Below are positions 1-64,000 of a stretch of 64,000 nucleotides of DNA, in pieces. Source of the stretch: a phage; the sequence record PZ445429.1. One strand, 5' to 3'. Positions within the stretch are counted from its first letter, which is position 1. Each line of letters begins with the position of its first letter. Under the pieces are notes generated by a model. The model saw only the letters and a list, made by a program, of their open reading frames with translations. It ran no database searches and was not told the DNA's origin. The translations under genes were made by a program, and so were the position numbers.

Positions 1-1531
1 CATAGGAAATGCACCCACCAGAAGCAATAGGAGTAAAGTTAGACTCATAATCAAACTTCACATTTGGAGCAACCTTACGTTCTACATCAAGGTGATGGGA
101 ATTAGTGTAATATCCTTTAGCCAGAATATCTTCATGCTCTGGGAAATACTCACGGTCTAGGCGACAGAAGCGATCACATAGAGATTCAGATGGTGTAGCA
201 TACAGACTATACCCTAATTGAGTCTCTTCCTTCTTCTGATCAGCACGATCACGCATGTATTGTAGCACACGTTGAACGAACTTGATACAAGACTCAGACA
301 TTGTATCTACATCTTTACCAAACATGAGTTGCAACATTTCGTGGCAGCCAATATATCCTAGGGATACAGAAGCACGCTTGTAGAAATGATCAAATACATA
401 TTCATCTGGCCCCAGACGTAATCCAAAGGCTCCTGACATATAGAGGATGGGCGCAGCTTTAGCTTGAATGTATTTTAAGCGATCAACTCTCCACTCCAAT
501 GCTTTTAACGCGGTATCCACACGCAGCTCAAGCAGATCGAAGAATAGATCAATATTTCCTTCCGCTTCGATAGCGATTCGAGGAAGGTTTACGGAAACAA
601 CGCCTAAGTTGTTACGACCAGAAGTTTCACCATCTTCCGCAGCAGCCAGGAATGAACGACAGCCCATAGAGACTTTGTAGCCCCCCGTAACTTCTACAAC
701 CTTATCATAACTGATGTAGTCAGGATACATACGTTCAGCAGTACATTTCATAGCTAACTTCTTGATATCATAGTTAACATCACCAGGTTTCATGTTTACG
801 CCCTCACGCAAAACAAATACCAGTTTAGGGAAGATAGCTGTACGTTTATTGATACCCAAACCATCCATACGTACTTCTAGTATTGCTTTCTGTACAAGAC
901 GTGCTTCCCAAGAAGTTCCTAGACCAAAACCAAAGGTAATAAACGGACTTTGACCATTAGAGTTGAACATCGTATTGATTTCATACTCCAGGCCCTGACA
1001 GGCATCGTAAACTTCTTTCTCAGTCATTTCCGTAGCCATTACAGATGCTTTAGCTTCATCCTTAGTCCAGCGCTTTGCAAACGCATGATTCTTATCATAA
1101 GACTTACGAACATAAGGAGCCAATACTTCATCTAATCGGTCCACAGAAGTACCCCCATATTGATGTGAACTAACCTGAGTGATAATCTGAGCTGTGATAG
1201 CAGCCGCAGTAGTAATAGAGTTTGGTGTACTGATTTCAGCATTACCAACCTTCATACCATTCTTCAACATATCTTCCAAAGCAACCAGGCAACAGTTAGT
1301 CATACCTAACGCAGCGTAATCAGCATCATGGAAGTGAATATCACCAATCATGTGAGCATTTCGAATCTGGATTGGCATTTCTTCCAGAATCAGATATTTA
1401 CTCAATTCCCCTGCAAGCATATCCCTTTGTGTAGGGAAACGTTCTGAGGGCTTATTGGCATTATTAAACAGCAGCTCTTCATCTGCTGAACCTTCGATAA
1501 TTTCTTTGCAGTTTCGAATCAAGGACTGCAT
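1..1531 (-). CDS. nrdD: anaerobic ribonucleoside-triphosphate reductase (class III RNR), N-terminal ~510 codons; 3' end runs off the window
   Basis: Minus-strand translation from ATG at 1531 gives NANKPSERFPTQRD, GDIHFHD, HQYGGT, NLGVVSVNLPRIA, SMGCRSFL, SLGYIG, GYYTNS motifs; frame open to position 1. Confidence 0.85.
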   Translation of the reverse strand, partial: MQSLIRNCKEIIEGSADEELLFNNANKPSERFPTQRDMLAGELSKYLILEEMPIQIRNAHMIGDIHFHDADYAALGMTNCCLVALEDMLKNGMKVGNAEISTPNSITTAAAITAQIITQVSSHQYGGTSVDRLDEVLAPYVRKSYDKNHAFAKRWTKDEAKASVMATEMTEKEVYDACQGLEYEINTMFNSNGQSPFITFGFGLGTSWEARLVQKAILEVRMDGLGINKRTAIFPKLVFVLREGVNMKPGDVNYDIKKLAMKCTAERMYPDYISYDKVVEVTGGYKVSMGCRSFLAAAEDGETSGRNNLGVVSVNLPRIAIEAEGNIDLFFDLLELRVDTALKALEWRVDRLKYIQAKAAPILYMSGAFGLRLGPDEYVFDHFYKRASVSLGYIGCHEMLQLMFGKDVDTMSESCIKFVQRVLQYMRDRADQKKEETQLGYSLYATPSESLCDRFCRLDREYFPEHEDILAKGYYTNSHHLDVERKVAPNVKFDYESNFTPIASGGCISY

Positions 1532-1813
1532 TCCTTTATACTTTAGTTCTTCATTGCGATTCATTATACCCTCCTTCTCTAACTAAGACTACTATTATAA
1601 CTCATTCGAAGGCGGATGTCAACAATATTTTACTATAAAGTTCTGTAACATGATCTGAGTCAAAAAATTTTATTTGCCAACCTCTACTAAAAATAGTATA
1701 ATCACGCATCCGTGTACGCGATATAAAATGATTATCTAGTACCATACATCTCCCAATAAAAGCAAGCAAATTTTTTATTTAAATGCAATATCATAGGCTT
1801 ATTTAAAATTGTA

Positions 1814-1842
1814 GTTGCTTTCTCCCGTATATATTGGTATAA
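1814..1842 (+). promoter_or_regulatory. early promoter, TTGCTT-N17-TATAAT family (phoH)
   Basis: TTGCTT ... GGTATAATA upstream of phoH; divergent nrdD promoter region 1563-1800 is AT-rich. Confidence 0.5.
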
Positions 1843-1916
1843 TATATTTGTAAGTTGATAAACAAGATCTTTTTGTTGATCCTCTGTTAGCGAAGTACAC
1901 TATAGGAGTGTTATTT

Positions 1917-2669
1917 ATGGGAAAAGCACGTCAAAAAAGAGAGAACCGCAATGGTTCAAGAAAGCGTGGCAACAAGTATGAGAGTAACGTAATTCAAGCA
2001 GATTTCTCTGGTGATTACGCCAATCCAGTTGCTAAATCCCTAGTTGGTAAAAACCGTGAGCAAAAATCATATATCAATATGATCAAGAACAACACAGTGA
2101 CTGTGGGTATTGGTGAACCAGGTACTGGTAAAACCTTTATTCCGTCCGTTCTTGCAGCTCAGGAACTCGTAGACATTCACTCAGATATTGAGCAAGTGAT
2201 CCTCGTGCGTCCGAACGAACCTCTAGGTAAATCTCTTGGTATGCTCCCAGGTGATCTGGCAGAAAAGCTAGAGCCTTGGTTGGAACCAATAGCCGATGGC
2301 ATGAAATGGGCAATCGGTGATCACGCCTACAAAGGATATGTCGAACGTCAGAAAATTAAATTCCTGGCTATCGAACATGCCCGTGGCCGAACTTTCAACA
2401 ACTCCTATGTAATTGTCGATGAAGCTCAGAATATCTCCGTTGAAGCAATGATCTGTCTTTTGACCCGTGTAGGACAAGATTGTCGTTTAATTATCTGTGG
2501 AGATATAGCTCAGAAAGACATCAAGGGTGATTCAGGTCTAGCACTTCTTATGGAAGTCTATGAGAAGTACGAAAACTCTCCTTTCTCTATGATCGAACTG
2601 ATCGACAACGTTCGCTCACCAGAGTCTAAAGCATTCTACGATATCTTTAAGGATATGGGGAAGGTGTAA
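1917..2669 (+). CDS. phoH: PhoH-like ATPase
   Basis: Walker A GIGEPGTGKTF, Walker B VIVDEAQN; RBS AGGAG before ATG 1917 (track ORF starts at GTG 1908). Confidence 0.85.
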   Translation: MGKARQKRENRNGSRKRGNKYESNVIQADFSGDYANPVAKSLVGKNREQKSYINMIKNNTVTVGIGEPGTGKTFIPSVLAAQELVDIHSDIEQVILVRPNEPLGKSLGMLPGDLAEKLEPWLEPIADGMKWAIGDHAYKGYVERQKIKFLAIEHARGRTFNNSYVIVDEAQNISVEAMICLLTRVGQDCRLIICGDIAQKDIKGDSGLALLMEVYEKYENSPFSMIELIDNVRSPESKAFYDIFKDMGKV

Positions 2670-2670
2670 T

Positions 2671-2913
2671 ATGGGAAACGTCGTACATCTGCACCGCAAA
2701 ACTAAGATCCACCGTACTTCATTGAGTGCTGCTAATATGATTACACGTAAGGAAGGGGAAGAAAGTCCTAAGACTACCCTAGCGTGGAAAATTGTAGCCT
2801 CTAATCCAAATCGGCCTTTCAACTATAATGAACTGAGTACTTCTATAGACATTCTTATGGCTAAGGAAATACGACAGAAACTAACTGATATGACCGATAA
2901 ACTTAAATGGTAA
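2671..2913 (+). CDS. hypothetical protein (80 aa)
   Basis: ORF directly after phoH, followed by hairpin terminator. Confidence 0.5.
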   Translation: MGNVVHLHRKTKIHRTSLSAANMITRKEGEESPKTTLAWKIVASNPNRPFNYNELSTSIDILMAKEIRQKLTDMTDKLKW

Positions 2914-2919
2914 GACAGA

Positions 2920-2955
2920 CGAGCCTGGGTATGAAAATATCCGGGCTCTTTTTAT
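2920..2955 (+). terminator. rho-independent terminator
   Basis: hairpin GAGCCTGGG...CCGGGCTC then TTTTTAT. Confidence 0.55.
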
Positions 2956-3036
2956 CTGTAAAATTGTACTTGCTAAATGACTGAGAATAAAGTAAACTAT
3001 TTCCTAAATCCTGATAACTACAAAAAGGAAAGCCAA

Positions 3037-5367
3037 ATGAGCCATCGCATCGAAAAAGTAATTAAACGTGACGGTACTGTTCAGGACTTTGCTCCTGAAA
3101 AACTCAATGATTGGGCTGCATGGGCATGTAAAGATACTGACGTAAGTTGGTCTGCCGTAGTTATGGCTGCCCTGAAAAATCTACCCAAAGGTGTTGTAGA
3201 TTCCGATACACTCCAAGATGTGTTAATTAAAGCTGCTGAAGGTCTTATCAAAGACAATCCAGCATATGATACTGTAGCAAAGGAATTACGTCTTGCGCAG
3301 ATGCGTAAACGCCTCTATGATTCCTTCGAACCACCTTCTCTACGTTTCTTCCACGATCATATGGTTCGTGTCGGCGCTTGGGAAGACATGAGTGCATGGA
3401 TTAGCGATGATCAGTTTGACGCTCTGAACCAAGTTATTGATCATGATCGCGATCGTTTATTCACCAGTGGTGGACTGAAACAGTTCTTCGACAAGTATTC
3501 CCGTCGTAATATTGCAACTGGTGAAATTTATGAAACCCCGCAGTTTGCCTACATGGGTATGGCAATGGCGATGCTATCTCAACCTAACTGGACAATTCTC
3601 GATGCAATCGACCTCTACAACGCAATGTCACTCCATAAAATCAACGTGCCGACTCCACCTCTCGTGGGTCTTAGGAGCAGCGACCGCGGTTTTGCTTCTT
3701 GTTGTCTTGTTGATAGTACTGATACCCTCGATTCAATCGACACAGCCGAGCACATCGTCTTCAAAATGGTCGCAGCCAGAGCGGGAATCGGGTATCATCT
3801 TGAAAGCCGATCAATTGCTGATCCGGTGCGAAATGGGGCATTCCCGCATTCCGGAAAACTGCCATATTATCGACACATTGACCGATCAGTAAAAGCTAAC
3901 ACTCAGCAAACCCGTGGTGGTTCTGCTACTGTGTCTTACCCATACTTCGATCCTGAAATCATTCAGTTGATGCAGGTTAAGCAGCAACGTGCTACAGACG
4001 AGAATAAAATCGATAAGATGGATTACTCTCTGAGCTTTAACAACCTTCTGTTAAAACGTTACCTGAAAAATGAAGATATTACGCTAATGTCCTACTTCTA
4101 CGCACCAGAAGTTCATGAAGCGTTTTATGGCGAAGATGAGGCTAAGTTTGAAGAAATCTACGTGGCAGCGGAGAAACGTGTGGCATCTCTTACAAAGATC
4201 GACCACGAAGGAAAAACAATTCCAGCAGCTCCTAGAATCTCTGCAAAAGAAATCCTAGATACTTGGTTACGTATCCGTATGGAAACAGGGCGTATGTATG
4301 CTCATCACATTGGTGAATCTAACCGTCATGGTAACTTCCTTGACCCGATTCGTATGACCAACCTTTGTGTTGAAATTACTCAGCCAACCCGTCCATTCCA
4401 TCACATTACGGAGCTGTATAAGACCCAAGATCAGTTAGACGATATGCGTCCAGAAGATATTGGTGAAGTATCTCTGTGTAACTTAGGTGGTGTTGTACTA
4501 GGTCGTATGGAATCTCTGGCTGAATGGGAGAAAACTTGCTACATTCTTCTGAAATTCGTTGATACAATCATCGAGATTCAGGATTACCCATTCCCAACTA
4601 TGGAGTACACGGCTAAGAAACGTCGTAACGTTGGTATTGGTCTGATGAACGCAGCAGGTGCAATGGCAGCAGAAGGTTTGGCTTACGAAGGTGTTGAAGC
4701 CCGTAACTGGATTCACCGTGAAGCTGAAAAGCTGTCCTACTTCCTACATAAAGCCTCTGTACGTCTGGCTAAAGAACAAGGTGCATGTGACTGGTTTAAT
4801 CGTACTAAGCCTTCGCAAGGAACTCTGGTAATCGACACGTACAAGAAAACTGTTGATGAACTGGTAACTGTAGGTCTAGAAATGGATTGGGAATCTCTGC
4901 GTGCAGATATTCTGAAATATGGTATGCGCAACTCTGTTCTGACTGCTCAGATGCCAGGTGAAAGTTCCTCTGTACTGCTAGGTGTTACTAACTCTATCGA
5001 ACCGCCCCGTAAGATCGTATCTATCAAGGGTAGTGCAGTGAATAAAGTAATTGCAATTGCTCCAGGTGCAACTGATTGGGATACATTAATGAGCTATAAA
5101 CTGGCTTATGATGTAGATCGTATCGAGTGGATCAAATGGGTAGCAACCATGCAGAAATTCTTCAGCCAGTCTATCAGTACGAATATGTACTATGACTACA
5201 CCAAGTTCGAGAATGAAATCATTCCCGGCCCAGTAGTAGTTCGTGACTTTATGACTGCTGTTAAGTACGGTTGGAAAACTTGGTACTACGCTAACTTCAA
5301 CACTGAAAATGGTGGTGGAGCTGGTGAAGAAGCAGCAGGTTGTGCATCAGGTGGTTGTAACCTATAA
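3037..5367 (+). CDS. nrdA: ribonucleoside-diphosphate reductase alpha subunit (class Ia)
   Basis: ATP-cone VIKRDG at N-terminus, catalytic NLCVEI region, C-terminal Cys pair, 776 aa; start moved to ATG 3037 with RBS AAGGAAAG. Confidence 0.95.
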   Translation: MSHRIEKVIKRDGTVQDFAPEKLNDWAAWACKDTDVSWSAVVMAALKNLPKGVVDSDTLQDVLIKAAEGLIKDNPAYDTVAKELRLAQMRKRLYDSFEPPSLRFFHDHMVRVGAWEDMSAWISDDQFDALNQVIDHDRDRLFTSGGLKQFFDKYSRRNIATGEIYETPQFAYMGMAMAMLSQPNWTILDAIDLYNAMSLHKINVPTPPLVGLRSSDRGFASCCLVDSTDTLDSIDTAEHIVFKMVAARAGIGYHLESRSIADPVRNGAFPHSGKLPYYRHIDRSVKANTQQTRGGSATVSYPYFDPEIIQLMQVKQQRATDENKIDKMDYSLSFNNLLLKRYLKNEDITLMSYFYAPEVHEAFYGEDEAKFEEIYVAAEKRVASLTKIDHEGKTIPAAPRISAKEILDTWLRIRMETGRMYAHHIGESNRHGNFLDPIRMTNLCVEITQPTRPFHHITELYKTQDQLDDMRPEDIGEVSLCNLGGVVLGRMESLAEWEKTCYILLKFVDTIIEIQDYPFPTMEYTAKKRRNVGIGLMNAAGAMAAEGLAYEGVEARNWIHREAEKLSYFLHKASVRLAKEQGACDWFNRTKPSQGTLVIDTYKKTVDELVTVGLEMDWESLRADILKYGMRNSVLTAQMPGESSSVLLGVTNSIEPPRKIVSIKGSAVNKVIAIAPGATDWDTLMSYKLAYDVDRIEWIKWVATMQKFFSQSISTNMYYDYTKFENEIIPGPVVVRDFMTAVKYGWKTWYYANFNTENGGGAGEEAAGCASGGCNL

Positions 5368-5376
5368 TAAAAACAA

Positions 5377-5401
5377 GGAGATCTTCGGGTCTCCTTTTTT
5401 C
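5377..5401 (+). terminator. rho-independent terminator after nrdA
   Basis: GGAGATC-TTCG-GGTCTCC then TTTTTTCTTT. Confidence 0.65.
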
Positions 5402-5414
5402 TTTGAAATTTTAC

Positions 5415-5443
5415 TTGCTAATCGCTACCAGATTTGCTATAAT
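5415..5443 (+). promoter_or_regulatory. early promoter TTGCTA-N17-TATAAT (HNH/nrdB unit)
   Basis: exact -35/-10 hexamers with 17-bp spacer. Confidence 0.6.
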
Positions 5444-5467
5444 ATCTCTATATTAAGGAGATATACT

Positions 5468-5986
5468 GTGAAACCTCAACTAACAAAAGAATTTCTAGAG
5501 AAATATCTAGAACTCAGAGAAGATACTCTCTATTGGAAGCCAAGAGAGACTAATAAAGGTGGATTTAATACTAGATTTGCTGGAAAACCTGTAGGAGCCG
5601 TCAATGGAAATGGCTACCTATGCTTCCGACTTAACGTGGAAGGTTATAGATGGGAATTAAGAAATCATGTAGTAATCTTCTGTCTCTATTATGGATATTA
5701 CCCAACTAAGACAGTAGACCATAAAGATACAAATAAACTTAATAACCATCCTTTAAATCTACGAGAATCAACCGATGCTGGTAATGCCCAAAATAGGGGA
5801 GCCGGTAAAAACAATACCCATGGACATAAAAACCTAGAGCCTCTTAGTTCAGGAAACTGGAGGGTTAGGATAACACACAACGGTACTGTTTACAGATCTT
5901 CCGCAATGCCTCTAGAAAAAGCTCTAGAACATAGAGATATTAAACTTAAAGAATTTCATGGCGAATACGCTAATAATGGAGAATAA
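5468..5986 (+). CDS. HNH homing endonuclease (free-standing, between nrdA and nrdB)
   Basis: YYGYYPTKTVDHKDTNKLNNHPLNLRESTDAGNAQNRG HNH motif; own promoter TTGCTA-N17-TATAAT (5415-5443) and RBS AAGGAG before GTG 5468. Confidence 0.75.
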   Translation: MKPQLTKEFLEKYLELREDTLYWKPRETNKGGFNTRFAGKPVGAVNGNGYLCFRLNVEGYRWELRNHVVIFCLYYGYYPTKTVDHKDTNKLNNHPLNLRESTDAGNAQNRGAGKNNTHGHKNLEPLSSGNWRVRITHNGTVYRSSAMPLEKALEHRDIKLKEFHGEYANNGE

Positions 5987-5989
5987 TTA

Positions 5990-7135
5990 ATGACAACCTT
6001 ACTAAATCTGAACTGGAATCCTGATTCTGAAGAGCTATTTCTCGGAGATGCCCTGGGAGTAGCAGACTATGTTCGTGTTGCTCATCCAGAGCTAGAACGA
6101 CTCGCACTATTACAGAGGAGCCAGTTTTGGACTGAAACTGAAATCAGTCTAGAAAGTGACAAAAAGCAATGGCCTAATCTTCCAAGAGAAATACAAGAAA
6201 TCACTCTGCTGAACTTAGCTTGGCAGGTTCAAACAGATTCTTTCATTAGCCGTGCTCCTGAAGCAGCTATTATGCCGCTTGTAAGCCGTCCTGAATTGGA
6301 GGGTATGCTCAAGCAGTGGAGCTACTTCGAAGATCTGCACAGCCGTGCGTATAGTAATATTATTCGTAACGTTCTGACTGATCCAGCAGAATTTATTGAT
6401 TCTGTAACTAAAAACCAAGAAGCATTTGCACGTATCGCAGATTCTGTTGAACTGTTTGATGAATTGTATCTGTTAGGTCAGTATTTCCTTGCAGTACGTG
6501 ATCATCGTGGTGATAATACTTATCCAGAAACTGAGTTCCCTGAAGTTAAACGTGAAACTCAGGCTAAGCTGTTAGATGCTTACTTTGCAATCTACGGTCT
6601 GGAAGCAATGCAGTTCTACGCATCCTTTGCATGTACCTTTGCTCTAGCAGAGAACGATATTCTGCAAGGTATTGCTAAGAACCTGCAATTAATCGCTAAA
6701 GATGAAGCTCTACATACTCAAATGTCTAAAGCTATCATCCAGATTATGTTTCAGCAATTTGATAAAGATCTGGTAGATGAAGCATTAGCTAAAGCACCAA
6801 CACAACTCCTAAAAACTCTGAAAACTGAGATTGAATGGGGTCATTTTATCTTTAAAGGCCGTAGTCTGATTGGTTTGAACGCAGAACTGCTTGAAGAATA
6901 CCTTTACTTTGTAGGACGTAACGCATTTATGCACATTGGTGTAGAATGGCCAAGCCACTTACCTGTAATTACTAAGAACCCTATTCCGTGGATCATGAAC
7001 TGGTTGGATACTACATCTTTACAACCTGCTCCGCAAGAGATTCAGATTGGCGCAGCATATCGTGTAGGTCAAGTCACAGAAACATCTATGGATACTCTGA
7101 AAGATCTTGGCAACGAATTTGAGGGTATGTTCTAA
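5990..7135 (+). CDS. nrdB: ribonucleoside-diphosphate reductase beta subunit
   Basis: 381 aa, di-iron ligand pattern (ENDILQG...EALHTQ), conserved F/Y region. Confidence 0.9.
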   Translation: MTTLLNLNWNPDSEELFLGDALGVADYVRVAHPELERLALLQRSQFWTETEISLESDKKQWPNLPREIQEITLLNLAWQVQTDSFISRAPEAAIMPLVSRPELEGMLKQWSYFEDLHSRAYSNIIRNVLTDPAEFIDSVTKNQEAFARIADSVELFDELYLLGQYFLAVRDHRGDNTYPETEFPEVKRETQAKLLDAYFAIYGLEAMQFYASFACTFALAENDILQGIAKNLQLIAKDEALHTQMSKAIIQIMFQQFDKDLVDEALAKAPTQLLKTLKTEIEWGHFIFKGRSLIGLNAELLEEYLYFVGRNAFMHIGVEWPSHLPVITKNPIPWIMNWLDTTSLQPAPQEIQIGAAYRVGQVTETSMDTLKDLGNEFEGMF

Positions 7136-7665
7136 TGATAGCAGCAATCTATGCAACTGGGCCGAATGGGGAGTTCGGCCTCAATGGTAAACTCCCTTGG
7201 GGTTCTTTCAAAGAAGAACTAGATATCTTCTATGCTACTTTGGATTCTCTAGCACCTGACAATATTATTGTAGGAGCAGGAACTTGGTTAGCATTCCCTG
7301 AGACTCTGCAAAAAAGAATACTAGGAGATTCTGACCTATTTATTTATGCAAATAGACCACTACCTAACTCTGTAGGATCAGCCACACGCATAAGTAATAT
7401 TGGATATAGTCTGCCTGATTTCCTCAAGGAAGAAGTAACTGTAGTATTAGGAGGAGCAACTCTGCTTCTTGAAATGTACGTCAATAATCATCTAGATATG
7501 GCGTATGTATCTACTATTACTTCAGCCACACCATTATCTGCTGATGTACATCTGCATCATCATATTACTTTAACTAATTCAATGGCAACTAGAATGGACT
7601 ATGTGGCAGGACAGAATGCAGATAAAACGCTTTCATTCTTACAAGAATTGGTGATATTTAAATGA
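7135..7665 (+). CDS. frd: dihydrofolate reductase
   Basis: 176 aa, N-terminal [22 protein letters not shown] resembles DHFR I-A-A...G...LPW signature; sits between nrdB and thyA as in T-phages. Confidence 0.7.
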
Positions 7666-8516
7666 AGCAATATATTGAAACTGGAAAACGTATTCTTGAA
7701 GAGGGTGTATGGGTAACGAATCCTAGAACAGGGGTTCGTTGCCTAACCATTATTGATGCAGACTTTACCTTTAACGTAGGAGCAGGAGAACTGCCGCTAG
7801 TAACTACTCGTAAAGCATTTGCTAAACAAGCAATAATGGAAATGATCGGATATCTCCGTGGGTACGACTCAGCAGCACAATTCCGCGCTATTGGTGTTAA
7901 TACATGGAATGCTAATGCAAATGAAAATATTGCCTGGCTAGGTAATCCATTCCGTAAAGGCGAGGATGATATGGGACGAGTCTATGGTGTTCAAGGACGT
8001 CATTGGACTAATTCTGATGGTATGGTATTTGATCAGTTAGCCAAAGTCTATCATAATTTGAAAAGAGGGATTGACGATCGTGGAGAAATTTTAACTTTTT
8101 GGAACCCTGGGGAATTTCGTAAAGGATGCCTACGTCCGTGTATGCATACCCATCAATTCTCTATTTTAGGTGATACACTATACCTAAACTCTTTCCAGAG
8201 GTCTAATGATTTCTTGCTGGGCCAAGTATTTAATATGGTGCAATGCTATGCACTTCTAGCTATTATGGCACAGATTACAGGTCTTAAGCCAGGTATTGCT
8301 CGTCAAAAGATTATTAATCTTCATATCTATGAAGATCAGTATAATGTTCTGATGGAGCACAAGCAATTCGATCGTGAACCTTTTGCACCTCCTACTTTAG
8401 AAATCAATCCAAATATTAGAACTTTGGATGATGTATTAACGTGGGTAAGTAAGGATGATTTTACTGTTCGTGGCTATGAACACCATCCTGCTATTGCATA
8501 TCCATTTACGGTGTAA
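7662..8516 (+). CDS. thyA: thymidylate synthase
   Basis: 284 aa, catalytic RPCMHTHQF and downstream [10 protein letters not shown] regions of ThyA. Confidence 0.8.
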
Positions 8517-8519
8517 CAT

Positions 8520-8873
8520 ATGTTAATTATACTATTATTTGTCATATTCTTTCTAAAACATTTTATGGCCGATTATCCACTCCAAACACCATATATGCTA
8601 AGAAAGACGCATAAAATAGGGTGGAAACTTCCATTATTAACCCATTCGCTAGTACATGCTGGATTAACATTTGCAATTCTAATCCTATTCACATCACCAG
8701 GAATGTCTATAGCTTTAGCTATTATGGAATTAATTCTACACTTTATTATAGATTATTGGAAAGCACAACGCTGTAAATACGCTATAAGCGATGCTAAGTT
8801 TTGGATAGCTTTAGGATTTGATCAGTTACTGCATTATCTGACATACGCCCTAATAATCTTGATTATAATCTAA
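8520..8873 (+). CDS. small membrane protein (117 aa)
   Basis: 3-4 hydrophobic helices; hairpin terminator at ~8880-8896. Confidence 0.5.
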   Translation: MLIILLFVIFFLKHFMADYPLQTPYMLRKTHKIGWKLPLLTHSLVHAGLTFAILILFTSPGMSIALAIMELILHFIIDYWKAQRCKYAISDAKFWIALGFDQLLHYLTYALIILIII

Positions 8874-8971
8874 TTCAAATAGCCCTTCGGGGCTATTATA
8901 TTTAAATTTCATTTGCTTACTGAGTGAAATTCAAATATAATATACTTCTAATTTGACAGAAGGATTTAATA

Positions 8972-9550
8972 ATGACAGCCATAGTAGCATTTAAATATAA
9001 AGATAAAGTATACTTAGCTGGTGATCGTATGGGTTCTAATGGCTATACGAAACTGCTGGTTAAAAATCCGAAAGTATTCAAAATCTCTGATGATTTGTAC
9101 TTCGGATACACTAGTTCCTTCTACATGGGACAATTACTAGAGCATAGCTTTACTGTACCACCACGTTTAGCAGATATTTCTGATGATAAATATTTATATA
9201 CGGAAATAGTACCTAAATTACGTGATATGTTTAACCAGAAAGATTTTGGCGAAAAGAAAAATGAAAAATATGCTGAACCTAATCTGGGACAATTTATTAT
9301 GCTCTACAAAGGAAGAATCTTTATTTTCCAATCTAATGCTTCTATTCTAGAAGTTGAATATGCCGGTGTAGGCTGTGGAGGAGAAGATGTACTTTCCAGT
9401 ATTCGTACAGGTTTAGCTATTGCGGATTGTCGAGCCACAGATTTAGATGTAGATGATATATTTGAAATCATTGATCTGGCTTTTACGCATTGTGCAGATT
9501 ATATGTGTGGTGTATCTTCTCAACATGATGTTTTAGTAATTGGAGAATAA
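8972..9550 (+). CDS. Ntn-hydrolase, HslV/proteasome-beta-like (putative)
   Basis: N-terminal M-TAIVAFKYKDKVYLAGDRMGS parallels HslV TTIVSVRRNGHVVIAGDGQ (Thr1 nucleophile after Met removal); RBS GAAGGA. Confidence 0.4.
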   Translation: MTAIVAFKYKDKVYLAGDRMGSNGYTKLLVKNPKVFKISDDLYFGYTSSFYMGQLLEHSFTVPPRLADISDDKYLYTEIVPKLRDMFNQKDFGEKKNEKYAEPNLGQFIMLYKGRIFIFQSNASILEVEYAGVGCGGEDVLSSIRTGLAIADCRATDLDVDDIFEIIDLAFTHCADYMCGVSSQHDVLVIGE

Positions 9551-9552
9551 AT

Positions 9553-9822
9553 ATGTCTATTCTTTTATCTGCTTTAGAAGCAAAACAAAATACTATTGCT
9601 AGCATTAAAAAGGAAGTAATTGACCTAGAATCACTTATTGCCGTAGAGATTGACAAAGCTATTAAAGATAAAGAATTTAATTGTCACATCCAGGGATTAA
9701 CTGAATACTCAGAAAACGCTAGAAATAGCGTCATGCAAAAACTTAGCAAACTAGGTTATGTTGTAGAAGCTAAGTATGAACAGCGTGAAGGTTTTTGGCT
9801 TGAAATTGATTGGAGCAAATAA
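9553..9822 (+). CDS. hypothetical protein (89 aa)
   Basis: ORF with RBS, no motif recognised. Confidence 0.45.
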   Translation: MSILLSALEAKQNTIASIKKEVIDLESLIAVEIDKAIKDKEFNCHIQGLTEYSENARNSVMQKLSKLGYVVEAKYEQREGFWLEIDWSK

Positions 9823-10298
9823 TGTCGGTTTTCCACATATATACAGATGGTGCATGTAAAGGCAATCCTGGTTTAGGTGCGTGGGGATTCGTTGTCTATA
9901 ATGATAATGATGATCGTATTGGCTCTAAATCTGGCTTCAGCCCTAAAACTACTAATAACGAAATGGAACTTACTGCAATTGTAGAAGTTCTTCGTTGGTC
10001 TACTAAGAAAGATAATCGTCCAGTAATTATCTACACTGATTCTGCTTACTGCAAAAATGGTATGGAAAGCTGGATGTGGTCTTGGCAGAAGAAAGGCTGG
10101 AAGAAGGGAGATGGTGAAACTCCTCTTAATCTAGAACTCTGGCAAGAAGCATTTAAACTAACTCAACAGTATATTAACTTCCATGATACCAATCCAACCT
10201 TTGTTAAGGTTAAAGGTCACTCAGGTATTCGTGGTAATGAAGAAGTTGATGCTCTATGCAATACTGTAATTACTGAGCAAGAACTTGCTGAGATGTAA
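9822..10298 (+). CDS. rnhA: ribonuclease H
   Basis: YTDGACKGNPGLGAWG ... TNNEMELTAIVEVL ... YTDSAYCKNGM ... VKGHSGIRGNEEVDAL matches RNase HI catalytic DEDD pattern; start at ATG 9822 after RBS GGAG. Confidence 0.85.
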   Translation: MSVFHIYTDGACKGNPGLGAWGFVVYNDNDDRIGSKSGFSPKTTNNEMELTAIVEVLRWSTKKDNRPVIIYTDSAYCKNGMESWMWSWQKKGWKKGDGETPLNLELWQEAFKLTQQYINFHDTNPTFVKVKGHSGIRGNEEVDALCNTVITEQELAEM

Positions 10299-10318
10299 TA
10301 AATAATTTAAAAATTCAC

Positions 10319-10347
10319 TTGCTTAAAGCCCTCGAATTTAGTATAAT
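10319..10347 (+). promoter_or_regulatory. early promoter TTGCTT-N17-TATAAT
   Basis: AAAAATTCACTTGCTT ... GTATAATAT. Confidence 0.65.
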
Positions 10348-10374
10348 ATTCGTATTGAAAGTGAGGAGGGCTTT

Positions 10375-10653
10375 ATGCGAATTTACAACTCAAATTCATT
10401 AGGATTTAAACCTTTGAGAAAACGCGCACAATCTCCGCGTCAGATCAGAAAGGCAAATATTGGTGAGCCAGAAACTAGGCTTCCACCACCTCCGGAGCAG
10501 CGTCTAGTTTATCTAGATGAAGAATTAGCCGAAAGGGAACGCAAAGCTCAAGAAGAAATTGAGCGCAAGAAACTGTGTACTGCTCCTGCATATAACAAGG
10601 GTGGTTATCAGTACGTTTCCAGTGAGGAACAAGCTAAGATGATCGGCAGATAA
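10375..10653 (+). CDS. hypothetical protein (92 aa)
   Basis: promoter 10319-10347, RBS GGAGG. Confidence 0.5.
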   Translation: MRIYNSNSLGFKPLRKRAQSPRQIRKANIGEPETRLPPPPEQRLVYLDEELAERERKAQEEIERKKLCTAPAYNKGGYQYVSSEEQAKMIGR

Positions 10654-10669
10654 TTTTTAAAAAATTCAT

Positions 10670-10698
10670 TTGCTAAACGCTTCAAAATTTCGTATAAT
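10670..10698 (+). promoter_or_regulatory. early promoter TTGCTA-N17-TATAAT
   Basis: AAAAATTCATTTGCTA ... CGTATAATAT. Confidence 0.65.
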
Positions 10699-10736
10699 AT
10701 ATCTCATAAATTGATCAACAAAAAGGAAAACAAATA

Positions 10737-11252
10737 ATGGCTAAGCAGAAAAACGCAAAAACTCAGGCAGCTCCGGCAGTTAAAACTTTCGCTCAGACCG
10801 AAGCCAATCGTAAGGCTCGTCTGGAACGTCATCTGCGTAAGCATCCTACTGATGCTCAGGCTCAGACTGCCCTGAAGTCTGCGGCTCCGGTTCGCCAGAA
10901 GCCGAAGGCCAAGAACTCTACTCGCGCAACTGCTAAGCAGGTTGTGTTCATCAAGGGTGAAGGTCATAAGTCTGTACCGGTAACTCTGAGCTTTAACGGC
11001 GGTGCTGAGATGTTCGCCCGCAACGGTATGGCTCTGAAAGACTACGAAAAAGCAGTCAATCAGAAGCGTAAGCCAATGGCTGACGTAATGCGTGAATCCC
11101 GTGGACAGTTTGGCTCCGTTAAACCGAATATTTTCGGTGTAGAGTATAGCCGTGACAACGTTCGCGCTCTGTGCTACGGTATCGGTATTAAGTTTACTGG
11201 TGCTTCTGATCGTAAATCCGCTAAACCTACTCGTAAGCGTAAAGCGAAGTAA
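10737..11252 (+). CDS. lysine/arginine-rich basic protein, E. coli-optimal codon usage (possible abundant nucleic-acid-binding protein)
   Basis: 171 aa, pI strongly basic, CTG/CGT/CCG-rich codons unlike neighbours; promoter 10670-10698; terminator 11259-11276. Confidence 0.6.
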   Translation: MAKQKNAKTQAAPAVKTFAQTEANRKARLERHLRKHPTDAQAQTALKSAAPVRQKPKAKNSTRATAKQVVFIKGEGHKSVPVTLSFNGGAEMFARNGMALKDYEKAVNQKRKPMADVMRESRGQFGSVKPNIFGVEYSRDNVRALCYGIGIKFTGASDRKSAKPTRKRKAK

Positions 11253-11258
11253 TGATTG

Positions 11259-11280
11259 ATGGGGCGAAAGCCCCATATAC
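11259..11280 (+). terminator. hairpin terminator
   Basis: ATGGGG-CGAAA-GCCCCAT. Confidence 0.5.
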
Positions 11281-11313
11281 TAACTCTTTCTCTGACTAAT
11301 TAAGGATATTTTT

Positions 11314-11529
11314 ATGTTCTCTAAGAAACCACGTTCCGTTACTGAAATCGTTGCTTCCTTTACCACTATTACTGATGAACTTCAAGCTCGTATTGAAGCT
11401 GACCAGAAAACTGCTGCTGATATTCAGAAACAGCAGGAAGAACTCGCTCTGAAACTGGCTGAAACCAATAAGAGTGAAAAATCTGCTCAAACTATTAAGG
11501 AAAATATCCTTAAACTGCTGGGCAAGTAA
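11314..11529 (+). CDS. hypothetical coiled-coil protein (71 aa)
   Basis: ORF with RBS AAGGA, terminator 11538-11554. Confidence 0.5.
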   Translation: MFSKKPRSVTEIVASFTTITDELQARIEADQKTAADIQKQQEELALKLAETNKSEKSAQTIKENILKLLGK

Positions 11530-11537
11530 TTTAAATC

Positions 11538-11560
11538 AGGGGGCGAAAGCCCCTCTTATT
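11538..11560 (+). terminator. hairpin terminator
   Basis: AGGGGG-CGAAA-GCCCCT then CTTATTT. Confidence 0.5.
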
Positions 11561-11570
11561 TGGAGAAACT

Positions 11571-11783
11571 ATGCGTAACTTCGTTGCAAAGAATGATTTT
11601 AACCGTGCTAGCACTCACAAGTCTGCTAGAGACTACACTCGTCTTTCTAAACATGAGCTTCTAGAAGAAATCATGGAAGAAAACTGGGATGTTAGTGAAA
11701 ATGGAACAGACCTGTTTGAAGAAGAGGAACTTCCTCTGAAAGACCCCAAACAGTGGGAGTCTATTAAAGAGACAGCTCTTTAA
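11571..11783 (+). CDS. hypothetical acidic protein (70 aa)
   Basis: ORF with RBS GGAGAAAC. Confidence 0.45.
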   Translation: MRNFVAKNDFNRASTHKSARDYTRLSKHELLEEIMEENWDVSENGTDLFEEEELPLKDPKQWESIKETAL

Positions 11784-11813
11784 TAGTTTTCTACAACAAT
11801 AAAGGACATAATT

Positions 11814-12515
11814 ATGAAATTCAAGCCCTTTGGTATGCTGGACATTGAATCTCTAGGTACTCCAGGAAATTGCGGTACTACTCATATTGCAATGCCTTCT
11901 TTCGCTTTTGTAGCGATGCACGGAATTGATAAAGATCCTGATCTGGTATTCGTTACTCTAGACGTTCAAGATCAGCTTAATGCGGGTGCTAAGGTAACTG
12001 CCTCTACTATTGCATTCTGGATGGATCAAGCTAAAAACAGTCCATCTGCGCTCCATATTATGGAGGCTCTAAATGGTCGTAATCCTAAACTGATTGCCTT
12101 CCGTGATGGTAAGCATCACTGCACTAATGACGTAGGCTCTAATTATGCTGCCTTCTCTATGGCTCAGAACATTATGGAATTGTCTCTAGGAGATAATGCT
12201 CTGTATTACGGCAATGGCCCAGAGTTTGATATGACAATCTACTCTGCAAATACGTTCCATGCCGGAACCCATGAAGAAATAGTTCCGTGGAAATTCTGGA
12301 ACTTAGGTAACGTTCGATCTTTCCGTAATCAGTGGATGCAAGCTGGTTATAGCTATAAAGATCTAGAAGCCGAAGGTGCTAGCTGGGCAAAAGCTAAAAT
12401 GGAAAAGATGGACACCATTCGTTATGGAATCTATCCTGTGAAGCATGATCCAGCATTCGATGCTTTAGTTGAAAGTTATTGTGTAGCCGTCATGATCGAA
12501 AAAATCAAAATTTGA
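11814..12515 (+). CDS. hypothetical protein (233 aa)
   Basis: ORF with RBS AAGGA; no motif recognised. Confidence 0.55.
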   Translation: MKFKPFGMLDIESLGTPGNCGTTHIAMPSFAFVAMHGIDKDPDLVFVTLDVQDQLNAGAKVTASTIAFWMDQAKNSPSALHIMEALNGRNPKLIAFRDGKHHCTNDVGSNYAAFSMAQNIMELSLGDNALYYGNGPEFDMTIYSANTFHAGTHEEIVPWKFWNLGNVRSFRNQWMQAGYSYKDLEAEGASWAKAKMEKMDTIRYGIYPVKHDPAFDALVESYCVAVMIEKIKI

Positions 12516-12517
12516 TT

Positions 12518-12546
12518 TGCTTTCAGCTCCAAAATTCTGTATAATA
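12518..12546 (+). promoter_or_regulatory. early promoter TTGCTT-N17-TATAAT
   Basis: family consensus. Confidence 0.6.
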
Positions 12547-12585
12547 TATTCATAAATTTGAGAGAACAACAAAAGGAAAACAATT

Positions 12586-12768
12586 ATGCCAGTATCTAAA
12601 AACGTCCGTAAAAATGGTAAAGTAGCAAAACGTAACCTGGGTCTGCGTCGTATGGCTGAACGTCAGTCCGGCATCCAGAAAATCTTTAACGTACTGAATC
12701 GCGCCAATCCGAATATTGATAACAGTTCTGATACTGTTCTGCGCACTCTGCTCGCAATCGGTCTGTAA
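12586..12768 (+). CDS. small basic protein (60 aa)
   Basis: promoter 12518-12546, RBS AAAGGAAAA, optimal codons. Confidence 0.5.
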   Translation: MPVSKNVRKNGKVAKRNLGLRRMAERQSGIQKIFNVLNRANPNIDNSSDTVLRTLLAIGL

Positions 12769-12822
12769 TAGACCGTTTTTAAAACAAATTCAAATCTCAA
12801 ACTTCATATAAGGAAGCAAATA

Positions 12823-13461
12823 ATGACTACTCGTATCTCTAAAACTCGTGCTCTGGCAACTATCAAGTCTCTGGAAGCTAAAATCCGTAAAGCTACTGAA
12901 CAACAGCTTTTGATTGCTGTTGGTGAAGGTAAAGACAAGAATCAAGTTGTCGTTGGTGCTGCAATCGAAGTAGATGCTCTGTCTACTCGTATTAAAACTG
13001 ATTTCCAGTCTCTGCTGGATATGATGACCCAGCGTGATCATCTGAAAGCAGCGCTGATCAAGAGCAATGCTGAAACTGTTGTAGAGATCGGTTCCCGCTC
13101 TATGACTGTTGCGGAAGCAATCGAAGCTAAGCGTTCTATGGAACTCAAAGCTCAGTTGCTGGCTAACATGCGTAAGCAGTTCCATGCTGCTACTGTTAAG
13201 TTTAACACTCAAAAGGCTCAGTTTGATGCCAAGTATGAGCGTTTGCAGGATACCATGGCTACCCGTGACAAGAAGACTTCCGAGGATGAAGTTAAGATGC
13301 AGCTTAACCTGCTGGAACTCAAGAACACTCCGTTCCTGATCGATCCGCTGGAGCTGGAAAAGCTGATCAAGCAACACGACGAAGAGTACCAGGACTTTGC
13401 AACCAACGTTGACTTTGTTCTGTCTGAGTCCAACGCCTCTACTTTTATCGAAGTAGAGTAA
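12823..13461 (+). CDS. hypothetical coiled-coil protein (212 aa), high-expression codon usage
   Basis: RBS AAGGAAG; CTG/CGT-rich codons. Confidence 0.55.
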   Translation: MTTRISKTRALATIKSLEAKIRKATEQQLLIAVGEGKDKNQVVVGAAIEVDALSTRIKTDFQSLLDMMTQRDHLKAALIKSNAETVVEIGSRSMTVAEAIEAKRSMELKAQLLANMRKQFHAATVKFNTQKAQFDAKYERLQDTMATRDKKTSEDEVKMQLNLLELKNTPFLIDPLELEKLIKQHDEEYQDFATNVDFVLSESNASTFIEVE

Positions 13462-13846
13462 TAATTTAAAAGACTAGTAAATCGGTAGACGAAAGCCCAA
13501 GCATCTTACCTCGCAGCAGCGGTTGAAATACGAGGTTAAATAAGACCGCTGACCATACTATAAAGTATAATCTATTGGAGATTATGTTTATTACATCAGA
13601 CATTTAATCTGACACGTAAAAACAAAAGGTCGTTGGTAGTACCAACACAACTTCAAAGATCAACGCTCAAGTATGAAAGCTGAAAAGTTAAAAGCACTCA
13701 AACTTCTAACCTTCTAAAGCTAAAAGATGCAAAGTATTCGTTGATGATTCAAACCCTAGATCAAAGGTACATGGCTCATAAGATATGGCCTGTGGCGCCT
13801 CTAGGCTGTTTATCGGTTTACTAGTCTCTCAATTTAAAAATGTATT

Positions 13847-13874
13847 TGCTAATTAGTTTAGTTTTCTGTATAAT
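13847..13874 (+). promoter_or_regulatory. early promoter TTGCTA-N16-TATAAT
   Basis: family consensus. Confidence 0.6.
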
Positions 13875-13904
13875 ATATTTTTAAATTGATGAGACGAGGC
13901 TATT

Positions 13905-14222
13905 ATGATTTTTCATATTCTGATTGATGATGTGCGTAACCTTCATGGAATGGACATTATCATTCGAACCCCCGAAGCCGCTGTTGAGTTTCTGAATAAA
14001 ACCGATACCACCGGACATTTCATTTATATGGATAACGATCTGGCTGTAGATGGTATGGAAGGTTATCAAATTCTTCGATTACTCCTAGAATTTGGTCAGA
14101 GACCCAAGAAAGTGGTACTAGTAACCTCGAACCCAGTAGCTAAAGAGACCATGCGTAATGATCTCTTAGACGAAGGGTATCAAGAAAGCCCTAATCGTAT
14201 TGAGTACGATTGGCCGGAGTAA
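13905..14222 (+). CDS. hypothetical protein (105 aa)
   Basis: promoter 13847-13874, RBS GAGG. Confidence 0.5.
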   Translation: MIFHILIDDVRNLHGMDIIIRTPEAAVEFLNKTDTTGHFIYMDNDLAVDGMEGYQILRLLLEFGQRPKKVVLVTSNPVAKETMRNDLLDEGYQESPNRIEYDWPE

Positions 14223-14677
14223 ATAAAATGAAGGCAGCTTTGCTTTTAATAGCTGCCCTAACCTATAGCTTCAATAGTCATGCGACCTACGACTCAAAGC
14301 AGATTGATTGCATTGCAAAAAATATCTACTTCGAAGCACGAGGTGAGGGCACTAAAGGAATGATCGCAGTTGCACAGGTTACTAAAAACCGTGTTAACTC
14401 TGGTACTTTTCCTGATTCTTACTGTAAAGTAGTATATCAGTCTAACCAGTTCTCTTGGGTGGCCAAGAGACCAAAAGTTGATAAAACCGATGAGGCTTGG
14501 CAAGTTGCTAAGAATTTAGCTAGAGTGATATACTACGTTGATTTACCACAAGATCCAACACATGGAGCGTTATACTTCCATAGTGGTAAAGATAAACCGT
14601 ACTGGACAAAGAAGTTTAAGAAAACAACGAAGATTCAAGGCCATACGTTCTACAAGCCTGTGGTTAAGAAAACTTAA
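14210..14677 (+). CDS. secreted cell-wall hydrolase, SleB/Hydrolase_2-like (putative)
   Basis: signal peptide MKAALLLIAALTYSFNSHA; NIYFEARGEG...AVAQVTKNR...YCKVVYQSNQFSW pattern. Confidence 0.5.
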   Translation: MAGVNKMKAALLLIAALTYSFNSHATYDSKQIDCIAKNIYFEARGEGTKGMIAVAQVTKNRVNSGTFPDSYCKVVYQSNQFSWVAKRPKVDKTDEAWQVAKNLARVIYYVDLPQDPTHGALYFHSGKDKPYWTKKFKKTTKIQGHTFYKPVVKKT

Positions 14678-14686
14678 AAATTCGAT

Positions 14687-14714
14687 TGCTTAAAGCCTTA
14701 AATTTCTGTATAAT
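14687..14714 (+). promoter_or_regulatory. early promoter TTGCTT-N16-TATAAT
   Basis: family consensus. Confidence 0.6.
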
Positions 14715-14746
14715 ACTTTCATAAATTAATGAGAGGAAGCGAAATA

Positions 14747-14917
14747 TGAAATCAGTTGTAATTATTGGTGTTAATACTCGTGGTATCCGTACTACGAAAA
14801 CAGTTAAAACTACTAACGTTGCTGAAATTACTACAAACCCTAAGAAGTTTGATTTCGCCAAAGTCTCAGCAGTTATGACAGAACAATCTTTTAACCAAGC
14901 ACTGGGAATTAAATAAT
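14747..14917 (+). CDS. small ORF (56 aa), not in track
   Basis: promoter 14687-14714 and RBS GAGAGGAAG precede ATG 14747. Confidence 0.4.
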
Positions 14918-15359
14918 GGAAGAGAATATTCTAGATGTTTTGCGTAGGGCTTTGCAGGAATCTAAGGTTGATGGTTCTGATAAAGAAGTAGCTAAAAGCT
15001 ACCAGACCATAATCGGAGATCTTCAGCGTGTTGATAAAGACTTCATTACTTCTGAACAGTTTGTATCTTATCTAAAAGCTCAACTGAAAAGCATTAATCA
15101 GACGAAAGCTAAACTTCACGGTCAAGACCTCGATAATTATAGCTTGCAGTCTGCTCAGTATGAATATATACTGAACAAATGGTTACAGCAGTATTTGCCT
15201 CCTCAGCTATCTGATTCTGAGATTCGCAAATACTTTGCAGAATTAGTTAAGTTGAACCCTGGGATTACAAAAGGTATGCTGATGAAAGCGATTAAGGAAG
15301 AGTTTCCTGGTCGTTACGACGGTGGCATTGCTGCTCAGGTTGCTGGCGAATTTAATTAA
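14916..15359 (+). CDS. hypothetical protein (147 aa)
   Basis: ORF overlapping previous stop (ATGA-type coupling). Confidence 0.5.
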   Translation: MEENILDVLRRALQESKVDGSDKEVAKSYQTIIGDLQRVDKDFITSEQFVSYLKAQLKSINQTKAKLHGQDLDNYSLQSAQYEYILNKWLQQYLPPQLSDSEIRKYFAELVKLNPGITKGMLMKAIKEEFPGRYDGGIAAQVAGEFN

Positions 15360-15367
15360 AAATTGAT

Positions 15368-15396
15368 TTGCTAAACGCCTCAAAATTCTGTATAAT
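15368..15396 (+). promoter_or_regulatory. early promoter TTGCTA-N17-TATAAT
   Basis: family consensus. Confidence 0.6.
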
Positions 15397-15402
15397 AGAT
15401 TC

Positions 15403-15885
15403 ATGAAAAGGAAAGAATACCCTACTAAAGAAATACTTGAAAAATATTTTGTAGCTGATCCTGATAATGGGATACTATATAGGAAAACAAAGAAAGGTTT
15501 GAAAGAGTGTTGTGCCAATAATAAGAAATCACATCCAGATGTGGGATTTCAGGGCGACACCTATCAACTGCATGTCTTATTATTTATTATGTACTATGGA
15601 TATAGGCCTGAAGAAGTAGATCATAAGGATACTAATCCTAGAAATAATAGGAAAAATAATCTAAGGGACGCCTCTAGATCGCAAAATAATGCGAATAGAA
15701 ACCAACAATGCAATAATACTTCTGGGTACAAAGGAGTAAGTTGGGAAGGCTCTTCCTGGAGATACCAAGTAAGACATGAAGGAAAAAATTACAGTAAAAG
15801 AGGGTTTAAAACTGCGGAAGAGGCTTTCGAGGCCTCTAAGATATTAAGAGAATCCTTACATAAAGAATTTACTAACTTTGGTTAG
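15403..15885 (+). CDS. HNH homing endonuclease
   Basis: YYGYRPEEVDHKDTNPRNNRKNNLR...GYKGVSW (HNH plus AP2-like DNA-binding motif); promoter 15368-15396. Confidence 0.7.
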   Translation: MKRKEYPTKEILEKYFVADPDNGILYRKTKKGLKECCANNKKSHPDVGFQGDTYQLHVLLFIMYYGYRPEEVDHKDTNPRNNRKNNLRDASRSQNNANRNQQCNNTSGYKGVSWEGSSWRYQVRHEGKNYSKRGFKTAEEAFEASKILRESLHKEFTNFG

Positions 15886-16513
15886 TAATAGTGGGGTGCC
15901 GAAACCACTTATGTAACAACACTGCCGTCCTAGTATAATAGGTATTATTAGGGCTTCACCGCCTGAAGATGTGGGTTCGAGTCCCACGGTCGGAAAGAGT
16001 TGGATAACTGGTGCTTCTAATGGCGAAGCAATCGCAGGCAGTTGCGCACTGCCAAAACCACGCGGTAGTTGGTTCCAGGCTAACCAACCACTCTTGAAAA
16101 GTATATACTATGGTTTTGCTTGTTCAAGAAGCTTCGCATCGAAAATCGGAGGTGCGATTTTATCCGACCGCGTGGAGGACGTCTCTCCGTTAAGTGACGA
16201 AAAGTGGGACGATTCAGGTAGAGCTGGATATGGAACACCTATACATATGCGGAGTGCGCACAAAGCATATTGCGGTGGTACTAAACGAAATTAGGAGTCA
16301 TGACCTGCACAAGTTTAGTATGTCATAACCGATGTACATTCAGTACAAAAACCACTGAAGCTAAGATAGATAGTCACCTTGACTTAAACTGGAAGATATT
16401 GTCTGACGGAAGGGCTGCAGAGCTTAATCTGAGGGGGCTGACCCTACCTACCGTCGGGTATCTTTAAGAGCTTTTATAAGAGTTCTTAAAAATACCTAAC
16501 AAAAGGAATCAAT
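15886..16513 (+). ncRNA. ~630-nt ORF-poor GC-richer segment with tRNA-like T-arm and hairpins (candidate structured RNA)
   Basis: GUGGG-UUCGAGU-CCCAC T-arm at ~15971-15988, hairpin GGCAGUUGCGCACUGCC, long-range complementarity GGUCGG(15990)/CCGACC(16166); only a low-quality 107-aa ORF. Confidence 0.25.
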
Positions 16514-17023
16514 ATGAATCTAGGAACAACTTGTATCTTTGATCATCAAGAAATGTGTTGCCCTCGTATTCTGCATATAGCACACTTCTCCGAACGATTG
16601 ACGCTTGATCAAGCTCGTGAGAAAATGAGTGAGATTACAGGATACAATCTTCGAGAAGGTGAATACTTTAGCGTAGCTTTGGATTATATCGACAATACTC
16701 GTCTTTATCACTTAGTTCAGCTTGGTGAAGAAACTGAGGAAGTAAAAATGGCGAAAGATACATTACGTCGTTATCGCCCTCAGATTCTAGAGCGTACACT
16801 TCGTGGAGAGCCTAGTGATTACTTCTATATGCGTTGCTATGACGCAGATGCTACTCAATATGTTAATCTAAATCGCTTCTATCATGATGTGAATGATTTT
16901 CTGGACAAGAAATATGATGAATTAATCATAGCATCCAAAGCACAACGTGCCGCTAGAAATGCTGAAAAGGCTGCTAAAGAAGCTGTAGAAAGCCAAACTA
17001 AATTGAACGAAATCATTAAGTAA
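16514..17023 (+). CDS. hypothetical protein (169 aa)
   Basis: ORF with RBS AAAGGAA. Confidence 0.5.
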   Translation: MNLGTTCIFDHQEMCCPRILHIAHFSERLTLDQAREKMSEITGYNLREGEYFSVALDYIDNTRLYHLVQLGEETEEVKMAKDTLRRYRPQILERTLRGEPSDYFYMRCYDADATQYVNLNRFYHDVNDFLDKKYDELIIASKAQRAARNAEKAAKEAVESQTKLNEIIK

Positions 17024-17031
17024 TCAACTTT

Positions 17032-17106
17032 CGGGGTGTAGTCTAAAGGAGAGGCAGGAGTCTTCTAAATTCCTTTATGCAGGTTCGAATCCTGTCACCT
17101 CGGCCA
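17032..17106 (+). tRNA. tRNA-Arg (anticodon UCU)
   Basis: cloverleaf by hand: acceptor CGGGGUG/CACCUCG, anticodon loop CUUCUAA, T-loop UUCGAAU, encoded CCA. Confidence 0.7.
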
Positions 17107-17139
17107 ATTTTATTAACTGTAATTAAACAAAGGAAATAT

Positions 17140-18084
17140 ATGTTTACTAAAAACACTAAAGAACTGACTTCTGAGCAAAAAGTAATTCGCACTATCAAAC
17201 GTTGGGGTGTTGGTGCTGTATTTGGTCTTGGCGCTATTATTCTGGCTCTCAATTCCTACACAGTTGTTCAGGATGGTACTGTTAAGACTCAAACCTTCCT
17301 GGGTAAAGTTAGCCCGAACCCTGTACTGCCCGGCTTCCATATTGTTAACCCATTTGCTTCTTTTGATACTTTTAGTACGAAAGATATTTCTATGAAACTG
17401 GATAAACTTCAGGTTCCTAGCCAGGATAAGTTTAAGTCTACTGTTGACATTACCGTTATGTTGCAGTTTGATGGTGCTAAAGCTCCTATGAACCGTGTTA
17501 ACGCAGGTACTCAGGATCAGGCTCTGAACAAGTACGTTGAAGAGAAGATGCTATCTACGATTCGTGAGTTTGGTAAGTCTGTACCAAAAGCACAAGATCT
17601 GTTCGACGCTAAGATTCAGGCTCAACTGCAAACTGCTATTCAGCAAGAAGTAGAAGAGTATGCGCGTCCTTATGGTTACACCGTTAAGCAAGTATTCCTT
17701 CAGGATATTACTCTGCCACCGGTAATCATGGAACAGGTACAGAACACCAAAGTTCGTGAAGAACAAGTTAACGCTGCAAAAGCTGAACTGGCTCGTGTTG
17801 AACAAGAAGCACAGCAGAAAGTTAAGCAAGCTGAGGCAGATCGTTCCGCTCGTGAAAACATGGCAGTAGCTAACGAACGTGACGCAGATGCTAAACTGTA
17901 CGCAGCTAAGAAAGAAGCTGAAGCTAACGCCGCTCTGCAACGTACCATTACTCCTGAAATGATTCGTTGGAAGCAGCTGGAAGTTGAAATGCTTCGTGCT
18001 GAAAAATACCAAGGTGGTGTACCGCAGACTGTTGTTGGTACTGGCTATGATGGTCAAATGATCATGGATATGCGTAACAAGTAA
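17140..18084 (+). CDS. SPFH/band-7 (prohibitin-like) membrane protein
   Basis: N-terminal TM helix then SPFH-like core and long Ala/Glu/Gln-rich coiled coil; start moved to ATG 17140 because track N-terminus overlaps a tRNA. Confidence 0.55.
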   Translation: MFTKNTKELTSEQKVIRTIKRWGVGAVFGLGAIILALNSYTVVQDGTVKTQTFLGKVSPNPVLPGFHIVNPFASFDTFSTKDISMKLDKLQVPSQDKFKSTVDITVMLQFDGAKAPMNRVNAGTQDQALNKYVEEKMLSTIREFGKSVPKAQDLFDAKIQAQLQTAIQQEVEEYARPYGYTVKQVFLQDITLPPVIMEQVQNTKVREEQVNAAKAELARVEQEAQQKVKQAEADRSARENMAVANERDADAKLYAAKKEAEANAALQRTITPEMIRWKQLEVEMLRAEKYQGGVPQTVVGTGYDGQMIMDMRNK

Positions 18085-18107
18085 TAGTTACACGTAATCT
18101 TCGAACC

Positions 18108-18195
18108 AAGCCCGCGTTTCCTCCGAGAGCGCGGGCTTTTCTGTATTTAAGACAAAAGAAAAGCCCCTTACCTTTCGGCAGGGGCTTTGTTTTTG
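18108..18195. terminator. pair of hairpin terminators between convergent SPFH (+) and Q/M-rich (-) genes
   Basis: AAGCCCGCG...CGCGGGCTTTT and AAAAGCCCCTTACCTTTCGGCAGGGGCTTTGTTTTT. Confidence 0.6.
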
Positions 18196-18401
18196 GTTTA
18201 GAACCATATACTCTTGTTACAGCAACCACCCATACGGGAGACCAATCTTGACTGAAAATCTACTCTAGGGGGCAGGATAAGAGTAGGCTTAAAGGCAAAC
18301 GGATTGAACACCGGTATTTGCGTAAACATTGCTGGAGAGCAACAACGTGCTACAGGCATTGGGCAGCATGACGTAGGTTTTCTACAACACATATAAACTC
18401 C

Positions 18402-18821
18402 TTAGGATTTCTCCCCATTTTGCGCTTTTGCAACTTGACTTTGACAGAAACTGTTAAACTTACCCATAAGTGATACAAGTTGCTTTCCATCCTCTGTTTT
18501 AGCGAAGTCTTCGAAAAGGGCTAGAACAGCCTGTCCTTCCGCAGATACCTGCGGTTGTTGGGTTTGTTGAGTCATCTGCTGCTGTGGTTGCATTTGCTGA
18601 GGCATCATCTGCTGAGGCATCATTTGTTGCATTTGCATTTGCGGCTGCATTTGCATCTGGTTGATGTTTCCCTGCGGGTTTTGCAGGGAATTTTGCATTT
18701 GCTGTGCTTCTGCCAATCTCTGTTGCAACTGTTGTAAGTAGGGGTTATCAAGCCCCGGAACGGGCTGCTGGGAGCCCATACTTTGATTAAATCCGTTGTT
18801 CACAAAACCATATTTACTCAT
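18402..18821 (-). CDS. Gln/Met-rich low-complexity protein (139 aa)
   Basis: minus-strand ORF with RBS GGAGGAG; QMQPQMQMQQMMPQQMMPQQ repeats. Confidence 0.5.
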   Translation of the reverse strand: MSKYGFVNNGFNQSMGSQQPVPGLDNPYLQQLQQRLAEAQQMQNSLQNPQGNINQMQMQPQMQMQQMMPQQMMPQQMQPQQQMTQQTQQPQVSAEGQAVLALFEDFAKTEDGKQLVSLMGKFNSFCQSQVAKAQNGEKS

Positions 18822-18843
18822 GATGGGCTCCTCCCCTTAATTA

Positions 18844-19839
18844 TTAAGCCGGCAGTTTAGCCTGCAGACCAGCCAGAGTCTGAGTGATAGCACCAAGACT
18901 TACAGCGATTTGGTTGATTACCTGACCGTTAGCACCACTACCCTGAGCGATAGCTTCACGCAGACGGCATTCGTTCAGTTCGTCCTGAATACGCGCAGTA
19001 GTTACACCAGCGATTGCAGACTGAAGTTCACAGCAGCATTCAGCGATCTGACGTTCCAGAGCGTTCTGGTTAGCACAAGCCTGAGCAGCTACAGCAGCGA
19101 ACTGGTTGTTAGTCTGGATAGACTGAGCAAACATGATCTGAGCGGTATCGAACTTGTCTTGAGCACGTGCGATCTGGTTAGCAGCGAAAGCTTGATCCAT
19201 CTGGCGAGAAAGATCGAACTGACCCTGAATAACGTTACGAGTTTCCTGACAGATCTGGTTGGACAGGTTAGCACCAGTACCGTAGATCGTAGTCAGAAGC
19301 TGTTGAGTACTAGCAGCTTGAGCAGCTCCTACACCATTTACTGCACTCAGAACAGCACCAGTACCCTGATTAGCTTCAGTACGAGTAGTGTTGATTGCAG
19401 CTAGAATACTTGCAGTATCCTGGTTAGAAAGGATCGCGTCCACAGCAGTTCCCTCAGCGGCAACACCAGCACCGCGGCCAAAACCACCGAAACCACCGAA
19501 TCCACCTGTTAATAGAGCACCGATTAAGATAGCTCCGAATAGACCCATACCTTCACCACCGAAAGCACCGTTAGCAACTGCTGGGTAACCACCCATTAGG
19601 CCAGGGAAGCCACTAGTGAATACGTTTACTGGTTCTTGCATTTTATGTTTTCCATGTTTATGACAATGTTCATCATCGTCATCTTCTTCATCATCTTCAT
19701 CGTGTTCACGATGTTCTTTTTCGTAGGCTTTGACCTTCTCCCACTTTTTCTTGTCTGATTCTTCGTGACGACGCAGTTCTGCTGCTACGCCAGCGACCGT
19801 ATCAGGACTCTTAGCTACTTCTTCTGTCATTTTTGACAC
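18844..19839 (-). CDS. His/acidic N-terminus plus glycine-zipper membrane segment protein (331 aa)
   Basis: minus-strand ORF with RBS GGAGGTG; HREHDEDDEEDDDDEHCHKHGKHK then GGFGGFGGFGRGAG then Ala/Gln-rich domain with CCC motif. Confidence 0.55.
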   Translation of the reverse strand: MSKMTEEVAKSPDTVAGVAAELRRHEESDKKKWEKVKAYEKEHREHDEDDEEDDDDEHCHKHGKHKMQEPVNVFTSGFPGLMGGYPAVANGAFGGEGMGLFGAILIGALLTGGFGGFGGFGRGAGVAAEGTAVDAILSNQDTASILAAINTTRTEANQGTGAVLSAVNGVGAAQAASTQQLLTTIYGTGANLSNQICQETRNVIQGQFDLSRQMDQAFAANQIARAQDKFDTAQIMFAQSIQTNNQFAAVAAQACANQNALERQIAECCCELQSAIAGVTTARIQDELNECRLREAIAQGSGANGQVINQIAVSLGAITQTLAGLQAKLPA

Positions 19840-20036
19840 CTCCTAGTATATAGAAAATGTGTGTCTCTTTGATCACTCATCCATAACATATACTTTACAC
19901 TACCCCAGCGAAAATGTCAAGGGGTCTTTAAAAATTGCCCCCGGATTTTTAGTGGGGTAACAATTTCTGGACCTCACCACTCACCTGCTACCCTTAAGTG
20001 CCCTGCGATTTTCCACTAAAAAGTTTAAAAATTCGA

Positions 20037-20065
20037 TTGCTTGAATGCTAAATTCTCTATATAAT
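20037..20065 (+). promoter_or_regulatory. early promoter TTGCTT-N17-TATAAT (nadR-pnuC)
   Basis: family consensus. Confidence 0.6.
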
Positions 20066-20095
20066 ATATTTATAAATTTGAGAGAGGAATCAAAT

Positions 20096-21151
20096 ATGAT
20101 TAAGACTGGTCTAGTAATTGGTAAGTTCGCACCATTAACGCGTGGTCATATTAACCTAATAAACACAGCAGCAACTATGTGTGAACGAGTTATTGTTGTA
20201 GTTAGTCATGATAATCGTTGGCTGGATAAGCAGAACACACGTGATCAGGAAGTATTACAGTTAAAGAATCGACTTCGTTGGTTAGAACAAACTTACGCGG
20301 ATATTGAGCACATTTCGGTAGAGTACATTATTGAAGATGATATTCCTGAATATCCGAATGGTTGGCCGGAATATGCTAGAATCCTTAATGAAAATTACGG
20401 ACATTTGCCTGAGATCACCATTTTCTCTAGCGAACTAGACTATGATGCAGAATATAAGAAATATCTGCCGAAGTTTGGTCATTATATTGTAGATTCTGAT
20501 CGGACTCGTGTTCCAATCTCAGCTACAATGATTCGTAATGATCTTATGAAGTATTGGGAGTTTCTTCCTAGCGTAGTTCGTAAAGATTACGTGCGTAAGG
20601 TTGTAATCATTGGGACTGAAAGCTCGGGAAAGACTACTTTAACAAAATACCTTGCGAAGCTATACAACACTTCGTGGGTAGAAGAATATGGCCGAACGTA
20701 TTGTGAAGTTGATCTAGTTGGTAACGAAAATCTACTTACCAGTGAAGATTATAGTAAAATTGCGTTCAGACACAAAGAGCTAGAGTTTGAAGCAGAACGT
20801 ACTGCAAATAAGATCATGTTTGTGGATACAAATGCTTTTATTACTGAGTTCTACCACAGACTTTATGAACATCGTAAGAATCCTGTGGTTACAGCAATTG
20901 CAAAAGAAGAACATTACGATTTAGTAATTGTTCTAGCGCCTACTGTTAAGTGGGTAGATGATGGTTTACGTATTAACTCCGATCGTTCAATTACTTCTGA
21001 ACTGTTCGAGCAGATGAAGAAAGAATTTCCAAATCAGTTCCCTGAAGGGCGTACTGTTTACATCGACTCCCCGGACTACAAAGTTCGTATGGACGAAGCA
21101 GTAAACGCAGTAGACTGGCTGATTCATCACTTTAACGTTGGAGAGTTTTAA
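20096..21151 (+). CDS. nadR: NadR-like bifunctional NMN adenylyltransferase / ribosylnicotinamide kinase
   Basis: GKFAPLTRGH nucleotidyltransferase (H/T)xGH motif; second P-loop VIIGTESSGKTTL; promoter 20037-20065. Confidence 0.7.
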   Translation: MIKTGLVIGKFAPLTRGHINLINTAATMCERVIVVVSHDNRWLDKQNTRDQEVLQLKNRLRWLEQTYADIEHISVEYIIEDDIPEYPNGWPEYARILNENYGHLPEITIFSSELDYDAEYKKYLPKFGHYIVDSDRTRVPISATMIRNDLMKYWEFLPSVVRKDYVRKVVIIGTESSGKTTLTKYLAKLYNTSWVEEYGRTYCEVDLVGNENLLTSEDYSKIAFRHKELEFEAERTANKIMFVDTNAFITEFYHRLYEHRKNPVVTAIAKEEHYDLVIVLAPTVKWVDDGLRINSDRSITSELFEQMKKEFPNQFPEGRTVYIDSPDYKVRMDEAVNAVDWLIHHFNVGEF

Positions 21152-21152
21152 T

Positions 21153-21830
21153 ATGACTAACTATCTTGTAAATGACTTTAAAAACTGGAAACCTTTGGAA
21201 TATCTGTGGCTGTTTATAGCAGTCGCCTTTATTAGTTTAGCAAACTATAATGGTACAGCTCTAGATTGGGCTACTGCAATAACCAATGTGGTTTGTGTTA
21301 TTCTGGTTGCAAAAGGACGTGTTTCCAACTATATTTGGGGCTTAGTGGGTGTTCTTACATACGGTATTACAGCTTTAAACGCAGATCTTTATGGTAATGC
21401 TGCACTAAACCTGCTATACTACGTTCCTATGCAGTTTTATGGAATGTACTTATGGCATAAAAATAAGCCAAGTAATCTGCCAGATGTTCCAACTAAGGTT
21501 CTGAATAAAGCCCAAGCTCTGCTGACTCTAGGGATTCTAGCAGTAGCTACTTTAGGTTACGGCAGCTTCCTTGCTACTACCGCTGATCCATTCCCAATGC
21601 TTGACGCATTTACTGCGGTTGGTAGTGTGATTGCTATGTGGCTTATGGTCAAACAATATGCTGAACAATGGCTGATTTGGATTGTTATTAACATTGGTAC
21701 TGTGTACATTTGGCTTGTAACTGCTCAATCTACAGGTGCATCTTACGCAATCCTAGCAATGTGGCTAGTATTCTTAGGCAACTCTATTCTTGGAGCTTAT
21801 AAAGGATACTTTGTACGCGTTAACAAATAA
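21153..21830 (+). CDS. pnuC: PnuC-like nicotinamide riboside transporter
   Basis: multi-TM protein, translationally coupled to nadR, WGLVGVLTYGITAL / Trp-rich PnuC-like helices. Confidence 0.6.
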   Translation: MTNYLVNDFKNWKPLEYLWLFIAVAFISLANYNGTALDWATAITNVVCVILVAKGRVSNYIWGLVGVLTYGITALNADLYGNAALNLLYYVPMQFYGMYLWHKNKPSNLPDVPTKVLNKAQALLTLGILAVATLGYGSFLATTADPFPMLDAFTAVGSVIAMWLMVKQYAEQWLIWIVINIGTVYIWLVTAQSTGASYAILAMWLVFLGNSILGAYKGYFVRVNK

Positions 21831-21837
21831 AGTAGTT

Positions 21838-21862
21838 ATAGCCCTCTAAGCGAGGGCTATTA
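21838..21862 (+). terminator. hairpin terminator after pnuC
   Basis: ATAGCCCTC-TAAGC-GAGGGCTAT. Confidence 0.55.
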
Positions 21863-21940
21863 TACAGAAATTTTCACTTGCTTAATATAGAAAATTTCTG
21901 TATAATATATTTATAAATTCGAGAGAGAGAGGAATCAAAC

Positions 21941-22237
21941 ATGAAACGCATTGTACTTGCATTGACTCTAGTATCTACTTCTGTATTTGCTGCTCCGCAA
22001 CAGGAACTTTGTCAAGTTCAGGTTTGTAATAAGTTAGAACGATTTACTTTGGATATTTGGTCACACATTAAAGATAATATGGGTGAACAGTGTTTTGATA
22101 TTGTTCTGCCAAAAGAGCAGGCTGTTCCTGGTGCTGTTCTTAGCTCAGAGTCACGTTGGTGGCAGGGTTCTTCTATCAACCCAACTAAGAAGTCAGTGAC
22201 ACGTATCAAACAGGTATATCAGTGCAATGTTCAGTAA
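21941..22237 (+). CDS. secreted Cys-containing protein (98 aa)
   Basis: signal peptide MKRIVLALTLVSTSVFA; promoter upstream. Confidence 0.5.
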   Translation: MKRIVLALTLVSTSVFAAPQQELCQVQVCNKLERFTLDIWSHIKDNMGEQCFDIVLPKEQAVPGAVLSSESRWWQGSSINPTKKSVTRIKQVYQCNVQ

Positions 22238-22246
22238 AATTTCACT

Positions 22247-22276
22247 TGCTTAATGCCGAAATTTTCTGTATAATAT
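22247..22276 (+). promoter_or_regulatory. early promoter TTGCTT-N17-TATAAT driving the first tRNA block
   Basis: TTTCACTTGCTT ... CTGTATAATAT immediately upstream of tRNA-Ser. Confidence 0.55.
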
Positions 22277-22288
22277 ATTCATAAATTT

Positions 22289-22382
22289 GGAAGATTAACC
22301 CTAAAGGTAAGGGAGCTGTTTGCTAAACAGCCAGTAACTGTGGATACACGGTGTGCCAGTTCGAATCTGGCATCTTCCTCCA
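22289..22382 (+). tRNA. tRNA-Ser (anticodon GCU), type II
   Basis: acceptor GGAAGAU/AUCUUCC, anticodon loop UUGCUAA, long variable arm, T-loop UUCGAAU, CCA. Confidence 0.65.
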
Positions 22383-22387
22383 AATTT

Positions 22388-22465
22388 GGTTCTCAAGCTC
22401 ATTTGGTATGAGCCGTCGCCTCATAAGCGAAAGGTAGGTAGGTTCGAATCCTCCGGGAGCCACCA
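22388..22465 (+). tRNA. tRNA with CAU anticodon (Met, fMet or Ile-lysidine)
   Basis: anticodon loop CUCAUAA; T-loop UUCGAAU; CCA; 17 nt before ORF start 22483. Confidence 0.6.
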
Positions 22466-22482
22466 ATTAATTAGGAGACTAT

Positions 22483-22668
22483 ATGTCTAGATTCTACGAA
22501 ATGAAGAAAGCATTAGAAGAATGTCGGTGTAAGGACTGTCATGGTGGTGGTAGGCAGGATGATGCAGAACCTGGGGATATTTTCTGTAGAGAATGGGAAT
22601 GTCCTACATGTAAAGGTACTGGTATCAACCCTGAATATGCAATTTGTCTAGACATTGAGCGAGGCTAA
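22483..22668 (+). CDS. zinc-ribbon protein (61 aa)
   Basis: CRCKDC ... CPTCKG Cys pairs; RBS AGGAG. Confidence 0.5.
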   Translation: MSRFYEMKKALEECRCKDCHGGGRQDDAEPGDIFCREWECPTCKGTGINPEYAICLDIERG

Positions 22669-23008
22669 GATGGATATTTTTACTACTCCGGCAATAAACC
22701 TTTTAGGTGTTGGCTTGTTCCAAGCTACGGTGTATCGTACTGATGATTCTACTGATGTGGTAACGTTCATCGTACCTGAGTTCTTCCTAGAAAAGTTCTT
22801 TGAAGAGTTTGAGCAGTTCCGTGAAGAACACAATGCTCATTCCGATATGGAAGATCTAGCAGCTATGTTCCCTGTGGTTTACGGCTATATCTTTGAAGGT
22901 AATGGCCTAGATCTTAATAAATCTGAACTCGTTGAACTTAACTGGGGCATCAATTTTGAAGTTGGCTCTCCATTTCCTCGATATTTCCAGGGTTTAGAGA
23001 TTCGATAA
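22655..23008 (+). CDS. hypothetical protein (117 aa)
   Basis: ORF overlapping previous by 14 nt. Confidence 0.5.
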   Translation: MSEAKMDIFTTPAINLLGVGLFQATVYRTDDSTDVVTFIVPEFFLEKFFEEFEQFREEHNAHSDMEDLAAMFPVVYGYIFEGNGLDLNKSELVELNWGINFEVGSPFPRYFQGLEIR

Positions 23009-23016
23009 GATTACAT

Positions 23017-23093
23017 GGGGGTGTAATCGAATTGGCATAGGTACTGGACTTAAAATTCAGGTTTTGTGGGTTCGAATCCCACCACCCCTACCA
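23017..23093 (+). tRNA. tRNA with UAA anticodon (Leu-decoding by anticodon) but short variable loop
   Basis: acceptor GGGGGUG/CACCCCU, anticodon stem CUGGA/UUCAG loop CUUAAAA, T-loop UUCGAAU, discriminator A, CCA. Confidence 0.5.
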
Positions 23094-23244
23094 AATTAAG
23101 GAAATAAAATGAAAGCTAGTAAGAAAGCACTACGTAAATTTATGTACTGTCGTTTTCATAGCATCAAGACTTCAACTAATGGTACGACTTATGATCGCTA
23201 TGATCCTAAGTTTGGCTTACATTCTAAATAACTGGAGAAAACAA

Positions 23245-23451
23245 ATGGCTAATCCTGAAATTACGGCACAGCGCTTTATGCTAAAAGGTATTATTGCTGA
23301 AGCAGGCGTGACACAAGAAGTGGAAGATTTCCATAAGCAGTTCCTAAATATTCTCACTCAAGCCAAAGAGCTAGGAGAGAAAGAACATGGCGCGGCTATT
23401 ATGGCAATCACATTGGTTGGGCTTGATCTGGCAGAAGAATCAGGAGTTTAA
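23245..23451 (+). CDS. hypothetical protein (68 aa)
   Basis: ATG 23245 after RBS GGAGAAAA (track start 23179 lacks RBS). Confidence 0.45.
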   Translation: MANPEITAQRFMLKGIIAEAGVTQEVEDFHKQFLNILTQAKELGEKEHGAAIMAITLVGLDLAEESGV

Positions 23452-23541
23452 CTCCTCCAAGCAGAAATTTTAAAAATGTACTTGCCTTTTGCTTTAAATT
23501 TCTGGTATAATAGTTATATAAATTGATGAAGGAGTTAACGA

Positions 23542-23817
23542 ATGCAAAATCGTGTTATAGCAACTGGTATTGAAAGTGCAATCTGTAAATCCTGGGAAGG
23601 CTGGGAAGGTGAGATTGAATGGCTTTATTTCTACGATGTAGAACTTCTGCCGGAAGTTAAAGCTAAATGTGTTGAAGCTGGCATGGCTCCAGATGCAAAA
23701 GCTGATATTGATATTTCAATGTCTGAACTTAAAGGTCGTGTAATTACTGTTAGTGATGAGGGCGAAGAAGTTTTCGAACTTCCATTCTCCTTAACTGTCA
23801 CTCCTAAGTTCGATTAA
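23542..23817 (+). CDS. hypothetical protein (91 aa)
   Basis: promoter ~23481-23509, RBS GAAGGAG. Confidence 0.5.
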   Translation: MQNRVIATGIESAICKSWEGWEGEIEWLYFYDVELLPEVKAKCVEAGMAPDAKADIDISMSELKGRVITVSDEGEEVFELPFSLTVTPKFD

Positions 23818-24007
23818 CTAATACAGCACTTAGCAAGTTCTTTAAAATTTGACTTGCTCAGTGCCTTAAAACTTGATATAATAGTTATCTAATTTGGAAA
23901 ACATATCTGAATGAGAAGTAACTAAGCGAGTTGCTTTTAGGGGTAAAGTCAGGATTTCCTGAAATATTCCACTTTGAGTTTAACCGACTTACTTTTCATT
24001 CAAATAT

Positions 24008-24088
24008 GGGGGATTGGCTCAGTGGCGACGGCGCCTGGCTGTAGACCGGGTATATCACGCGGAGGTTCGAGTCCTCCATCCCCCACCA
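24008..24088 (+). tRNA. tRNA-Tyr (anticodon GUA), type II
   Basis: acceptor GGGGGAU/AUCCCCC, anticodon loop CUGUAGA, long variable arm, T-loop UUCGAGU, CCA. Confidence 0.6.
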
Positions 24089-24096
24089 AAATTAAT

Positions 24097-24171
24097 GCAC
24101 CTATCGTCTAATGGTTAGGACATCAGGATTTCAATCTGAGAATCGGAGTTCAATTCTCCGTGGGTGTGCCA
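24097..24171 (+). tRNA. tRNA-Glu (anticodon UUC)
   Basis: D-stem GUCU/GGAC, anticodon stem UCAGG/UCUGA loop AUUUCAA, T-loop UUCAAUU, CCA. Confidence 0.55.
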
Positions 24172-24180
24172 ATTAATAAT

Positions 24181-24251
24181 TGGGGTACGCATAGGTTGCT
24201 AGTGGGCCTCCAAAACCCATGAAAAGGTTTCGAATACCTTTACCCCTGCCA
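24181..24251 (+). tRNA. tRNA-Trp (anticodon CCA), compact
   Basis: anticodon loop CUCCAAA, T-stem AAGGU/ACCUU loop UUCGAAU, discriminator G, CCA; U1:U72 and C31:A39 mismatches. Confidence 0.5.
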
Positions 24252-24257
24252 ATATTT

Positions 24258-24332
24258 GCACCTTTAGCTGAGATGGATTAGCGCTTGCCTGAAGAGCTTG
24301 AGAGGTTGGATCGTTACCAACGGGGTGCACCA
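24258..24332 (+). tRNA. tRNA, anticodon unresolved (non-canonical T-loop AUCGUUA)
   Basis: acceptor GCACCUU/GGGGUGC plus CCA; anticodon arm could not be folded cleanly by hand. Confidence 0.35.
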
Positions 24333-24334
24333 AT

Positions 24335-24622
24335 TTGAAGGAGATGCTGATGCATCCTGAAAACTTCTTTATTTACTGTGCGGATAAGTCATTAAAACGC
24401 AGAATTAATAAAGTCTATCATTATCGTGCCAGTCAACAGCCTTATGTTTATGCTTTTGACGGAGATCACATCCCACTAGAACAATTGGCATGTGATTACA
24501 TGGTATTGAAGAACTTTGACGAGACAAAGATCTCAAGCGTTCATAATCGACAGAACCCGTTAACGTGGAAATATAAGAAGAAAAAGAAAGGCATCATATT
24601 TCTGAAAAATGTAGTTGCTTAA
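24335..24622 (+). CDS. hypothetical protein (95 aa)
   Basis: ORF immediately after tRNA block, RBS AAGGAG. Confidence 0.45.
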   Translation: MKEMLMHPENFFIYCADKSLKRRINKVYHYRASQQPYVYAFDGDHIPLEQLACDYMVLKNFDETKISSVHNRQNPLTWKYKKKKKGIIFLKNVVA

Positions 24623-24672
24623 CCACTTAAAGTTCTGTATAATTATTACATAAGTTGAACTGGAGAAGCAAC

Positions 24673-24897
24673 ATGACAGAACAAGAATTGAAAGAACGTA
24701 AGCTGGTAATGCTTCGCTTACTAAACATTTTCTCTGGTATGGATGGTGGTATTGACTTCATTCAACTACGCACTTTTGTAGAAGAAGCAGAAGGCGAGGC
24801 TATCACTAGGATTCTTAAACATATGGGTTTGTTACTAGATGCTGCTAATGTGGCTACTCAATATAAACTCAAAGATTTACCAGAGCGTGTTAAATGA
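24673..24897 (+). CDS. hypothetical protein (74 aa)
   Basis: ATG 24673 after RBS GGAGAAG. Confidence 0.45.
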   Translation: MTEQELKERKLVMLRLLNIFSGMDGGIDFIQLRTFVEEAEGEAITRILKHMGLLLDAANVATQYKLKDLPERVK

Positions 24898-25085
24898 AAA
24901 TGTTAGTTAAATTTAAGTGTTGTGGTTCTGAACATATTTTCACTCGTTATAGAGAGTTTAAGATGTGTGAGTGTGGTAAGTCAGGCTATGATGCTGGAGA
25001 TGGCTTTTATGCTAGATCTTTAGGACATTCTAAAGATCTAGAGTTTACTAATCTCGAAAAGCAAGATAAATCGACCGTTGGCTGA
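24894..25085 (+). CDS. small Cys-rich protein (63 aa)
   Basis: CCGSEH ... CECGKSG; 3' end overlaps start of tRNA-Cys. Confidence 0.4.
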   Translation: MKMLVKFKCCGSEHIFTRYREFKMCECGKSGYDAGDGFYARSLGHSKDLEFTNLEKQDKSTVG

Positions 25086-25147
25086 ATGGCTTAGGCGGAG
25101 GCCTGCAAAACCTCCTTATGTGAGTTCGAATCTCATGCGGTCGTCCA
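25072..25147 (+). tRNA. tRNA-Cys (anticodon GCA)
   Basis: acceptor CGACCGU/GCGGUCG, anticodon loop CUGCAAA, T-loop UUCGAAU, CCA; 5' end overlaps stop of ORF 24894-25085. Confidence 0.6.
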
Positions 25148-25153
25148 AATTTA

Positions 25154-25239
25154 GGGCCGTTGGCTGAATGGTTTAAGCGCCGGACTGTTAATCCGTATCC
25201 GCAAGGATAAAGTAGGTTCGACTCCTACACGGCCCGCCA
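25154..25239 (+). tRNA. type II-like tRNA, simplest fold gives anticodon GUU (Asn) with a 15-nt variable-arm hairpin
   Basis: acceptor GGGCCGU/ACGGCCC, anticodon loop CUGUUAA, variable hairpin AUCC-GCAA-GGAU, T-loop UUCGACU, CCA. Confidence 0.45.
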
Positions 25240-25266
25240 ATTTCATTAACAACTGAGGAAATAGAT

Positions 25267-25452
25267 ATGACAACTCGTGCAATTGCTCGACTAGAAGCTG
25301 ATCGTGATAATCTGATTAATAATATTAAGGTTCGTGGTAATATTATTAAGGCTCTGAAAGCTGAACTTCTTGAAGAACTTCAAGGTCAAGTAGAGCGTCG
25401 TGAAGCTCTAAAAGAGGTTGAGGAAGCTATCGAAAAACTCAAGGCTGAATAA
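25267..25452 (+). CDS. small coiled-coil protein (61 aa)
   Basis: RBS GAGGAAA. Confidence 0.45.
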   Translation: MTTRAIARLEADRDNLINNIKVRGNIIKALKAELLEELQGQVERREALKEVEEAIEKLKAE

Positions 25453-25455
25453 ATT

Positions 25456-26037
25456 ATGCACGGAATATCCTTACCCATTCCAGGGTTTGAGGAGTACTTA
25501 GTAAGTTTGGATGGGTTAGTATTTAGTATCAAATCAAACAAAATACTAACCCCAATAACCAGTAATTACGGATACTTATCTATACGTCTCCATAAAAATG
25601 GTCAACAGAGAAATACCGGTGTACATAGGATTTTAGCATGTGCATTTAAGAAATTACCAAGTCTAGACTCTGAACTAGAAGTTGACCATATTAACACAGA
25701 CATTACTTATTGGGGTCTTAATAACTTACAAGTGCTCACAAAAGAGCAGCATCTAGAAAAGACTTTAAAAGACAAAGGATTTAGTAAACTAAACCATGAT
25801 AATTGTTGTAAGGATTGTGGTAAAGCTATTTCTTTAAAAGCTGAAAAATGTCAGGAGTGCTCTTCACATAAACCAAAAGATATCTCTATAACTAAAGAAA
25901 TAATCGAGGTTACAGTAAGAGAGCTAGGCTGGTCAGGTGCAGGGAGAAAGTTAAGTTATTCAGATAATGGGTTGCGTAAAAGATACACTTCTTTAGGAGG
26001 CAATCCTAAAGAACTTAAAAAGTTAAAGGTACTATAG
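25456..26037 (+). CDS. HNH homing endonuclease with C-terminal zinc ribbon
   Basis: HRILACAF...EVDHINTD...NNLQVLTKEQH HNH core; CKDCGK...CQEC. Confidence 0.65.
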   Translation: MHGISLPIPGFEEYLVSLDGLVFSIKSNKILTPITSNYGYLSIRLHKNGQQRNTGVHRILACAFKKLPSLDSELEVDHINTDITYWGLNNLQVLTKEQHLEKTLKDKGFSKLNHDNCCKDCGKAISLKAEKCQECSSHKPKDISITKEIIEVTVRELGWSGAGRKLSYSDNGLRKRYTSLGGNPKELKKLKVL

Positions 26038-26102
26038 TCTAACGGTTAGGATACTCCCCTGTCACGGGAGAGGTAGGGTTTCGATTACCCTTAGTACCGC
26101 CA
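26028..26102 (+). tRNA. tRNA-Asp (anticodon GUC)
   Basis: acceptor GGUACUA/UAGUACC, anticodon stem CUCCC/GGGAG loop CUGUCAC, T-loop UUCGAUU, CCA. Confidence 0.7.
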
Positions 26103-26108
26103 AATTAT

Positions 26109-26185
26109 ACATCCATAGCTCAATTGGTTAGAGCTACCGCCTCTTAAGCGGTAGGTTCTAGGTTCAAGTCCTAGTGGGTGTACCA
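26109..26185 (+). tRNA. tRNA-Lys (anticodon CUU)
   Basis: anticodon stem ACCGC/GCGGU loop CUCUUAA, T-loop UUCAAGU, CCA. Confidence 0.65.
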
Positions 26186-26267
26186 AACATCAGAGCAGCG
26201 TGATGTACTGCAAAGACCCAAAGTCCGGGGTGGACTTCTTGATTCAAAGGAGCAGGCATTAATTATC

Positions 26268-26389
26268 ATTCTAGCGTGGTGGAGAGGGGACACCAGCTTG
26301 CCGAGGGTAGAAGCTCGTTCGATTCGAGTGAAAGAATGGTTCTCGTAAATCCGCACAAGTGATAGTAGGTTCAAGTCCTACCTAGATTG
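26268..26389 (+). ncRNA. tRNA-like element with ~45-nt insertion (interrupted or degenerate tRNA)
   Basis: terminal helix AUUCUAG/CUAGAUU (6 of 7 bp) encloses 122 nt ending in canonical T-arm GUAGG-UUCAAGU-CCUAC; no CCA. Confidence 0.25.
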
Positions 26390-26398
26390 ACTCATTAT

Positions 26399-26469
26399 GC
26401 GTTCGTAGTTAAAAGGTATAATTTTTGGTTGCCAACCAGAAGTTGAGGGTTCGATTCCCTCCGACCGCA
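26399..26469 (+). tRNA. tRNA-Gly (anticodon GCC), CCA not encoded
   Basis: D-stem GUUA/UAAU, anticodon stem UUUGG/CCAGA loop UUGCCAA, T-loop UUCGAUU; one acceptor mismatch. Confidence 0.5.
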
Positions 26470-26788
26470 CAAAATCTTTGTAGGTCGCGTCACTTATAGT
26501 GGGACTACAGGGTAAACAAGGCGATGAGTTTCCGGCCGGTTCTAGTCGCTGAAAATCCTCCCGACCAGGTAGGTGTAGGTAAACGAAAGTTTACTTATTG
26601 AGTAGGTTCCGATAGATCGGCGGGTCTATTCTGGCGTTTAAGAGAAGTCTCGCAAACTTCTTTGTCAGCCGTGGGGCTTGAACCCTCCAGGTGGCCTACG
26701 CAATAAGTAAATTTATTAAAAATTCATTTGCTATTTTGCTTAATTCTCTGTATAATATATCTTATAAAGTGTTGAGAAGGAAAGCAAA

Positions 26789-26986
26789 ATGAAAAAAGTT
26801 ATGTTACTATCTGTATTCTTACTCACTGGTTGCTTTAAATTTGATTCAACCATTAACAAGGAGTATGAATTTGCAAAAAATTTCTGTGGTGGAGAGAGTA
26901 AAATACAAAACTTCAGTATACACTCTACAATTCCTAGTACCATTTACTGCATAGATGGACGGAATATTAATATTCCACCACAATAA
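26789..26986 (+). CDS. small lipoprotein (65 aa)
   Basis: signal peptide with lipobox LLTGC; promoter ~26730-26758. Confidence 0.5.
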   Translation: MKKVMLLSVFLLTGCFKFDSTINKEYEFAKNFCGGESKIQNFSIHSTIPSTIYCIDGRNINIPPQ

Positions 26987-26995
26987 AAGAATATT

Positions 26996-27072
26996 CTCCG
27001 ATTAGCTCAATTGGCTAGAGTACACCGTTTGGGGCGGTGGGGTTGAAGGTTCGAGTCCTTCATTGGAGACCA
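26996..27072 (+). tRNA. tRNA-Pro (anticodon UGG)
   Basis: anticodon stem CACCG/CGGUG loop UUUGGGG, T-loop UUCGAGU, CCA. Confidence 0.65.
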
Positions 27073-27078
27073 AACAAT

Positions 27079-27156
27079 TGCGGGTTAGATCTTTGGTAGA
27101 GATCGCTAGTCTCATAAGCTAGAAAGAGGTAGGTTCGATTCCTACACCCGCTTCCA
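27079..27156 (+). tRNA. tRNA with CAU anticodon (second copy; Met/fMet/Ile-lysidine)
   Basis: anticodon stem CUAGU/GCUAG loop CUCAUAA, T-loop UUCGAUU, CCA. Confidence 0.6.
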
Positions 27157-27177
27157 ATTTAATAGAAGGATTTCGAA

Positions 27178-27342
27178 ATGAAATTATTTCGTTTAAAAGT
27201 AAGTGATCTACGTTCTAGCAAAGATCGTAAGAAGTATCCACTAGCCCATTACGGTAAAGATGAAAACGAAGTGATGGCGGAATTTGGTATTAATCATCCT
27301 TACTTAAAAGTCTACTCTATTAAAGAAGTCTATGCTAATTAA
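27178..27342 (+). CDS. small ORF (54 aa), not in track
   Basis: RBS AAGGA before ATG 27178. Confidence 0.35.
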   Translation: MKLFRLKVSDLRSSKDRKKYPLAHYGKDENEVMAEFGINHPYLKVYSIKEVYAN

Positions 27343-27805
27343 TAAAGTTTTAGCTGCCTTAAACCTTCCTGATAACTTCATTATAGATGATAAGCTCATA
27401 AGAGCTTATATGAGCAAATATAACGAAATTTCGGGTAAAGAAGGTAAGTTAAAAACTTCAGAGTTTAGATTCTGTTATCGAATGGCAGCCTTAAATCTCT
27501 TAAAGTATAAAAGGGAGCATAAAATACCTATAACGGAAGGTTTTGTATATGTAATTGGTAATCCAGCATGGCCAGGCATGTATAAAATAGGTATGACTAT
27601 AGATGTGAATGAGAGGTTAGCAAGTTATCAAACTTATTCACCTAATAGAGACTACAAGCTATACCATTTCAGATTTTCGTCGGATAAAAGACGTACAGAG
27701 AAAGAATTACATAATCTTCTTAAAGATTATAGAGTATCTGGAGAATGGTTTGAAGTACCTGTACTAGATGCTTTTAAATTATTAGTAGAAAAATTGGATT
27801 GCTAG
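27332..27805 (+). CDS. T5orf172-type (GIY-YIG-like) domain protein, putative homing endonuclease
   Basis: GFVYVIGNPAWPGMYKIGMT ... EWFEV pattern of GIY-YIG-like/T5orf172 family; 3' end overlaps tRNA start. Confidence 0.55.
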   Translation: MLINKVLAALNLPDNFIIDDKLIRAYMSKYNEISGKEGKLKTSEFRFCYRMAALNLLKYKREHKIPITEGFVYVIGNPAWPGMYKIGMTIDVNERLASYQTYSPNRDYKLYHFRFSSDKRRTEKELHNLLKDYRVSGEWFEVPVLDAFKLLVEKLDC

Positions 27806-27873
27806 CTCAACTGGATAAGAGTAGCGGACCTTTAATCCGTCAGTTCTGGGTTCGAATCCCAGGCAATCCACCA
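27796..27873 (+). tRNA. tRNA-Lys (anticodon UUU), C at position 33
   Basis: anticodon stem GCGGA/UCCGU loop CCUUUAA, T-loop UUCGAAU, CCA; 5' end overlaps stop of ORF 27332-27805. Confidence 0.5.
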
Positions 27874-27877
27874 AATT

Positions 27878-27951
27878 GCTCGGTTAGTTTAATGGGAGAA
27901 CCCCGTCTTTACACGGCGGTTGCGATAGTTCGATTCTATCACCGAGTACCA
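27878..27951 (+). tRNA. tRNA-Val (anticodon UAC)
   Basis: anticodon stem CCGUC/GGCGG loop UUUACAC, T-loop UUCGAUU, CCA. Confidence 0.6.
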
Positions 27952-27970
27952 ATTAACTCAAAATAAGGAA

Positions 27971-28330
27971 TTGCAAATGCAATTATCAAGCAAGGTTCAA
28001 GGCTATTTCGGGCATGTAACAATGGAGTTCGCTATCTCTAAAGGTTGGGACTTCGAACAAGATCTAGCTGAGTTCTACAAAGATATTGATCTGAACGTAC
28101 CATACATGGGACTCTCCACTGGTCAAGAGATCACAGAAGGCGATGTGTTCAAGGCAAGTCAAGGTGAGGTAACACCTAGTTTTGCCAAGTTCTGGTTAGG
28201 TATCACACTGAAAGAAGATGCACCAGAGGATGGTGTGGTTATGCAGAGTATGCACTCTGGAAGCTCTGATTACCTTTTCGTTAGTGACGTTAAGGAAATA
28301 CAAGAAATCGCTAAAAATGTACTTGCTTGA
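27971..28330 (+). CDS. hypothetical protein (119 aa)
   Basis: RBS AAGGAA. Confidence 0.5.
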   Translation: MQMQLSSKVQGYFGHVTMEFAISKGWDFEQDLAEFYKDIDLNVPYMGLSTGQEITEGDVFKASQGEVTPSFAKFWLGITLKEDAPEDGVVMQSMHSGSSDYLFVSDVKEIQEIAKNVLA

Positions 28331-28591
28331 TGCTTAATTTCTTGTTATAATATTTATATAAATTGATGAGGAGAAATCCTCATCAAAGTTCACTAAGGTA
28401 TTAGCTCGACCCAGGACTGGCTGCCAAAAAGCACGATCCCTACGACTCGGGAGAAGTTCTAGATTAGTCCACTAGATTCAGCGGCAACTGAATAGTGTAT
28501 CGGGTTTGTGAAGAGCGGTTATCCTCTACTGGCTAATGTCTGAGGGTAATACGCACACCGAGCTAATAGCCTTAGTAAACTTAAAGATTTT

Positions 28592-28665
28592 GGGGATATA
28601 GTTTAATGGTAGAACATCTGCTTTGCACGCAGAAGACGAGGGTTCAACTCCCTCTTTCTCCACCA
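28592..28665 (+). tRNA. tRNA-Ala (anticodon UGC)
   Basis: G3:U70 pair, anticodon stem UCUGC/GCAGA loop UUUGCAC, T-loop UUCAACU, CCA. Confidence 0.6.
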
Positions 28666-28671
28666 AAATTC

Positions 28672-28747
28672 GGGGTCATAGGTTATTTGGTTAAACTTAC
28701 TGCCTTGCAAGCAGTGGAACTCAGTTCAATTCTGAGTGACTCCACCA
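28672..28747 (+). tRNA. tRNA, anticodon UGC by simplest fold (second Ala-like copy)
   Basis: G3:U70 pair, anticodon stem ACUGC/GCAGU loop CUUGCAA, T-loop UUCAAUU, CCA. Confidence 0.45.
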
Positions 28748-28754
28748 AACAAAT

Positions 28755-28835
28755 GGGGATGTGGCGAAATTGGCAGACGCGCTAGATTTAGGTTCTAGTC
28801 TTCGGGTGTGGGTTCGAGTCCCTCCATCCCTACCA
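28755..28835 (+). tRNA. tRNA-Leu (anticodon UAG), type II
   Basis: anticodon stem CUAGA/UCUAG loop UUUAGGU, long variable arm, T-loop UUCGAGU, discriminator A, CCA. Confidence 0.6.
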
Positions 28836-29009
28836 AACATTGGATTAACTCATGATGAAAACTCCTATAACTGATATCTGGTTAGCTGTTAATACATTAA
28901 CTAAAGAGTATGTGTTTATAGAGTATGGTCAGAGGTATGACCAAAAGATGTATAATCTCATACTTCCAGTATCCGCTAATGAAGTTTATGATTTAATCCT
29001 GAGATCTAC

Positions 29010-29101
29010 GGAAGAGCAAATCGATAGGTGACGAAAACCGCTTGGAAAGTGGCTGACTTGTTAAAGCAGGCTTGAGAGTTCGAATCTCTCTTCTTCCGCC
29101 A
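29010..29101 (+). tRNA. tRNA-Ser (anticodon GGA by best fold), type II, 92 nt
   Basis: acceptor GGAAGAG/UUCUUCC, D-stem UCG/CGA, anticodon loop UUGGAAA, ~20-nt variable arm, T-loop UUCGAAU, CCA. Confidence 0.45.
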
Positions 29102-29108
29102 AACAACT

Positions 29109-29198
29109 GGAAGGTAGGACATAGTGGTATGTAACAGGTCTTGAAAACCTGCCCGCTGTAGCGATATGGTGATGGTTCGACTCCATTACCTTCCTCCA
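29109..29198 (+). tRNA. tRNA-Ser (anticodon UGA), type II
   Basis: acceptor GGAAGGU/ACCUUCC, anticodon stem CAGGU/ACCUG loop CUUGAAA, long variable arm, T-loop UUCGACU, CCA. Confidence 0.65.
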
Positions 29199-29214
29199 AC
29201 TAATAAGGAAAAAT

Positions 29215-29550
29215 ATGAGTAGTTATACTAAAATGTATATTGCAGTACTAGATGAAGCACCCGATTATATGGTACCAACTCTAGTTGCTCACTCTGTTTT
29301 AAACGCTCATATTAAGTTTCAGGATGACCCTAGGTATGGGGATTGGCTTGATAATTCTTTTAAGAAAGTAATTCTTAGGGTTAATAAAAAAGAATTTAAA
29401 AAGATCATATCTACCCTAGAGTGTTACGTAGGTTTTGAGCGCACTATCTGTAATGCAGAACCTAGCTGTTTAGTAGTTATGCCTATGAGTTCTGTTGATA
29501 TGCCAAATGTTTTAAAATTTGCTAGACTTTGGAAACCTAAAGATGTTTAG
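29215..29550 (+). CDS. hypothetical protein (111 aa)
   Basis: RBS AAGGAAAAA. Confidence 0.5.
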   Translation: MSSYTKMYIAVLDEAPDYMVPTLVAHSVLNAHIKFQDDPRYGDWLDNSFKKVILRVNKKEFKKIISTLECYVGFERTICNAEPSCLVVMPMSSVDMPNVLKFARLWKPKDV

Positions 29551-29938
29551 CAACTAGTATTCTTGAAGTATGCCGGAATCGGTAGACGGGGCTTCCTAAA
29601 GGGCGTAAGGGGAACATCCACTCCTCATAAGATACCCGAAAACGAGGCTGAGATAAATGGTCTATCTCATGAAGGTTCAAGTCCTTCTGCTTCTTGATAT
29701 TCAATGGCTCAAAGTGTAACGGTGCTATTTGATGTTCTTAGTAAGACTTTCCCGACATGCGTTCGGGAGTAAGCTGCTAAGGCTAGAGTAGAAGAGTTTC
29801 GGAGAGCCGCCACAATTGAGTATTACTAGAGAGCATTCGCAAGAAAGAATCAGGAGAAAGACCTGTGCGCAGAATGACTAACTTTGGTACCTTAGACGGC
29901 CAAATGGAGGACTGATCATCCCCTAATAGTATTCAATT

Positions 29939-30015
29939 GTGGCTATATCATAATTGGTTAATGATCCTGATTGTGAATCAGGCCTATGTGGATTCGAATT
30001 CCACTAGCCACCCCA
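29939..30015 (+). tRNA. tRNA-His (anticodon GUG)
   Basis: acceptor GUGGCUA/UAGCCAC, anticodon stem CCUGA/UCAGG loop UUGUGAA, T-loop UUCGAAU, discriminator C, CCA. Confidence 0.65.
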
Positions 30016-30021
30016 AATATT

Positions 30022-30096
30022 GCGTCCTTATTTCAACGGAAAGAATGTAAAGCTACGAACTTTACGATCGGGGTTCGATTCCCTGAGGATGCACCA
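30022..30096 (+). tRNA. tRNA-Arg (anticodon ACG)
   Basis: anticodon stem UAAAG/CUUUA loop CUACGAA, T-loop UUCGAUU, CCA. Confidence 0.65.
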
Positions 30097-30120
30097 ATTA
30101 ACTTAAACAGGAAATAAAAT

Positions 30121-30321
30121 ATGGCTGATTTCTGCAAAGAATGCTCTATTGATATGTGGGGAAGAGATACTGGTGATCTTTCTGGTCTGATTACAGAAGC
30201 CGAAGTTAAAGAAGGCTATGGTGCCGTTGTAATCTGTGAAGGTTGTGGCATTATCCGTGTTGATCATAATGGTAAACGTCTAGAAGAGCCTGATCCAATC
30301 GCCACGGTTTCTGTAGAATAA
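30121..30321 (+). CDS. small zinc-binding protein (66 aa)
   Basis: CKEC ... CEGC; RBS CAGGAAA. Confidence 0.45.
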   Translation: MADFCKECSIDMWGRDTGDLSGLITEAEVKEGYGAVVICEGCGIIRVDHNGKRLEEPDPIATVSVE

Positions 30322-30329
30322 AAAATTAT

Positions 30330-30405
30330 TGGAGTGTAGCTCAACTGGCAGAGCGACGGTTTCTGACACCGTAGGTTTCTAGTTCGATCCTAGACATTCC
30401 AGCCA
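30330..30405 (+). tRNA. tRNA-Gln (anticodon CUG)
   Basis: anticodon stem ACGGU/ACCGU loop UUCUGAC, T-loop UUCGAUC, discriminator G, CCA. Confidence 0.6.
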
Positions 30406-30411
30406 AACAAT

Positions 30412-30489
30412 TGGGGATTAGCTTAGCTTGGCCTAAAGCTTCGGCCTTTGAAGTCGAGATCATTGGTTCAAATCCAATATCCCCTGCCA
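30412..30489 (+). tRNA. tRNA-Gln (anticodon UUG)
   Basis: D-stem GCUU/AAGC, anticodon stem UCGGC/GUCGA loop CUUUGAA, T-loop UUCAAAU, discriminator G, CCA; U1:U72. Confidence 0.55.
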
Positions 30490-30497
30490 AACAATAA

Positions 30498-30573
30498 GCG
30501 GTTAAGCACACGGGTTGTGCCGCAGGCCTTCCAAGCCCCGCTGAGTAGGGTTCGATTCCCTCTAGCCGCTCCA
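30498..30573 (+). tRNA. tRNA, possibly Gly (anticodon UCC), weak anticodon stem
   Basis: acceptor GCGGUUA/UAGCCGC, candidate loop CUUCCAA, T-loop UUCGAUU, CCA. Confidence 0.4.
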
Positions 30574-30590
30574 ACTTTAAGGAAACATTT

Positions 30591-30812
30591 ATGCACGTTT
30601 TTGAGTTTCGTGATAAAAGTAACAATAAACGAGTTATTGTTATTGGAGAAACATACCTAGCATACGAACAAACTGACGGCTCTGTTATCTTGAATGATGA
30701 GAAAGCAAATTTTAGCTTTTATCCAGAAGAACCTTATGAAGAGTTTCGTACTAAGTTTCTTTTACCAGACTGGCTAGCAGTAGCCGAGCAACTAGAATCC
30801 GAAGATGGCTGA
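30591..30812 (+). CDS. hypothetical protein (73 aa)
   Basis: RBS AAGGAAA. Confidence 0.45.
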   Translation: MHVFEFRDKSNNKRVIVIGETYLAYEQTDGSVILNDEKANFSFYPEEPYEEFRTKFLLPDWLAVAEQLESEDG

Positions 30813-30969
30813 TAACCTGAAACTAAAGGTTGACAAACAAAAGAAACGTGTAGAGATTGAGCTTGGTGACGAACGCCTAGCACTATCCTTCGAGTTTCTT
30901 CAGCAGTTGGCGATGACAGTAATGTCTGATAAGTCTCCTGTATTTGAAAAAGAAATCCCGTTGAAATGA
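30805..30969 (+). CDS. small ORF (54 aa), not in track
   Basis: ATG overlapping previous stop (ATGGCTGA); ends just before tRNA-Thr. Confidence 0.3.
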   Translation: MADNLKLKVDKQKKRVEIELGDERLALSFEFLQQLAMTVMSDKSPVFEKEIPLK

Positions 30970-30979
30970 CGGGTTTATT

Positions 30980-31054
30980 GCTCCTAAAGCATTGCTGGCG
31001 ATGCAGTTGCCTTGTAAGCATCTGAACTGGGTTCGACTCCTGGTGGGAGCACCA
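30980..31054 (+). tRNA. tRNA-Thr (anticodon UGU)
   Basis: D-stem GCAU/AUGC, anticodon loop CUUGUAA, T-loop UUCGACU, CCA. Confidence 0.6.
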
Positions 31055-31128
31055 AATTTAAAAATTCATTTGCCTTCTCTCTTATTTCTTGTTATAATAT
31101 TTATATAAATTAATGAGAGGGAAACCAA

Positions 31129-31422
31129 ATGAAACGTTATCTTTCTGTCGTATTCCAAACGGGTGGTCAACGCTATACTTACGAATTTCCTGAGTCTTGG
31201 AAAATTAAAGAAGGTGATCAAGTTGTTGTATTAACACCTCGTGAAGGCTTCAAAGTAGTAACGGTTAAACAAGTCTTTCCAAAAGATCACGAACCATCTA
31301 AGTCTATTCAGTACAAGATGATTCACGGTCTGGTACGAAAAGTACCTAGAACAGAAGTCGAAGTAGATAAAACTGGGGAAGCTAAATACCAGTATACTTC
31401 TTACTTGGATGAAATGATGTAA
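31129..31422 (+). CDS. hypothetical protein (97 aa)
   Basis: promoter ~31068-31096, RBS GAGAGGGAAA. Confidence 0.5.
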   Translation: MKRYLSVVFQTGGQRYTYEFPESWKIKEGDQVVVLTPREGFKVVTVKQVFPKDHEPSKSIQYKMIHGLVRKVPRTEVEVDKTGEAKYQYTSYLDEMM

Positions 31423-31423
31423 T

Positions 31424-31499
31424 GCTCTGATAGTTCAACAGGTTAGAACAGGCGACCGATAATCGTCAAATCTTGGTTCGATCCCAAGTCGGAGTACCA
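31424..31499 (+). tRNA. tRNA-Ile (anticodon GAU)
   Basis: D-stem GUUC/GAAC, anticodon stem GGCGA/UCGUC loop CCGAUAA, T-loop UUCGAUC, CCA. Confidence 0.55.
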
Positions 31500-31505
31500 A
31501 ATTAT

Positions 31506-31581
31506 AGTTAGTTGGCAGAGTGGTTATGCACCTCCTTCATACGGAGCGACTACAGTGGTTCAACTCCACTACTAACTACCA
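31506..31581 (+). tRNA. tRNA with CAU anticodon (third copy; Met/fMet/Ile-lysidine)
   Basis: acceptor AGUUAGU/ACUAACU, anticodon loop UUCAUAC, T-loop UUCAACU, CCA. Confidence 0.55.
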
Positions 31582-31764
31582 AAGATAAGATCAGGCCTTT
31601 GTGCCAGATCTCTGTGTTTATTAAACTGAATGGGACTATCAATCCACAAGCCGGACTACGAGCGATTATCGGGTATTCACTTAATAAACAGCCTGCCTCC
31701 CAGTTTTTATCTTGCTTCTGGGTTAACAAAAAGCTGAGCCAAATTCTAACATCAGGGAGATCTA

Positions 31765-32133
31765 ATGAAAGCATATCAAAGTCTTAAGTCTGGCGTAATT
31801 AACCTTGTTCATGATAACCAGATCATTCAGCTATATTCTAAAGATGGTGAACTTAAACAAAAGGTTCTAGTTGAAGATCTAGAGGATATCACACCTCATT
31901 TTGACCCTGAGGCCTTCCGCATTGTAGATGTAGAAGTGGTTCCTCAAGTCGAGGGTGGTCAGCACCTAAATGTCAATGTGTTAAGCCGTGATCAGCTTTT
32001 GGATGCACAGAAACATCCTGAAAAATATCCTCAGTTGACCATCCGTGTCTCTGGCTATGCTGTTCGATTTAACGCATTGACGCGTGAACAACAGAACGAC
32101 GTTATTAGTCGTACATTTACTCAGGCGATATAA
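31765..32133 (+). CDS. hypothetical protein (122 aa)
   Basis: RBS GGGAGA. Confidence 0.5.
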
Positions 32134-32214
32134 TGGGGTTTGGATACGATTTCTCCCAGCTACGCAAGGTAGTCGAGCAAACTCCATTTATCTCCCAAGT
32201 TTTAGGAGAAATGT

Positions 32215-32514
32215 GTGGATCGAGCATTAAGACGCCATCACCGGCAACGTGTGAAAAACAATCGCAAGAAGTATTGGACAGTCTTCCCACACGAAGAAAG
32301 TCCTAAGCGGTTAGGCATTATCACTACCACTCCTTGCATCTGTTCTTGTTGGATGTGTGGGAATCCTCGCAAATACTATAAGAATAGTAAAGCAGGCATG
32401 AAAATCTCGGAGATTAAAAAGATGGATGCAATGATTATGGGCATCACCTTTACAGGTGGTATCTCTGATGAATTCGACGGTTTTGTAAATCAGGATATTG
32501 TCGAAATTATCTAA
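32215..32514 (+). CDS. Cys-rich protein (99 aa)
   Basis: GTG start after RBS AGGAG; CICSCWMCG; terminator 32524-32556. An alternative 57-aa frame from ATG 32134 exists. Confidence 0.4.
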   Translation: MDRALRRHHRQRVKNNRKKYWTVFPHEESPKRLGIITTTPCICSCWMCGNPRKYYKNSKAGMKISEIKKMDAMIMGITFTGGISDEFDGFVNQDIVEII

Positions 32515-32523
32515 TTAATAATA

Positions 32524-32560
32524 AACCCCAGCTATTGAATAAGTAGTCTGGGGTTTTCTT
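32524..32560 (+). terminator. rho-independent terminator
   Basis: AACCCCAG...CTGGGGTTTTCTT. Confidence 0.6.
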
Positions 32561-32578
32561 GTATATAGGATTTTCGAA

Positions 32579-32764
32579 ATGAAAATTTTTAAAGTGAACT
32601 ATAGCGGCCTGTGGTTAGGTGGTACAGCTATTGTTGTTGCGGAAACTGCAGAAGAAGCAATCGAACTGGCTAGAAATCATAGAAGTTCTATAGAATTCGA
32701 GAATGTGACAGTAGAAGAACTCCCTAGCAGTGGGGTAGTATACAACGACAACGGAGATTACTAA
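32579..32764 (+). CDS. hypothetical protein (61 aa)
   Basis: short ORF. Confidence 0.4.
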   Translation: MKIFKVNYSGLWLGGTAIVVAETAEEAIELARNHRSSIEFENVTVEELPSSGVVYNDNGDY

Positions 32765-32822
32765 TGTTATATTTTGAAGTTCGTCCACATTAAGTTAATT
32801 TAAAAGACTTAATGGAGGTAAT

Positions 32823-33218
32823 ATGAGCCGTACATATCGTAAACAATCTGGTGATCGTCACTGGCGTGATGCACATCGTTCTACTTATAATTTTCATAGC
32901 ACTAATATCCGTATTCCGTATATCTACACGGATAGGGATGGTAAGCAGTGGAAATATTATCAAGTTCGATCCAATGAAGCATGGGCTAAAACTTGGGATG
33001 AAATTGAGAAGGAGATTCAGGAAAATATCATTCGTAACGAGAAGAAAGATGGGCACTGGTGGGATTCTATTAGTAGAAGTGTTAAGTGGCATTCTAACAA
33101 AATGGTTCGTCAGGGAAACCGTCGTGAACTTCACCGTGTGATGAAAGATCCAGAAAATTACGACTATAATCGTGATCATGACCTGCGTAAGCGTGGGTTA
33201 TGGTGGGTTTATGACTAA
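32823..33218 (+). CDS. basic Trp/His-rich protein (131 aa)
   Basis: RBS GGAGGTAATATG. Confidence 0.5.
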   Translation: MSRTYRKQSGDRHWRDAHRSTYNFHSTNIRIPYIYTDRDGKQWKYYQVRSNEAWAKTWDEIEKEIQENIIRNEKKDGHWWDSISRSVKWHSNKMVRQGNRRELHRVMKDPENYDYNRDHDLRKRGLWWVYD

Positions 33219-33294
33219 TTTCATAAATAATTCATTTGCTAAAACCCTCTCCTTTTGATATAATATTTATATAAATTGATGAGAGGGCTTTGAA

Positions 33295-33567
33295 ATGAAA
33301 GAAGCAGAAATTAATGAAATGGCTAGAATATTCATCGTTTCCTATATGCAAGGCAGTTGCAATAGTTTATTCGAGTCTGCTATAGTATTTCAGGAAATGT
33401 TAGCCGAGAAAGGCGTACATATGGAAGATACTGAAATTGAAGATCTTCTAATGGAAACTTGTAGTAGTGCTGAAGTCTTCCAGTGTGGTAACTGTAATTG
33501 GTGGTGTCCAGAGCATGATCGTTCTGAAGAAGGTTCCTACTGTTCCGATTGTGAAGGAGAAGAATAA
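33295..33567 (+). CDS. Cys-rich protein (90 aa)
   Basis: CGNCNWWC ... CSDC; promoter ~33235-33263. Confidence 0.5.
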   Translation: MKEAEINEMARIFIVSYMQGSCNSLFESAIVFQEMLAEKGVHMEDTEIEDLLMETCSSAEVFQCGNCNWWCPEHDRSEEGSYCSDCEGEE

Positions 33568-33866
33568 TGAATAAGTTTATTATTGCTCTAGTAATTTCAG
33601 CAGTTAGTTTCGGTTCTCTGGCATCTACCAAAGTTTCTATGAAAAATGGTAATGTTAAAGTTCAGCAGAATGGCATTACCACCGAATATGGTAAAGTACG
33701 TGATGTAAAAGAACGTAATGGCAAAGTAGAAATATATACTAATAAAAACTTCTCTACTCCGGCTGTTACTATTAGTAAACGTGGTGAAATCACTACTCAA
33801 CGTACTAATAGTTCTGATTCTTTTACTTGCCGTTATGACTGCGGCTTTGAAGGTGAAGATGAGTAA
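33567..33866 (+). CDS. secreted protein (99 aa)
   Basis: signal peptide MNKFIIALVISAVSFGSLA. Confidence 0.5.
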   Translation: MNKFIIALVISAVSFGSLASTKVSMKNGNVKVQQNGITTEYGKVRDVKERNGKVEIYTNKNFSTPAVTISKRGEITTQRTNSSDSFTCRYDCGFEGEDE

Positions 33867-34278
33867 TTTAGACCCTAGAATTAAACATGCAGTTGAAGAA
33901 ATCCAAGATCAAATCGATGAGGATTTCACTGTTTGGTCAAGATTTGGTAATGGTGAAGGTTGTCAGCTTTATAGCATGAAAATGGGTATCTCGATTGAAC
34001 TTAGTATCAATCCCGAGGGTAACGTAGAAGCCCAACCCATGTTCAGTGTTCCAGGCTTCTCTGGATTTGTTATGGGCATGAAACTATGTCTACCAAATAA
34101 ACATCTTTACCGTGTTATCTGTCAGCTAGAAACAATTAAACATTTCTTGCCAGAAGATAACATTAATGACTACTATCATGAAGTTGTAGCAGCTTACATG
34201 ATGAAAGAACGCAAACGTCGGAGAGCAGAACGTGAAAGAGCTAAATCTCAACAGTCTAGTACAGATTCCAGCAACTGA
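33859..34278 (+). CDS. hypothetical protein (139 aa)
   Basis: ATG 33859 overlapping previous stop. Confidence 0.45.
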   Translation: MSNLDPRIKHAVEEIQDQIDEDFTVWSRFGNGEGCQLYSMKMGISIELSINPEGNVEAQPMFSVPGFSGFVMGMKLCLPNKHLYRVICQLETIKHFLPEDNINDYYHEVVAAYMMKERKRRRAERERAKSQQSSTDSSN

Positions 34279-34528
34279 TGCTGTACTAGACTTCCTCAAG
34301 CAGGAACATATTAAGTTCTGGACTAACTATGCAGAACAGTACGAAGAAACTTCTAGTGCAATAACATTCGCGGATAAACGAATAGCTGAGTATACAGATC
34401 CTAGAGTTAAAAATGGTATGATTACCTTACCACTTTGGGATGTAATGGAAAAGTTTGGTAAAGATTTGTGCCCAGGTTGTATACCATTGTTTGTTACTAT
34501 TCTAATTGACGAAAAGGATCTTAAATGA
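34232..34528 (+). CDS. hypothetical protein (98 aa)
   Basis: GTG start; start uncertain. Confidence 0.35.
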   Translation: MKELNLNSLVQIPATDAVLDFLKQEHIKFWTNYAEQYEETSSAITFADKRIAEYTDPRVKNGMITLPLWDVMEKFGKDLCPGCIPLFVTILIDEKDLK

Positions 34529-34809
34529 TTATCTCTCCATTTGCTTTGTGGTTTGTTATTGGTGCAGTTGTCGCGATTTACAGTCTGATTGATGATCTGT
34601 ATATCTCTAAAAATAAAGATGTTATTCTTTATGTTATAAACAAATATCGTCCGCCAGAATTAGCAGAATTTGACGATGAAAAGATGTTCAAATTCATTAT
34701 GTCAGGTATGCTTATTATGGACACCTTATTCGGGCCAGTAGCTACTTATTTCTTCTTCCGTAAAACTCGTAAGATGAAAAAGTTCCGTGCTGAAATGCAG
34801 AGCAAGTAA
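34525..34809 (+). CDS. membrane protein (94 aa)
   Basis: two TM helices. Confidence 0.45.
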   Translation: MIISPFALWFVIGAVVAIYSLIDDLYISKNKDVILYVINKYRPPELAEFDDEKMFKFIMSGMLIMDTLFGPVATYFFFRKTRKMKKFRAEMQSK

Positions 34810-34925
34810 AGAACTCGCGTAGGACCGAGTTGCGTCACCTGCAACTGTTACGGATAAGGGAGTCGTGCCCCTTAGTGCGGTAAGTGGTGAGTTGGTCGCT
34901 GACCTCAACTTTAACTGGAGATATC

Positions 34926-35273
34926 ATGAGCTTTATTTTATTCATTGTAGCAGCATGGTTTATTATTGGTTTAGGCTATGCTATTGCAGTTATTCGTCAT
35001 CTGGATGAATATTCTGCTGAATGGTTTATTAAGTACCTACGTTTAGACGATCAAGAACACGAGTTCGACAGTGCTGAGGAAAGACAGGCTGTCCAGTCAA
35101 TGACTCCCAAAGAATGCTTGCTTTACATGCGTGTAATTGGTTTCTTTGGACTGTTGGTAGCGGGGCCGCTAGGTCTTACTATTGCTCCCTACAAAGAAGT
35201 TGTTGACGACATTAAACTATGGAGAACCGCTGGATCGCTACGTCGTGCTAGAGAATTAAGTAAACAAGAGTGA
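34926..35273 (+). CDS. membrane protein (115 aa)
   Basis: ATG 34926 after RBS GGAGATATC; TM helices. Confidence 0.45.
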   Translation: MSFILFIVAAWFIIGLGYAIAVIRHLDEYSAEWFIKYLRLDDQEHEFDSAEERQAVQSMTPKECLLYMRVIGFFGLLVAGPLGLTIAPYKEVVDDIKLWRTAGSLRRARELSKQE

Positions 35274-35307
35274 TGATAATCACCTCCTAGCAAGAATAAT
35301 AATGACA

Positions 35308-35343
35308 AAGCCCAGCCTGCAATTTTGCGACTGGGCTATTTTT
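35308..35343 (+). terminator. rho-independent terminator
   Basis: AGCCCAG...CTGGGCTATTTTTG. Confidence 0.6.
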
Positions 35344-35418
35344 GTAATAAAATTTCAGTTGCTCAGATGCCACAAGTATTGTATAATATGTTTATAGATT
35401 GAGGCAAAAGGATAATTT

Positions 35419-36117
35419 ATGAGAATCATTTCAAAGTTCAATGATGTATACGATTTGCAGAATAGTTTATTTGATCCAGATCGTGTCTGGGAGCGTAAAA
35501 CTGAAGAGCTGCTGGTAAAAGTAACTGACGATGTAGAAAAGAATATCGTTCATAATCGTCAGGTGTTTCGTGAGGGTTCCTTATCCTTCCGTGGTGATTT
35601 CGAATACTCAGTAAATCCGCTATTTATTGCAGGTGAAGTTTACTGGTTACATGAGCTGTCCTGCTGGCATCCGGCATTCAGTTTCAAAACGTTCAACATC
35701 GATGCTGTATTTGATAAAATGGAAGAAATGGGATTACATGCCCGTTCTTACTTACTAGATAAGAATCGTGGTGATGTTCGTGAAACCATGCGAGATATGT
35801 TGGTTGAAGCAAAACCTAAAGCAGAACGTATCTTATCTGAACTGCGCGTACCAATTGCGTATGTGAAAGGTATTAAGAAGAACGATAACGATGATGTTCG
35901 TAACTTCGTAATTCAGACAAACATTCGTTTCCACCAGTCAGATATTCCGTGGCAGGAAATTGAAAGTAACTTATACCGTTTACACCAAGTTCTCGAACAG
36001 TATATCTTCGGTGTATTAGGAACTGGTGAGCCTGATATGATTACCGTATCAGATAAAGACAGGTTAGCAGCACATGGATTTGATACAAAAACTTCTTTCA
36101 GGAATATGGCAAGGTAA
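35419..36117 (+). CDS. hypothetical protein (232 aa)
   Basis: promoter ~35355-35383, RBS AAAGGA. Confidence 0.55.
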   Translation: MRIISKFNDVYDLQNSLFDPDRVWERKTEELLVKVTDDVEKNIVHNRQVFREGSLSFRGDFEYSVNPLFIAGEVYWLHELSCWHPAFSFKTFNIDAVFDKMEEMGLHARSYLLDKNRGDVRETMRDMLVEAKPKAERILSELRVPIAYVKGIKKNDNDDVRNFVIQTNIRFHQSDIPWQEIESNLYRLHQVLEQYIFGVLGTGEPDMITVSDKDRLAAHGFDTKTSFRNMAR

Positions 36118-36523
36118 GTGGTATATCCTGGGAGCTGGTCTTGCGATAGGTATCGGATTCGGTGCTTATCATTTAGTAAATAAGGTTGAAACTTTAGCGG
36201 GAGATCTTGCAGTTGCGACTAAAAAGATCTCCACTCTAGAGACTTCTCTTAATAAAGTGAAAACTGAGAGTGAACTTCGTGAGACTCGAATGAATCAGTA
36301 TTTCACAATGAATAATGTTTCGCAAGCAGATCTAGACAAAAAGATTAAGCAGTTAGATAAAGCTCTTAGTCGTCAAGATGTTATCGCTGCAAAGCCTGGA
36401 TTGGTAACATTAATTGCTAAAAAGCAGAATAAAGAGTTCGAGGAAAGATTAGCATGTTTAACTGGAAACTTGGAGTACTGCTCGCAGCCGCAATCACAAT
36501 CACAGGCTGTGCAGAAGAAATAA
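36074..36523 (+). CDS. putative i-spanin-like protein (N-terminal TM + periplasmic coiled coil)
   Basis: 149 aa, TM helix ILGAGLAIGIGFGAYHLV then coiled coil; 3' end overlapped out of frame by a lipoprotein ORF. Confidence 0.4.
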   Translation: MDLIQKLLSGIWQGKWYILGAGLAIGIGFGAYHLVNKVETLAGDLAVATKKISTLETSLNKVKTESELRETRMNQYFTMNNVSQADLDKKIKQLDKALSRQDVIAAKPGLVTLIAKKQNKEFEERLACLTGNLEYCSQPQSQSQAVQKK

Positions 36524-36807
36524 AACCAGAGCCATCTCATGAGTTAAAGCAAGCTCATGTTGACTGGCCTAAAGGACTTCAGCCGTGTAGCTTTGATTTC
36601 AAATTCGAAAAGAAATTAGCTACAAATGGTGAAGATGGCGTAGTAGTTGTTGTACCTTACAAAGATTGGAATGCAAAAGCAAAATGCGAGGAAGCAGTTT
36701 ACTCTTACATTTCACGACTGACCGGTATGGTTTGCTTCTATCGTCAAGATTTACAAGAAAAACGTTGCTTAGTTTACTATCCACCCATTACAAATAGGAA
36801 AGATTAA
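36454..36807 (+). CDS. putative o-spanin-like lipoprotein
   Basis: 117 aa, signal peptide with lipobox ITGC, several Cys; starts inside previous gene in a different frame. Confidence 0.4.
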   Translation: MFNWKLGVLLAAAITITGCAEEIKPEPSHELKQAHVDWPKGLQPCSFDFKFEKKLATNGEDGVVVVVPYKDWNAKAKCEEAVYSYISRLTGMVCFYRQDLQEKRCLVYYPPITNRKD

Positions 36808-37559
36808 TGTCAGTATTAGTCGGTTTACATGGTGAGGCTGGTGCGGGAAAAGATACCGTTGCAGAATTAATGATTGACTGGTGTAATGACACGTTCCCAA
36901 CGTGTTTATCCCGTCGTTACAGTTTTGCTAAACCCGTTTACGAACTTGCATCCGTAATCCTCGGGGTAACTCCAGAGTTTCTGGGAGAGCGCAGGGGAAA
37001 AGAGATTGACCAATGGTTTACGGTCACACAATCTCAATTGGAGCGAGCTAGAGACGTATGGTTTAAGTATGGTATCGATAAGTTTGAGGACTTCTCGTAC
37101 GTTTGGCCGATTTTTGAAGGAAAATACCTTGATCCTCAGCAGTTAATTGGGCAAGCTGATGATGCGCTGTATAGCGTGTTTATCTCCCCAAGAAAAATGC
37201 TACAGCTTGTAGGTACTGAGTTAGGAAGGCAGCTGGTGCATGAACGCATTTGGCTCATAATTCTGGAGCAATCCATCGATAAAGACGACCCAGACGTCGC
37301 AATCGTTACCGATGTGCGTTTCCCCAATGAGGGAGAGCTAATCATGGAAACCAATACTCTAGATATGGATTCCATGCTTATTAAGGTTGAATCTGGTATT
37401 ACTAATAAGTATCGCATCGAGACAGATCATCCGTCTGAAAGCGGTATTCCTGAAAAATACATTTCTCATAAATTTGAGAATACCTTCAACGGACTTGATG
37501 CACTTCGTACCGATGTGTACCACTTCTGTGACTTAGAGCTAGAACCACTAGTTGGATAA
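36807..37559 (+). CDS. dnk: deoxynucleoside monophosphate kinase (putative)
   Basis: P-loop LVGLHGEAGAGKDTVAE at N-terminus, 250 aa. Confidence 0.55.
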   Translation: MSVLVGLHGEAGAGKDTVAELMIDWCNDTFPTCLSRRYSFAKPVYELASVILGVTPEFLGERRGKEIDQWFTVTQSQLERARDVWFKYGIDKFEDFSYVWPIFEGKYLDPQQLIGQADDALYSVFISPRKMLQLVGTELGRQLVHERIWLIILEQSIDKDDPDVAIVTDVRFPNEGELIMETNTLDMDSMLIKVESGITNKYRIETDHPSESGIPEKYISHKFENTFNGLDALRTDVYHFCDLELEPLVG

Positions 37560-37571
37560 TTAAGGATCACT

Positions 37572-38171
37572 ATGACTAATAAGAAAGAAGAAAAGACTAA
37601 CCTGTTTCACACTGTTCGCCAATCTAACGAATATACCTTTTTCTTTGATGAAGAATTAGGCTCACCGGATGAGTATCGTGACCTATCCATGATACTGATG
37701 CAGGCTGGTGAAGATGATGAAATTAATCTGATGATTAATGGGCCTGGTGGTTACGTTGATACTGCTGCACAACTATCTAACTTAATCGCTAACTGTCGTG
37801 GAACGGTTATTGGACACCTGCTCGGTCCTAGTGCTTCTGCTTACTGCACAATCTTCCTGTCTTGCCACGGTTGGGTTGTACATCCACATGCTACGCTTAT
37901 GGGGCATACGTTCTCTGGCGGATTCTGTGAGAAAGGTCAAGAAATCAAGAAAGCCTATGAATCTTACAACCAGTTTGTAGAAGATATGATGCTAGATGTT
38001 TACTTCCCGTTCTTCTCTATTGACGAGATCGAGGACATGGTAAAAGAGAATAAGAATATCTACCTCAACAGCAAAGAAATCAATAAGCGTATTGAAATTT
38101 TGGCGAATTATCGCAAAGAGCAATATAGTAAAGCTCAAGCTCCGCATCCAGAAGAACATGGAGAAGTGTAA
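37572..38171 (+). CDS. ClpP/S14-like peptidase family protein (putative)
   Basis: INGPGGYV (cf. ClpP INSPGG), 199 aa; terminator 38181-38204. Confidence 0.4.
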   Translation: MTNKKEEKTNLFHTVRQSNEYTFFFDEELGSPDEYRDLSMILMQAGEDDEINLMINGPGGYVDTAAQLSNLIANCRGTVIGHLLGPSASAYCTIFLSCHGWVVHPHATLMGHTFSGGFCEKGQEIKKAYESYNQFVEDMMLDVYFPFFSIDEIEDMVKENKNIYLNSKEINKRIEILANYRKEQYSKAQAPHPEEHGEV

Positions 38172-38180
38172 GTAGTTTTA

Positions 38181-38212
38181 AGCCAGAGTTTAACGACTCT
38201 GGCTTTTCTTTT
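38181..38212 (+). terminator. rho-independent terminator
   Basis: AGCCAGAG-TTTAACGAC-TCTGGCTTTTCTTTTG. Confidence 0.6.
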
Positions 38213-38327
38213 GCCTAAAATTCTTCTTGACAACGACAAAAAATTGTGCTCCAGAAGTGATCTTTAAAAACACATTGTAATTTTCCTCTAGAATTAGTAT
38301 AATGGTAATGGTTAGAGGAGGTTACAA

Positions 38328-38984
38328 GTGGAAAAGTTTCTACAACTATTAACGGTACTGCTCCAAGAAGCGAAAGATCCAGCTTCGCTACTAAAACGTC
38401 TGCTAACTATCTTAGTTGCTGTCATTATTTTCTTGTTTGTAAGTAACACTAGCGAGGTGATGTCATTTTTAAAGACTTTCTCCACGTCTGCGGTTTTACA
38501 GGATGTTCAAACCCAAAGGATAGATAACTTTCCTAATGTAGCACGAGAAAAGAGCATGGTTCTTTTCTCTCAGACGGGTGCGGATGCTGTTTTTGTAGTC
38601 AAGTATAAACCCGATGCTATAAACGATTATTCGAACATTATTGCATGGGAAAGCAATGCGCAATTGGATAGGGCTGACTTGGCCGATAAAGCAGTAAACA
38701 AGACGTCTGAACTTTATAGACGTCACCTGGAAGGCTTTAACTATGCTTCGGATTTAAGTGTAAAAGTAAATAAATATATGGGGTCAAATATACCCGCGTT
38801 TAAGAACGTTACTTTTAATTACGTCTACACTTGTCCGTATTTCAACCTAAATAATATCTATGCTGGATACATAGGTATTGCCTGGAAGGATAAACCCGTA
38901 GATACAGCTGACTCGGAACAATTTAATGAGTACTTAACAAAGCTTTGCTCACCGCAGCAAAGATCATTAGGTAGATCTATATGA
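38328..38984 (+). CDS. holin (T5-type, putative)
   Basis: 218 aa, single N-terminal TM, immediately upstream of and overlapping endolysin. Confidence 0.45.
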   Translation: MEKFLQLLTVLLQEAKDPASLLKRLLTILVAVIIFLFVSNTSEVMSFLKTFSTSAVLQDVQTQRIDNFPNVAREKSMVLFSQTGADAVFVVKYKPDAINDYSNIIAWESNAQLDRADLADKAVNKTSELYRRHLEGFNYASDLSVKVNKYMGSNIPAFKNVTFNYVYTCPYFNLNNIYAGYIGIAWKDKPVDTADSEQFNEYLTKLCSPQQRSLGRSI

Positions 38985-39394
38985 GTTTTAAATTTGGTAA
39001 AAATAGCGAAAAACAATTAGCAACTGTTAAGCCCGAGCTACAGAAGGTAGCTCGTAGGGCTTTAGAATTATCTCCATATGATTTCACAATCGTACAGGGT
39101 ATTCGTACAGTAGCACAAAGTGCCCAAAACATTGCTAATGGTACTTCATTTTTGAAAGACCCTAGCAAGAGTAAGCATGTAACTGGAGACGCTATCGATT
39201 TTGCACCATATATTAATGGAAAGATTGATTGGAAAGATCTGGAAGCATTTTGGGCTGTTAAGAAGGCTTTTGAACAAGCCGGTAAGGAACTTGGTGTCAA
39301 ACTTCGTTTTGGTGCCGACTGGAATAGTTCTGGTGATTATCATGATGAGATCGATCGTGGTACTTACGACGGTGGTCACGTAGAATTAGTCTGA
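38981..39394 (+). CDS. endolysin, L-alanyl-D-glutamate peptidase (M15 family)
   Basis: 137 aa, HVTGDAIDF and DGGHVEL zinc-ligand motifs of M15/VanY peptidases; terminator 39404-39427. Confidence 0.6.
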   Translation: MSFKFGKNSEKQLATVKPELQKVARRALELSPYDFTIVQGIRTVAQSAQNIANGTSFLKDPSKSKHVTGDAIDFAPYINGKIDWKDLEAFWAVKKAFEQAGKELGVKLRFGADWNSSGDYHDEIDRGTYDGGHVELV

Positions 39395-39403
39395 TAATAA
39401 ATC

Positions 39404-39430
39404 AAGGCGGGGTAATTCCCGCCTTTTAAA
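39404..39430 (+). terminator. rho-independent terminator after endolysin
   Basis: AAGGCGGG-GTAATT-CCCGCCTTTT. Confidence 0.65.
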
Positions 39431-39469
39431 GCAAAGGGGGCTTTAAAAACTTAATGATAGGAGAAAGCC

Positions 39470-39886
39470 ATGTTTGCAGAACTATTCACCATGATATTAC
39501 TAGGAATATGGAAAATAAGCCTAGTAATTTTCATCTTAATGATAATTCTCACTGTTGTCACACTAGTTACCCAAAATGATACATTAAAGAAAGTCGTTCA
39601 TGGGCTAGAGTATATAATTATGGGCACATTCGGCGTTTGCAAATGCAACTGCCAGAGGAATACGAAATATTGTTGGCTTTGGATGGAGTTAGAGAACTGC
39701 ATCACAGTAGCCCTGGCTGTCTCATTCGGTATGATTCTTATGGCCCTAACTCTAGCATTGATACCACTAATGTTAGCTGGGGGAGTCACGGCTTATTTCA
39801 CCCTTTTCTCCCCTATACTTATGTATTCAATATATCCAATAACTATGTACTTAGTTAGGAAGAGATTCCCACATCAAGCACACTAA
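39470..39886 (+). CDS. membrane protein (138 aa)
   Basis: 3-4 TM helices, Cys cluster. Confidence 0.45.
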   Translation: MFAELFTMILLGIWKISLVIFILMIILTVVTLVTQNDTLKKVVHGLEYIIMGTFGVCKCNCQRNTKYCWLWMELENCITVALAVSFGMILMALTLALIPLMLAGGVTAYFTLFSPILMYSIYPITMYLVRKRFPHQAH

Positions 39887-39961
39887 TATAAAAAAGTAGT
39901 TGACTTTCCGCTGAAATTTTTATATAATATTTGTATAAATTGAATCAGAGGAGTTTCACAA

Positions 39962-40372
39962 ATGTCAGATCGTTACTATACTCAGATGGCTAACCATTAC
40001 AATATGGCTCCGTATGAATTGAACATCGCATTACGTGACCTCGATTCACCAGAGCGTGCAAAACTTGAGAAAAAGGCGGGAATTCGTATGTCTAGCAAGG
40101 GCAAGAAACTTACTCGTATTGACTTAAATACCATGCTAATGGAAGAGCTTGGCGTGAATATTGAAGGTCAGAAGTTGCCTCTCAATGTTCTTGAAACGAT
40201 GCTGGATAAAGTCAAAAAGAAAACCTATAAGAAAGTACAAGTACCGGAAGGCAGGCTAAAAGCCCCTTATCAGGCTGCTGTATCTGAGTGCTTAGGTGCT
40301 ACCTTAGATCTTAGCACTGCAACTGTTAAAGTGATGAAGGCATTTTTGGAGGCCATTAATAAACATGAGTAA
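39962..40372 (+). CDS. hypothetical protein (136 aa)
   Basis: promoter ~39903-39931, RBS GAGGAG. Confidence 0.5.
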   Translation: MSDRYYTQMANHYNMAPYELNIALRDLDSPERAKLEKKAGIRMSSKGKKLTRIDLNTMLMEELGVNIEGQKLPLNVLETMLDKVKKKTYKKVQVPEGRLKAPYQAAVSECLGATLDLSTATVKVMKAFLEAINKHE

Positions 40373-40655
40373 ATTAGTATATCTATTAAAGGGATCTACC
40401 TGCAATCCGTGCAAAATGTTCGAGCCTGTATTCGATAAAGTAGTACAGGACTACAGTCTAGAAGTTCATAAAGAGACTGATAACACAGAACTTATGCAGA
40501 AATTTGGCGTTCGTCAGGTTCCTGTAGTAGTTCTAGCAGATCGTCTCCCTAATGGTCGTGTGGAAGCCAACCACATTCTGATTGGTCGTCAGCTTCGTAA
40601 AGAAACTATGCACGATGCAATCAAAAACTTCCTGGAAGATAATCCAGAAGATTAA
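40365..40655 (+). CDS. thioredoxin/glutaredoxin-like protein
   Basis: CNPC redox motif near N-terminus, 96 aa. Confidence 0.5.
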   Translation: MSKLVYLLKGSTCNPCKMFEPVFDKVVQDYSLEVHKETDNTELMQKFGVRQVPVVVLADRLPNGRVEANHILIGRQLRKETMHDAIKNFLEDNPED

Positions 40656-40661
40656 TAAATC

Positions 40662-40693
40662 CAACCCAGATCTTAGCTGATCTGGGTTTTTAT
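40662..40693 (+). terminator. rho-independent terminator
   Basis: AACCCAGATC-TTAGCT-GATCTGGGTTTTTATT. Confidence 0.65.
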
Positions 40694-40756
40694 TACTTGC
40701 TTTCTGCTAAAAATTTTGATATAATATATGTATAAATTGATGAGAGGAGTATCACA

Positions 40757-41137
40757 TTGAATTACGCATATCTTATAATACATAACAACGTGGTCTGTGG
40801 TACTCGAGCTGTAGAGATGGGAATCACAGAAGAAAAGTATAACTCTTTGTCTAAATCGGAGCAAGAATACTATGTTGAACAGGCTGCTTGGGAATATGCT
40901 GAGGCTTATCCCGAAGAACGTGAAGGCCGTGTTACTATTGTTGTTACTTTGGGACTGGTGGGCTGTGATACCGAAGTTGATACAGATCTAGAAACACTTG
41001 AAGAATGGGAAGAATTGGATATTGCAGAACAAAATGCTATCATCCGTCAATCTTTCTGGGAAGCAGTAGACTGTCACGTTGTCTTTGAGCCAAATGATAC
41101 AGAAGCTGAAAAACACACTAATTGGATGACTCGATAA
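40757..41137 (+). CDS. hypothetical acidic protein (126 aa)
   Basis: TTG start after RBS GAGAGGAG. Confidence 0.4.
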   Translation: MNYAYLIIHNNVVCGTRAVEMGITEEKYNSLSKSEQEYYVEQAAWEYAEAYPEEREGRVTIVVTLGLVGCDTEVDTDLETLEEWEELDIAEQNAIIRQSFWEAVDCHVVFEPNDTEAEKHTNWMTR

Positions 41138-42000
41138 TGAAAAAAGAATTTAACCTGCACGAAATGTTAGTAGTACCAGACGATGTTAACCTGTTCTTCG
41201 TAGGAGATATTCACGGCTGTAATGATATGCTGGAAGGTGCTCTTAAACTAGCAGGATATAAAGAAAAGCGTGACTATGTTGTCTGTGTTGGCGACTTAAT
41301 TGACCGTGGCCCGCAGAACTTACAGGTTCTAGCCAAATTCTTATATAACCCACGCTTCCGCAGCGTTCGTGGCAACCATGATCAGTTTATGATTGCTGGT
41401 GACTACGCCAACTGGATGTATAATGGTGGAATGTGGGCAATGAATGATCTAGATACCGATACAATTAAAGGTATCGCAGAAGATATGGCAGTTAAAATGC
41501 CAGTATTCATGACTGTACTCCATCGTGGCAAGAAATATGGTGTTGTTCATGGTGGAATACCATTCCGATATAAAGATGCGGGATTAGATGTACATACACC
41601 TAATTGGGACGATATTATTGATCATATCGCTGCAAGTGAAAATGATCCTAATGATCATCCTAGTTATTACATTGAGCCATATCTATGGGATCGTGATGTA
41701 ATTCAGGAAATTGGTTTTCATCTGTCTAAGCAAGGTGCAGAGCACCCCTATTTCCAGCGTTATGCAGGATTTAAAGATGAACTGACTGTGGAAGTGCCAG
41801 AAGTTGAAAGTGTAGATTTCGTATTCCATGGTCACACTGGTGTTCCTTACCCAATTCTGTACAAGAACCGTGTTTATCTCGATACTGGCGGTGTTTTCAA
41901 CGGGCAGTTGACGGTTGCGCAACTTAATGATGAAGCCGGTAAAATCATGACATTTACCACAGATAAAAATGATAGCTGTGGTATACAGAGGATTCTATAA
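41137..42000 (+). CDS. Ser/Thr protein phosphatase (PPP-family metallophosphoesterase)
   Basis: GDIHG ... GDLIDRG ... GNHD motifs. Confidence 0.7.
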   Translation: MKKEFNLHEMLVVPDDVNLFFVGDIHGCNDMLEGALKLAGYKEKRDYVVCVGDLIDRGPQNLQVLAKFLYNPRFRSVRGNHDQFMIAGDYANWMYNGGMWAMNDLDTDTIKGIAEDMAVKMPVFMTVLHRGKKYGVVHGGIPFRYKDAGLDVHTPNWDDIIDHIAASENDPNDHPSYYIEPYLWDRDVIQEIGFHLSKQGAEHPYFQRYAGFKDELTVEVPEVESVDFVFHGHTGVPYPILYKNRVYLDTGGVFNGQLTVAQLNDEAGKIMTFTTDKNDSCGIQRIL

Positions 42001-42368
42001 TGGAACGTGAAGAACGTTATGTAGTTATAAAGCTATCTGATATTGAGAAAGCCATAGAATTAGGGCATATCACTCAAAGTAACTTTACTACTTTGGAGCA
42101 TATCTTGTCCAAACTATGGTATAGTCGAGCACAACGTGGTAAAGAGGATCTTAAAACAGTCGTAGTAGAGCATGATTGGCCAGAGTACGAAGAAGTCTGG
42201 AAGATGCTAGAGAATCGTGTTGAATTTGAACAAGCACGACAGGAAGAGATTGACAAAGGCTACCAAGAAGCGAAAGAGCACCATGAGGTTTATGATGAAA
42301 TATTCAAACTTCGTGGTATTAGTAGTTATTATCAGGGTTGGAATAAATATGCGGAGGAAGTTCTGTAA
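42000..42368 (+). CDS. hypothetical protein (122 aa)
   Basis: translationally coupled ORF. Confidence 0.45.
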   Translation: MEREERYVVIKLSDIEKAIELGHITQSNFTTLEHILSKLWYSRAQRGKEDLKTVVVEHDWPEYEEVWKMLENRVEFEQARQEEIDKGYQEAKEHHEVYDEIFKLRGISSYYQGWNKYAEEVL

Positions 42369-42574
42369 TGAAGAGATTACTACTATTATCAGTACTAATA
42401 CTAGCTGGATGTGATTCCTACGACGATAATGTGAGATTTACTGCAGAAGATACAAAACACTTATGTGATGTAGCTGGAGGTGAGCTAGATTATTCCAGTA
42501 TTCAAATTGGACTCACAAAAGGTATATTCTACGATAGTTATACTATTACATCCACATGTGTAAGGAATAAATAA
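42368..42574 (+). CDS. small lipoprotein (68 aa)
   Basis: signal peptide with lipobox LAGC. Confidence 0.45.
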   Translation: MKRLLLLSVLILAGCDSYDDNVRFTAEDTKHLCDVAGGELDYSSIQIGLTKGIFYDSYTITSTCVRNK

Positions 42575-43164
42575 TGAAAGTTAAATTCTGGAGTGAACTC
42601 CACTTAGACCACCCAGGGATTCTTCGTTTTCGCCCCTGGTTTAAGAACATGAAAGAGCACGATGAGTATATCCTAGATACTTTGTCCAAGCACATTGGCA
42701 AGCGTACAAAACTTGTGCTGCTAGGAGATAGTGCCGTGGGGCGAGAAGGGTTGGCCAAGTTGAAGTCGGTTATCCACAACGTGCCTAACCAACTAATTAT
42801 GGGAAACCACGATGCTGAGCGTCAGGGTCTGCATATTAAAGATCTTGTAGACGTTTATGATGATATTCAGGCTCTAGGTAAGCAAACAGGTGGTGGCAAG
42901 AAGTTTTGGCTGTCACATTGTCCATTGCACGAAGCAGAACTTCGTGGTAGGCTAAACATTCACGGACATGTGCACACTAATTCTGTGCGTGACCCACGTT
43001 ATATCAACGTCTCTTTTGAGATGAGCAAGACTCCTATTCCTCTAGAGGATATTGTGTCTGGCAAATTCACAAGCTATGATAAAGTGGTTAACTGCACTAC
43101 TGGTGAAGTACTCCAAATCGATGAAGATGTGGCAGCGGTATTGAGGGGAGATATCAATGTTTGA
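42574..43164 (+). CDS. calcineurin-like metallophosphoesterase
   Basis: GDSAVG ... GNHD ... HGHVH motifs. Confidence 0.55.
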   Translation: MKVKFWSELHLDHPGILRFRPWFKNMKEHDEYILDTLSKHIGKRTKLVLLGDSAVGREGLAKLKSVIHNVPNQLIMGNHDAERQGLHIKDLVDVYDDIQALGKQTGGGKKFWLSHCPLHEAELRGRLNIHGHVHTNSVRDPRYINVSFEMSKTPIPLEDIVSGKFTSYDKVVNCTTGEVLQIDEDVAAVLRGDINV

Positions 43165-43325
43165 TTTTGATGGCATGGCTCGTGAGATATTTATAGCAAT
43201 AGGGATAGTAGTTCTTATCTCTTTCTTTATAGGCCTAGGCTTAGGCCTTTTATTTTAAAACTTCATTTGCTAAAACTCTTAGTTTTCTGTATAATTACTT
43301 TATAAATTGATGAGAAGGAATCAAA

Positions 43326-43757
43326 ATGCAAAAGATTGATAAAGCACTTTTAATCGCAACAGCAGATAAGTTTGAGCAAGTTAAATCTACTTTTAAGGCA
43401 GTCTTTCAGTCCTATGTTCAAGACAAATCGAACCCGATTTCTGAGCGTTTGATGATGTGGGAATGTTTTGCTTGCAATGCTCTGCTAATTTCCGATTATA
43501 AGGGAGAAGTATCTGAGGAATTGCATGAGATCTTTATTAATGAGGATACTCCACGCTATCAGTTAGTGAACTTCCAAGATCTAGCTGAGCAAGTTATTCC
43601 TGATGATCTTTGGGACAAGTATTACGGTGATCCTGAAGAAGATGGTATGGAACCTGAGAAGTGCATCGAACTGATCTGTAAGGATCATACTGAAATTGCT
43701 GAGAAATTTGAGTTAGTATTTGCTTCTGAGTTCTCAGGTTTCGTTAACGATTGGTAA
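43326..43757 (+). CDS. hypothetical acidic protein (143 aa)
   Basis: promoter ~43269-43297. Confidence 0.5.
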   Translation: MQKIDKALLIATADKFEQVKSTFKAVFQSYVQDKSNPISERLMMWECFACNALLISDYKGEVSEELHEIFINEDTPRYQLVNFQDLAEQVIPDDLWDKYYGDPEEDGMEPEKCIELICKDHTEIAEKFELVFASEFSGFVNDW

Positions 43758-43835
43758 GTAAATAAAAAATTCAGTTGCTTTTAGCTTTAAAATTCTGTAT
43801 AATAAGTTCATAAATTAATGAGAGAGGAAATTCTA

Positions 43836-44087
43836 ATGGAAAACATGACTAAAACTGAAATGGCTAACGTTCTGGCAATTCTCCTCGATATGCAGGGTTT
43901 TGAAGGTCAGCTCATGAAGATGTCTATTCCGGCAATGAAAAAGATGTATGATTCTCTGAACAAGAATGCTATGGCATTCAACCTTGCGAAACAAGAAGCA
44001 CGTTTTGCGAAAGAGCATCAGGCAACTGCCGAACGTCGTGCAGCATCTTTTGAGCGTGAAGTTAAGCAACTGAAAGGTAAGAAATAA
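43836..44087 (+). CDS. hypothetical protein (83 aa)
   Basis: ATG 43836 after RBS GAGAGGAAA. Confidence 0.45.
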   Translation: MENMTKTEMANVLAILLDMQGFEGQLMKMSIPAMKKMYDSLNKNAMAFNLAKQEARFAKEHQATAERRAASFEREVKQLKGKK

Positions 44088-44485
44088 TGACTAATGGAAA
44101 ATTCTTACTTGTACTAGGGCTGAATGCCCTAGTCTCCCTAGCTATCACACTCGGTGTTAGTGACCTCATGCTTAATCAGCATGAGAAGAAAGAAGCTCTT
44201 GAACAAGTGTACATTAGCCCGGAAATCAAAGAACAAGCAAAACGTAATAAAATGCTCGCAGAAGCAAACCTTGTGCTTAATCAAGCAGAGTTTGATATAG
44301 CTCTCTCAAAATATTCCGGTGCTGAAGTAAAAGATGCACACGTTATGAAAGACTTGGAAGAAATAAAGCATCAAATTGAAGAGGCCAAAAGATTTTGTAA
44401 ATCAATTGACCAATCTTTAGAAAAAATCACGTTTTATAGAACTATAAGCCCATATATTGAATGTGGCAACGGAGTATTTAAATGA
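44087..44485 (+). CDS. membrane-anchored coiled-coil protein (132 aa)
   Basis: N-terminal TM helix. Confidence 0.45.
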   Translation: MTNGKFLLVLGLNALVSLAITLGVSDLMLNQHEKKEALEQVYISPEIKEQAKRNKMLAEANLVLNQAEFDIALSKYSGAEVKDAHVMKDLEEIKHQIEEAKRFCKSIDQSLEKITFYRTISPYIECGNGVFK

Positions 44486-44763
44486 TTACAGAAATTTTAA
44501 TTGGATTGCTGGTTCTCACGACTTTAGCAGCAATTGGCGGAATCATTGGCATTATTAATGCTAATAAAAATATGGGTAGGATGCGCCTAACCAATGATGG
44601 GCTAGTTAAACGTCTCGTTGAACAGGAAGAAGATATCGAATTAGCACAAAGACGCTCAGATCTTCTTAAAGAAAAGCTAACGAATATTGAAACTCTTGTT
44701 GGTAACACTAAACTTCCTATTAAAGTCCTGCGCGCTCAGGTAATCACGGAGATTAAGAAATGA
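44482..44763 (+). CDS. membrane protein (93 aa)
   Basis: N-terminal TM helix. Confidence 0.45.
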   Translation: MITEILIGLLVLTTLAAIGGIIGIINANKNMGRMRLTNDGLVKRLVEQEEDIELAQRRSDLLKEKLTNIETLVGNTKLPIKVLRAQVITEIKK

Positions 44764-45005
44764 TGTTAATTATCTTAGCTTTTTATCTGGTTATTGTTGG
44801 TGTTCTGGTTACTAAGTATCATACCTGGACCCCGAAGAACGTTGGTAAAGTAGCACTGTTTGTTCTGCCAGTTCCTATCATCATCGTTGCAATGCTGTTC
44901 ACGATGTTGGCCGGTAAAGTGACAAAAACTGACGTTAAACGCATTGTAGACGAACTACAGCAATCTTCTGACATGATCGAGGATATTCTGAAAGATGAAG
45001 CTTAA
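44760..45005 (+). CDS. membrane protein (81 aa)
   Basis: two TM helices. Confidence 0.45.
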   Translation: MMLIILAFYLVIVGVLVTKYHTWTPKNVGKVALFVLPVPIIIVAMLFTMLAGKVTKTDVKRIVDELQQSSDMIEDILKDEA

Positions 45006-45327
45006 TTTTAGTGAATTAACCCTGCTGGACGAGTTTCTAGGTTTTGTTACTGAACGTGGGTTTATTAATGTAGATCCTCAGACACTAGAAGTCTTGCAAT
45101 CCATCCAGAATAAAACTAAAACAGATCTGGAAGACTTATGGCGACCACTTTCTGAGCTAACTCCTCTTAATATGAAAGTGATTGTTAAAAATATTGAAAC
45201 TGGTGAAGAACGTGAGATGGTTCGTAAAGAACTGGCTAATAGTTATTCTCCAGAGTCCCTAGTGATGCATCATGACGATGAACCAGAAACACTTTGGACA
45301 GCCCATTATATTTGGCGTCTGCCTTGA
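44995..45327 (+). CDS. hypothetical protein (110 aa)
   Basis: coupled ORF. Confidence 0.45.
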   Translation: MKLNFSELTLLDEFLGFVTERGFINVDPQTLEVLQSIQNKTKTDLEDLWRPLSELTPLNMKVIVKNIETGEEREMVRKELANSYSPESLVMHHDDEPETLWTAHYIWRLP

Positions 45328-45427
45328 TTGATTTAACAACTGTTACGGCAATCCTAATCTTCGGCTTAGTGGTTGCCGTTTTCATAATCGTTGAGCAGGC
45401 CAAAGTAATACGGAGACTTAAAAATAG

Positions 45428-45628
45428 ATGATTAATTTTTATAACCCTAACTTGCAGAAAGCAACGTGGGATTACTTTATAATTCTACCAGCTTTTATGT
45501 TAAGTTGTGCAATCATTAACATTATGTATCAAGAAGCTGGTTGGACAGTTCAAGATTTCCACATTTCACAAGTTCTTCCTTTCATGTATGAAGGCGTTAT
45601 CGCAGCAATAAATGGAGTTCGTAAATGA
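45428..45628 (+). CDS. small membrane protein (66 aa)
   Basis: TM helix. Confidence 0.4.
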   Translation: MINFYNPNLQKATWDYFIILPAFMLSCAIINIMYQEAGWTVQDFHISQVLPFMYEGVIAAINGVRK

Positions 45629-46092
45629 CAGCACTGCAAAGATTACAGAATTACTGGTTTGATGGCCAATTTAATGATTTATTCATCCAGTTGTTTGTCG
45701 AAACGAACGGACGTTTTAATTACCGCTTCTTTAATACTTTCCATGAGACGAAGTTCTCGCATACAGAGATTAACGCAGCGATTCAAGATCTCACTGGTTC
45801 TAAGGTAATTCCTTATCGTGATGTAGATTTTGCACCTGACTGTTTTGGTTTTGAACTGTTTAAGAAAGCATATAAGTTCGGTAAGTTCGAAGATGCACGA
45901 CATTGGGTTCATGACTTCTGGTATAATACCGATATCGTCCCTAGCCGTGTACTGATCCTCAACTGGATTGCTAAACAACATCCGCCGAAGGCACAATCGG
46001 CATTCCTTCCAACTGATACAGGAAATCTTTACCATGACACAAAAGAAAAATCCAGTGCTAGAGCAGATGAAGCAGTTGGAGAAGCAGATTGA
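45625..46092 (+). CDS. hypothetical protein (155 aa)
   Basis: coupled ORF; 3' end overlaps next gene. Confidence 0.45.
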   Translation: MTALQRLQNYWFDGQFNDLFIQLFVETNGRFNYRFFNTFHETKFSHTEINAAIQDLTGSKVIPYRDVDFAPDCFGFELFKKAYKFGKFEDARHWVHDFWYNTDIVPSRVLILNWIAKQHPPKAQSAFLPTDTGNLYHDTKEKSSARADEAVGEAD

Positions 46093-46417
46093 GGAAGGAA
46101 GCGTTGATGGACAGTCAATTGTCAATCATGCTTTCGATCTTACAGTAGGATGTGCTAATCCGCTGGTGGCAGGTGAAACAGCAGATATTCTTGGGCTTTT
46201 AATGGCAGTTGGCCAGTTAATTGAGATTACCCAAGAAGAGCTAGACAATAATGAAGAAGTAACTGTTCATGATGTTCTCGGTGCTCTAGATCTGATTGTT
46301 AATGCTTACGCTTATAAACGCCGCCACTCAATTGATGAATATCTAGTTTCTCGTGAGATTACTGAATCTCTTCTGGAAACTGCTGATATGGCCTTAAACG
46401 GCAAGCAACTTCACTAA
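46034..46417 (+). CDS. hypothetical acidic protein (127 aa)
   Basis: ATG 46034; terminator 46425-46452. Confidence 0.45.
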   Translation: MTQKKNPVLEQMKQLEKQIEEGSVDGQSIVNHAFDLTVGCANPLVAGETADILGLLMAVGQLIEITQEELDNNEEVTVHDVLGALDLIVNAYAYKRRHSIDEYLVSREITESLLETADMALNGKQLH

Positions 46418-46461
46418 TCCTAGAGGCCAGGACTTAATTGTTCTGGCCTTTCGTGTATACT

Positions 46462-46980
46462 ATGAGAGATAAAATAAACGAATTACTTTATGAGGAAGCA
46501 TTACAGTTTCCCATAAATAGATTCACTAAATCAGATGGATCTATTAATAGAATTAAACTCAAACAACTTCATCCAGACTTCCAGCAAGATGCACTTAATC
46601 TAATCTTTATCAGGAGAGCTGTAGAAGCACATGGTAAGTTCTTTGGATATGAAAGAGTTAAGTATAGAACTATGCAACAGCAGGTTGAGATCTATTGCCC
46701 AGATCACGATGGTTACTTCTTACAAACTGCACGGTCTCACTTAGAAGGACATGGTTGCCGATTATGTGCTCATAAAGTTGTAACACGCTTAACAGAATAT
46801 GGAGTGTATACCGTACCAGCACCTTTCCACAAATTTGTAGTTGACGGTGAGCACATAATTTGGTATAATAAAGATCAAAAGTTAAAACAGGAGTTAAAGA
46901 AAGATGGAGTACGTAGTCTGGTCAAACCCCTTAGCTCTACTATCCCACAAACTGTTCAAGACGACGTGGGGAAGGAATGA
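46462..46980 (+). CDS. Cys/His-rich protein, possible nuclease-like zinc finger
   Basis: CPDHDG ... HLEGHGCRLCAH; next ORF (46904-47191) overlaps in another frame, possible frameshifted single gene. Confidence 0.35.
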   Translation: MRDKINELLYEEALQFPINRFTKSDGSINRIKLKQLHPDFQQDALNLIFIRRAVEAHGKFFGYERVKYRTMQQQVEIYCPDHDGYFLQTARSHLEGHGCRLCAHKVVTRLTEYGVYTVPAPFHKFVVDGEHIIWYNKDQKLKQELKKDGVRSLVKPLSSTIPQTVQDDVGKE

Positions 46981-47191
46981 GATAACTGTTAATGAGAATC
47001 CCCTTAATCATCAACATCCTTTAGTCCCAATTCTCTACAAGATTACTATAAATGGTACAGAATACCTATTAGATGATTTCGGTAAAGAGTTTGTACAAGA
47101 AGCCATAGACGATAATAACGTTTCTATGGGAGAATTAATTAATAGAGCATCTAATTTTGATAAGAGTTGGATGTTAATTTGGAGTAACTAA
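46904..47191 (+). CDS. hypothetical protein (95 aa), possibly downstream part of frameshifted gene
   Basis: overlaps previous ORF by 77 nt in different frame. Confidence 0.3.
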   Translation: MEYVVWSNPLALLSHKLFKTTWGRNEITVNENPLNHQHPLVPILYKITINGTEYLLDDFGKEFVQEAIDDNNVSMGELINRASNFDKSWMLIWSN

Positions 47192-47424
47192 TGGAAATTG
47201 TAGCAAGCGTCTTAGTAGTTATGTTATTCATAGTAATACTTGTATCTTTCGTTATTATGCGTAGAGCCAGAGAATTAGCAGAGGATCTAACAAAGTTACG
47301 TGGCGAGGTGGCTACTCTTAAACTACAGCGTGAATCTCTCAAGCTATTCGTGGCTCAAGGTAGCCTAGAGCATGCACCAGAAGACTTCATCGTATATCTT
47401 AAACGTTACATGGGAATCAAATAA
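47191..47424 (+). CDS. membrane protein (77 aa)
   Basis: N-terminal TM helix. Confidence 0.4.
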   Translation: MEIVASVLVVMLFIVILVSFVIMRRARELAEDLTKLRGEVATLKLQRESLKLFVAQGSLEHAPEDFIVYLKRYMGIK

Positions 47425-47609
47425 TGGAAACATTACTTCTTATATTACTAGGCGTGTCACTCCTGACAATCCTGGGGCTGATACTGATTTGCAGTCGCCT
47501 TAACGTTAAGAATCTAGAATTAAATAGTGAAAATGAAATTCTTAACCGAGAAATTAAACAACATAATATCGCAGCTCGTAAGCTGTTAGATAAACTGGAG
47601 AATAGATAA
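47424..47609 (+). CDS. membrane protein (61 aa)
   Basis: N-terminal TM helix. Confidence 0.4.
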   Translation: METLLLILLGVSLLTILGLILICSRLNVKNLELNSENEILNREIKQHNIAARKLLDKLENR

Positions 47610-48220
47610 TGTTTACACAACAAACCATTAAAGTAGTAGCAGATCATGAACTCGACACATGGGATTACAGCTTTAAAGATCTGACTGCTACAGTACAGTT
47701 TAAATCTATGCAACTGTCGTTTTTGCACACTGATCTTCAAGGTTGCAAGGAATTTCAGGCTAAGCTCATGAATGCTCGTGCTATCTTTGGCACGGCTCGT
47801 ATCCCGGCTGATAATCTGATTAATACACTAATCGATGCTGGATACAAACTCGTGAAGACTGAGGTGAATCGCCCTAGTACTCCAGTGACTATTCGGGATC
47901 CGTGGCAGTCAGGGCCAATCGCAATGCTGAATAATTCTGATAAAAGATTAATGTCGGATATGCACAATGTTCCTTGTGGTGGCGTGGTAAGCAATACGCA
48001 ATCATATAAGTTTGGGGAAGCATCTAGCGTAGACGAGTGGAATAAAGCTGGCGTTGCAATGATGGGCTTTGCAAAAGATCGCGGAGCACAAGAAGACTCC
48101 GGAGTTTCTAGGAACTCATACACAATTCGTTTGAGCAATCCTAGCAAAGAAGGTGAGCTTGAAGAAATGTTAACGAAAGTATTCGAAGCTATTGATGCAG
48201 ATAAGGCTAGAGGTCGTTAA
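47609..48220 (+). CDS. hypothetical protein (203 aa)
   Basis: coupled ORF. Confidence 0.5.
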   Translation: MFTQQTIKVVADHELDTWDYSFKDLTATVQFKSMQLSFLHTDLQGCKEFQAKLMNARAIFGTARIPADNLINTLIDAGYKLVKTEVNRPSTPVTIRDPWQSGPIAMLNNSDKRLMSDMHNVPCGGVVSNTQSYKFGEASSVDEWNKAGVAMMGFAKDRGAQEDSGVSRNSYTIRLSNPSKEGELEEMLTKVFEAIDADKARGR

Positions 48221-49110
48221 TGGGATTTTATAGTAATAGAAAGCCGAAAGGTGTAGTTGGTAAATTCGCGGTGGAAGAGAGACCTTTTCCACCGGTCGAT
48301 GTAGAGAAACTACGTGAACTTCTAGAAATGCTAGAAGGTTGCCATGAACGTTGTTACTCTGAGCTTTCTTTAAACGAGAAACGTGTTGTTGAGATGTTCT
48401 GTATTCGGTCAGCTAGAACAGTTAGAGGTACTTCTCCAAAAGATGAAGTAAAAGAGTACAGAGTTCTTGTGATGCATGCTTGGGCACAACGTTTTGCAGT
48501 TCATTCACTTCAGGAATGGTTTAATCTTCCAGCATATAAAGATTTCCATGTTTATGAAGATGAAGTTATGAATTATAATGAGTTGTACGGTTTGTCATTT
48601 AAAAAGACAGGCTCACCAATGCATGATGCACTCAACTCATTCCCTGATCATTATCTTCCAGTTCGTGAATACAGAGATCGTGAAGGAAATAAACCTTGCT
48701 TCACTATATGGAATAAGTCTAAGACAATATCTGATCTAGATAATTATTGGTTCCGCACAAAAGAAGGATTCCTAGGAACAGAACCTTTACCTAAGGATCT
48801 CAAGCCTATCCTTCCACCTGTGAAACCTAAGCATGAAGTAACGATTGCTATTAATAGAATAATTCTAGGAGCAGATGATCTTACCAAACAAATCGCCGCA
48901 GTTATTGCAGTTCTGTTTGAAGGTACAAAATCTTCTACACGTTATGAGAAGCTAACTGATAACAAATTGCAGATACCTAACGAGTTGTACGAGAGTTCAT
49001 GTAAGATCTATGATAACTTCAGTAAAGTAGATTACCCTGTGAGATCCCTAGGAGAACTCATGGAGTATGCGGAGATGGGGATGAAAGGAAACCTCATGTT
49101 CGATGAATAA
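48220..49110 (+). CDS. hypothetical protein (296 aa); last early-region gene before repeat field
   Basis: coupled ORF, ATGA overlap with previous. Confidence 0.5.
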   Translation: MGFYSNRKPKGVVGKFAVEERPFPPVDVEKLRELLEMLEGCHERCYSELSLNEKRVVEMFCIRSARTVRGTSPKDEVKEYRVLVMHAWAQRFAVHSLQEWFNLPAYKDFHVYEDEVMNYNELYGLSFKKTGSPMHDALNSFPDHYLPVREYRDREGNKPCFTIWNKSKTISDLDNYWFRTKEGFLGTEPLPKDLKPILPPVKPKHEVTIAINRIILGADDLTKQIAAVIAVLFEGTKSSTRYEKLTDNKLQIPNELYESSCKIYDNFSKVDYPVRSLGELMEYAEMGMKGNLMFDE

Positions 49111-49117
49111 ACTCTAC

Positions 49118-49146
49118 TTGACGTTATGATTTCTGCATGTTATAAT
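49118..49146 (+). promoter_or_regulatory. strong sigma70-type promoter TTGACG-N17-TATAAT with no ORF downstream
   Basis: near-consensus hexamers; next 1.5 kb has no credible ORF. Confidence 0.5.
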
Positions 49147-49505
49147 AACTCTATGAAATAACATAGAATAAAGAGATCCACCCGGATACGGATGGTGGAT
49201 GGGAAACTTCTATTTCCCCCGTAGCTCGTCGGAGGGCTAGGGAAATCTTCAGAAGTTTTGTACCATCTCACGCAATTCGTATCCCAGGGGTGGAACATCT
49301 CTCACAATCCTTGAGGATCTTATACTTAAATTAAAGTTAAAACTTTTGACCACATAATTCACATTCAAGATGATACACTTGTTGCCGCCGCTCTTCCTAG
49401 GATGGCACAACACTTTCTAGTAGACTCCTAAGTTTCTAGGAAAACCCTGTCGTATTTGCCCATGTTATAGGGCAGTTTCTCCTGTTCCTAGAAACTCCAG
49501 CAATA

Positions 49506-49577
49506 GGCGGTTTAATACAGGGCGGTTTAATACAGGGCGGTTTAATACAGGGCGGTTATGGGGAGGGCGGTTATTTC
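49506..49577. repeat. 15-bp tandem direct repeat GGGCGGTTTAATACA x3 plus degenerate copies
   Basis: three exact head-to-tail copies followed by GGGCGGTTATG and GGGAGGGCGGTTAT. Confidence 0.8.
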
Positions 49578-49615
49578 TAGACAACATTTTTCCAAAACAC
49601 ATTTCTGGATTTTAC

Positions 49616-50217
49616 TGTCGGATTTGCACACTATGTTTCTAGAAATTTATGGTCGGATTTGCACATTGATAGGAGTCTCCAAAGTTTTTAGGAACACTGA
49701 AAATAGCAGCATTATTTCGGGCCGAAGGCCCGTATTTGCCTGAGTTTTTAGAGCCACAGGAATTTTCACTTGTCAAGCGATTTTGCCCCATTTTGCTAAT
49801 AAAATTTCGCTTTATCTCCACTAATCTCAATTCTAGCCAAAACATCCCACATTATCCCCAAAAACGCAGCAAACCGGTGCTGAAGCACCACCACAGCTGC
49901 ACCCTCCATAGTTCCTCCAAAAAACCTCGTCGGATTCGCACTTCTCCCCAAACTCACACAATCATACACCCTCTCATCGAAGTCACAAAAATCTTGTCGG
50001 TTTTGCACACCTTAACACTTGTCGTATTTGCACATATTCTAGTAAATCCAGCTGGATTGCATCGCAGTTGTGGATTGCTGGAGTTTTTAGGAAAATTCAT
50101 TGTCGGATTCGCACATATAAAAAATATTTCCCATCGGATTTGCACACTACCAAAAATTGTCGGATTCGCACATGCACACTGGCACGTAATCCGTGGGGGC
50201 AAATGTCGGATTTGCAC
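49616..50217. repeat. iteron array: at least 9 dispersed copies of TGTCGGATT(T/C)GCACA
   Basis: copies near 49616, 49651, 49926, 49994, 50019, 50101, 50132, 50158, 50203, mostly same orientation, irregular spacing. Confidence 0.75.
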
Positions 50218-50259
50218 AAAAGCGCAGGGCAAAAATGAAAATGCCCTGCCTGCCGAAAT

Positions 50260-50440
50260 GCGAATGATAATGAGATTGATTAGCATTTGAGAAGTTGAAT
50301 GCGAATGAGAATGATTCGCGTTTAGAAAGAGGAATGAGAATGGTTATCATTTAGAAAGCGGAATGAGAACAGTTATCATTTATAGAGTTGAATGCGAATG
50401 AGTCGCATAATGAGAATGATTCGCGTTTAGAAATGGAAGT
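50260..50440. repeat. GAATGAGAATG-type direct repeat family
   Basis: TTGAATGCGAATGAG...AATGATTCGCGTTTAGAAA twice and GGAATGAGAA(T/C)(G/A)GTTATCATTTA twice. Confidence 0.7.
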
Positions 50441-50460
50441 GAGAAACACTGTTATTTAAG

Positions 50461-50543
50461 TTATCAACAGGTTTATTAACAGCACGATTTGACTTGACAA
50501 AATCCTAGCGATTTTGAGGCGTTATCAACAGACTTATTAACAG
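50461..50543. promoter_or_regulatory. cluster of four DnaA-box-like 9-mers
   Basis: TTATCAACA x2 and TTATTAACA x2 (1-2 mismatches to TTATCCACA). Confidence 0.4.
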
Positions 50544-50550
50544 GTTATTC

Positions 50551-50570
50551 TACTGTATAAATATACAGTA
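50551..50570. promoter_or_regulatory. LexA (SOS) box, near-consensus
   Basis: TACTGTATAAATATACAGTA (consensus TACTGTATATATATACAGTA, 1 mismatch). Confidence 0.55.
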
Positions 50571-50599
50571 TTCCTATACAGTGAATAATTCTAATATAG

Positions 50600-50630
50600 C
50601 TCTAAAACGCTCTGTAACGCATCCTAACGC
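50600..50630. repeat. 31-bp direct-repeat motif TCTAAAACGCTCTGTAACGCAT(C/T)CTAA(C/G)CGC, copy 1
   Basis: second copy at 54886-54916, both preceded by TTATTAACAGG. Confidence 0.6.
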
Positions 50631-50715
50631 GTTTATTTTTGGAGGAGGTATTTTAATAAGGGGAAATTTGTTTGCAGGCAGAAAAGGCGGGGCCGATAGT
50701 TGCGCCCCGTTATTA

Positions 50716-50955
50716 TTAGTCTGCTATGTATTCCTTCTCGTAGTCGTCAAAGATCTGGACGGTTTCGGCTGGCGTATATCCGTATGAATCAAAATGCGTA
50801 CATGTTGAAACTGAATTGATCCACGCCCCTAGCGCCGCCGTACTAGCTCCGCTTTTCTGCATTTCTAAAAATTGCGCATATTGCGCATCAGTTAAATGAT
50901 GCTGCATAATATCGGTTTCTTTACGTTCTACATATCGTAAAATTCTTACAGCCAT
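50716..50955 (-). CDS. pre-early cassette protein (79 aa)
   Basis: minus-strand ORF with RBS AGGAG; last gene of IR-bracketed cassette. Confidence 0.45.
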   Translation of the reverse strand: MAVRILRYVERKETDIMQHHLTDAQYAQFLEMQKSGASTAALGAWINSVSTCTHFDSYGYTPAETVQIFDDYEKEYIAD

Positions 50956-51078
50956 GCCATTGCTCCTAGAATGAGAATGATTATCAATATCATTGTAAAG
51001 CCATTACCAAATCGTAAACGCTGGGAATGTTTCCCAGCGGTATTATTAGATTTATGGCTTTGTGTTTTTCGCCACCAG

Positions 51079-51279
51079 CTATTCACGGTAAACGCTCCAA
51101 CCGTCTAGCTTCCATTCCTCCCCCTTGCGAATATTGAAAAACCAATCATTAAAATTGTAACCATCTTCCGACATGATCACGCCGTTTTCTTTCATGTACA
51201 AAAATTCATCGCTAGTAAAATATTGATTACTAACTTTGAAACCTTGTTTCATTTTTTCTAACGCTTCATCTTTAGTCAT
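51079..51279 (-). CDS. pre-early cassette protein (66 aa)
   Basis: minus-strand ORF, coupled to upstream gene. Confidence 0.45.
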   Translation of the reverse strand: MTKDEALEKMKQGFKVSNQYFTSDEFLYMKENGVIMSEDGYNFNDWFFNIRKGEEWKLDGWSVYRE

Positions 51280-51620
51280 TGCGCCACCTTTCGAAACGCT
51301 GTTTCGATACTTTCAGCGGTTGATTGAATATATGCGCCTTTCATAATCAGGCGCTCTGTACATACTTTGCGGAAAATGTCAATAAATTCATTTTCATTTT
51401 CTGCTACTAATGGCTCACCCATAACCTGTACATCACATGCGCCAAAAGTAAGAAACTGGAAGGCAAGCTCGCGAGCAACAACGGCATTAATCTTATAATG
51501 TGCTTTGCCTTCATAGATATTAACCACGCCTTTATAAACTGGTGAAAGCTGATTTAAATAGCTTGCTAATAATGCCGGACGGCAATTAGTAACAAAACGA
51601 TTACCCTCGTATATAACCAT
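51276..51620 (-). CDS. pre-early cassette protein (114 aa)
   Basis: minus-strand ORF with RBS. Confidence 0.5.
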   Translation of the reverse strand: MVIYEGNRFVTNCRPALLASYLNQLSPVYKGVVNIYEGKAHYKINAVVARELAFQFLTFGACDVQVMGEPLVAENENEFIDIFRKVCTERLIMKGAYIQSTAESIETAFRKVAQ

Positions 51621-51729
51621 TTGTCAAGCTCCTAAAGCTGGGAAAATATCAGGTACATTTTTAAAACAAATGCAGCGAATGAGCAAACAACGCCAACGGT
51701 AGCAAACGCTAGAGCAATATATAAGGATC

Positions 51730-51948
51730 TCATAATACCCCCCGAAAAGCAGCGTAAAAGGTGGCAAAGTGTTTAACCGTTTCGGCTACCAAATTTCCGC
51801 GCTTGTCAAATTTCTTTTCAGTAACACGAAACGCGTTTTTGTTGCGTGCTACATATTCGATTTTACAATCTGGACGCTCAAACGTGTTAACATCCACCAG
51901 CTTAAAACCTTTAGAACGGGCAAGGGAAACATTCTTTAACATTTGCAT
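51730..51948 (-). CDS. pre-early cassette protein (~72 aa)
   Basis: start set at ATG after RBS AGGAG (track ORF 51730-52035 overlaps neighbour). Confidence 0.4.
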   Translation of the reverse strand: MQMLKNVSLARSKGFKLVDVNTFERPDCKIEYVARNKNAFRVTEKKFDKRGNLVAETVKHFATFYAAFRGVL

Positions 51949-51995
51949 GACTCCTAGTAAGGGAATGAGGGGCGAAAGTAACGCCCCGTTATTAT

Positions 51996-52226
51996 TTACA
52001 TTAAAACAATTTTCGCCGCTTGCTTTTTGGTGCAATGTTCTGATTTCAACGTGTCCAGCAAAAATCCGGCGGTTTGCTGGTCAATCTTATCATTATCATA
52101 AAGCGCCTGAATGGTAACATAAGTTTTACCAATCCCAAATTCAGAAACCATCTGATCAATAATCCAGCGATTAGACACCCAACCTTTACCAGTGAAAAGA
52201 GAGTCAGAAGAAGAGAAAGCAACCAT
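51996..52226 (-). CDS. pre-early cassette protein (76 aa)
   Basis: minus-strand ORF with RBS GGAGG. Confidence 0.45.
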   Translation of the reverse strand: MVAFSSSDSLFTGKGWVSNRWIIDQMVSEFGIGKTYVTIQALYDNDKIDQQTAGFLLDTLKSEHCTKKQAAKIVLM

Positions 52227-52333
52227 TTTAACGCCTCCTAGAAATCAGGGAAAATTTTCAATCCACCGTTTCGGTGTAAAGGCATTATAACAAAAAAGGC
52301 CGCCGATTAAGGCGACCTTTACAAAACTTTACA

Positions 52334-52828
52334 TTAGACTATTTCTAATGCTTCCACGCCGAAACAGCGTTTTAGTTCTTTCTGTAAAACGGCATATTCA
52401 CCCCAACGGGAATTATCAGGAATATAAACAAGCTGTTTTAATCGATTTGCATATAATAACGCCTTGTTACCAACTATTTCCGCGCCACCGTGTTTAATAA
52501 TTAGTTTCATAACGGTATTAATAGGATCGCCGCCATTTACATAAGTACCGGACTTACTCAATTGATAATGATAAAGACTCGCATATACATTATCATTTTC
52601 AATCCATTCCCCTGTTTCTTCATTTTCTTCCCCATCGCTACCGAAACGAGAAGCATTATCATATGCGTGTTCGTTTGCGAAAGCGTCCAGATCACAGCCA
52701 GCGGGAACAAAATGTTCTTCCGTCCAGCCCTCCCCACAATAGCCAGTATGACAATCAACTAAAACGATCATATCGTGTTTAGCTTCATTCACACTTTCTA
52801 GCGAAAAGCCATATTTTTCTTCTGACAT
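52334..52828 (-). CDS. pre-early cassette acidic protein (164 aa)
   Basis: minus-strand ORF with RBS GGAGACTAATTATG. Confidence 0.5.
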   Translation of the reverse strand: MSEEKYGFSLESVNEAKHDMIVLVDCHTGYCGEGWTEEHFVPAGCDLDAFANEHAYDNASRFGSDGEENEETGEWIENDNVYASLYHYQLSKSGTYVNGGDPINTVMKLIIKHGGAEIVGNKALLYANRLKQLVYIPDNSRWGEYAVLQKELKRCFGVEALEIV

Positions 52829-52841
52829 AATTAGTCTCCTA

Positions 52842-53150
52842 TTAATTAGTAGGGAAATAAAGAGAATTTGCTACACCGTAAAATCCTTTATTCAAGAAAA
52901 TTACGTCATCACGGACTATTTCATCCATTCCATAATCCAGCAAAGTTTCATCTACAAAAATACATAGCCAGCCATAACCACGATCAAAGAAAGCATGATA
53001 ATTATTCGCGCTTTCTACATGTTCCCATAAAAAGGGACGCCCTTGCTTTTCCCATATAGGAATATTGCTTTGATCGTCCGAATAATTAACATGTGGGCTA
53101 TTCGGCATTTTTTCGGCTAATTGCGCTAACATGATTTGATTTAGTTGCAT
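52842..53150 (-). CDS. pre-early cassette protein (102 aa)
   Basis: minus-strand ORF with RBS AGGAGACTAG. Confidence 0.5.
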   Translation of the reverse strand: MQLNQIMLAQLAEKMPNSPHVNYSDDQSNIPIWEKQGRPFLWEHVESANNYHAFFDRGYGWLCIFVDETLLDYGMDEIVRDDVIFLNKGFYGVANSLYFPTN

Positions 53151-53188
53151 AATAACTAGTCTCCTAACAATTAACAGGGAAATAGTAA

Positions 53189-53208
53189 AGCGGGGAATAA
53201 TCCCCGCT
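53189..53208. terminator. palindrome AGCGGGGAATAATCCCCGCT (family of three) downstream of minus-strand gene
   Basis: perfect GC-rich inverted repeat after stop of 53217-54212. Confidence 0.5.
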
Positions 53209-53216
53209 AGTAATTA

Positions 53217-54212
53217 TTACTCTGTTTCGGCGCTTTGAGTAAAGGTAGAAATGTCAATGCCTTTTACCATTTCATCGATCATTTCCGCAATGTTGAAACT
53301 CTGTACCATTTCCAACATTGCCGCTTCCATTGCCGCGCCTGCTACCGCTTTAGCTTTCGCATTAGTCGGGGCGTACTGGTCAACCGCTACGCTTAACAGG
53401 TTAGCGATCACTACGCGACCGATCGGCGTATCGATATAACCTTTAATCATAAACGGCGCTTTTTTCGCCGCTACTTTTGTGATTTGAATCAGTGCAATTT
53501 TACCCGCTTCCAATTTAGCAGCGTTTACAACGGCGGATTTATTAGCGGCAACGATAGAAGATACTTTAGACATAATATTTCCTTTATTTTCAGTAGTTTG
53601 CGCATTTGCGCTTGAAGTTTGAGATTGTACAGCCTGTTTTGTTACATTGTCAAGCGGTAAAAGTGTAAATCCAGCGTTTGCAACGTTTGATTCATTCCCA
53701 TACTCTAAATAATCGTTAGGGATCAACATGTTACCGCTAGCGCGTTCAAAACACAATACGCCAGTTGTTTCGATTGCGTCACTATCAGCACCTTTATAAC
53801 TGGATGATAATTCACGCCAGATACTAGATAGTAAATCTTCTACATCGCTGGAATTAATACCATTTACGCGAGTAGCGAAAACCATTTCTTTTTCTTGTAC
53901 ATTGTAACCACGGGCAATATAGCTTTTTTCGTCGTGACCTACAATGATAAAATCAATATCGCTTCCCCGCTGATTTCGCATGATGTGATAGTCACGGTTG
54001 TAAAGCACTAGAACGCGGGTAGGGTCTAGTAATTGTGTGAAATCACTTAAACAATAATGAGTATCATTATTATCTAAAATTTCATCGTGAATCTTTTCGA
54101 TAATAGTAGCCGTATGTTGTACGCTTGCCGCACTACTACCATCTAGCAGGTTGCGCAAACTACCCTTAATAATAGTGGCGTTTGCTGGTACTGCAATTCT
54201 TACAGTAGACAT
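53217..54212 (-). CDS. pre-early cassette protein (331 aa), first gene of minus-strand operon
   Basis: RBS GAGGGGGACAAAGAAATG; palindromic terminator downstream at 53189-53208. Confidence 0.55.
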   Translation of the reverse strand: MSTVRIAVPANATIIKGSLRNLLDGSSAASVQHTATIIEKIHDEILDNNDTHYCLSDFTQLLDPTRVLVLYNRDYHIMRNQRGSDIDFIIVGHDEKSYIARGYNVQEKEMVFATRVNGINSSDVEDLLSSIWRELSSSYKGADSDAIETTGVLCFERASGNMLIPNDYLEYGNESNVANAGFTLLPLDNVTKQAVQSQTSSANAQTTENKGNIMSKVSSIVAANKSAVVNAAKLEAGKIALIQITKVAAKKAPFMIKGYIDTPIGRVVIANLLSVAVDQYAPTNAKAKAVAGAAMEAAMLEMVQSFNIAEMIDEMVKGIDISTFTQSAETE

Positions 54213-54460
54213 TTCTTTGTCCCCCTCGTTAATCGGTGAGTGAATGATATAGATAATTGTTCGCTAGGGGCAAGAAAAAAGAAAAGGTTTTTTATTCCTT
54301 GCCTACTGCCTGTTTTTATGATAGCCGCGCGTTTTCTATTTCTAGCTCTCTGTATGCGTACACAAGGCTTTATTATAATAAGGGTAGCAGCGAGAAAACC
54401 GTTTAGAATGCGTTCTAGGCCGCTTAAATTTGATTGCGGTTGTTACTGCTACCATTCTAC

Positions 54461-54480
54461 CCTGTATATTTATACAGTAG
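54461..54480. promoter_or_regulatory. LexA (SOS) box
   Basis: CCTGTATATTTATACAGTAG, CTGT-N8-ACAG core; ~250 bp upstream of minus-strand operon start 54212. Confidence 0.5.
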
Positions 54481-54487
54481 GATAACC

Positions 54488-54569
54488 TGTGAATAAGTCT
54501 GTGGATAAGTCGCCAAAACGTCGCCTATTGCGTCAAGTTATTTTGTGCTGTGGATAACTTTGTGAATAA
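54488..54569. promoter_or_regulatory. cluster of four DnaA-box-like 9-mers
   Basis: TGTGGATAA x2 (perfect complement of TTATCCACA) and TGTGAATAA x2. Confidence 0.5.
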
Positions 54570-54885
54570 CCTAAATGATAGTGGTTCTCACTTAGCCGAT
54601 AGTTTCTTATAGTTATTATTTCTCTTTAATTTATAAGTATATAATATAATATGAAATAGTTAGTTGGCTAATAGGTTTTTAGAGTATTAATAGTCTGCTA
54701 ACTGTTTCGGCTGTTACAATCCACCAGCGTGATTATTATCCTAGCGATTGTTAGTATGCTAACCAATCAATGCACGTCTAAACTTATTTGTCAATGAAAA
54801 ATAACAGCAGAAAATACTTTTTTGAAAAATCAAGTGGATAACTCATTAAATTTCATTTTTGCTTTTTGTATAAGTTATTAACAGG

Positions 54886-54916
54886 GTCTAAAACGCTCTG
54901 TAACGCATTCTAAGCG
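54886..54916. repeat. 31-bp direct-repeat motif, copy 2
   Basis: see copy 1. Confidence 0.6.
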
Positions 54917-55303
54917 CCTCAAAGGAAAAGATAGGCAATCATAAGGGGTACACCGAGAAAACCTCACCACGAGGATTTTAGATTTTGTCAAGTACCCTAG
55001 AGCAGATATAAATGAAAAAATTACTTGCTAAAATGGTTGTTTTGGTGTTATTCGCGCGCCCGTTTCATTAAATTTAGTGCGCCGCTGGACGTGGTGCGGT
55101 GGCGTTTGTCTTTACGTTTCTTTACAAAAATACGCTTGCGCCATTTTCGGGAATAACCTATTATTTATCTCGTAGGACGGCAAGACGGAAACGAAAGGCC
55201 AGACTACAACGGCGGGGAAGTTTACCGCCATGCTCTTTAAAAACTAGGGAACATCTTAAAGCCTATCGGCGGTAAACTTATATAATATAAGGAATCGACG
55301 ATA

Positions 55304-55522
55304 ATGATCAAATCAAAAAACGCTTTAGTGATTAGTGCGAAACCTGCTAGCGCATTAGATAGCAGAACAAAAAATTTGTTGACAGTAGCGCAAAGATCTG
55401 TAAAATACAGATTCAAGCAATACAAGAAAGGCAAGCAACAAGGGCTGGAAATGGTGTGGCGTAATATAATGATTGATTTATATAACTCACATCAAATCGA
55501 AAAAAGTTTAAAAAACGCTTGA
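55304..55522 (+). CDS. small basic protein (72 aa)
   Basis: RBS AAGGAATCGACGATAATG. Confidence 0.4.
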   Translation: MIKSKNALVISAKPASALDSRTKNLLTVAQRSVKYRFKQYKKGKQQGLEMVWRNIMIDLYNSHQIEKSLKNA

Positions 55523-55686
55523 CACGCTAGCCGATAGGTTTTAAGATGTTCCCCGTAGTAACTGCTCTTTAAAAATTTGGATAACGGTAATGTTTAGGCT
55601 AACTCCTAGCGGATTATAATCTAATAGCGTTTCAAAGTATCGAGGCGCTATTGTGGAATAATCCCCAATAAACCGGAGTATTAAAA

Positions 55687-55938
55687 ATGCAAAACGTTAT
55701 TACCGCGCCGAAAGTAGGTCAATCTGTTTTCATTCCTTTTGTAACTAAAACTGATGAATTAACCGGAAAAGCCGAACGTATCAAAGGTGCGGCGCTTGAT
55801 CCTTTCGATAAAATCGAAGCGGTTTACGCGGAAACGGAACGTAGCAACAACGGCAAGCCGATTTATACCGTCCGTGTTAAATCTGGCGACGTTGTAAAGG
55901 TCATTCAGAAAGATGATAAATGGCAAGCTATCGCCTAA
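55687..55938 (+). CDS. hypothetical protein (83 aa)
   Basis: RBS ACCGGAGTATTAAAAATG. Confidence 0.45.
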   Translation: MQNVITAPKVGQSVFIPFVTKTDELTGKAERIKGAALDPFDKIEAVYAETERSNNGKPIYTVRVKSGDVVKVIQKDDKWQAIA

Positions 55939-56163
55939 TAGCTTATTATTAACCCGCGCCTTTAATCGGCGTAAATAAATAAGGCTAGCGCCTCATGTTA
56001 GATTTTCGATATATTAACCATGTAGTGTGAACAATGTTATGGCACACAATTTAAACTTATATGATTAGTGTTACTTTTATATTCCCCTGAAATATGGGGA
56101 ATATATGGATTAACATTAGTTAATCATAATCCCTTAATTAATAATTGAATGGAGTATTAAATT

Positions 56164-56580
56164 ATGTCTAACGTTAAAACCGAAAAAACCGCAAAATTTT
56201 CTTGGAACGAAGAAAACACCGAAAAAGCTGTTTCTATGTATTCTGAAATGGTCGCTAAAAGCGGGATTGAATTTGCAAACAGTGACGGCCTGAAAGAAAT
56301 TGCCGCCGCCGTTGGTGCTGCTAGTCCGGTGTCTGTACGTTCTAAATTGACCAGTGCAAAAGCCTACCAGAAAAGCGACAAGCCGCGTAAAGTTGGCGGC
56401 GGGTCTAGTGTCCGTAAAGCTCACTATGTGCGCGTCATTGCTAAACATGCCATTGATAGCGGCATTGTAAAAGACGCTGACGATCTGGCAAGTCTGGAAA
56501 GTGCAAAACTTGAAACGCTGGAAGCCGTGGCGCAATTGTTAGGCGTAGCGGAGGAAGTGAAACAGGCCGCAGGTGAATAA
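56164..56580 (+). CDS. hypothetical protein (138 aa)
   Basis: RBS GGAGTATTAAATTATG; palindrome terminator 56590-56609. Confidence 0.5.
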   Translation: MSNVKTEKTAKFSWNEENTEKAVSMYSEMVAKSGIEFANSDGLKEIAAAVGAASPVSVRSKLTSAKAYQKSDKPRKVGGGSSVRKAHYVRVIAKHAIDSGIVKDADDLASLESAKLETLEAVAQLLGVAEEVKQAAGE

Positions 56581-56589
56581 ATTTTAATT

Positions 56590-56609
56590 AGCGGGGAATA
56601 TTCCCCGCT
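56590..56609. terminator. palindrome AGCGGGGAATATTCCCCGCT
   Basis: 10 bp after stop of 56164-56580. Confidence 0.5.
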
Positions 56610-56638
56610 ATAATTTCCCTTTGACCGGAGTTATTAAA

Positions 56639-56866
56639 ATGATTTTCTTTCCTAGTGAAGCGTTTATTTTAGGTTTATTTATAGTTGCCGCTATATTTAT
56701 ATTTAATTACGGCAAATATATAATCTCTATTATCGGCATTAATTCAGCTTATGCCGCTGATATGTTTAAACGTCAAGCTAATAAACAAAAATATCTGGCG
56801 ATTATATTTTTAACGCTGGCTATTAGTTGCGGGTTTAGTTCTAGTCTTATGCCAATTCTAGAATAA
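56639..56866 (+). CDS. small membrane protein (75 aa)
   Basis: ATG 56639 after RBS CCGGAGTTATTAAAATG; two TM helices. Confidence 0.4.
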   Translation: MIFFPSEAFILGLFIVAAIFIFNYGKYIISIIGINSAYAADMFKRQANKQKYLAIIFLTLAISCGFSSSLMPILE

Positions 56867-56974
56867 TATTGCAAATTATAACGCCTTTTAAATTGTCCTC
56901 ACTTCAGGCAAGGCGTTATATTTGGCAATATTGCCAGTATTAATATTTATCCCTTTATAGGAGTTGATTTAGTT

Positions 56975-58639
56975 ATGAATATTTCCGCAGAAAAACAAGC
57001 TCAAATTCTGAAAATGGCCGCAGATTTTAACTTCTACGGTAAGCGTTTACGCGCTACTAAATTGGAAGTTTGCGACGATATTTCAAAAGCTGTTTATGAT
57101 ACGCCGAAACATTCAACCGCAATTTGTGACTGGCTGGAAGCAAATAAGCCAGCGAAACCGAAAGCGGCAAAAGCTGAAAAGGCGATTAAAAATGATGATC
57201 GCCCCGAAGCGGCGGGAATTGTTTCTAGTACCGTTGAACAATGGGAAGTTAAATCCGGTCGCCGTTTTATTCTAACGTCGATTCAAAATAATACTTTCCC
57301 GCATAAAAACTTTTTAGCAAGTCTGGAAAAATTCGCTGAATATTGCGGCGCTGAATTGCTGATTAGTAAATTCATTTATAATAAAAATGGATTCCAGAAC
57401 GGGGAAGGGGCAAACGGTATTAAATACGATCCCGCATTTGATAAATATGTTTGTGATAAAAACGTATTTTTAAATAACCGCCGCTTTGCTTTCATGGCTG
57501 AAATTAACGTTTTACCAACGGCAGATTATCCGCTTTCAGGATTCGCAGAAACCGCCACGGCTTTAAATATCGAAGGTCTGGCAATTGGTCACGCAAAAAT
57601 TACCGCTGAAAGTGTTCCCGCGCTTAAAGGTGAAGTAGTGCGCCGTATGTATTCAACCGGAACGGCTACGCTTAAAAACTACATTCAGCAGAAAGCAGGT
57701 CAAAAAGCTGAGGCTTTACATAATTACGGCGCTTTGCTGGTGGAGTTCGACGACGACGGAGAATTTTATTGCCGCCAGCTTGAAACAATGGATGAAAGCG
57801 GAATGTTCTATGATTTGAATGTTTGCGCTATGCCTACCGGATGTTTTGAAACGTCCGATCATGTTCTAGGCTTGCAATATGGCGATATTCACGCCGAAAA
57901 ACTAGATGATGATTGCGCCGTCGCTTCATGGGCTAGTGAAAACAGCTTGCTTGATATTCTTAAACCGAAATATCAATTTATTCATGATGTGCATGATTTT
58001 ACATCCCGCAATCACCATAACCGCGCAAGTGGTGTATTCCTTGCTAAACAATACGCCGCCGGACGTGATAAAGTTATTGATGATCTTATCGATACGGGTC
58101 GCGTATTAGAGTCTATGGAGCGTGATTTCTCTCAAACAATCATTGTGGAATCTAACCATGATTTAGCTCTTTCACGCTGGCTTGATGATCGTAACGCTAA
58201 CATTAAAGATGATCCCGCAAACGCGGAATTGTATCACCGTCTAAACGCTGCGATTTACGCCGCTATTGCTGAAAAGGATGATACCTTTAACGTGCTAGAT
58301 TACGCCTTGCGGAACGTCGCAGGTTGTGAATTTAACGCTATTTTCCTGACTACTGACCAATCATTTAAAATCGCTGGCATTGAATGCGGCGTACATGGTC
58401 ACAATGGCATTAACGGCAGTCGGGGCAATCCTAAGCAGTTTAAAAAGTTGGGACGCCTTAACACTGGTCACACTCACACGGCTAGCATTTACGGCGGCGT
58501 TTATACCGCTGGCGTTGCTGGTAGTCTCGATATGGGTTACAACGTTGGCGCGTCAAGCTGGACGCAAACGCATTTAATTACATATGCAAACGGTCAACGT
58601 ACCTTGATTGATTTCAAAAATGGCAAATTCTTTGCCTAA
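56975..58639 (+). CDS. A1: A1-like pre-early protein with calcineurin-type metallophosphoesterase/nuclease motifs
   Basis: 554 aa (T5 A1 is ~556 aa); GDIHAEKLD, ESNHDL, GHNG, GHTHTA motifs; followed by A2-like and dmp-like genes. Confidence 0.55.
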   Translation: MNISAEKQAQILKMAADFNFYGKRLRATKLEVCDDISKAVYDTPKHSTAICDWLEANKPAKPKAAKAEKAIKNDDRPEAAGIVSSTVEQWEVKSGRRFILTSIQNNTFPHKNFLASLEKFAEYCGAELLISKFIYNKNGFQNGEGANGIKYDPAFDKYVCDKNVFLNNRRFAFMAEINVLPTADYPLSGFAETATALNIEGLAIGHAKITAESVPALKGEVVRRMYSTGTATLKNYIQQKAGQKAEALHNYGALLVEFDDDGEFYCRQLETMDESGMFYDLNVCAMPTGCFETSDHVLGLQYGDIHAEKLDDDCAVASWASENSLLDILKPKYQFIHDVHDFTSRNHHNRASGVFLAKQYAAGRDKVIDDLIDTGRVLESMERDFSQTIIVESNHDLALSRWLDDRNANIKDDPANAELYHRLNAAIYAAIAEKDDTFNVLDYALRNVAGCEFNAIFLTTDQSFKIAGIECGVHGHNGINGSRGNPKQFKKLGRLNTGHTHTASIYGGVYTAGVAGSLDMGYNVGASSWTQTHLITYANGQRTLIDFKNGKFFA

Positions 58640-58651
58640 TTAAATTTAATC

Positions 58652-58671
58652 AGCGGGGAATATTCCCCGCT
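58652..58671. terminator. palindrome AGCGGGGAATATTCCCCGCT
   Basis: 13 bp after stop of A1-like gene. Confidence 0.5.
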
Positions 58672-58714
58672 TATATTCCCGAAAAAGTTAATTAAATAAT
58701 CTGGAGTTTTAAAC

Positions 58715-59107
58715 ATGAAAAACCAAAACATTCCTTTTGATCGCGCTACTTCTTCCATCGTTCTAGTTTATTCTAATGGCGAGCGTTATCACGTTGAATC
58801 GGGTCATATTATTGATGAACTGCTAGACTTTAACGAGGCGCTACAGGTAACAACATTTGCATATATTACCGGTAAAGCGTCAAGCCATACAAAAGCAAAA
58901 GGCGTTTATATTGATACCGTAAAAGAGCAAACTGTTATTATTGACGCTGTAAAATCAGGTCTAGCGTTTGCAGTTGTCGCGCCATGCCCCGCTTGCCTTG
59001 ATAATGCTCTTATGTCTGCAAAGGTCTACACTTGCGCGGGGATTCGTTCCAGCGTATCAGGTGAGGATATTAGTTTTATCGCTGATGCTCTTGCTTTTGG
59101 TCTTTAA
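58715..59107 (+). CDS. A2-like pre-early protein (130 aa)
   Basis: size and position downstream of A1-like gene; hairpin terminator 59121-59147. Confidence 0.3.
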   Translation: MKNQNIPFDRATSSIVLVYSNGERYHVESGHIIDELLDFNEALQVTTFAYITGKASSHTKAKGVYIDTVKEQTVIIDAVKSGLAFAVVAPCPACLDNALMSAKVYTCAGIRSSVSGEDISFIADALAFGL

Positions 59108-59120
59108 TAGCTAACTTATT

Positions 59121-59147
59121 ATTGCCCGCTTATAAATAGCGGGCAAT
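59121..59147 (+). terminator. hairpin terminator after A2-like gene
   Basis: ATTGCCCGCT-TATAAAT-AGCGGGCAAT. Confidence 0.55.
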
Positions 59148-59186
59148 GCTGAATTAACTATACCCTTAAATGGAGAACGTAACAAA

Positions 59187-59921
59187 ATGAATCAAGTTAA
59201 AATGAATATTACCCATAATTTCCCGCATATTTCCCGCGTCATGATTTGGGATCTGGACGGCACAATCATTAATTCTTTCCATCGTGTAGCGCCTTGCTTT
59301 GATGATAACGGGAATTTAAATTTAAATAAGTATTCCCGCGAAGCCTGTAAACATGAATTAATTATGCAGGATTCTTTATTGCCGTTGGTTGAATATATGC
59401 GCCAATGTATGAGTGACGCAAATACATTAAACATTATTTGTACCGCTCGCCTTATGTCTAAAAGCGATTATTTTTATTTACGCAAACAAGGCCTGCGAGG
59501 GCGCGGAAATAGTAATATCCGCGTATTTTCCCGCGATACACTGCATAAATACTTTGAAGCTGATAAGGTTAGCGAAATATACCACAGCAAAGACGCTGTA
59601 TACAAAAGCTATTACTTTGAACTATTTAAACAGCTATATCCGAACGCTGATTTTACGATGATTGATGATCATAAAGGCGTATTATCGGCGGCGGCAAGTG
59701 CTGGGTTCAAAACACTGGACGCCCAAGCCGTTAACGATATCCTATCAATCGGCGTAGCATTGATCGGTGAAACCTTTATTGATGAATCGTTAGATGATGA
59801 TAATGATTATCAATTCCTAGCCGAACGTTTAAAAATGTGTTGGGAAGGTATGACCGAGGAAGAACGCGCGGAATATAGTACCACACCGCAACAATTCATT
59901 GATAAATTAAAAGTTGCATAA
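59187..59921 (+). CDS. dmp: HAD-family 5'-deoxyribonucleotidase (dmp-like)
   Basis: 244 aa; HAD motif I MIWDLDGTIINS; later DD motif. Confidence 0.55.
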   Translation: MNQVKMNITHNFPHISRVMIWDLDGTIINSFHRVAPCFDDNGNLNLNKYSREACKHELIMQDSLLPLVEYMRQCMSDANTLNIICTARLMSKSDYFYLRKQGLRGRGNSNIRVFSRDTLHKYFEADKVSEIYHSKDAVYKSYYFELFKQLYPNADFTMIDDHKGVLSAAASAGFKTLDAQAVNDILSIGVALIGETFIDESLDDDNDYQFLAERLKMCWEGMTEEERAEYSTTPQQFIDKLKVA

Positions 59922-59938
59922 CAATTAAAAATAAAATA

Positions 59939-59976
59939 GTTTCATCCTGTAATTAAAAAATGGTTACAGGATGAAA
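59939..59976. terminator. bidirectional hairpin between dmp-like (+) and HNH (-)
   Basis: TTTCATCCTGTAA-TTAAAAAATGG-TTACAGGATGAAA. Confidence 0.6.
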
Positions 59977-60094
59977 CAGTTAGCATGGTAATAGTAACAC
60001 AGGGGGATTATTAGACTACTAACTATCCCCAGTCCCACTGAGCACATCTGCATGTGTAATCTTATGAAATTTCAAGATTTTCAAATTAGCGCTA

Positions 60095-60568
60095 TTAACC
60101 GTGGTTTGTGAACTCACCACATACTTTCTCACGTGCTTCCCTTATCGCACTTTCAGCTTCCTCAAGACTCTCGAAATAGGCCGAGATAAAATATTTGCCT
60201 TGGTGTCTACCGCGTGCTCTCCACTTCTTACGAGTGTTATCCCAGTATACTCCCTTAACTCCCGAGATATTGTTCTTAGATAGACGCTGATTCGCTAAGT
60301 TCTGCTCATGTGATGCTTTACGAAGATTATTCTTTCTATTATCTAGTCCCTCACAGTTTTTATGGTCTATGAGAGATTCTCCGGGATCTTCTCCGTAGAT
60401 GCACCACCAAGCTAGGCGATGCACTCTAAACTCTCCGAACTGTGGGTGACGATATATGAGATAACCTTCACTTTCCTTAGTATATCCTATAATAGGCAGG
60501 AATCGCCCCGTATCTGGATCGTATGAAAAACTACCAGCTATTTCATCAGGGATTTTCTTAAATATCAT
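60095..60568 (-). CDS. HNH homing endonuclease
   Basis: HRLAWWCIYGEDPGESLIDHKNCEGLDNRKNNLR ... GVKGVYW, paralogous to the 15403 HNH. Confidence 0.7.
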   Translation of the reverse strand: MIFKKIPDEIAGSFSYDPDTGRFLPIIGYTKESEGYLIYRHPQFGEFRVHRLAWWCIYGEDPGESLIDHKNCEGLDNRKNNLRKASHEQNLANQRLSKNNISGVKGVYWDNTRKKWRARGRHQGKYFISAYFESLEEAESAIREAREKVCGEFTNHG

Positions 60569-60810
60569 GAACTTCTCCTATCTACTGGCTTATCTCCCGA
60601 TTCTGACATACGAAACCTCCTCCGCGACGCCCGAGATCCATCAGACCATTCTCGCTCAAACTCCGCACGTTTCTCCGCAAACTTCCGCTCTCTTTCCGAA
60701 AGCTCTCGCGATACTCCCGCAATATATTCACGATGCTTATTAATCGCCCCGAGTGTTCCGAAGATTCCCGCAAGTACCCCGATAATGAAGATAGCTACAA
60801 AACTAAACAT
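60565..60810 (-). CDS. small membrane protein (81 aa)
   Basis: N-terminal TM helix, basic tail. Confidence 0.4.
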   Translation of the reverse strand: MFSFVAIFIIGVLAGIFGTLGAINKHREYIAGVSRELSERERKFAEKRAEFEREWSDGSRASRRRFRMSESGDKPVDRRSS

Positions 60811-60913
60811 TACTTGTCTCCACGCAGCTTACGTTCGATACGAGCTAAGTGGTTATCTAAGATGCACTGCCCTATAATTACCACAACTAGTAAAGCAATA
60901 ATTACTACTTCCA

Positions 60914-61099
60914 TTATAACCACCCCGCCATAGCTGCTAACCAAAAGAGTACAAAGATAAAGAATAACACAGTCCCGAATCCGAAACTATTTATCCAACT
61001 TTCGTACACTTCCCCGCGTCTGTTCTTTCTTCTGTTGTCGTCTGACATCTCTTTGCTTCTCCTGTAGTCTTGGTATTTGGAATACCATAGCAATTGCAT
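60914..61099 (-). CDS. small membrane protein (61 aa)
   Basis: C-terminal TM helix. Confidence 0.35.
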   Translation of the reverse strand: MQLLWYSKYQDYRRSKEMSDDNRRKNRRGEVYESWINSFGFGTVLFFIFVLFWLAAMAGWL

Positions 61100-61376
61100 G
61101 AACCATTATGACTGTCCCGATAAGATCCATTACTTCGTCGAAGCCGGATTCTTCTAGTAAGAAGGATGTTCCATCACGTCTTCTACTGTATCTTCTATGA
61201 CATCTTGAATGATTTCATCAATTGCATCATGTATTGCTTTTTATTCCTGGGATTTATTTCAAAGTTAACAGGTTCCTGAAAGGACTTTTCTTCATCTTGC
61301 ATTGTGTTTGCTACCTGTACCTCATCCCAGAAATAAAAATTTTTGTTTACTTCGAGATCTTTTTACTTTATACTAA

Positions 61377-61643
61377 TTACAAGTGACCAGATTGTTCTAG
61401 TTTAAATTTGCAATCACCATATTTGAGATCAAACTGTGACAAATCCCACCACCCAAACTTAGTGCGTAACTGAGTTTTAGGGAATCGGTAGCCCACAGTA
61501 CGTGCTTCTCTAATATCTAAAGCGTAGTGTTCTTCACCAACATGTCCATAAGACTTCACGTATGCCTTACAGAATGGCTCGGGAGCTGGTACACAACCAG
61601 TCAACACTACTGCTGCAACTACGATAGCTAGTAACTTTTTCAT
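61377..61643 (-). CDS. llp: Llp-like lipoprotein (receptor-blocking lytic-conversion lipoprotein, putative)
   Basis: 88 aa, signal peptide with lipobox LTGC; divergent from adjacent receptor-binding protein gene as for T5 llp/oad. Confidence 0.5.
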   Translation of the reverse strand: MKKLLAIVVAAVVLTGCVPAPEPFCKAYVKSYGHVGEEHYALDIREARTVGYRFPKTQLRTKFGWWDLSQFDLKYGDCKFKLEQSGHL

Positions 61644-61726
61644 AATCGTTCCTCTGTTTAATTTATAAATATATTATAGCAAAATAGAGGGATTTAAGCA
61701 AATACATTTTTAAAGAAGGAGATTGT

Positions 61727-63508
61727 ATGAGTTTTTTCGCAGGAAAATTTAGTGATGGTAAAACTGTATTATCTCTAAACGCTGCTAATGGTGGTGATAC
61801 TGGTGAGCACTATTCTCCAAATACTAATAGTATCTTCCACTCCGATATGCCTTTCGTCCTGGTTGATGGGACTTATGAAGCAGCCCTAGGTAATGCAGGT
61901 AATGGATACTTTGTTACTCAGATGCCTTGGGATATTATAAATATTAAATCCAATGATCCAGGTAGAGTTATATTAACTGCTATTGAGATAAACGGTACTC
62001 ATAGAGGATTCCTCAATGGTACTCAATCTCAGGTTGGCCAGTTCTTATCATTTTTTGAAGACCCACCACGTGCTGGTGCTGAATTATCTGTAACATCTGC
62101 TTTTGCGATCGGGGATAGTTTAGCTCATGGTACTTATATCTATAATGGTGGTCTTGGTCATGAGGAATCTATTGCTAGGCAAGGTTCTGGAGGCAGTTTA
62201 CTACAGTCCTCTGGTTTCCAGATCTTTAGACCTGGTGGTGTTCCTGCTGGTGAAGCCATTGCCAGAGCCTGGAGTCTTATGGGTTTTCCAACTGGTGTCT
62301 CTACTGTTCCTTTAAATGGTGGTAACGCTGATTATTGGGATCCTAACTGGCAGGCGCCTATTGGTTCTGCTGGTAGAGGCCATGATTGGTTTTATGTTTG
62401 TAGTTCTAATATTCGTGGCTTCGCAGGTAAAAAAGGCGTACTACCAGATAACGTAAACATTAACTACCAATCCCCCTCCTTTCCTACTAAAGTATACGTT
62501 TGCAGGGGTTCTACAACTAATATGGCTGCGCAAGCCACTAGAAAGGTATATGTACAGGACTGGTACAACGTTACGCCAACTAAGGTTATTTGGTATGTAC
62601 TAAATCTGCGCTATTCTAATGGTAGTATGGGAGTTTCTGGTAATCCATTTACCGGTTCAGATATCTTAATATCTCCATCTAACTTTACTATTAAAGGTGT
62701 TAGCCTACCAAATACAGGCTATAAATTTATTAACCAGAATGCTTTCGGAAACTTAGGCTATCGCCCTGATATGGAGTATGTTGGTAATAACGCTGCGTAT
62801 ACCGGAGTTTTTGGTGATAATACTGCACGATGTGAATTTATCGGCTCTAGTAATGGCGGATTGTGGTCTCCTGTTAACTATGGGGGTGCAGCTTCTCAAA
62901 TTAGCTTATATAAATTTGGTGTAGGTAAACAATGGTATGTAGATACTAATACCAACTCCATTGGTAATGAACATGGACCTGTATGGAGTCCTAGTACTGT
63001 ACCCCTCAGGTTATTCCCAGGCAACGTTGCAAGTACTTATGTAGGGGATGATATAACTCCATCCTACCCTGGTGCTGGTGACTTCTACACACCTTTGGCC
63101 ACAGTTTGGTTGGGATTACCAAATGCTCACTCTACTGTTATATTAACTACTGAAGTTATTATGGGTAATCTTAATACTGCTGGAATGCCCGTGCGTACTT
63201 ATGGTGGTAGTGCTTGGCAGGTACAAGGTAGACGTCAACAAAGTTATACAGCTGGTGATGGTGTATTCCATCAGATTCTTACTCTGCCACCTGGCTATCT
63301 AGTACCATATCACAGTACAACTTCCTATAGCTATACCCAAACGTGGGCTAGTAGGCCTGATGAGTTTGCTTTCCGTAGGAACGGATATATTTATACTATT
63401 AAAAACCTTGGTAATGGCAACGTTGAATTGGGTGTTATCATTCACGCTGCGGAAGCGGCGGCTGTTTTCTTGCCAAGACTACGTGTAACAGTTCAACGCC
63501 TAACCTAA
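61727..63508 (+). CDS. receptor-binding tail protein (pb5/Oad-like, putative)
   Basis: 593 aa Gly/Asn/Ser/Thr/Tyr-rich beta-type protein adjacent to llp-like gene; RBS AAGGAG. Confidence 0.45.
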
Positions 63509-63518
63509 AGGAGGATAT

Positions 63519-64000
63519 ATGGCAAATGATGTATTAGTTCCCGATCTCATGTCTCCTGAGGGCATGGATGTTATTGAAGCCTATTTACAGTGCAGTAGTG
63601 ATGTTCCTGCCGCCGCTCGTAGTCTTGGAATGTCCGAGATTGCATTTCGTGATATAATGAATCGTGGGGAAGTTAAAAACTATCTCAACGATATCTTTAT
63701 GGAAAGTGGCTTCCGTAATCGTGACCGCTTATTCGGAGTTCTTGATGAAGTTATCAAGCGCAAGTTGGAAGAACTCGAAGAAACTGGCATGGGTTCTGAC
63801 CAGGATATCATGGATATTCTCTGGAAGGCGCACAAGATGAAAATGGAAGAAATGAAAATGATGGTAGAACTGGAGAAAGTGAAGGCAGCAGCCCGTACTC
63901 CAGCTAACCAGACTAACATTCAGAATAATATTATTGCTGGAAGTGGTGACGAAAACTATATGAATCTTATTACCGCTCTAGCAGGAGGAGGTAAGAGATA
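63519..64000 (+). CDS. hypothetical protein with N-terminal helix-turn-helix (possible terminase small subunit); 5' part only
   Basis: RBS AAGGAGG then ATG 63519; frame open to window end. Confidence 0.3.

What the first reader, a model, noticed from the sequence alone, without database searches (positions are those of the whole stretch)
26186..26398. tRNA-like element carrying a ~45-nt insertion
A 6/7-bp terminal helix (AUUCUAG at 26268, CUAGAUU at 26382) and a canonical T-arm (GUAGG-UUCAAGU-CCUAC) enclose 122 nt, too long for a tRNA unless it has an intron or insertion. It may be an intron-containing tRNA, a disrupted pseudo-tRNA or a tRNA-derived regulatory RNA.
Basis: seen in the sequence. 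Interest (0 to 1): 0.45.

Follow-up and report, generated by a model that had tools for sequence, protein, structure and literature searches.

The report
Phage T5 "RNA2" tRNA-like RNA
This is the counterpart of phage T5's long-annotated "RNA2", a small tRNA-shaped RNA in the phage's tRNA gene cluster whose anticodon loop is replaced by a conserved folded module, so it cannot decode and its job is still unknown.

Summary
Positions 26268-26388 carry a 7-position terminal helix (6 pairs plus one U-U), a D-arm and a canonical T-arm around about 46 extra nucleotides.

The window is a T5-like phage (Epseptimavirus). The element is the ortholog of the misc_RNA "RNA2, tRNA-like stable RNA with unknown functions" annotated in T5 and BF23. 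It shares 89.7% identity over all 125 nt and has the same neighbours.

It is not an intron-containing tRNA, a decayed tRNA or a tmRNA. Rfam and ARAGORN find nothing there, and the "insertion" is the most conserved part.

A covariance model built here scores 37 non-redundant members at 46-140 bits. They come from T5-like phages, T4-like Acinetobacter phages, a 311-kb phage contig and uncultivated phages, and most sit inside tRNA arrays.

Covariation supports the acceptor stem, D-stem, T-arm and a branched arm in place of the anticodon arm. That arm ends in a second T-loop hairpin and an invariant AUGGU pentaloop.

The best reading is a non-decoding tRNA mimic, matured with the tRNAs, that presents a conserved distal binding module. 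Its partner is unknown. The RNA itself is already known; the family breadth and structure model may be new.

The parts
26267..26392 (+). Whole RNA: ortholog of T5/BF23 'RNA2', using the boundaries of the T5/BF23 annotation (C-1 to the ACU tail)
   Evidence: blastn of BF23 RNA2 (125 nt) against the window: 1-125 aligns to 26267-26392 at 89.7% identity. Annotation in BF23 and T5. CM R1 gives 134 bits for 26268-26389.
26268..26274 (+). Acceptor-stem 5' strand, AUUCUAG
   Evidence: Pairs with 26382-26388. All 7 pairs show changes on both sides across the family.
26277..26295 (+). D-arm: stem UGGU/ACCA with an 11-nt loop containing GG
   Evidence: 4/4 pairs covary. The stem is lost in the Acinetobacter-phage and some metagenomic members.
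26296..26300 (+). P2 5' strand, in the position of the anticodon stem; pairs with 26356-26360
   Evidence: 4/4 modelled pairs covary, 97.9% paired. RNAalifold adds a fifth pair, 26296-26360 (GU17/AU6/UA4/CG3).
26305..26311 (+). 5' strand of P5a (GGGU, 26305-26308) and P5b (GA, 26310-26311), with A26309 unpaired
   Evidence: 26308-26349 is UA16/CG12/UU7. 26311-26343 is AU17/UA9/GC5/CG1/UG1.
26314..26328 (+). P3: inner T-arm-like hairpin CUCG-UUCGAUU-CGAG. The closing G-C is invariant, as G53-C61 is in tRNA.
   Evidence: 3/4 pairs covary, 99.3% paired. The loop GUUCRAUUC is invariant in 37/37 members.
26334..26342 (+). P6: 2-bp stem (26334-26342, 26335-26341) closing the invariant pentaloop AUGGU (26336-26340)
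   Evidence: 26335-26341 is AU22/UA11/CG1. 26334-26342 is GC29/GU2/UA2.
26343..26352 (+). 3' strand of P5b (UC), near-invariant GUAA bulge (26345-26348), and 3' strand of P5a (AUCC)
   Evidence: The alternative pairing UGG(26337-39)/CCG(26351-53), 'P4', is invariant and so cannot be tested.
26356..26360 (+). P2 3' strand
26365..26381 (+). Canonical T-arm GUAGG-UUCAAGU-CCUAC
   Evidence: 4/5 pairs covary, 98.9% paired.
26382..26389 (+). Acceptor-stem 3' strand CUAGAUU plus discriminator G. It is followed by ACU, not CCA.
26186..26266 (+). Separate upstream module (spacer or small RNA?) included in the finding's coordinates; not part of RNA2
   Evidence: It matches alone at 94-97.5% identity in Klebsiella Sugarland-like phages, where it lies between an ...ACCA 3' end and tRNA-Phe. 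Its fold is not distinctive, z = -0.4.

Best explanation
The element is the Epseptimavirus ortholog of bacteriophage T5/BF23 RNA2. It is a roughly 125-nt non-decoding tRNA mimic encoded inside the phage tRNA gene cluster, on the tRNA strand.

Shown here:
- It has a genuine tRNA 'top half': a 7-bp acceptor stem, a D-arm with GG, a 5-nt variable loop and a canonical T-arm.
- The anticodon stem position (P2) opens into a conserved, nested, branched arm rather than a 7-nt anticodon loop.
- That arm runs P2, internal loop, P5a (GGGU/AUCC), GUAA bulge, then P5b stacked on P6, which is capped by the invariant pentaloop AUGGU.
- A second T-arm-like hairpin (P3, loop UUCGAUU, invariant closing G-C) branches from this arm.

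Inferred:
- It is co-transcribed with the flanking tRNAs. It is cut out by the tRNA-processing machinery: RNase P at the 5' end, and 3' trimming possibly followed by CCA addition. The acceptor/T-arm minihelix is what those enzymes read.
- The top half therefore supplies maturation and stability. The conserved distal module is the functional surface. The P3 T-loop plausibly docks on the GG of the AUGGU loop, as the T- and D-loops do in a tRNA elbow.
- Through this surface the RNA binds a conserved host or phage component that reads tRNA shape, and titrates or recruits it. The partner is not identified.

It cannot act as an adaptor in translation, because it has no anticodon loop.
For: Identity:
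- 89.7% identity over the full 125 nt of BF23 RNA2.
- The neighbourhood matches: tRNA-Gly(GCC) 6 nt downstream, then RNAIV.
- T5 and BF23 records call it 'tRNA-like (stable) RNA with unknown functions'.

Family:
- Pattern scans plus CM R1 give 37 non-redundant members at 46-140 bits, against 40 bits or less for true tRNAs.
- Members occur in Demerecviridae (Tequintavirus, Epseptimavirus, Priunavirus, Kamaji), in Straboviridae of Acinetobacter (Acj9, 133, ZZ1), on a 311-kb contig, and in freshwater and gut metagenomes.
- Most lie in tRNA arrays on the tRNA strand, often within 15 nt of a neighbouring tRNA.

Structure:
- 93.7% of cells are paired and 26/32 pairs change on both sides. The covariation score is 0.70, against 0.17 in shuffles and 0.13 or less with slid partners.
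- The P5/P6 pairs were found by a blind mutual-information scan of an alignment that had been fitted to a different model.
- They show several independent switches. Examples are ZZ1 against AB1I1P, L008 against the window, and L024 against L019.

Conservation: the invariant columns are concentrated in the 'insertion' (AGGG, GUUCRAUUC, AUGGU, CGUAA, UCC), while the acceptor sequence is free to vary.

Not coding: a 1-nt indel between the window and BF23 lies inside both overlapping ORFs.

Context: the T5 tRNA region is dispensable in the laboratory, and at least one of its RNAs is a counter-defence factor (tRNA-Lys against PARIS; PMC11464382).
Against: - No expression, end-mapping or binding data could be examined. 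'Stable RNA' rests on the wording of two GenBank records, and I could not check its experimental basis.
- The single-sequence fold is not unusually stable (z = +0.68). The proposed structure (-15.7 kcal/mol) is far above the MFE (-30.4), so it would need tertiary contacts or proteins.
- P5b and P6 are only 2 bp each. RNAalifold prefers the competing invariant helix UGG/CCG.
- The T-loop to GG-loop contact involves invariant bases and has no covariation support.
- Acinetobacter-phage members lack a convincing acceptor stem and D-stem, so processing like a tRNA may not hold for all members.
- No conserved protein neighbour was found, and the core has no similarity to any E. coli sequence. There is therefore no pointer to the partner.
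Confidence: 0.7

Rival explanations
1. Counter-defence decoy. RNA2 is a tRNA look-alike that soaks up or inhibits a tRNA-directed host immune nuclease or toxin, as other RNAs of the T5 tRNA region rescue infection from tRNA-cleaving systems. This is a specific version of the binding-module model.
For: - The T5 tRNA region is non-essential, and its tRNA-Lys neutralises PARIS (PMC11464382).
- Schlafen and retron systems that act on T5 also cleave tRNAs (titles and abstracts).
- RNA2 sits in accessory, homing-endonuclease-rich DNA.
Against: - Known anti-tRNA effectors mostly read the anticodon loop, which RNA2 lacks.
- Defence systems are sporadic and diverse. The RNA2 core, by contrast, is nearly invariant across phages of enterobacteria, Acinetobacter and uncultured freshwater hosts, which fits a universal target better.
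- No defence or anti-defence gene is linked to it.
Confidence: 0.15
2. Intron-containing tRNA. The extra 46 nt or so are removed to give a decoding tRNA, for example tRNA-Thr(CGU).
For: - Five of 780 in-silico deletions (removing about 26297-26336 or 26305-26340) make ARAGORN call a tRNA-Thr(cgt), using CUCGUAA as the anticodon loop.
- CGUAA is nearly invariant.
Against: - No intron family is hit in Rfam. ARAGORN with intron detection finds nothing at default settings, and only a weak tRNA-Pro(agg) call at a relaxed threshold.
- The required 'intron' would lie between the D-arm and the anticodon arm, not in the anticodon loop.
- The base at the U33 position varies (U, A, C or G) and covaries with 26311 as a base pair.
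- The 'intron' is more conserved than the 'exons'.
- T5 and BF23 annotate the RNA unspliced at 125 nt.
Confidence: 0.03
3. Decaying pseudo-tRNA, or a fused remnant of two tRNA genes, with no function of its own. It would be kept only as a processing spacer in the polycistronic tRNA transcript.
For: - It has two T-arm-like hairpins.
- The annotation pipeline for Enterobacter phage KKP_3711 calls its first 70 nt 'tRNA-Arg(ccg)'.
- An origin from tRNA sequence is plausible.
Against: - Compensatory changes maintain all helices across very distant phages, and about 30 positions are invariant.
- A spacer or relic would not keep a 55-nt core nearly unchanged between Demerecviridae and Straboviridae.
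- A few copies do look degenerate, such as the acceptor of L025, which shows what decay actually looks like.
Confidence: 0.04
4. Small protein-coding gene, as some genome records annotate: 'hypothetical protein' over the locus, or Acj9p148.
For: - ORFs of 56 aa (+, 26178-26348) and 67 aa (-, 26171-26374) overlap the element.
- Several records place a CDS there.
Against: - A 1-nt indel in the D-loop between the window and BF23 breaks both frames.
- Substitutions are pairwise-compensatory in stems.
- The only 'protein family' shared between loci at this spot is the translated RNA itself.
Confidence: 0.01

Closest known systems
Bacteriophage T5 / BF23 RNA2 (misc_RNA 'rna2' in AY543070.1 and NC_042564.1: 'tRNA-like stable RNA with unknown functions')
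   Same: Orthologous: 89.7% identity over the full length, the same position next to tRNA-Gly and RNAIV, and the same helices with compensatory changes.
   Different: One extra D-loop nucleotide. A U-U mismatch at acceptor pair 2:71. A U-A pair instead of C-G at 26308-26349. Here it follows tRNA-Lys(CUU) plus an 81-nt module, rather than ORF trn 2.10.
Bacteriophage T4 species 1 and species 2 RNAs (rnaC, rnaD)
   Same: Small stable RNAs of unknown function encoded at the end of a phage tRNA cluster. rnaC has a tRNA-like T-arm near its 3' end. From my own knowledge, they are matured together with the tRNAs.
   Different: Not homologous: CM R1 gives only 15 bits (E = 0.23) on rnaC, covering just the T-arm. 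They have none of the AGGG / inner T-loop / AUGGU / CGUAA core. T4-like Acinetobacter phages, however, do carry true RNA2-family members.
Canonical tRNA (Rfam RF00005)
   Same: Acceptor stem, D-arm with GG, variable loop, T-arm with G53-C61 and UUCRA. Some members (for example L060) have a fully canonical top half with U8, A14 and A21.
   Different: No 7-nt anticodon loop. The arm is extended and branched. The RF00005 score is 12.4 bits against a threshold of 29, and ARAGORN makes no call.
tmRNA tRNA-like domain and bacterial Y-RNA-like YrlA (other non-decoding tRNA mimics)
   Same: A tRNA-like elbow and acceptor region joined to a non-tRNA functional module where the anticodon arm would be. 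Members without a D-stem resemble the tmRNA tRNA-like domain in that respect.
   Different: No G3-U70 pair, no tag reading frame and no pseudoknots. ARAGORN and Rfam find no tmRNA or YrlA match in the element. One phage contig (L051) carries both a real tmRNA and an RNA2-family member.

Membership tests
T5/BF23 RNA2 (tRNA-like stable RNA) | Full-length sequence homology to the annotated RNA2 | tested here: met
   BF23 RNA2 positions 1-125 align to window 26267-26392 at 89.7% identity, E = 1e-43.
T5/BF23 RNA2 (tRNA-like stable RNA) | Same genomic position in the tRNA gene region (upstream of tRNA-Gly(GCC) and RNAIV, on the tRNA strand) | tested here: met
   tRNA-Gly lies at 26399-26470 and the RNAIV homolog at 26602-26702. 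The BF23 order is RNA2, tRNA-Gly2, RNAIV.
T5/BF23 RNA2 (tRNA-like stable RNA) | Shared secondary structure maintained by compensatory change | tested here: met
   T-stem U-A against C-G. Acceptor pair 2:71 is U-U in the window, U-A in BF23, and A1-U72 becomes G1-C72 in KKP_3711. D-stem U-A against C-G.
T5/BF23 RNA2 (tRNA-like stable RNA) | Accumulates as a discrete stable RNA of about 125 nt in infected cells | not testable with these tools
   Only the wording of the GenBank notes is available. No primary data were found in the paper library.
Canonical tRNA | Cloverleaf with a 5-bp anticodon stem and a 7-nt loop (U33, anticodon, R37) | tested here: not met
   ARAGORN makes no call. RF00005 gives 12.4 bits against 29. 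The P2 helix encloses 55 structured nucleotides.
Canonical tRNA | Acceptor stem, D-arm with G18G19, and T-arm with G53-C61 and T54-A58 | tested here: met
Intron-containing tRNA (group I intron or other) | Recognisable intron (group I/II core) inserted in the anticodon loop | tested here: not met
   No Rfam intron hit up to E = 10. The insert is only about 46-55 nt.
Intron-containing tRNA (group I intron or other) | Removal of the insert restores a standard tRNA; exons are more conserved than the intron | tested here: not met
   Only 5 of 780 deletions give a tRNA call, and their boundaries are non-canonical. The insert holds most of the invariant columns.
tmRNA | Alanine identity pair G3-U70, tag ORF, pseudoknots | tested here: not met
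   Pair 3:70 is UA20/GC6/AU5/CG4/UG1 and never G-U. ARAGORN -m finds none. Rfam tmRNA gives 5.8 bits on the T-arm only.
T4 species 1/2 RNA (rnaC/rnaD) | Sequence and structure homology to rnaC or rnaD | tested here: not met
   R1 on the T4 tRNA region gives 15.3 bits, E = 0.23, on rnaC. No shared core motifs by eye.
T4 species 1/2 RNA (rnaC/rnaD) | Non-tRNA stable RNA encoded within a phage tRNA cluster (resemblance in kind) | tested here: met
Y RNA-like YrlA (RF02553) | Match to the YrlA covariance model (Ro-binding stem plus permuted tRNA-like domain) | tested here: not met
   No hit inside 26186-26398. The only weak hit, 16.5 bits, lies on the neighbouring tRNAs.

The most novel reading that the evidence does not exclude
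RNA2 defines a widespread family of phage tRNA mimics that is absent from Rfam. The family is found in Demerecviridae, in T4-like Acinetobacter phages, on a 311-kb contig and in uncultivated phages.

In these RNAs the anticodon loop is replaced by a second 'elbow', made of a T-loop hairpin and a GG pentaloop on a branched arm. The double-elbow RNA would specifically engage a universally conserved reader of tRNA shape, and reprogramme or shield tRNA metabolism or translation during infection. Candidate readers are RNase P, T-loop modification enzymes, the CCA-adding enzyme, a ribosomal elbow-contact site, or a tRNA-directed immune effector.
Probability: 0.25. Interest if true: 0.7.

Novelty: already known. 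Interest (0 to 1): 0.4.

Why it matters
By my recollection, phage tRNA clusters have been known for about 50 years to encode extra stable RNAs (T4 species 1 and 2; T5 RNA I-IV and RNA1-3) whose roles were never established.

This analysis shows that one of them is not a T5 curiosity. It is a conserved structured family shared by unrelated large virulent phages, with a precise set of invariant nucleotides and a testable fold. That gives concrete mutants and baits for finding its partner.

There is also a practical point. The locus is left unannotated, or mis-annotated as a CDS or as 'tRNA-Arg', in hundreds of phage genomes. A covariance model for it would fix that.

Tried and rejected
- **Rfam.** Gathering and E <= 10 scans of the window, the 1-kb neighbourhood and the 213-nt gap found nothing in the element.
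- **Single-sequence folding.** It was uninformative: z = +0.68 for RNA2 and -0.40 for the upstream module.
- **First core model.** My first model had a hairpin 'P4', UGG/CCG with an 11-nt loop. Its pairs never vary. I replaced it after a mutual-information scan revealed nested pairs P5a, P5b and P6. RNAalifold still prefers P4, so P4 is not excluded.
- **Pseudoknot CGAG/CUCG.** Pairing between the junction and the loop was rejected, because BF23, L008 and L019 break it without compensation (by eye).
- **Resemblance to E. coli 5S rRNA loop E** (GAGAGUAG / GAUGGUAG, recalled from memory). Rejected because that strand arrangement is incompatible with the strongest covarying pair, 26311-26343. The T5 clade also has C at 26308.
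- **Other recalled resemblances.** The 23S GTPase-centre 1095 loop and the SRP Alu UGUAAU motif could not be tested and are not claimed.
- **tmRNA-like reading frames.** AUG GUU CUC ... UGA in the window is not conserved in other members (by eye).
- **Homology to T4 rnaC/rnaD.** Not supported.
- **Similarity or antisense match of the core to E. coli genomes.** None.
- **Conserved protein neighbours.** All-against-all blastp of ORFs from 22 loci found nothing shared beyond the Acinetobacter-phage clade; the top 'family' was the translated RNA itself. An 'RF-1 domain' ORF lies next to the ZZ1 copy, but I did not check the neighbouring ORFs of other members for that domain.
- **Literature searches** for T5/BF23 stable RNAs found no open-access primary data.
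- **Pattern-scan false positives.** The genome-collection hits L048 and L049 and the metagenome hit L071 were chance matches without structure.

Full report
**Context.** ARAGORN finds 28 tRNA genes on the + strand between 15.9 and 31.6 kb of the window. The 1-kb neighbourhood of the finding is 99.6% identical to Escherichia phage vB_EcoS_Ace (Demerecviridae, Epseptimavirus), a T5-like phage. The finding's coordinates, 26186-26398, are exactly the gap between tRNA-Lys(CUU) (26109-26185) and tRNA-Gly(GCC) (26399-26470). In the Ace record this gap is unannotated.

**Observation.**
- AUUCUAG at 26268-26274 pairs with CUAGAUU at 26382-26388, giving 6 pairs plus U2-U71.
- The T-arm GUAGG-UUCAAGU-CCUAC lies at 26365-26381.
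- A D-arm lies at 26277-26295 (UGGU/ACCA, loop with GG).
- Up to the discriminator G26389 the span is 122 nt.

Neither ARAGORN nor Rfam 15 recognises anything here. This holds at gathering thresholds, and at E <= 10 on 1 kb or on the 213 nt alone. The tRNA model reaches only 12.4 bits.

**Identity.** A blastn search with the 213 nt hits 504 phage records.
- In the BF23 tRNA-region record, the match to query positions 82-211 lies under a misc_RNA named rna2: 'RNA2, tRNA-like RNA with unknown functions'. It is 125 nt and lies 6 nt upstream of tRNA-Gly2.
- The T5 genome AY543070 carries the same feature, 'tRNA-like stable RNA with unknown functions'.
- BF23 RNA2 aligns end to end with window 26267-26392 at 89.7% identity.
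- The differences from the window are partly compensatory. Examples are T-stem U-A against C-G and acceptor U-U against U-A.
- The window also holds homologs of BF23 RNAIV (26602-26702), RNA 2H (28399-28511), RNA1 (29562-29705) and RNAI (29706-29812).

So the element is an ortholog of an already annotated phage RNA. Most other records leave it blank, put a hypothetical CDS over it, or call its first 70 nt 'tRNA-Arg(ccg)', as in Enterobacter phage KKP_3711.

**A wider family.** A weak blastn hit led to the T4-like Acinetobacter phage Acj9. There a related sequence directly follows tRNA-Gly and lies inside an annotated CDS.
- Exact-pattern scans with the conserved core gave 35 viral loci, 21 metagenome loci and 3 'genome' loci. 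The pattern was GTTCRATTC-N8-12-ATGGT-N3-6-CGTAANTCC.
- Three of these hits are structureless chance matches. One 'bacterium' MAG contig looks like a T4-like phage.
- Members occur in Tequintavirus, Epseptimavirus, Priunavirus (Providencia PSTCR5), Serratia phage Kamaji, and Acinetobacter phages Acj9, 133, ZZ1 and AB1I1P.
- They also occur on uncultivated contigs of 164, 204 and 311 kb, and on several freshwater and gut contigs.
- Most lie within tRNA arrays on the tRNA strand, often within 15 nt of a neighbouring tRNA.
- A covariance model built from 13 sequences (R1) separates members from ordinary tRNAs. Members score 67-140 bits, and one variant with an extra hairpin scores 46. Ordinary tRNAs score 40 bits or less.
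- The model finds a single copy in the window. It scores T4 rnaC at only 15 bits.

**Structure.** I worked on the 37-member alignment A5.
- The tRNA-like helices and the two helices I first placed in the insert are strongly supported. 94.3% of cells are paired, against 64% in shuffles and 31-47% with slid partners.
- 22 of 27 pairs change on both sides: acceptor 7/7, D-stem 4/4, P2 4/4, inner hairpin P3 3/4 and T-arm 4/5.
- My third inner helix (P4, UGG/CCG) never varies, so it has no support.
- A blind mutual-information scan then picked out four further Watson-Crick covarying pairs that were not in the model:
  - 26311-26343: AU17/UA9/GC5/CG1/UG1
  - 26335-26341: AU22/UA11/CG1
  - 26308-26349: UA16/CG12/UU7
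  - 26334-26342: GC29/GU2/UA2
- Together these define a fully nested alternative:
  - P2 (26296-26300 with 26356-26360)
  - an internal loop
  - P5a (GGGU with AUCC)
  - a near-invariant GUAA bulge opposite A26309
  - P5b (2 bp) stacked directly on P6 (2 bp), which closes the invariant pentaloop AUGGU
  - the T-arm-like hairpin P3 (loop UUCGAUU, invariant closing G-C) branching between P5b and P6
- The three 'variable' loop nucleotides I had noticed are all explained as paired positions.
- The full model gives 93.7% paired cells, 26/32 pairs with double changes, and a covariation score of 0.70 against 0.17 in shuffles.
- The switches recur in separate lineages.
- Caveats: the new helices are short; RNAalifold prefers P4; both models cost about -15.6 kcal/mol against an MFE of -30.4; and A5 was fitted to R1, although not to the P5/P6 pairs.

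**What it is not.**
- *Not an intron-containing tRNA.* There is no intron signature. The insert is the most conserved segment. Only 5 of 780 in-silico deletions make ARAGORN call a tRNA, a tRNA-Thr(CGU) with non-canonical boundaries. The would-be U33 varies and is base-paired.
- *Not a decaying pseudo-tRNA.* The covariation shows this.
- *Not a tmRNA.* There is no G3-U70, no tag ORF and no ARAGORN or Rfam tmRNA call. One contig carries both a real tmRNA and an RNA2-family member.
- *Not coding.* A frame-breaking 1-nt indel separates the window from BF23.

The ARAGORN deletion result and the 'tRNA-Arg' mis-call do suggest that the RNA evolved from tRNA sequence.

**How it most likely works.**
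- *Shown:* a tRNA top half joined to a conserved branched arm, with no anticodon loop.
- *Inferred from established knowledge:* RNase P, 3'-processing enzymes and the CCA-adding enzyme read the acceptor/T-arm and the elbow. RNA2 should therefore be excised from the tRNA polycistron like its neighbours, and protected like a tRNA.
- The 3' tail is ACU, ACA or ACC in most T5-likes and CCA in KKP_3711, so CCA would have to be added after trimming.
- Acceptor sequences and discriminator bases vary freely, and no G3-U70 or G-1:C73 identity is present. Aminoacylation is therefore unlikely.
- The invariant distal module is the probable functional surface. It contains a perfect T-arm mimic beside a GG-bearing pentaloop, the two ingredients of a tRNA elbow.
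- I therefore favour a shape-mimic that binds a conserved tRNA-reading component.
- A decoy role against tRNA-directed immunity is a narrower version of this model. The T5 tRNA region is dispensable and includes a proven counter-defence RNA, which makes that version attractive (PMC11464382). The near-invariance of the core across very different hosts makes it less attractive.
- I found no pointer to the partner. The core has no E. coli similarity, and there is no conserved neighbouring protein.

**Verdict.** The object is the already annotated T5/BF23 RNA2, so it is not novel as an entity. As far as I could check, three things are not catalogued: the breadth of the family, the covariation-supported branched-arm model, and the fact that the 'insertion' is the conserved functional core. 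The family is absent from Rfam 15, and I found no literature on it in the searchable library. Interest is moderate.

Noticed in passing
window 26186-26266: An 81-nt module between tRNA-Lys(CUU) and RNA2. It recurs on its own at 94-97.5% identity in Klebsiella Sugarland-like phages. In the three phages aligned (this window, Sugarland, KKP_3711) it comes right after an ...ACCA 3' end and right before the 5' end of a tRNA or of RNA2. BF23 and T5 have a different sequence there. Its fold is not distinctive (z = -0.4). It may be a small RNA or a processing element.
   Followed up: partly
window 26602-26702, 28399-28511, 29562-29705, 29706-29812: Homologs of the other BF23/T5 RNAs of unknown function: RNAIV, RNA 2H (partial), RNA1 ('tRNA-like', 144 nt) and RNAI (blastn). 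None is a member of the RNA2 family according to CM R1.
   Followed up: partly
window 26471-26601: A stretch of about 130 nt without an ORF, between tRNA-Gly and the RNAIV homolog. It is not annotated in Ace and was not analysed further.
   Followed up: no
window 24258-24329: Rfam calls a tRNA here (33.4 bits) that ARAGORN misses. Its T-loop region reads UGGAUCGUUACCA, which is non-canonical. A near-identical odd tRNA lies directly upstream of the RNA2 homolog in Serratia phage Kamaji (L003, about 222-300).
   Followed up: no
window 15923-15996: ARAGORN calls a 'tRNA-SeC' with anticodon UCA, a possible opal suppressor. Rfam scores it at only 33 bits.
   Followed up: no
window 25456-26037: A 193-aa HNH-type homing-endonuclease ORF (so annotated in phage Ace) overlaps the 5' end of tRNA-Asp (26028) by 10 nt.
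   Followed up: no
L004 684-753 (Enterobacter phage KKP_3711, PP579741.1): The annotated 'tRNA-Arg(ccg)' is the 5' 70 nt of the RNA2 homolog (acceptor 5' strand, D-arm and inner T-like hairpin). It is a false tRNA call.
   Followed up: yes
L006 562-792 (Acinetobacter phage Acj9, CDS Acj9p148): The annotated CDS overlies an RNA2-family member (about 570-684). A second unannotated sequence follows it, with a GGAAAGU.../...GCUUUCC terminal helix and GCCA end (about 684-775). ARAGORN calls neither.
   Followed up: partly
L015 528-758 (Acinetobacter phage ZZ1): Directly downstream of the RNA2-family member lies a 76-aa ORF annotated 'RF-1 domain peptide chain release factor'. Its sequence has no GGQ motif. 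I did not check other members for the same neighbour.
   Followed up: partly
L005 about 710-800 (Klebsiella phage Sugarland): An unannotated element of about 90 nt between tRNA-Lys and the 81-nt module. It has a terminal helix GGGACUU/AAGUUCC followed by ACCA. ARAGORN does not call it.
   Followed up: no
L054 about 1088-1245; L023 4910-5049: Two architectural variants of the family. L054 has a perfect 23-bp terminal helix instead of a 7-bp acceptor stem. L023 carries an extra hairpin (GGAUCG...CGAUCC) inserted after the P2 5' strand and scores only 46 bits.
   Followed up: partly
L051 7557-7931; L050 7053-7127; L063 1300-1373 and 2473-2546: Phage contigs that carry RNA2-family members also encode a tmRNA (L051; tag ANDTVYALAA), and suppressor-type tRNAs with anticodon CUA (L050, L063) or UUA (L063).
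   Followed up: no

Follow-up and report, generated by a model that had tools for sequence, protein, structure and literature searches.

A probable collapsed copy of the T5-type direct terminal repeat within the phage sequence PZ445429.1

The whole stretch of DNA that was analyzed, 64,000 nucleotides of the record PZ445429.1, is called the window. Judged by sequence similarity, it belongs to a T5-like phage (Demerecviridae), and its nearest relatives are Epseptimavirus phages of Salmonella. The orientation of the window is reverse relative to the T5 convention. Early genes and a 28-tRNA cluster are located to the left of a block of pre-early genes and non-coding repeats. The features of the block and its surroundings are:

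48220-49110, left of the spacer: last early gene, T5.018 homolog
49111-49750, no strand: unique non-coding spacer from the T5.018 homolog to the repeat; aligns with T5 10220-10666, outside the left repeat copy
49751-60044, no strand: probable long direct terminal repeat of the T5 type, collapsed to a single copy of about 10,294 bp; first-step-transfer / pre-early module (boundaries mapped from four references)
49751-50700, no strand: non-coding region with repeats, similar to the injection stop signal (iss); aligns with T5 9287-10219 (annotated T5 iss, 9140-10149)
50437-50568, no strand: inverted-repeat arm 1, 132 nt, equivalent of T5 IRD'spacerIRC'; 77% complementary; matches T5 9411-9542
51276-51620, minus strand: T5.015 homolog (114 aa), related to the T5 Ung-dependent nickase; 86% amino acid identity to T5.015
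53189-53208: palindrome AGCGGGGAATATTCCCCGCT, copy 1 (1 mismatch), downstream of the T5.011 homolog
53217-54212, minus strand: T5.011 homolog (331 aa), 55% identity; Pfam DUF7566, E=1e-136
54462-54593, no strand: inverted-repeat arm 2, equivalent of T5 IRCspacerIRD, with four consensus DnaA boxes (TTATCCACA and TTATTCACA)
56164-56580, plus strand: A2 (138 aa), the true homolog, 88% identity to T5 A2
56590-56609: palindrome copy 2, downstream of A2
56621-56866, plus strand: T5.005 homolog, small membrane protein, 44% identity to T5.005; 'A1 precursor' in some records
56975-58639, plus strand: A1 (554 aa), 90% identity to T5 A1
58652-58671: palindrome copy 3, downstream of A1
58715-59107, plus strand: T5.002 homolog (130 aa), 82% identity to T5.002
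59187-59921, plus strand: dmp, deoxynucleoside-5'-monophosphatase (244 aa), 90% identity to T5 dmp
60045-60600, minus strand: unique late-side DNA directly outside the repeat; aligns with T5 and Stitch sequence upstream of the right-copy start
60095-60568, minus strand: HNH_3+AP2 homing-endonuclease ORF (Pfam HNH_3, E=8e-8)
61377-61643, minus strand: llp-like gene; 96% DNA identity to the Stitch region containing a 'receptor-blocking protein' gene, and a weak lipoprotein signal
61727-63508, right of the repeat: pb5-like receptor-binding gene, 30% identity to T5 pb5

Homologs of the T5 genes dmp, T5.002, A1, T5.005, A2, T5.007 and T5.008 are present in the T5 order, with amino acid identities of 44-90% (tblastn); for all except the T5.005 and T5.008 homologs the values are 80-90%. 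Within this segment of about 10 kb, dmp, A1 and A2 have conserved order and orientation and read toward the terminus, and dmp is the last gene before it, ending 123 nt short of the mapped terminus. The original prediction had relied on an A1-like protein of 554 aa, an A2-like protein of 130 aa and a dmp-like protein, which it labelled a HAD nucleotidase. Homologs of all three T5 proteins were indeed found, and the assignments to T5 A1 and T5 dmp were confirmed. The 130-aa ORF, however, is the T5.002 homolog and has no similarity to A2. The match of T5 A2 was found at 56185-56577 (tblastn), the counterpart of this gene is labelled A2 in the annotations of the phages Stitch, Sepoy and SIY1lw, and PF26822 (Phage_T5_A2) falls on its 138-aa counterpart in a related contig; the A2 assignment was corrected. 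On the related contig, PF26880 (Phage_T5_dNMPase) lies on the gene corresponding to dmp and PF26847 (Phage_T5_AP_Endonuclease) on the 114-aa gene corresponding to the T5.015 homolog, the function of T5 gene 015 being known from a preprint. These T5-specific labels were taken from the precomputed annotation of a related Logan contig; the local Pfam copy, which lacks the T5-specific PF268xx families, gave no matches for A1, A2, the T5.002 homolog, dmp and pb5.

T5 depends on A1 both for breaking down host DNA and for second-step transfer, and the literature labels this protein a 'putative metallo-phosphatase'. A metallophosphoesterase was defined by the motifs DxH, GDxxD, GNH[DE] and GHxH, or by a significant profile or structure match. 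The C-terminal half of A1 contains metallophosphatase-like strings in the right order, i.e., GDIH (303), HDVHD (337), SNHD and GHTH (498), and a comparison with PDB sequences gave no match. An identical A1 protein is encoded by a Logan contig whose DNA is only 87-97% identical to the window. A 125-bp segment at 55939-56064, which is absent from Sepoy and SIY1lw, was also considered and turned out to be only the variable intergenic promoter region upstream of A2.

The non-coding DNA at the left end of the block is rich in repeats. The spacer contains a 15-nt tandem repeat, GGCGGTTTAATACAG x3.5, at 49506-49557, two copies of the repeat GTCGGATTTGCAC (49617 and 49652), and the hairpin GGGCCGAAGGCCC at 49718-49732. 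In the iss-like region five more GTCGGWTTYGCAC copies are located at 49929-50205, giving seven copies altogether, and 29-35-nt tandem repeats (GAATGAGAATG.TTATCATTTAGAAAG) follow at 50262-50400; the major nick of T5 maps to about 50222 by homology. Arm 1 of the inverted repeat carries four non-consensus DnaA boxes as two pairs, TTATCAACA and TTATTAACA, 3 nt apart, and arm 2 is situated where the promoters of the two pre-early transcription units diverge. The two arms contain 8 of the 22 DnaA-box-like matches of the whole window, as four plus four boxes in pairs 3 nt apart, and arrays of direct repeats accompany them. The T5 iss has been described as untranslated, with 131-nt inverted repeats that contain eight paired DnaA boxes, and with direct repeats, and in T5 the region of these repeats continues beyond the left copy of the terminal repeat into unique DNA (Davison, bioRxiv 10.1101/866236). 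At the level of sequence the 132-nt inverted repeat and the GTCGGATTTGCAC repeats match this description, and the anatomy of the putative injection stop, including the eight DnaA boxes, is canonical.

The boundaries of the repeat were mapped from four references, i.e., T5 (NC_005859; annotated repeat 1-10219, right copy 111532-121750), Stitch (KM236244; 9,982 bp, right copy from 113494, derived from raw reads by PAUSE), Sepoy (MK728825; 10,295 bp, derived from raw reads by PhageTerm) and SIY1lw (PP105779; annotated repeat 10,101 bp). For Stitch, assembly had yielded one contig, and the repeat was then annotated on the basis of the raw reads. All four references place the inner boundary at window 49746-49751, within 5 nt, and the terminus at 60042-60044, within 2 nt; both boundaries of the window map to the T5 boundaries, as an alignment to the left terminal repeat of T5 had been expected to reveal. 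Position 60044 would correspond to the left terminus of the virion and the start of the right copy (T5 convention), and 49751 to the inner end of the left copy and the right terminus of the virion. About 80 nt inside the terminus vary among the relatives, and here the window resembles T5 rather than Stitch, so that the exact cut could differ by a few nucleotides. The block had originally been drawn at 49111-60600. It does contain the repeat, but it extends about 640 bp too far to the left and about 560 bp too far to the right, and both the spacer (49111-49750) and the late-side DNA (60045-60600) lie outside the terminal repeat. The genome ends had been predicted somewhere within the block; both mapped edges are inside it, and the ends would coincide with these edges of the repeat.

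The flanks also agree with a T5-like arrangement. On one side the repeat is flanked by homologs of T5.018 and T5.019, and on the other side by homologs of T5.162, T5.159 and pb5, the llp-like gene and the small terminase subunit, which is 94% identical to its T5 counterpart. The predicted location of the block between early genes and the llp / receptor-binding-protein genes was borne out. A homolog of T5 llp was not found by tblastn in the window, and the llp-like gene has no detectable similarity to T5 llp. Together with the low identity of the pb5-like protein this suggests a receptor specificity different from that of T5. The homing-endonuclease ORF has no counterpart at that site in T5 or Stitch; it is inserted 51 bp outside the terminus, and thus the local context there differs from the references.

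The window is unbroken across both junctions of the repeat. At the junction with the early genes the alignment with SIY1lw spans 47424-52859, and T5, Stitch, Sepoy and SIY1lw are all collinear with the window where their left repeat copy leads, at its inner junction, into the early genes. At the junction with the late genes the right-copy junctions of Stitch and T5 align over 60099-59040, and collinearity also holds at the right copy, where the late genes (llp, pb5, terminase) lead into the repeat at its inner junction. Between the two junctions there is only one repeat copy, the only one in 64 kb. One copy that joins both junctions is impossible in a correctly terminated linear virion genome, and thus the record must be a collapsed or circularised representation. 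An independent, related Logan contig has the same single-copy topology.

The original prediction had proposed a circularly closed assembly with merged terminal repeats. The continuity through both junctions and the boundary mapping, both based on homology, support this proposal, and we conclude with a probability of roughly 0.93 that 49751-60044 is one retained copy of a direct terminal repeat of about 10.3 kb, of which two identical copies were merged by assembly. We infer two copies of the repeat in the virion DNA of this phage, with cuts exactly at the mapped nucleotides. The linear virion genome would then carry the segment at both ends. [quoted passage not shown] A read assembler would merge the two identical copies into a circle-like contig with an arbitrary start, and because of this merging the repeat would turn up in the middle of the sequence, with the early genes on one side and the last part of the late region (llp, pb5, terminase) on the other. 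According to the PhageTerm paper, assemblers start the sequence of a terminal-repeat phage at a random base, and coverage over the repeat is doubled.

The same early-repeat-late topology would result if the record represented a real replicative concatemer junction or a circular intermediate, in which a single repeat copy is common to neighbouring genome units until terminase cuts and the repeat is duplicated, and models of T5 replication do invoke circularisation and concatemers (Davison, bioRxiv 10.1101/866236). By sequence alone such an intermediate is inseparable from an assembly collapse, but phages are normally sequenced from virion DNA, for which collapse is the routine cause, and thus we regard a real intermediate as unlikely; the identity of the element would be the same in either case. 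Far less probable still is that terminal redundancy was lost or that packaging is headful, so that the pre-early block would truly be internal and occur once in a circularly permuted genome. The conservation of the small terminase subunit and of both boundary regions, the latter shared with phages whose repeats were derived from reads, argues against this, and the intact iss apparatus makes sense only at the leading end of a genome.

The composition of the block bears on a further possibility, namely that it is a foreign, GC-rich island that was gained horizontally. The original prediction had used a higher GC content and a different codon usage as arguments for its interpretation, and these arguments are wrong. 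The GC content of 50500-60600 is 39.6%, compared to 39.9% left of the block, and the repeat is in the middle of the distribution, with 54% of 10.3 kb windows being at least as GC-rich. The median GC3 is 0.330 for the repeat genes and 0.329 for 62 early-side ORFs (Mann-Whitney p=0.64). The distinctive palindromes that had been noted are real: AGCGGGGAATATTCCCCGCT occurs three times, always inside the repeat, and none would be expected by chance. This confinement of palindromic terminators to the block would fit a foreign origin, but the GC and GC3 values refute it, and the block is syntenic with, and 76-95% identical to, a module in hundreds of T5-like phages, so that a foreign island has hardly any probability left.

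On the collapsed-repeat reading the assembly falls about 10.3 kb short of the true virion genome, and for annotation the genome should be re-opened at window position 60044 or close to it (reverse strand) and the 10.3 kb repeat appended. Both edges have unusually conserved non-coding sequences: an island of about 120 nt, which includes the GGGCCGAAGGCCC hairpin, straddles the inner boundary, and a stretch of about 50 nt (60045-60096) is located directly outside the terminus. Comparison of the two edges by eye revealed no shared motif. To our knowledge, the cis-acting terminase signals of the T5 family are undefined so far. The two islands are tentative candidates for the signals by which the terminase would cut concatemers and regenerate the repeat. 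If this were true, the window and hundreds of relatives would allow these signals to be delimited comparatively.

Taken together, the block is an ordinary, already known feature combined with an artefact of representation; the repeat module contains no new biology, and for each of its parts a counterpart has been described in T5 and related phages. With T5 it shares the gene order dmp, T5.002, A1, T5.005, A2, T5.007, T5.008, divergent promoter, T5.011, T5.012, T5.014, T5.015 and iss, A1, A2 and dmp proteins of 88-90% identity, the 131/132-nt inverted repeats with DnaA boxes, both boundaries, the flanks (T5.018/T5.019 versus T5.162/T5.159/pb5 homolog) and an llp-like gene at the position of T5 llp. 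In contrast, the DNA identity of the block to T5 is just 70-88%, homologs of hegG, T5.003, T5.013, T5.016 and T5.017 were not found in the window by tblastn, the window has extra ORFs at 52334-52828 and 52842-53150, and the T5 record contains two repeat copies instead of one.

Stitch, Sepoy and SIY1lw are closer, with 84-96% DNA identity across most of the block and boundaries within 5 nt, and the window has the 28-tRNA complement that was reported for Stitch. The terminal 80 nt or so and the dmp region diverge more (85-86%), the small ORF between A1 and the T5.002 homolog is missing from the window, and the window has an HNH gene directly outside the terminus, whereas Stitch has none. Altogether the block matches 545 phage records, mostly T5-like phages of Salmonella, Escherichia and Klebsiella, with identities of up to 94.9%. 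It is present twice in records of about 123-125 kb and once, often mid-record, in records of about 108-114 kb; a second copy of the boundary island was found in only about 59 of 507 records. Examples among the arbitrarily opened GenBank records of T5-like phages are A148 (MG065642), INF11 (PV692321) and OSY-STA (MN187969), which have the repeat module once and mid-record in about 111-114 kb, collapsed like the window; none of them is identical to the window, and the best reaches 94.9% over the block.

The boundaries of four annotated terminal repeats, those of T5 and of three Epseptimavirus references, were mapped onto the window via BLAST alignments.

Annotated terminal repeats used for the mapping
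T5 (NC_005859): 10,219 bp
Stitch (KM236244): 9,982 bp, PAUSE method with raw reads
Sepoy (MK728825): 10,295 bp, PhageTerm
SIY1lw (PP105779): 10,101 bp

The inner boundary, i.e., the edge on the early-gene side, mapped to 49751 via T5, Sepoy and SIY1lw, and to 49746 via Stitch. The terminus on the dmp/late-gene side mapped to 60042 via Sepoy, to 60043 via Stitch and SIY1lw, and to 60044 via T5. Because the four reference boundaries converge, the repeat would span about 49751-60044 (10,294 bp), and the originally proposed block, 49111-60600, extends beyond it at both ends (left, approximately 640 bp; right, approximately 560 bp). About 80 nt inside the terminus vary among relatives, and there the window is closer to T5 than to Stitch.

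When a T5-type genome is linear and terminated, both repeat copies have unique DNA on a single side: early genes next to the left copy, the end of the late region next to the right one. In the window, which contains a single repeat copy, the sequence runs through both kinds of junction. From the early genes into the repeat, the SIY1lw alignment runs without a break over 47424-52859, and the T5 alignment crosses the inner end of its left copy (49306-50692). On the late side, the alignments across the right-copy junctions likewise run unbroken into the repeat (Stitch 60099-59040, T5 60092-59077). One repeat copy with both junctions is what characterises a merged, circle-like assembly or an arbitrarily opened record. 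Records of about 108-114 kb contain the block once, often mid-record, and records of 123-125 kb contain it twice; the island at the inner boundary has a second place in only about 59 of 507 records, and an independent, related Logan contig has the same topology as the window. According to the PhageTerm paper, the base at which assemblers start a terminal-repeat phage is random, and the terminal repeat has double coverage. As both junctions are continuous around one copy and this representation is common in the database, the predicted collapsed terminal repeat is supported. The ends had been placed somewhere within the block; this could be refined, the physical ends being the two edges of the repeat. 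That the repeat is duplicated in this phage, and where exactly the cuts fall, we infer from homology.

The genes were identified by tblastn with T5 proteins as queries.

Pre-early genes in the repeat
56164-56580: A2, 138 aa, 88% identity to T5 A2
56975-58639: A1, 554 aa, 90% identity to T5 A1
58715-59107: T5.002 homolog, 130 aa, 82% identity to T5.002
59187-59921: dmp, 244 aa, 90% identity to T5 dmp

The predicted gene content thus largely held, including A1 and dmp, but the 130-aa ORF, which had been labelled A2-like, was ruled out as A2 by its match to T5.002. A2 itself lies on the opposite side of A1, and the Stitch, Sepoy and SIY1lw records annotate A2 accordingly; the Pfam label Phage_T5_A2, carried by the counterpart of this gene in a related contig, also agrees with the 138-aa protein. 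A1, a putative metallo-phosphatase according to a 2026 preprint, contains strings that resemble metallophosphatase motifs and follow one another as expected; it had no match in the local Pfam copy or among PDB sequences. A small T5.003-type ORF is absent between A1 and the T5.002 homolog, where the window (at about 58690) lacks about 270 bp that Stitch, Sepoy, SIY1lw and T5 all have.

In T5, the leading-end repeat is the first-step-transfer DNA, second-step transfer requires A1 and A2, A1 is required for host DNA degradation, and the released dNMPs are dephosphorylated by dmp. The full canonical cis anatomy of the injection stop signal (iss) is present in the window.

Inverted-repeat arms
50437-50568: inner arm, 132 nt, four DnaA boxes in pairs 3 nt apart, non-consensus (TTATCAACA and TTATTAACA)
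54462-54593: other arm, 132 nt, four DnaA boxes in pairs 3 nt apart, consensus (TTATCCACA and TTATTCACA)

Such an arrangement has been described for 25 T5-like phages (Davison, bioRxiv 10.1101/866236). Also present are tandem repeats of 29-35 nt and seven GTCGGWTTYGCAC direct repeats, the latter running on into unique DNA for about 130 nt.

The remainder of the window is consistent with a T5-like genome; the window runs in reverse of the T5 orientation. On its right, the block is followed by homologs of T5.162 and T5.159 and by genes for an llp-like lipoprotein, a pb5-type receptor-binding protein and the small terminase subunit (94% identity to T5 by tblastn). The 28 tRNA genes clustered at 15.9-31.6 kb (+ strand) equal the number reported for Stitch; the first (15923-15996, 74 nt, anticodon TCA) was labelled SeC by ARAGORN and may be a UGA-reading tRNA. 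A search of the phage collection yielded 545 records matching 49111-60600 (best place per record up to 94.9% identity), nearly all T5-like phages of Salmonella, Escherichia and Klebsiella. The record closest to 49111-59940, MG065642, is titled 'Campylobacter phage A148', yet its genome is T5-like, of the Salmonella/E. coli phage type, and several 'Listeria'-labelled records also match; these records probably have mislabelled hosts or contain contaminants.

A foreign GC-rich island was refuted by the composition. Higher GC and a switch in codon usage had been claimed, but the GC content is 39.6% in the block versus 39.9% to its left, mid-rank among all 10.3 kb windows, and the median GC3 is 0.330 for the repeat genes versus 0.329 for 62 early-side ORFs (p=0.64). 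Loss of the terminal redundancy is very unlikely, because boundaries, terminase and iss are all conserved. If the window showed a real junction of a concatemer or circular replicative form, in place of assembly collapse, its sequence would be identical; we consider this unlikely, and it would leave the identity of the element unchanged. The element is an ordinary, already known feature, as the original interpretation had it.

Non-coding DNA is unusually conserved beside both repeat edges (49690-49810 and 60034-60096). The 121-nt island across the inner boundary, which contains the hairpin GGGCCGAAGGCCC, was found in 507 phage records (438 with at least 90% identity), versus only 210 (121) for a neighbouring non-coding stretch of equal length. 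Its identity to T5 is 92-93%, where the surrounding region averages 76%. Of 338 records with matches at the terminus, most align only to the roughly 50 nt immediately outside the repeat. The conserved edges may act as signals for terminase recognition or cutting. A 157-aa HNH_3 + AP2 homing-endonuclease ORF (60095-60568, - strand) lies 51 bp outside the terminus; it is shared with some relatives, e.g., S114, and a Logan contig, whereas Stitch has a short ORF in its place, and in T5 the homing-endonuclease ORF is absent from this site.

The palindrome AGCGGGGAATATTCCCCGCT, noted before as a different terminator style, proved real: it occurs three times versus none expected, exclusively inside the block.

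Near-identical 20-nt palindromic hairpins
53189-53208: just downstream of the T5.011 homolog
56590-56609: just downstream of A2
58652-58671: just downstream of A1

These hairpins are likely terminators, and in Stitch and Sepoy a terminator is annotated at the site after A2. Exact copies number none in T5, two in Stitch and one in Sepoy, which, with the three near-identical copies in the window, suggests that the terminators were locally homogenised in this lineage.

Follow-up and report, generated by a model that had tools for sequence, protein, structure and literature searches.

A conserved promoter and a predicted rod-shaped RNA beside the long terminal repeat of T5-like phages

The pRNA of phage phi29 (RF00044), ~120-174 nt long, is transcribed from a host-polymerase promoter by a gene beside the genome end, and its structure is kept while its sequence becomes almost unrecognisable between relatives. 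Adenovirus VA RNA I and 6S RNA (RF00013) are largely double-stranded rods of ~160-185 nt with a conserved shape and an unconserved sequence; both are strongly expressed and act by occupying PKR and the sigma-70 holoenzyme, respectively. Packaging in phages T7 and T3 requires that transcription proceed from phiOR towards the concatemer junction and that the polymerase pause there.

The locus described here lies in the window, a stretch of 64,000 nt of phage DNA (PZ445429.1), and it resembles each of these systems in part. The likeness to phi29 pRNA, VA RNA, and 6S RNA is confined to the size and to a conserved shape with free sequence; phi29 pRNA has a three-way junction and ring-forming loops, whereas the RNA candidate of the window is a single rod with no match in Rfam. 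Unlike phi29, T5 has a conventional two-subunit terminase with no known RNA requirement, and a pRNA-like packaging role here is pure speculation. 6S RNA has a large central bubble, which the rods of this locus lack, and they do not match its Rfam family. T7 and T3 phiOR are alike in geometry only, namely a promoter in unique DNA firing at the terminal repeat, and a hairpin or pause at the junction that gives rise to the ends. In T7, the polymerase is the phage's own, the repeat measures 160 bp, and the promoter is on the other side of the repeat, whereas the promoter in the window is one for the host polymerase. A strong promoter, a folded RNA with a G-run, and downstream iterons with DnaA-box-like repeats also recall ColE1 RNA II, T4 oriF/oriG, and T7 phi1.1A/B. 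Unlike the locus of such origin or primer transcripts, however, the T5 origins have been mapped near the genome centre (Davison), which weakens the idea of a replication origin, and no persistent-hybrid or DNA-unwinding element was identified at the locus.

In T5 itself, a classical model phage, the corresponding stretch of 1662 bp is non-coding and contains 97 stop codons; earlier work placed in it the injection stop signal, palindromes, direct repeats, and DnaA boxes (Heusterspreute 1987; Wang 2005; Davison 2015, 2020). This untranslated region of 1.6 kb has been studied since 1987 only as DNA. It is the same region as 'Repeat Region 3' or the injection stop region of T5, and the iterons and GTCGGATTTGCACA boxes of the window are the direct repeats A and D described there. 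The repeats described in T5 stop at 10409, and the promoter and rod fall in the remaining 447 bp beside ORF018 (10409-10856), a stretch with no feature in either T5 record and absent from Davison's discussion. Since the promoter and the rod are outside the first-step-transfer DNA, they are not part of the injection stop. A strictly conserved promoter and a predicted structured RNA would be a new player in the one uncharacterised part of the region.

Layout of the locus and its promoter

The window is from a T5-like phage; its plus strand, which carries 28 tRNA genes, is equivalent to the minus strand in the standard map of T5. A megablast search with 49000-50700 matched 468 phage records, essentially all T5-like (Demerecviridae), with 94-96% identity for the best. 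The features of the locus are as follows:

48220-49110, plus strand: homologue of T5.018/ORF018, 296 aa, last gene of the leftmost early operon (from the ORF list and PHROG 8583)
49118-49146, plus strand: sigma-70 promoter, with -35 hexamer TTGACG (49118-49123), 17-nt spacer, and -10 hexamer TATAAT (49141-49146) (from sequence and conservation)
49153-49171, plus strand: predicted transcript start A49153 and unpaired 5' leader (read from the sequence)
49172-49302, plus strand: long rod-like hairpin of 131 nt with 53 pairs, hypervariable cassette of type A (fold prediction)
49307-49349, plus strand: small hairpin AUCC-UUGA-GGAU (49307-49318) with an A/U-rich tail, a weak candidate for the 3' end (fold)
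49364-49500: DNA block starting TTCAAGATGATACAC (alignment of 49 distinct sequences)
49506-49580: 15-nt tandem direct repeats GGCGGTTTAATACAG, three full and two degenerate copies (repeat family D3)
49617-49665: two copies of GTCGGATTTGCACA, T5 direct repeat D, nearly invariant (repeat families D2 and D4)
49719-49750, plus strand: hairpin GGGCC-GAA-GGCCC (49719-49731), followed by GTATTTGCCTGAGTTTTTA up to the repeat boundary (alignment)
49750|49751: inner boundary of the long terminal repeat (homology to five annotated genomes)

The product of 48220-49110 matches PHROG 8583 (E = 1.6e-122) and is 43% identical to T5 ORF018 over ~195 residues; a Pfam search with it gave no match, and the neighbouring proteins are without informative domains. 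This gene stops at 49110, with its stop codon 7 nt before the -35 hexamer. The next credible gene past the promoter, the first pre-early gene, is on the opposite strand and has its stop at 50716, and the stretch from 49111 to this stop is the counterpart of the T5 1662-bp region (AY587007 9194-10856). The repeat junction ...TGAGTTTTTA|GA(G/T)CCACAG is identical in T5, Sw2 (PhageTerm), SIY1lw, Shivani, and Spc35. Since the boundaries in these five genomes fall right after TGAGTTTTTA, that of the window is placed at 49750|49751. The terminal repeat spans 49751 to ~60046, its outer end having been located from the homologous start of the right repeat in T5. Past ~60046 the window enters the right end of the unique region, so that unique right end, repeat, and unique left end follow one another, and therefore the window shows a concatemer-like junction. 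The promoter is in unique DNA, at a distance of ~630 bp from the left terminal repeat, to which it points; its location at the early/pre-early boundary had been rightly given in the original prediction.

The same prediction counted TTGACG-N17-TATAAT among the strongest promoters of the window. The site indeed scores 11/12 against the consensus, tied for the best in a scan of 45-55 kb, and has an extended -10 element with TG at 49138-49139. The pattern TTGA[CT]N-N16-18-TA[TC]AAT is found at only five sites in the whole 64 kb, that at 49118 included; at least three of the four others are followed within ~25 nt by a Shine-Dalgarno-like GGAG and then a gene, whereas the 49118 site is without GGAG. 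Its discriminator is also without the ATATT motif that has been reported for known T5 early promoters.

Conservation was followed through 58 T5-like loci drawn from GenBank phages, IMG/VR, and metagenomes by means of an invariant downstream DNA anchor; six further matches in these collections, chance matches of the anchor without a promoter, were dropped from the set. An IMG/VR search anchored on the protein of the upstream gene had given one locus, since this gene is too variable, and the DNA anchor was used instead. The promoter is at the same place in 58 of the 58 loci. The -35 hexamer is TTGAC(A/G), or TTGCAT in a subset, TGTTAT(A/C)AT is invariant, and the spacer of 17-18 nt varies in sequence between lineages while the hexamers are kept. 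With such conservation, a promoter by chance is excluded. In T5, it reads TTGACA-N17-TATCAT (AY587007 10799-10771, complementary strand), with a predicted start at ~10764. In Klebsiella phage Spivey (genus Sugarlandvirus), TTGACA...TGTTATAAT-AATCTCATAGATTA comes after an intrinsic terminator that closes the upstream gene, and therefore the unit is independent of the upstream operon, at least in Spivey. The Sugarlandvirus version matches ~59 Klebsiella phage records.

Judged by sequence and conservation, 49118-49146 is a genuine promoter for the host sigma-70 RNA polymerase, and the predicted unit behind it is conserved across Tequintavirus, Epseptimavirus, and Sugarlandvirus. The inspected records (T5 twice, Sw2, Stitch, SIY1lw, AKFV33, Seabear, and others) have no promoter or RNA annotated at the locus, and the searchable literature, including T5 transcriptomes and small RNAs, gave nothing on it, be it RNA-seq, Northern, or primer extension.

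The predicted rod hairpin and its cassette types

Transcription from this promoter would start at A49153, a position predicted from the usual -10 to +1 spacing, 7 nt past the -10 hexamer. The leader carries AUAGAAU at 49163-49169, a motif (AUAGAWU) that occurs near the 5' end in all cassette types. The sequence behind it was predicted to fold into a single rod at 49172-49302 with -67.9 kcal/mol (z = -5.78; 0 of 200 shuffles fold as well). The minimum-energy fold of this rod is also its centroid fold, and in both CCACCCGGATACG pairs with CGTATCCCAGGGGTGG ~100 nt away. The rod was not detected in a gapless inverted-repeat search because of its bulges. Stable hairpins had been expected in the first 350 nt, which holds, but the one cited as an example, CCACCCGGATACGGATGGTGG, although able to form locally, is a minor alternative fold inside the 131-nt rod.

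The 200 nt of 49111-49310 match just 37 of ~440 T5-like records, all at least 96.5% identical. Among these relatives of the same type, the cassette is 96.5-99% identical, against 94.5-99.6% for the adjoining coding gene and mostly 76-93% for other non-coding stretches. In T5, Stitch, DT57C, and Spc35, the same slot is filled by sequence unrelated to that of the window. Overall, the first ~185 nt after the promoter cluster into five types without mutual alignment, or at least eight when the sub-types of D are counted:

Type A: the window, Sw2, AKFV33
Type B: T5
Type C: Stitch, chee24
Type D: DT57C, NBEco001
Type E: Spc35, saus176N

Type D consists of four sub-types with a common stem base and differing apical parts of ~60 nt. 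Together, the eight cassette sequences match 437 phage records, apparently all T5-like; several hundred sequenced members of this group carry the unit, among them many therapy candidates.

Each of the types A-E and each sub-type of D is predicted to fold into one long irregular hairpin of ~100-145 nt, with energies of -56 to -68 kcal/mol and, for the five main types, z of -4.8 to -6.9 against dinucleotide shuffles. The upstream gene diverged too: its protein is 43% identical between types A and B and barely detectable as related between A and C, and in other types an unrelated or barely related gene or a homing endonuclease takes its place. Since the neighbouring gene diverged in parallel, the cassette types are not recent insertions; gene and cassette are inherited as one module. 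By this comparison, the types look like the outcome of a deep divergence that kept the promoter, the AUAGAWU leader motif, the rod shape, and a G-run on the 3' side and scrambled everything else.

Within types, paired columns vary far less than unpaired columns. Changes at paired positions comprise nine that are compensatory, nine to G-U, two from wobble to Watson-Crick, one to A-C, and six mismatches. In type B, with 61 pairs and eight distinct sequences, 99.8% of the cells are paired, against 30-41% with the partners slid; three pairs changed on both sides, and eight of the nine variable paired columns keep pairing. As these compensatory changes trace to essentially one split and diversity within types is low, they represent few independent events. 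Covariation is also plain in the small leader hairpin found in types C, D, and E and in Spivey (AAAACAA/UUGUUUU, ACAAUAA/UUAUUGU, CAACUA/UAGUUG, UACAUA/UAUGUA). RNAalifold, applied to a mixed alignment of types C and D whose variable apex MAFFT cannot align, gave a consensus with neither the rod nor the leader hairpin. The structural argument is therefore built on folds predicted for each type and on the counts within types.

As to coding potential, the first AUG after the promoter is followed by one codon and a stop, with no ribosome-binding site, and every ORF listed from 49147 to 50715 falls within repeats or within the hairpin. A comparison of ORFs across the cassette types found none conserved. 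The claim that ~1.5 kb behind the promoter is free of a credible ORF is thus borne out as far as 50715.

Several known elements were also compared with the cassettes. An Rfam scan of 48000-52000 in the window returned nothing in 49100-49760 at E up to 10, and a scan of seven loci with the seven other cassette types or sub-types returned nothing in the cassette at E up to 1; the covariance models of 6S RNA, pRNA, SRP RNA, Y RNA, and put do not match any type. A host origin, or a palindromic element of the ERIC or MITE kind, was rejected when the eight cassette types had no match in 5,426 complete E. coli genomes. An antisense RNA was likewise set aside, the complementary matches in the 64-kb window being 9-11 nt long, the best of them 11 nt with E = 2.2, which is the level of chance.

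From the rod to the repeat boundary

Behind the rod lies a small hairpin or an equivalent motif, of a form that differs between types. The equivalents of 49307-49318 are a GGGGGAUCUUAUA motif in types B and C and in other members of type A, and CUCUCAUGAAAUGGGGG with a U-rich tail in types D and E, where the hairpin depends on G-U pairs. A clear hairpin with a U-run follows the rod in sub-type D3 only; types D and E have a weak G-U hairpin with the U-rich tail. The consensus terminator scan called none at 49307-49349 in the window, where the hairpin has 4 bp only. Since a convincing intrinsic terminator after the rod is lacking in the window's type, a discrete small RNA is not assured.

The DNA that follows is conserved in blocks. 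In the block at 49364-49500, whose anchor motif is exact in all T5-like loci, the first ~75 bp (to ~49440) are kept in every relative, including CTAGGATGGCACAACACTTTCT and GTTTCTAGGAAA, and the remainder is variable. The tandem repeats at 49506-49580, the 'iteron field' of the original prediction, are direct repeat A in the T5 annotation. More copies of GTCGGATTTGCACA are present inside the terminal repeat. In the alignment of 49 distinct sequences, the near-invariant blocks are TTCAAGATGATACAC..GTTGCCGC, CTAGGATGGCACAACACTTTCT, the iteron core GGGCGGTTAT, and the two GTCGGATTTGCACA boxes; the most invariant of all is a block of ~100 bp that starts with GAAAATAGCAGC at ~49700 and crosses the repeat boundary.

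The hairpin GGGCC-GAA-GGCCC is located in this last block. In Sw2, a plus-strand terminator is annotated 14-33 nt ahead of the repeat boundary, which matches it in aligned position, and in Spivey a hairpin of another sequence occupies this position before TTTTTTAG|AGCCACAGG. GGGCC-GAA-GGCCC is separated from TTTTT by 12-14 nt; because of the gap of 11-14 nt to the T-run the boundary hairpin is not a canonical terminator, and the consensus terminator scan did not flag it. From its sequence, 49719-49750 may be either a terminator-like or pause element for the plus-strand transcript or part of the site at which ends are generated. A transcript of ~600 nt from the promoter would finish at the exact nucleotide where the repeat ends. 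The unit is aimed at that nucleotide, and its study could link transcription with the making of ends or uncover a new class of phage RNA.

The likely product and the alternatives

The locus looks like a conserved, promoter-driven gene for a structured RNA, so far undescribed, in a classical phage family, and annotations of T5-like genomes would be missing a conserved gene. The expectation of a non-coding transcript from this promoter, or of transcription into the iterons, finds comparative support in the promoter at 58 of 58 loci, the shared rod, the pairing kept within it, and the absence of a conserved ORF. The best explanation, to which a probability of about 60% is given, is that the sigma-70 promoter heads an independent non-coding unit in T5-like phages and that its product is a structured RNA acting by its shape. 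The product would be ~170-190 nt long, with a short AUAGAWU leader, a rod of ~100-145 nt, a small G-rich hairpin, and an A/U-rich tail. Given the weak terminator behind the rod, some transcription probably continues for ~430 nt across the conserved blocks and the iterons to the boundary hairpin.

The shape is kept through complete sequence turnover and no complementary target was found, which suggests that the RNA is recognised by shape. It may serve as a platform resembling double-stranded RNA that binds a protein, is processed by it, or acts as its decoy, rather than pairing with a target, and a shape-dependent protein partner appears to be the most likely mode of action. RNase III would be the obvious host candidate for processing such a duplex. 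That the unit helps to make the 10-kb terminal repeats or to start packaging, with the transcript pausing at the boundary and marking or opening the site for the terminase or for repeat copying, is an unlikely reading; it would be a host-polymerase counterpart of the transcription-coupled concatemer processing of T7, or a cofactor similar to phi29 pRNA working with a conventional terminase. Of similar likelihood is that the rod is a fast-evolving decoy RNA against an RNA-sensing or RNase-based defence of the host. If the RNA proves dispensable and inert, the finding shrinks to a correction of annotation.

The main alternative, itself unlikely, is that the act of transcription matters and not the RNA. 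The polymerase would cross the blocks, the iterons, and the GTCGGATTTGCACA boxes up to the boundary hairpin, and thereby assist in forming or duplicating the end of the repeat or guide the terminase to it, with the rod as an accessory co-transcriptional element. The aim of the unit at the boundary fits this well, as the hairpin and T-run stop exactly at a junction identical in five genomes, the junction region is the most invariant stretch, and the Spivey hairpin keeps the position with another sequence. The window has no good intervening terminator and is itself arranged like a concatemer. However, a rod of 130 nt kept through complete sequence turnover is left unexplained, and the boundary hairpin is non-canonical as a terminator in its distance from the T-run. 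A literature search for the T5 terminase site or for a link between transcription and packaging found nothing. T5 uses the host polymerase, and no contact of this polymerase with the terminase is known, which also speaks against such a role.

Returning to the shape-acting RNA, its rod could instead work as DNA, namely as an imperfect inverted repeat that forms a cruciform or a single-strand hairpin, with the promoter incidental or aiding extrusion. It might then be a signal for priming or primosome assembly, a recombination site, or a fold-back primer for repeat copying as proposed for T7. The position beside the repeat boundary suits such roles, compensatory Watson-Crick changes suit DNA equally with RNA, and both strands of the rod in the window beat their shuffles (minus strand, -61.1 kcal/mol, z = -4.04). 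The plus strand, however, folds better than the minus strand by 6-12 kcal/mol in all five types of Markadamsvirinae, single changes within types go to G-U and to A-C in a ratio of 9 to 1, the 3' hairpin requires G-U pairs, and a strictly conserved promoter is directly upstream in every genome. An origin-like role would also sit far from the centrally placed T5 origins (Davison). The rod of Spivey differs in being shorter and weaker (z = -2.9), with a minus-strand fold slightly more stable than that of the plus strand; therefore the strand asymmetry is not universal, and a hairpin at the DNA level keeps some probability. In the predicted folds, G-U pairs outnumber A-C 1x1 mismatches by 39 to 0, a count that was dropped as a strong argument because minus-strand folds contain G-U pairs too. 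On balance, it is quite probable that the rod acts at the RNA level, and action as DNA is considered quite unlikely.

It is also very doubtful that the rod is a 3' processing or stabilising element of the upstream early operon in the style of the RNase III hairpins of T7 early mRNAs. In that case, transcripts reading through from the operon promoter (46841) would finish in the rod, and the local promoter would be of secondary importance. The stop codon and the -35 hexamer of the window are just 7 nt apart, with no terminator between them, and therefore operon transcripts must enter the cassette; the common inheritance of gene and cassette agrees with such an arrangement. On the other hand, the intrinsic terminator of Spivey stands between gene and promoter, and no element is better conserved than the promoter, whereas the upstream gene gets replaced in other types. 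A small protein encoded behind the promoter or on the opposite strand is highly improbable. Every type contains ORFs of 25-64 codons, and a few depositors marked small hypothetical genes in the surroundings. No ORF, however, has the same strand, position, or length in different types, and lengths differ even among members of one type; AKFV33 has a broken version of the 52-codon minus-strand ORF of type A. Nor is the promoter followed by a ribosome-binding site or a usable first AUG.

Further into the terminal repeat, reading of the sequence revealed a terminator-like hairpin on the minus strand near 50680-50712, which corresponds in position to an annotated terminator of T5. Pre-early transcription from the opposite direction appears to halt at this hairpin, and antisense interplay with the unit would therefore need extensive read-through.

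Terminal repeat layout and the junction across genera

The long terminal repeat is present in the window once, in full. The left unique region borders it on one side, and homologues of T5 ORF148-151 follow on the other:

49751-60046: long terminal repeat, one complete copy, ~10.3 kb
60047-64000: T5 ORF148-151 homologues, belonging to the unique region's right end

Since one copy of the repeat lies between left-unique and right-unique DNA, the source record is circularly permuted or collapsed, and it resembles a concatemer junction. The record closest to the window in the megablast match list is MG065642, which is unannotated and labelled 'Campylobacter phage A148', and a few T5-like records carry Listeria or Staphylococcus phage labels; host names of this kind look doubtful on enterobacterial Demerecviridae.

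About 80 records of Klebsiella phages (Sugarlandvirus) match the T5-like phages at the junction, the inner end of the repeat at 49750/49751, on its repeat-internal side alone (TTTTTAG/AGCCACAGGAATTTT..., with the slash at the junction), as in this pair:

49745-49817 of the window: stretch with the shared repeat-internal junction side, compared with 1440-1520 of Klebsiella phage Spivey

The hairpin just outside the repeat has a different sequence in Sugarlandvirus from that in T5-like phages, but it occupies the same position. Together, the shared repeat-internal side and the common hairpin position suggest that an end-generating signal is conserved across genera.

Apparent nick site and tandem repeats inside the terminal repeat

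Two further features lie inside the repeat:

50216-50228: CACAAAAGCGCAGGGC, with GCGC at 50222-50225; its counterpart in compared locus L014 is at position 1764
50234-50458: a unit of ~29-35 nt (AATGAGAATGATTCGCGTTTAGAAA...) present six times, in tandem or with overlap

Judged by position relative to the annotated T5 nick, CACAAAAGCGCAGGGC appears to be the counterpart of the major single-strand nick of T5 at 7.9%. In phage Seabear, the annotated PhageTerm prediction puts the terminal repeat boundary precisely between AAAA and GCGC, and this is probably the nick mistaken for a genome end. The annotated boundaries of chee24 and saus176N are likewise at odds with the conserved junction. The AATGAGAATGATTCGCGTTTAGAAA units are located near the expected injection-stop region and probably represent the counterpart of direct repeats C of T5; they are separate from the promoter and its candidate hairpin RNA.

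Gene content upstream of the promoter and elsewhere

In cassette types C, D, and E, a barely related protein of 243 aa replaces the product of the T5.018-slot gene, the gene just upstream of the promoter. The type D phages DT57C, NBEco001, Lindwurm, and Sds2 (L020, L024, L026, and L027) carry an additional 357-bp gene between this slot and the promoter; it is labelled hypothetical in Sds2, whereas the other three records name it a homing or putative endonuclease.

Two other genes in the window were observed:

51082-51279 (-): 66-aa pre-early protein with a weak Pfam match to a Thoeris anti-defence Tad2-like domain (E = 0.005; sub-threshold, at 17.8 bits where the cut-off is 25)
15923-15996 (+): tRNA with anticodon TCA, one of the phage's 28 tRNAs and called 'tRNA-SeC' by ARAGORN; possibly a suppressor-type tRNA that reads UGA
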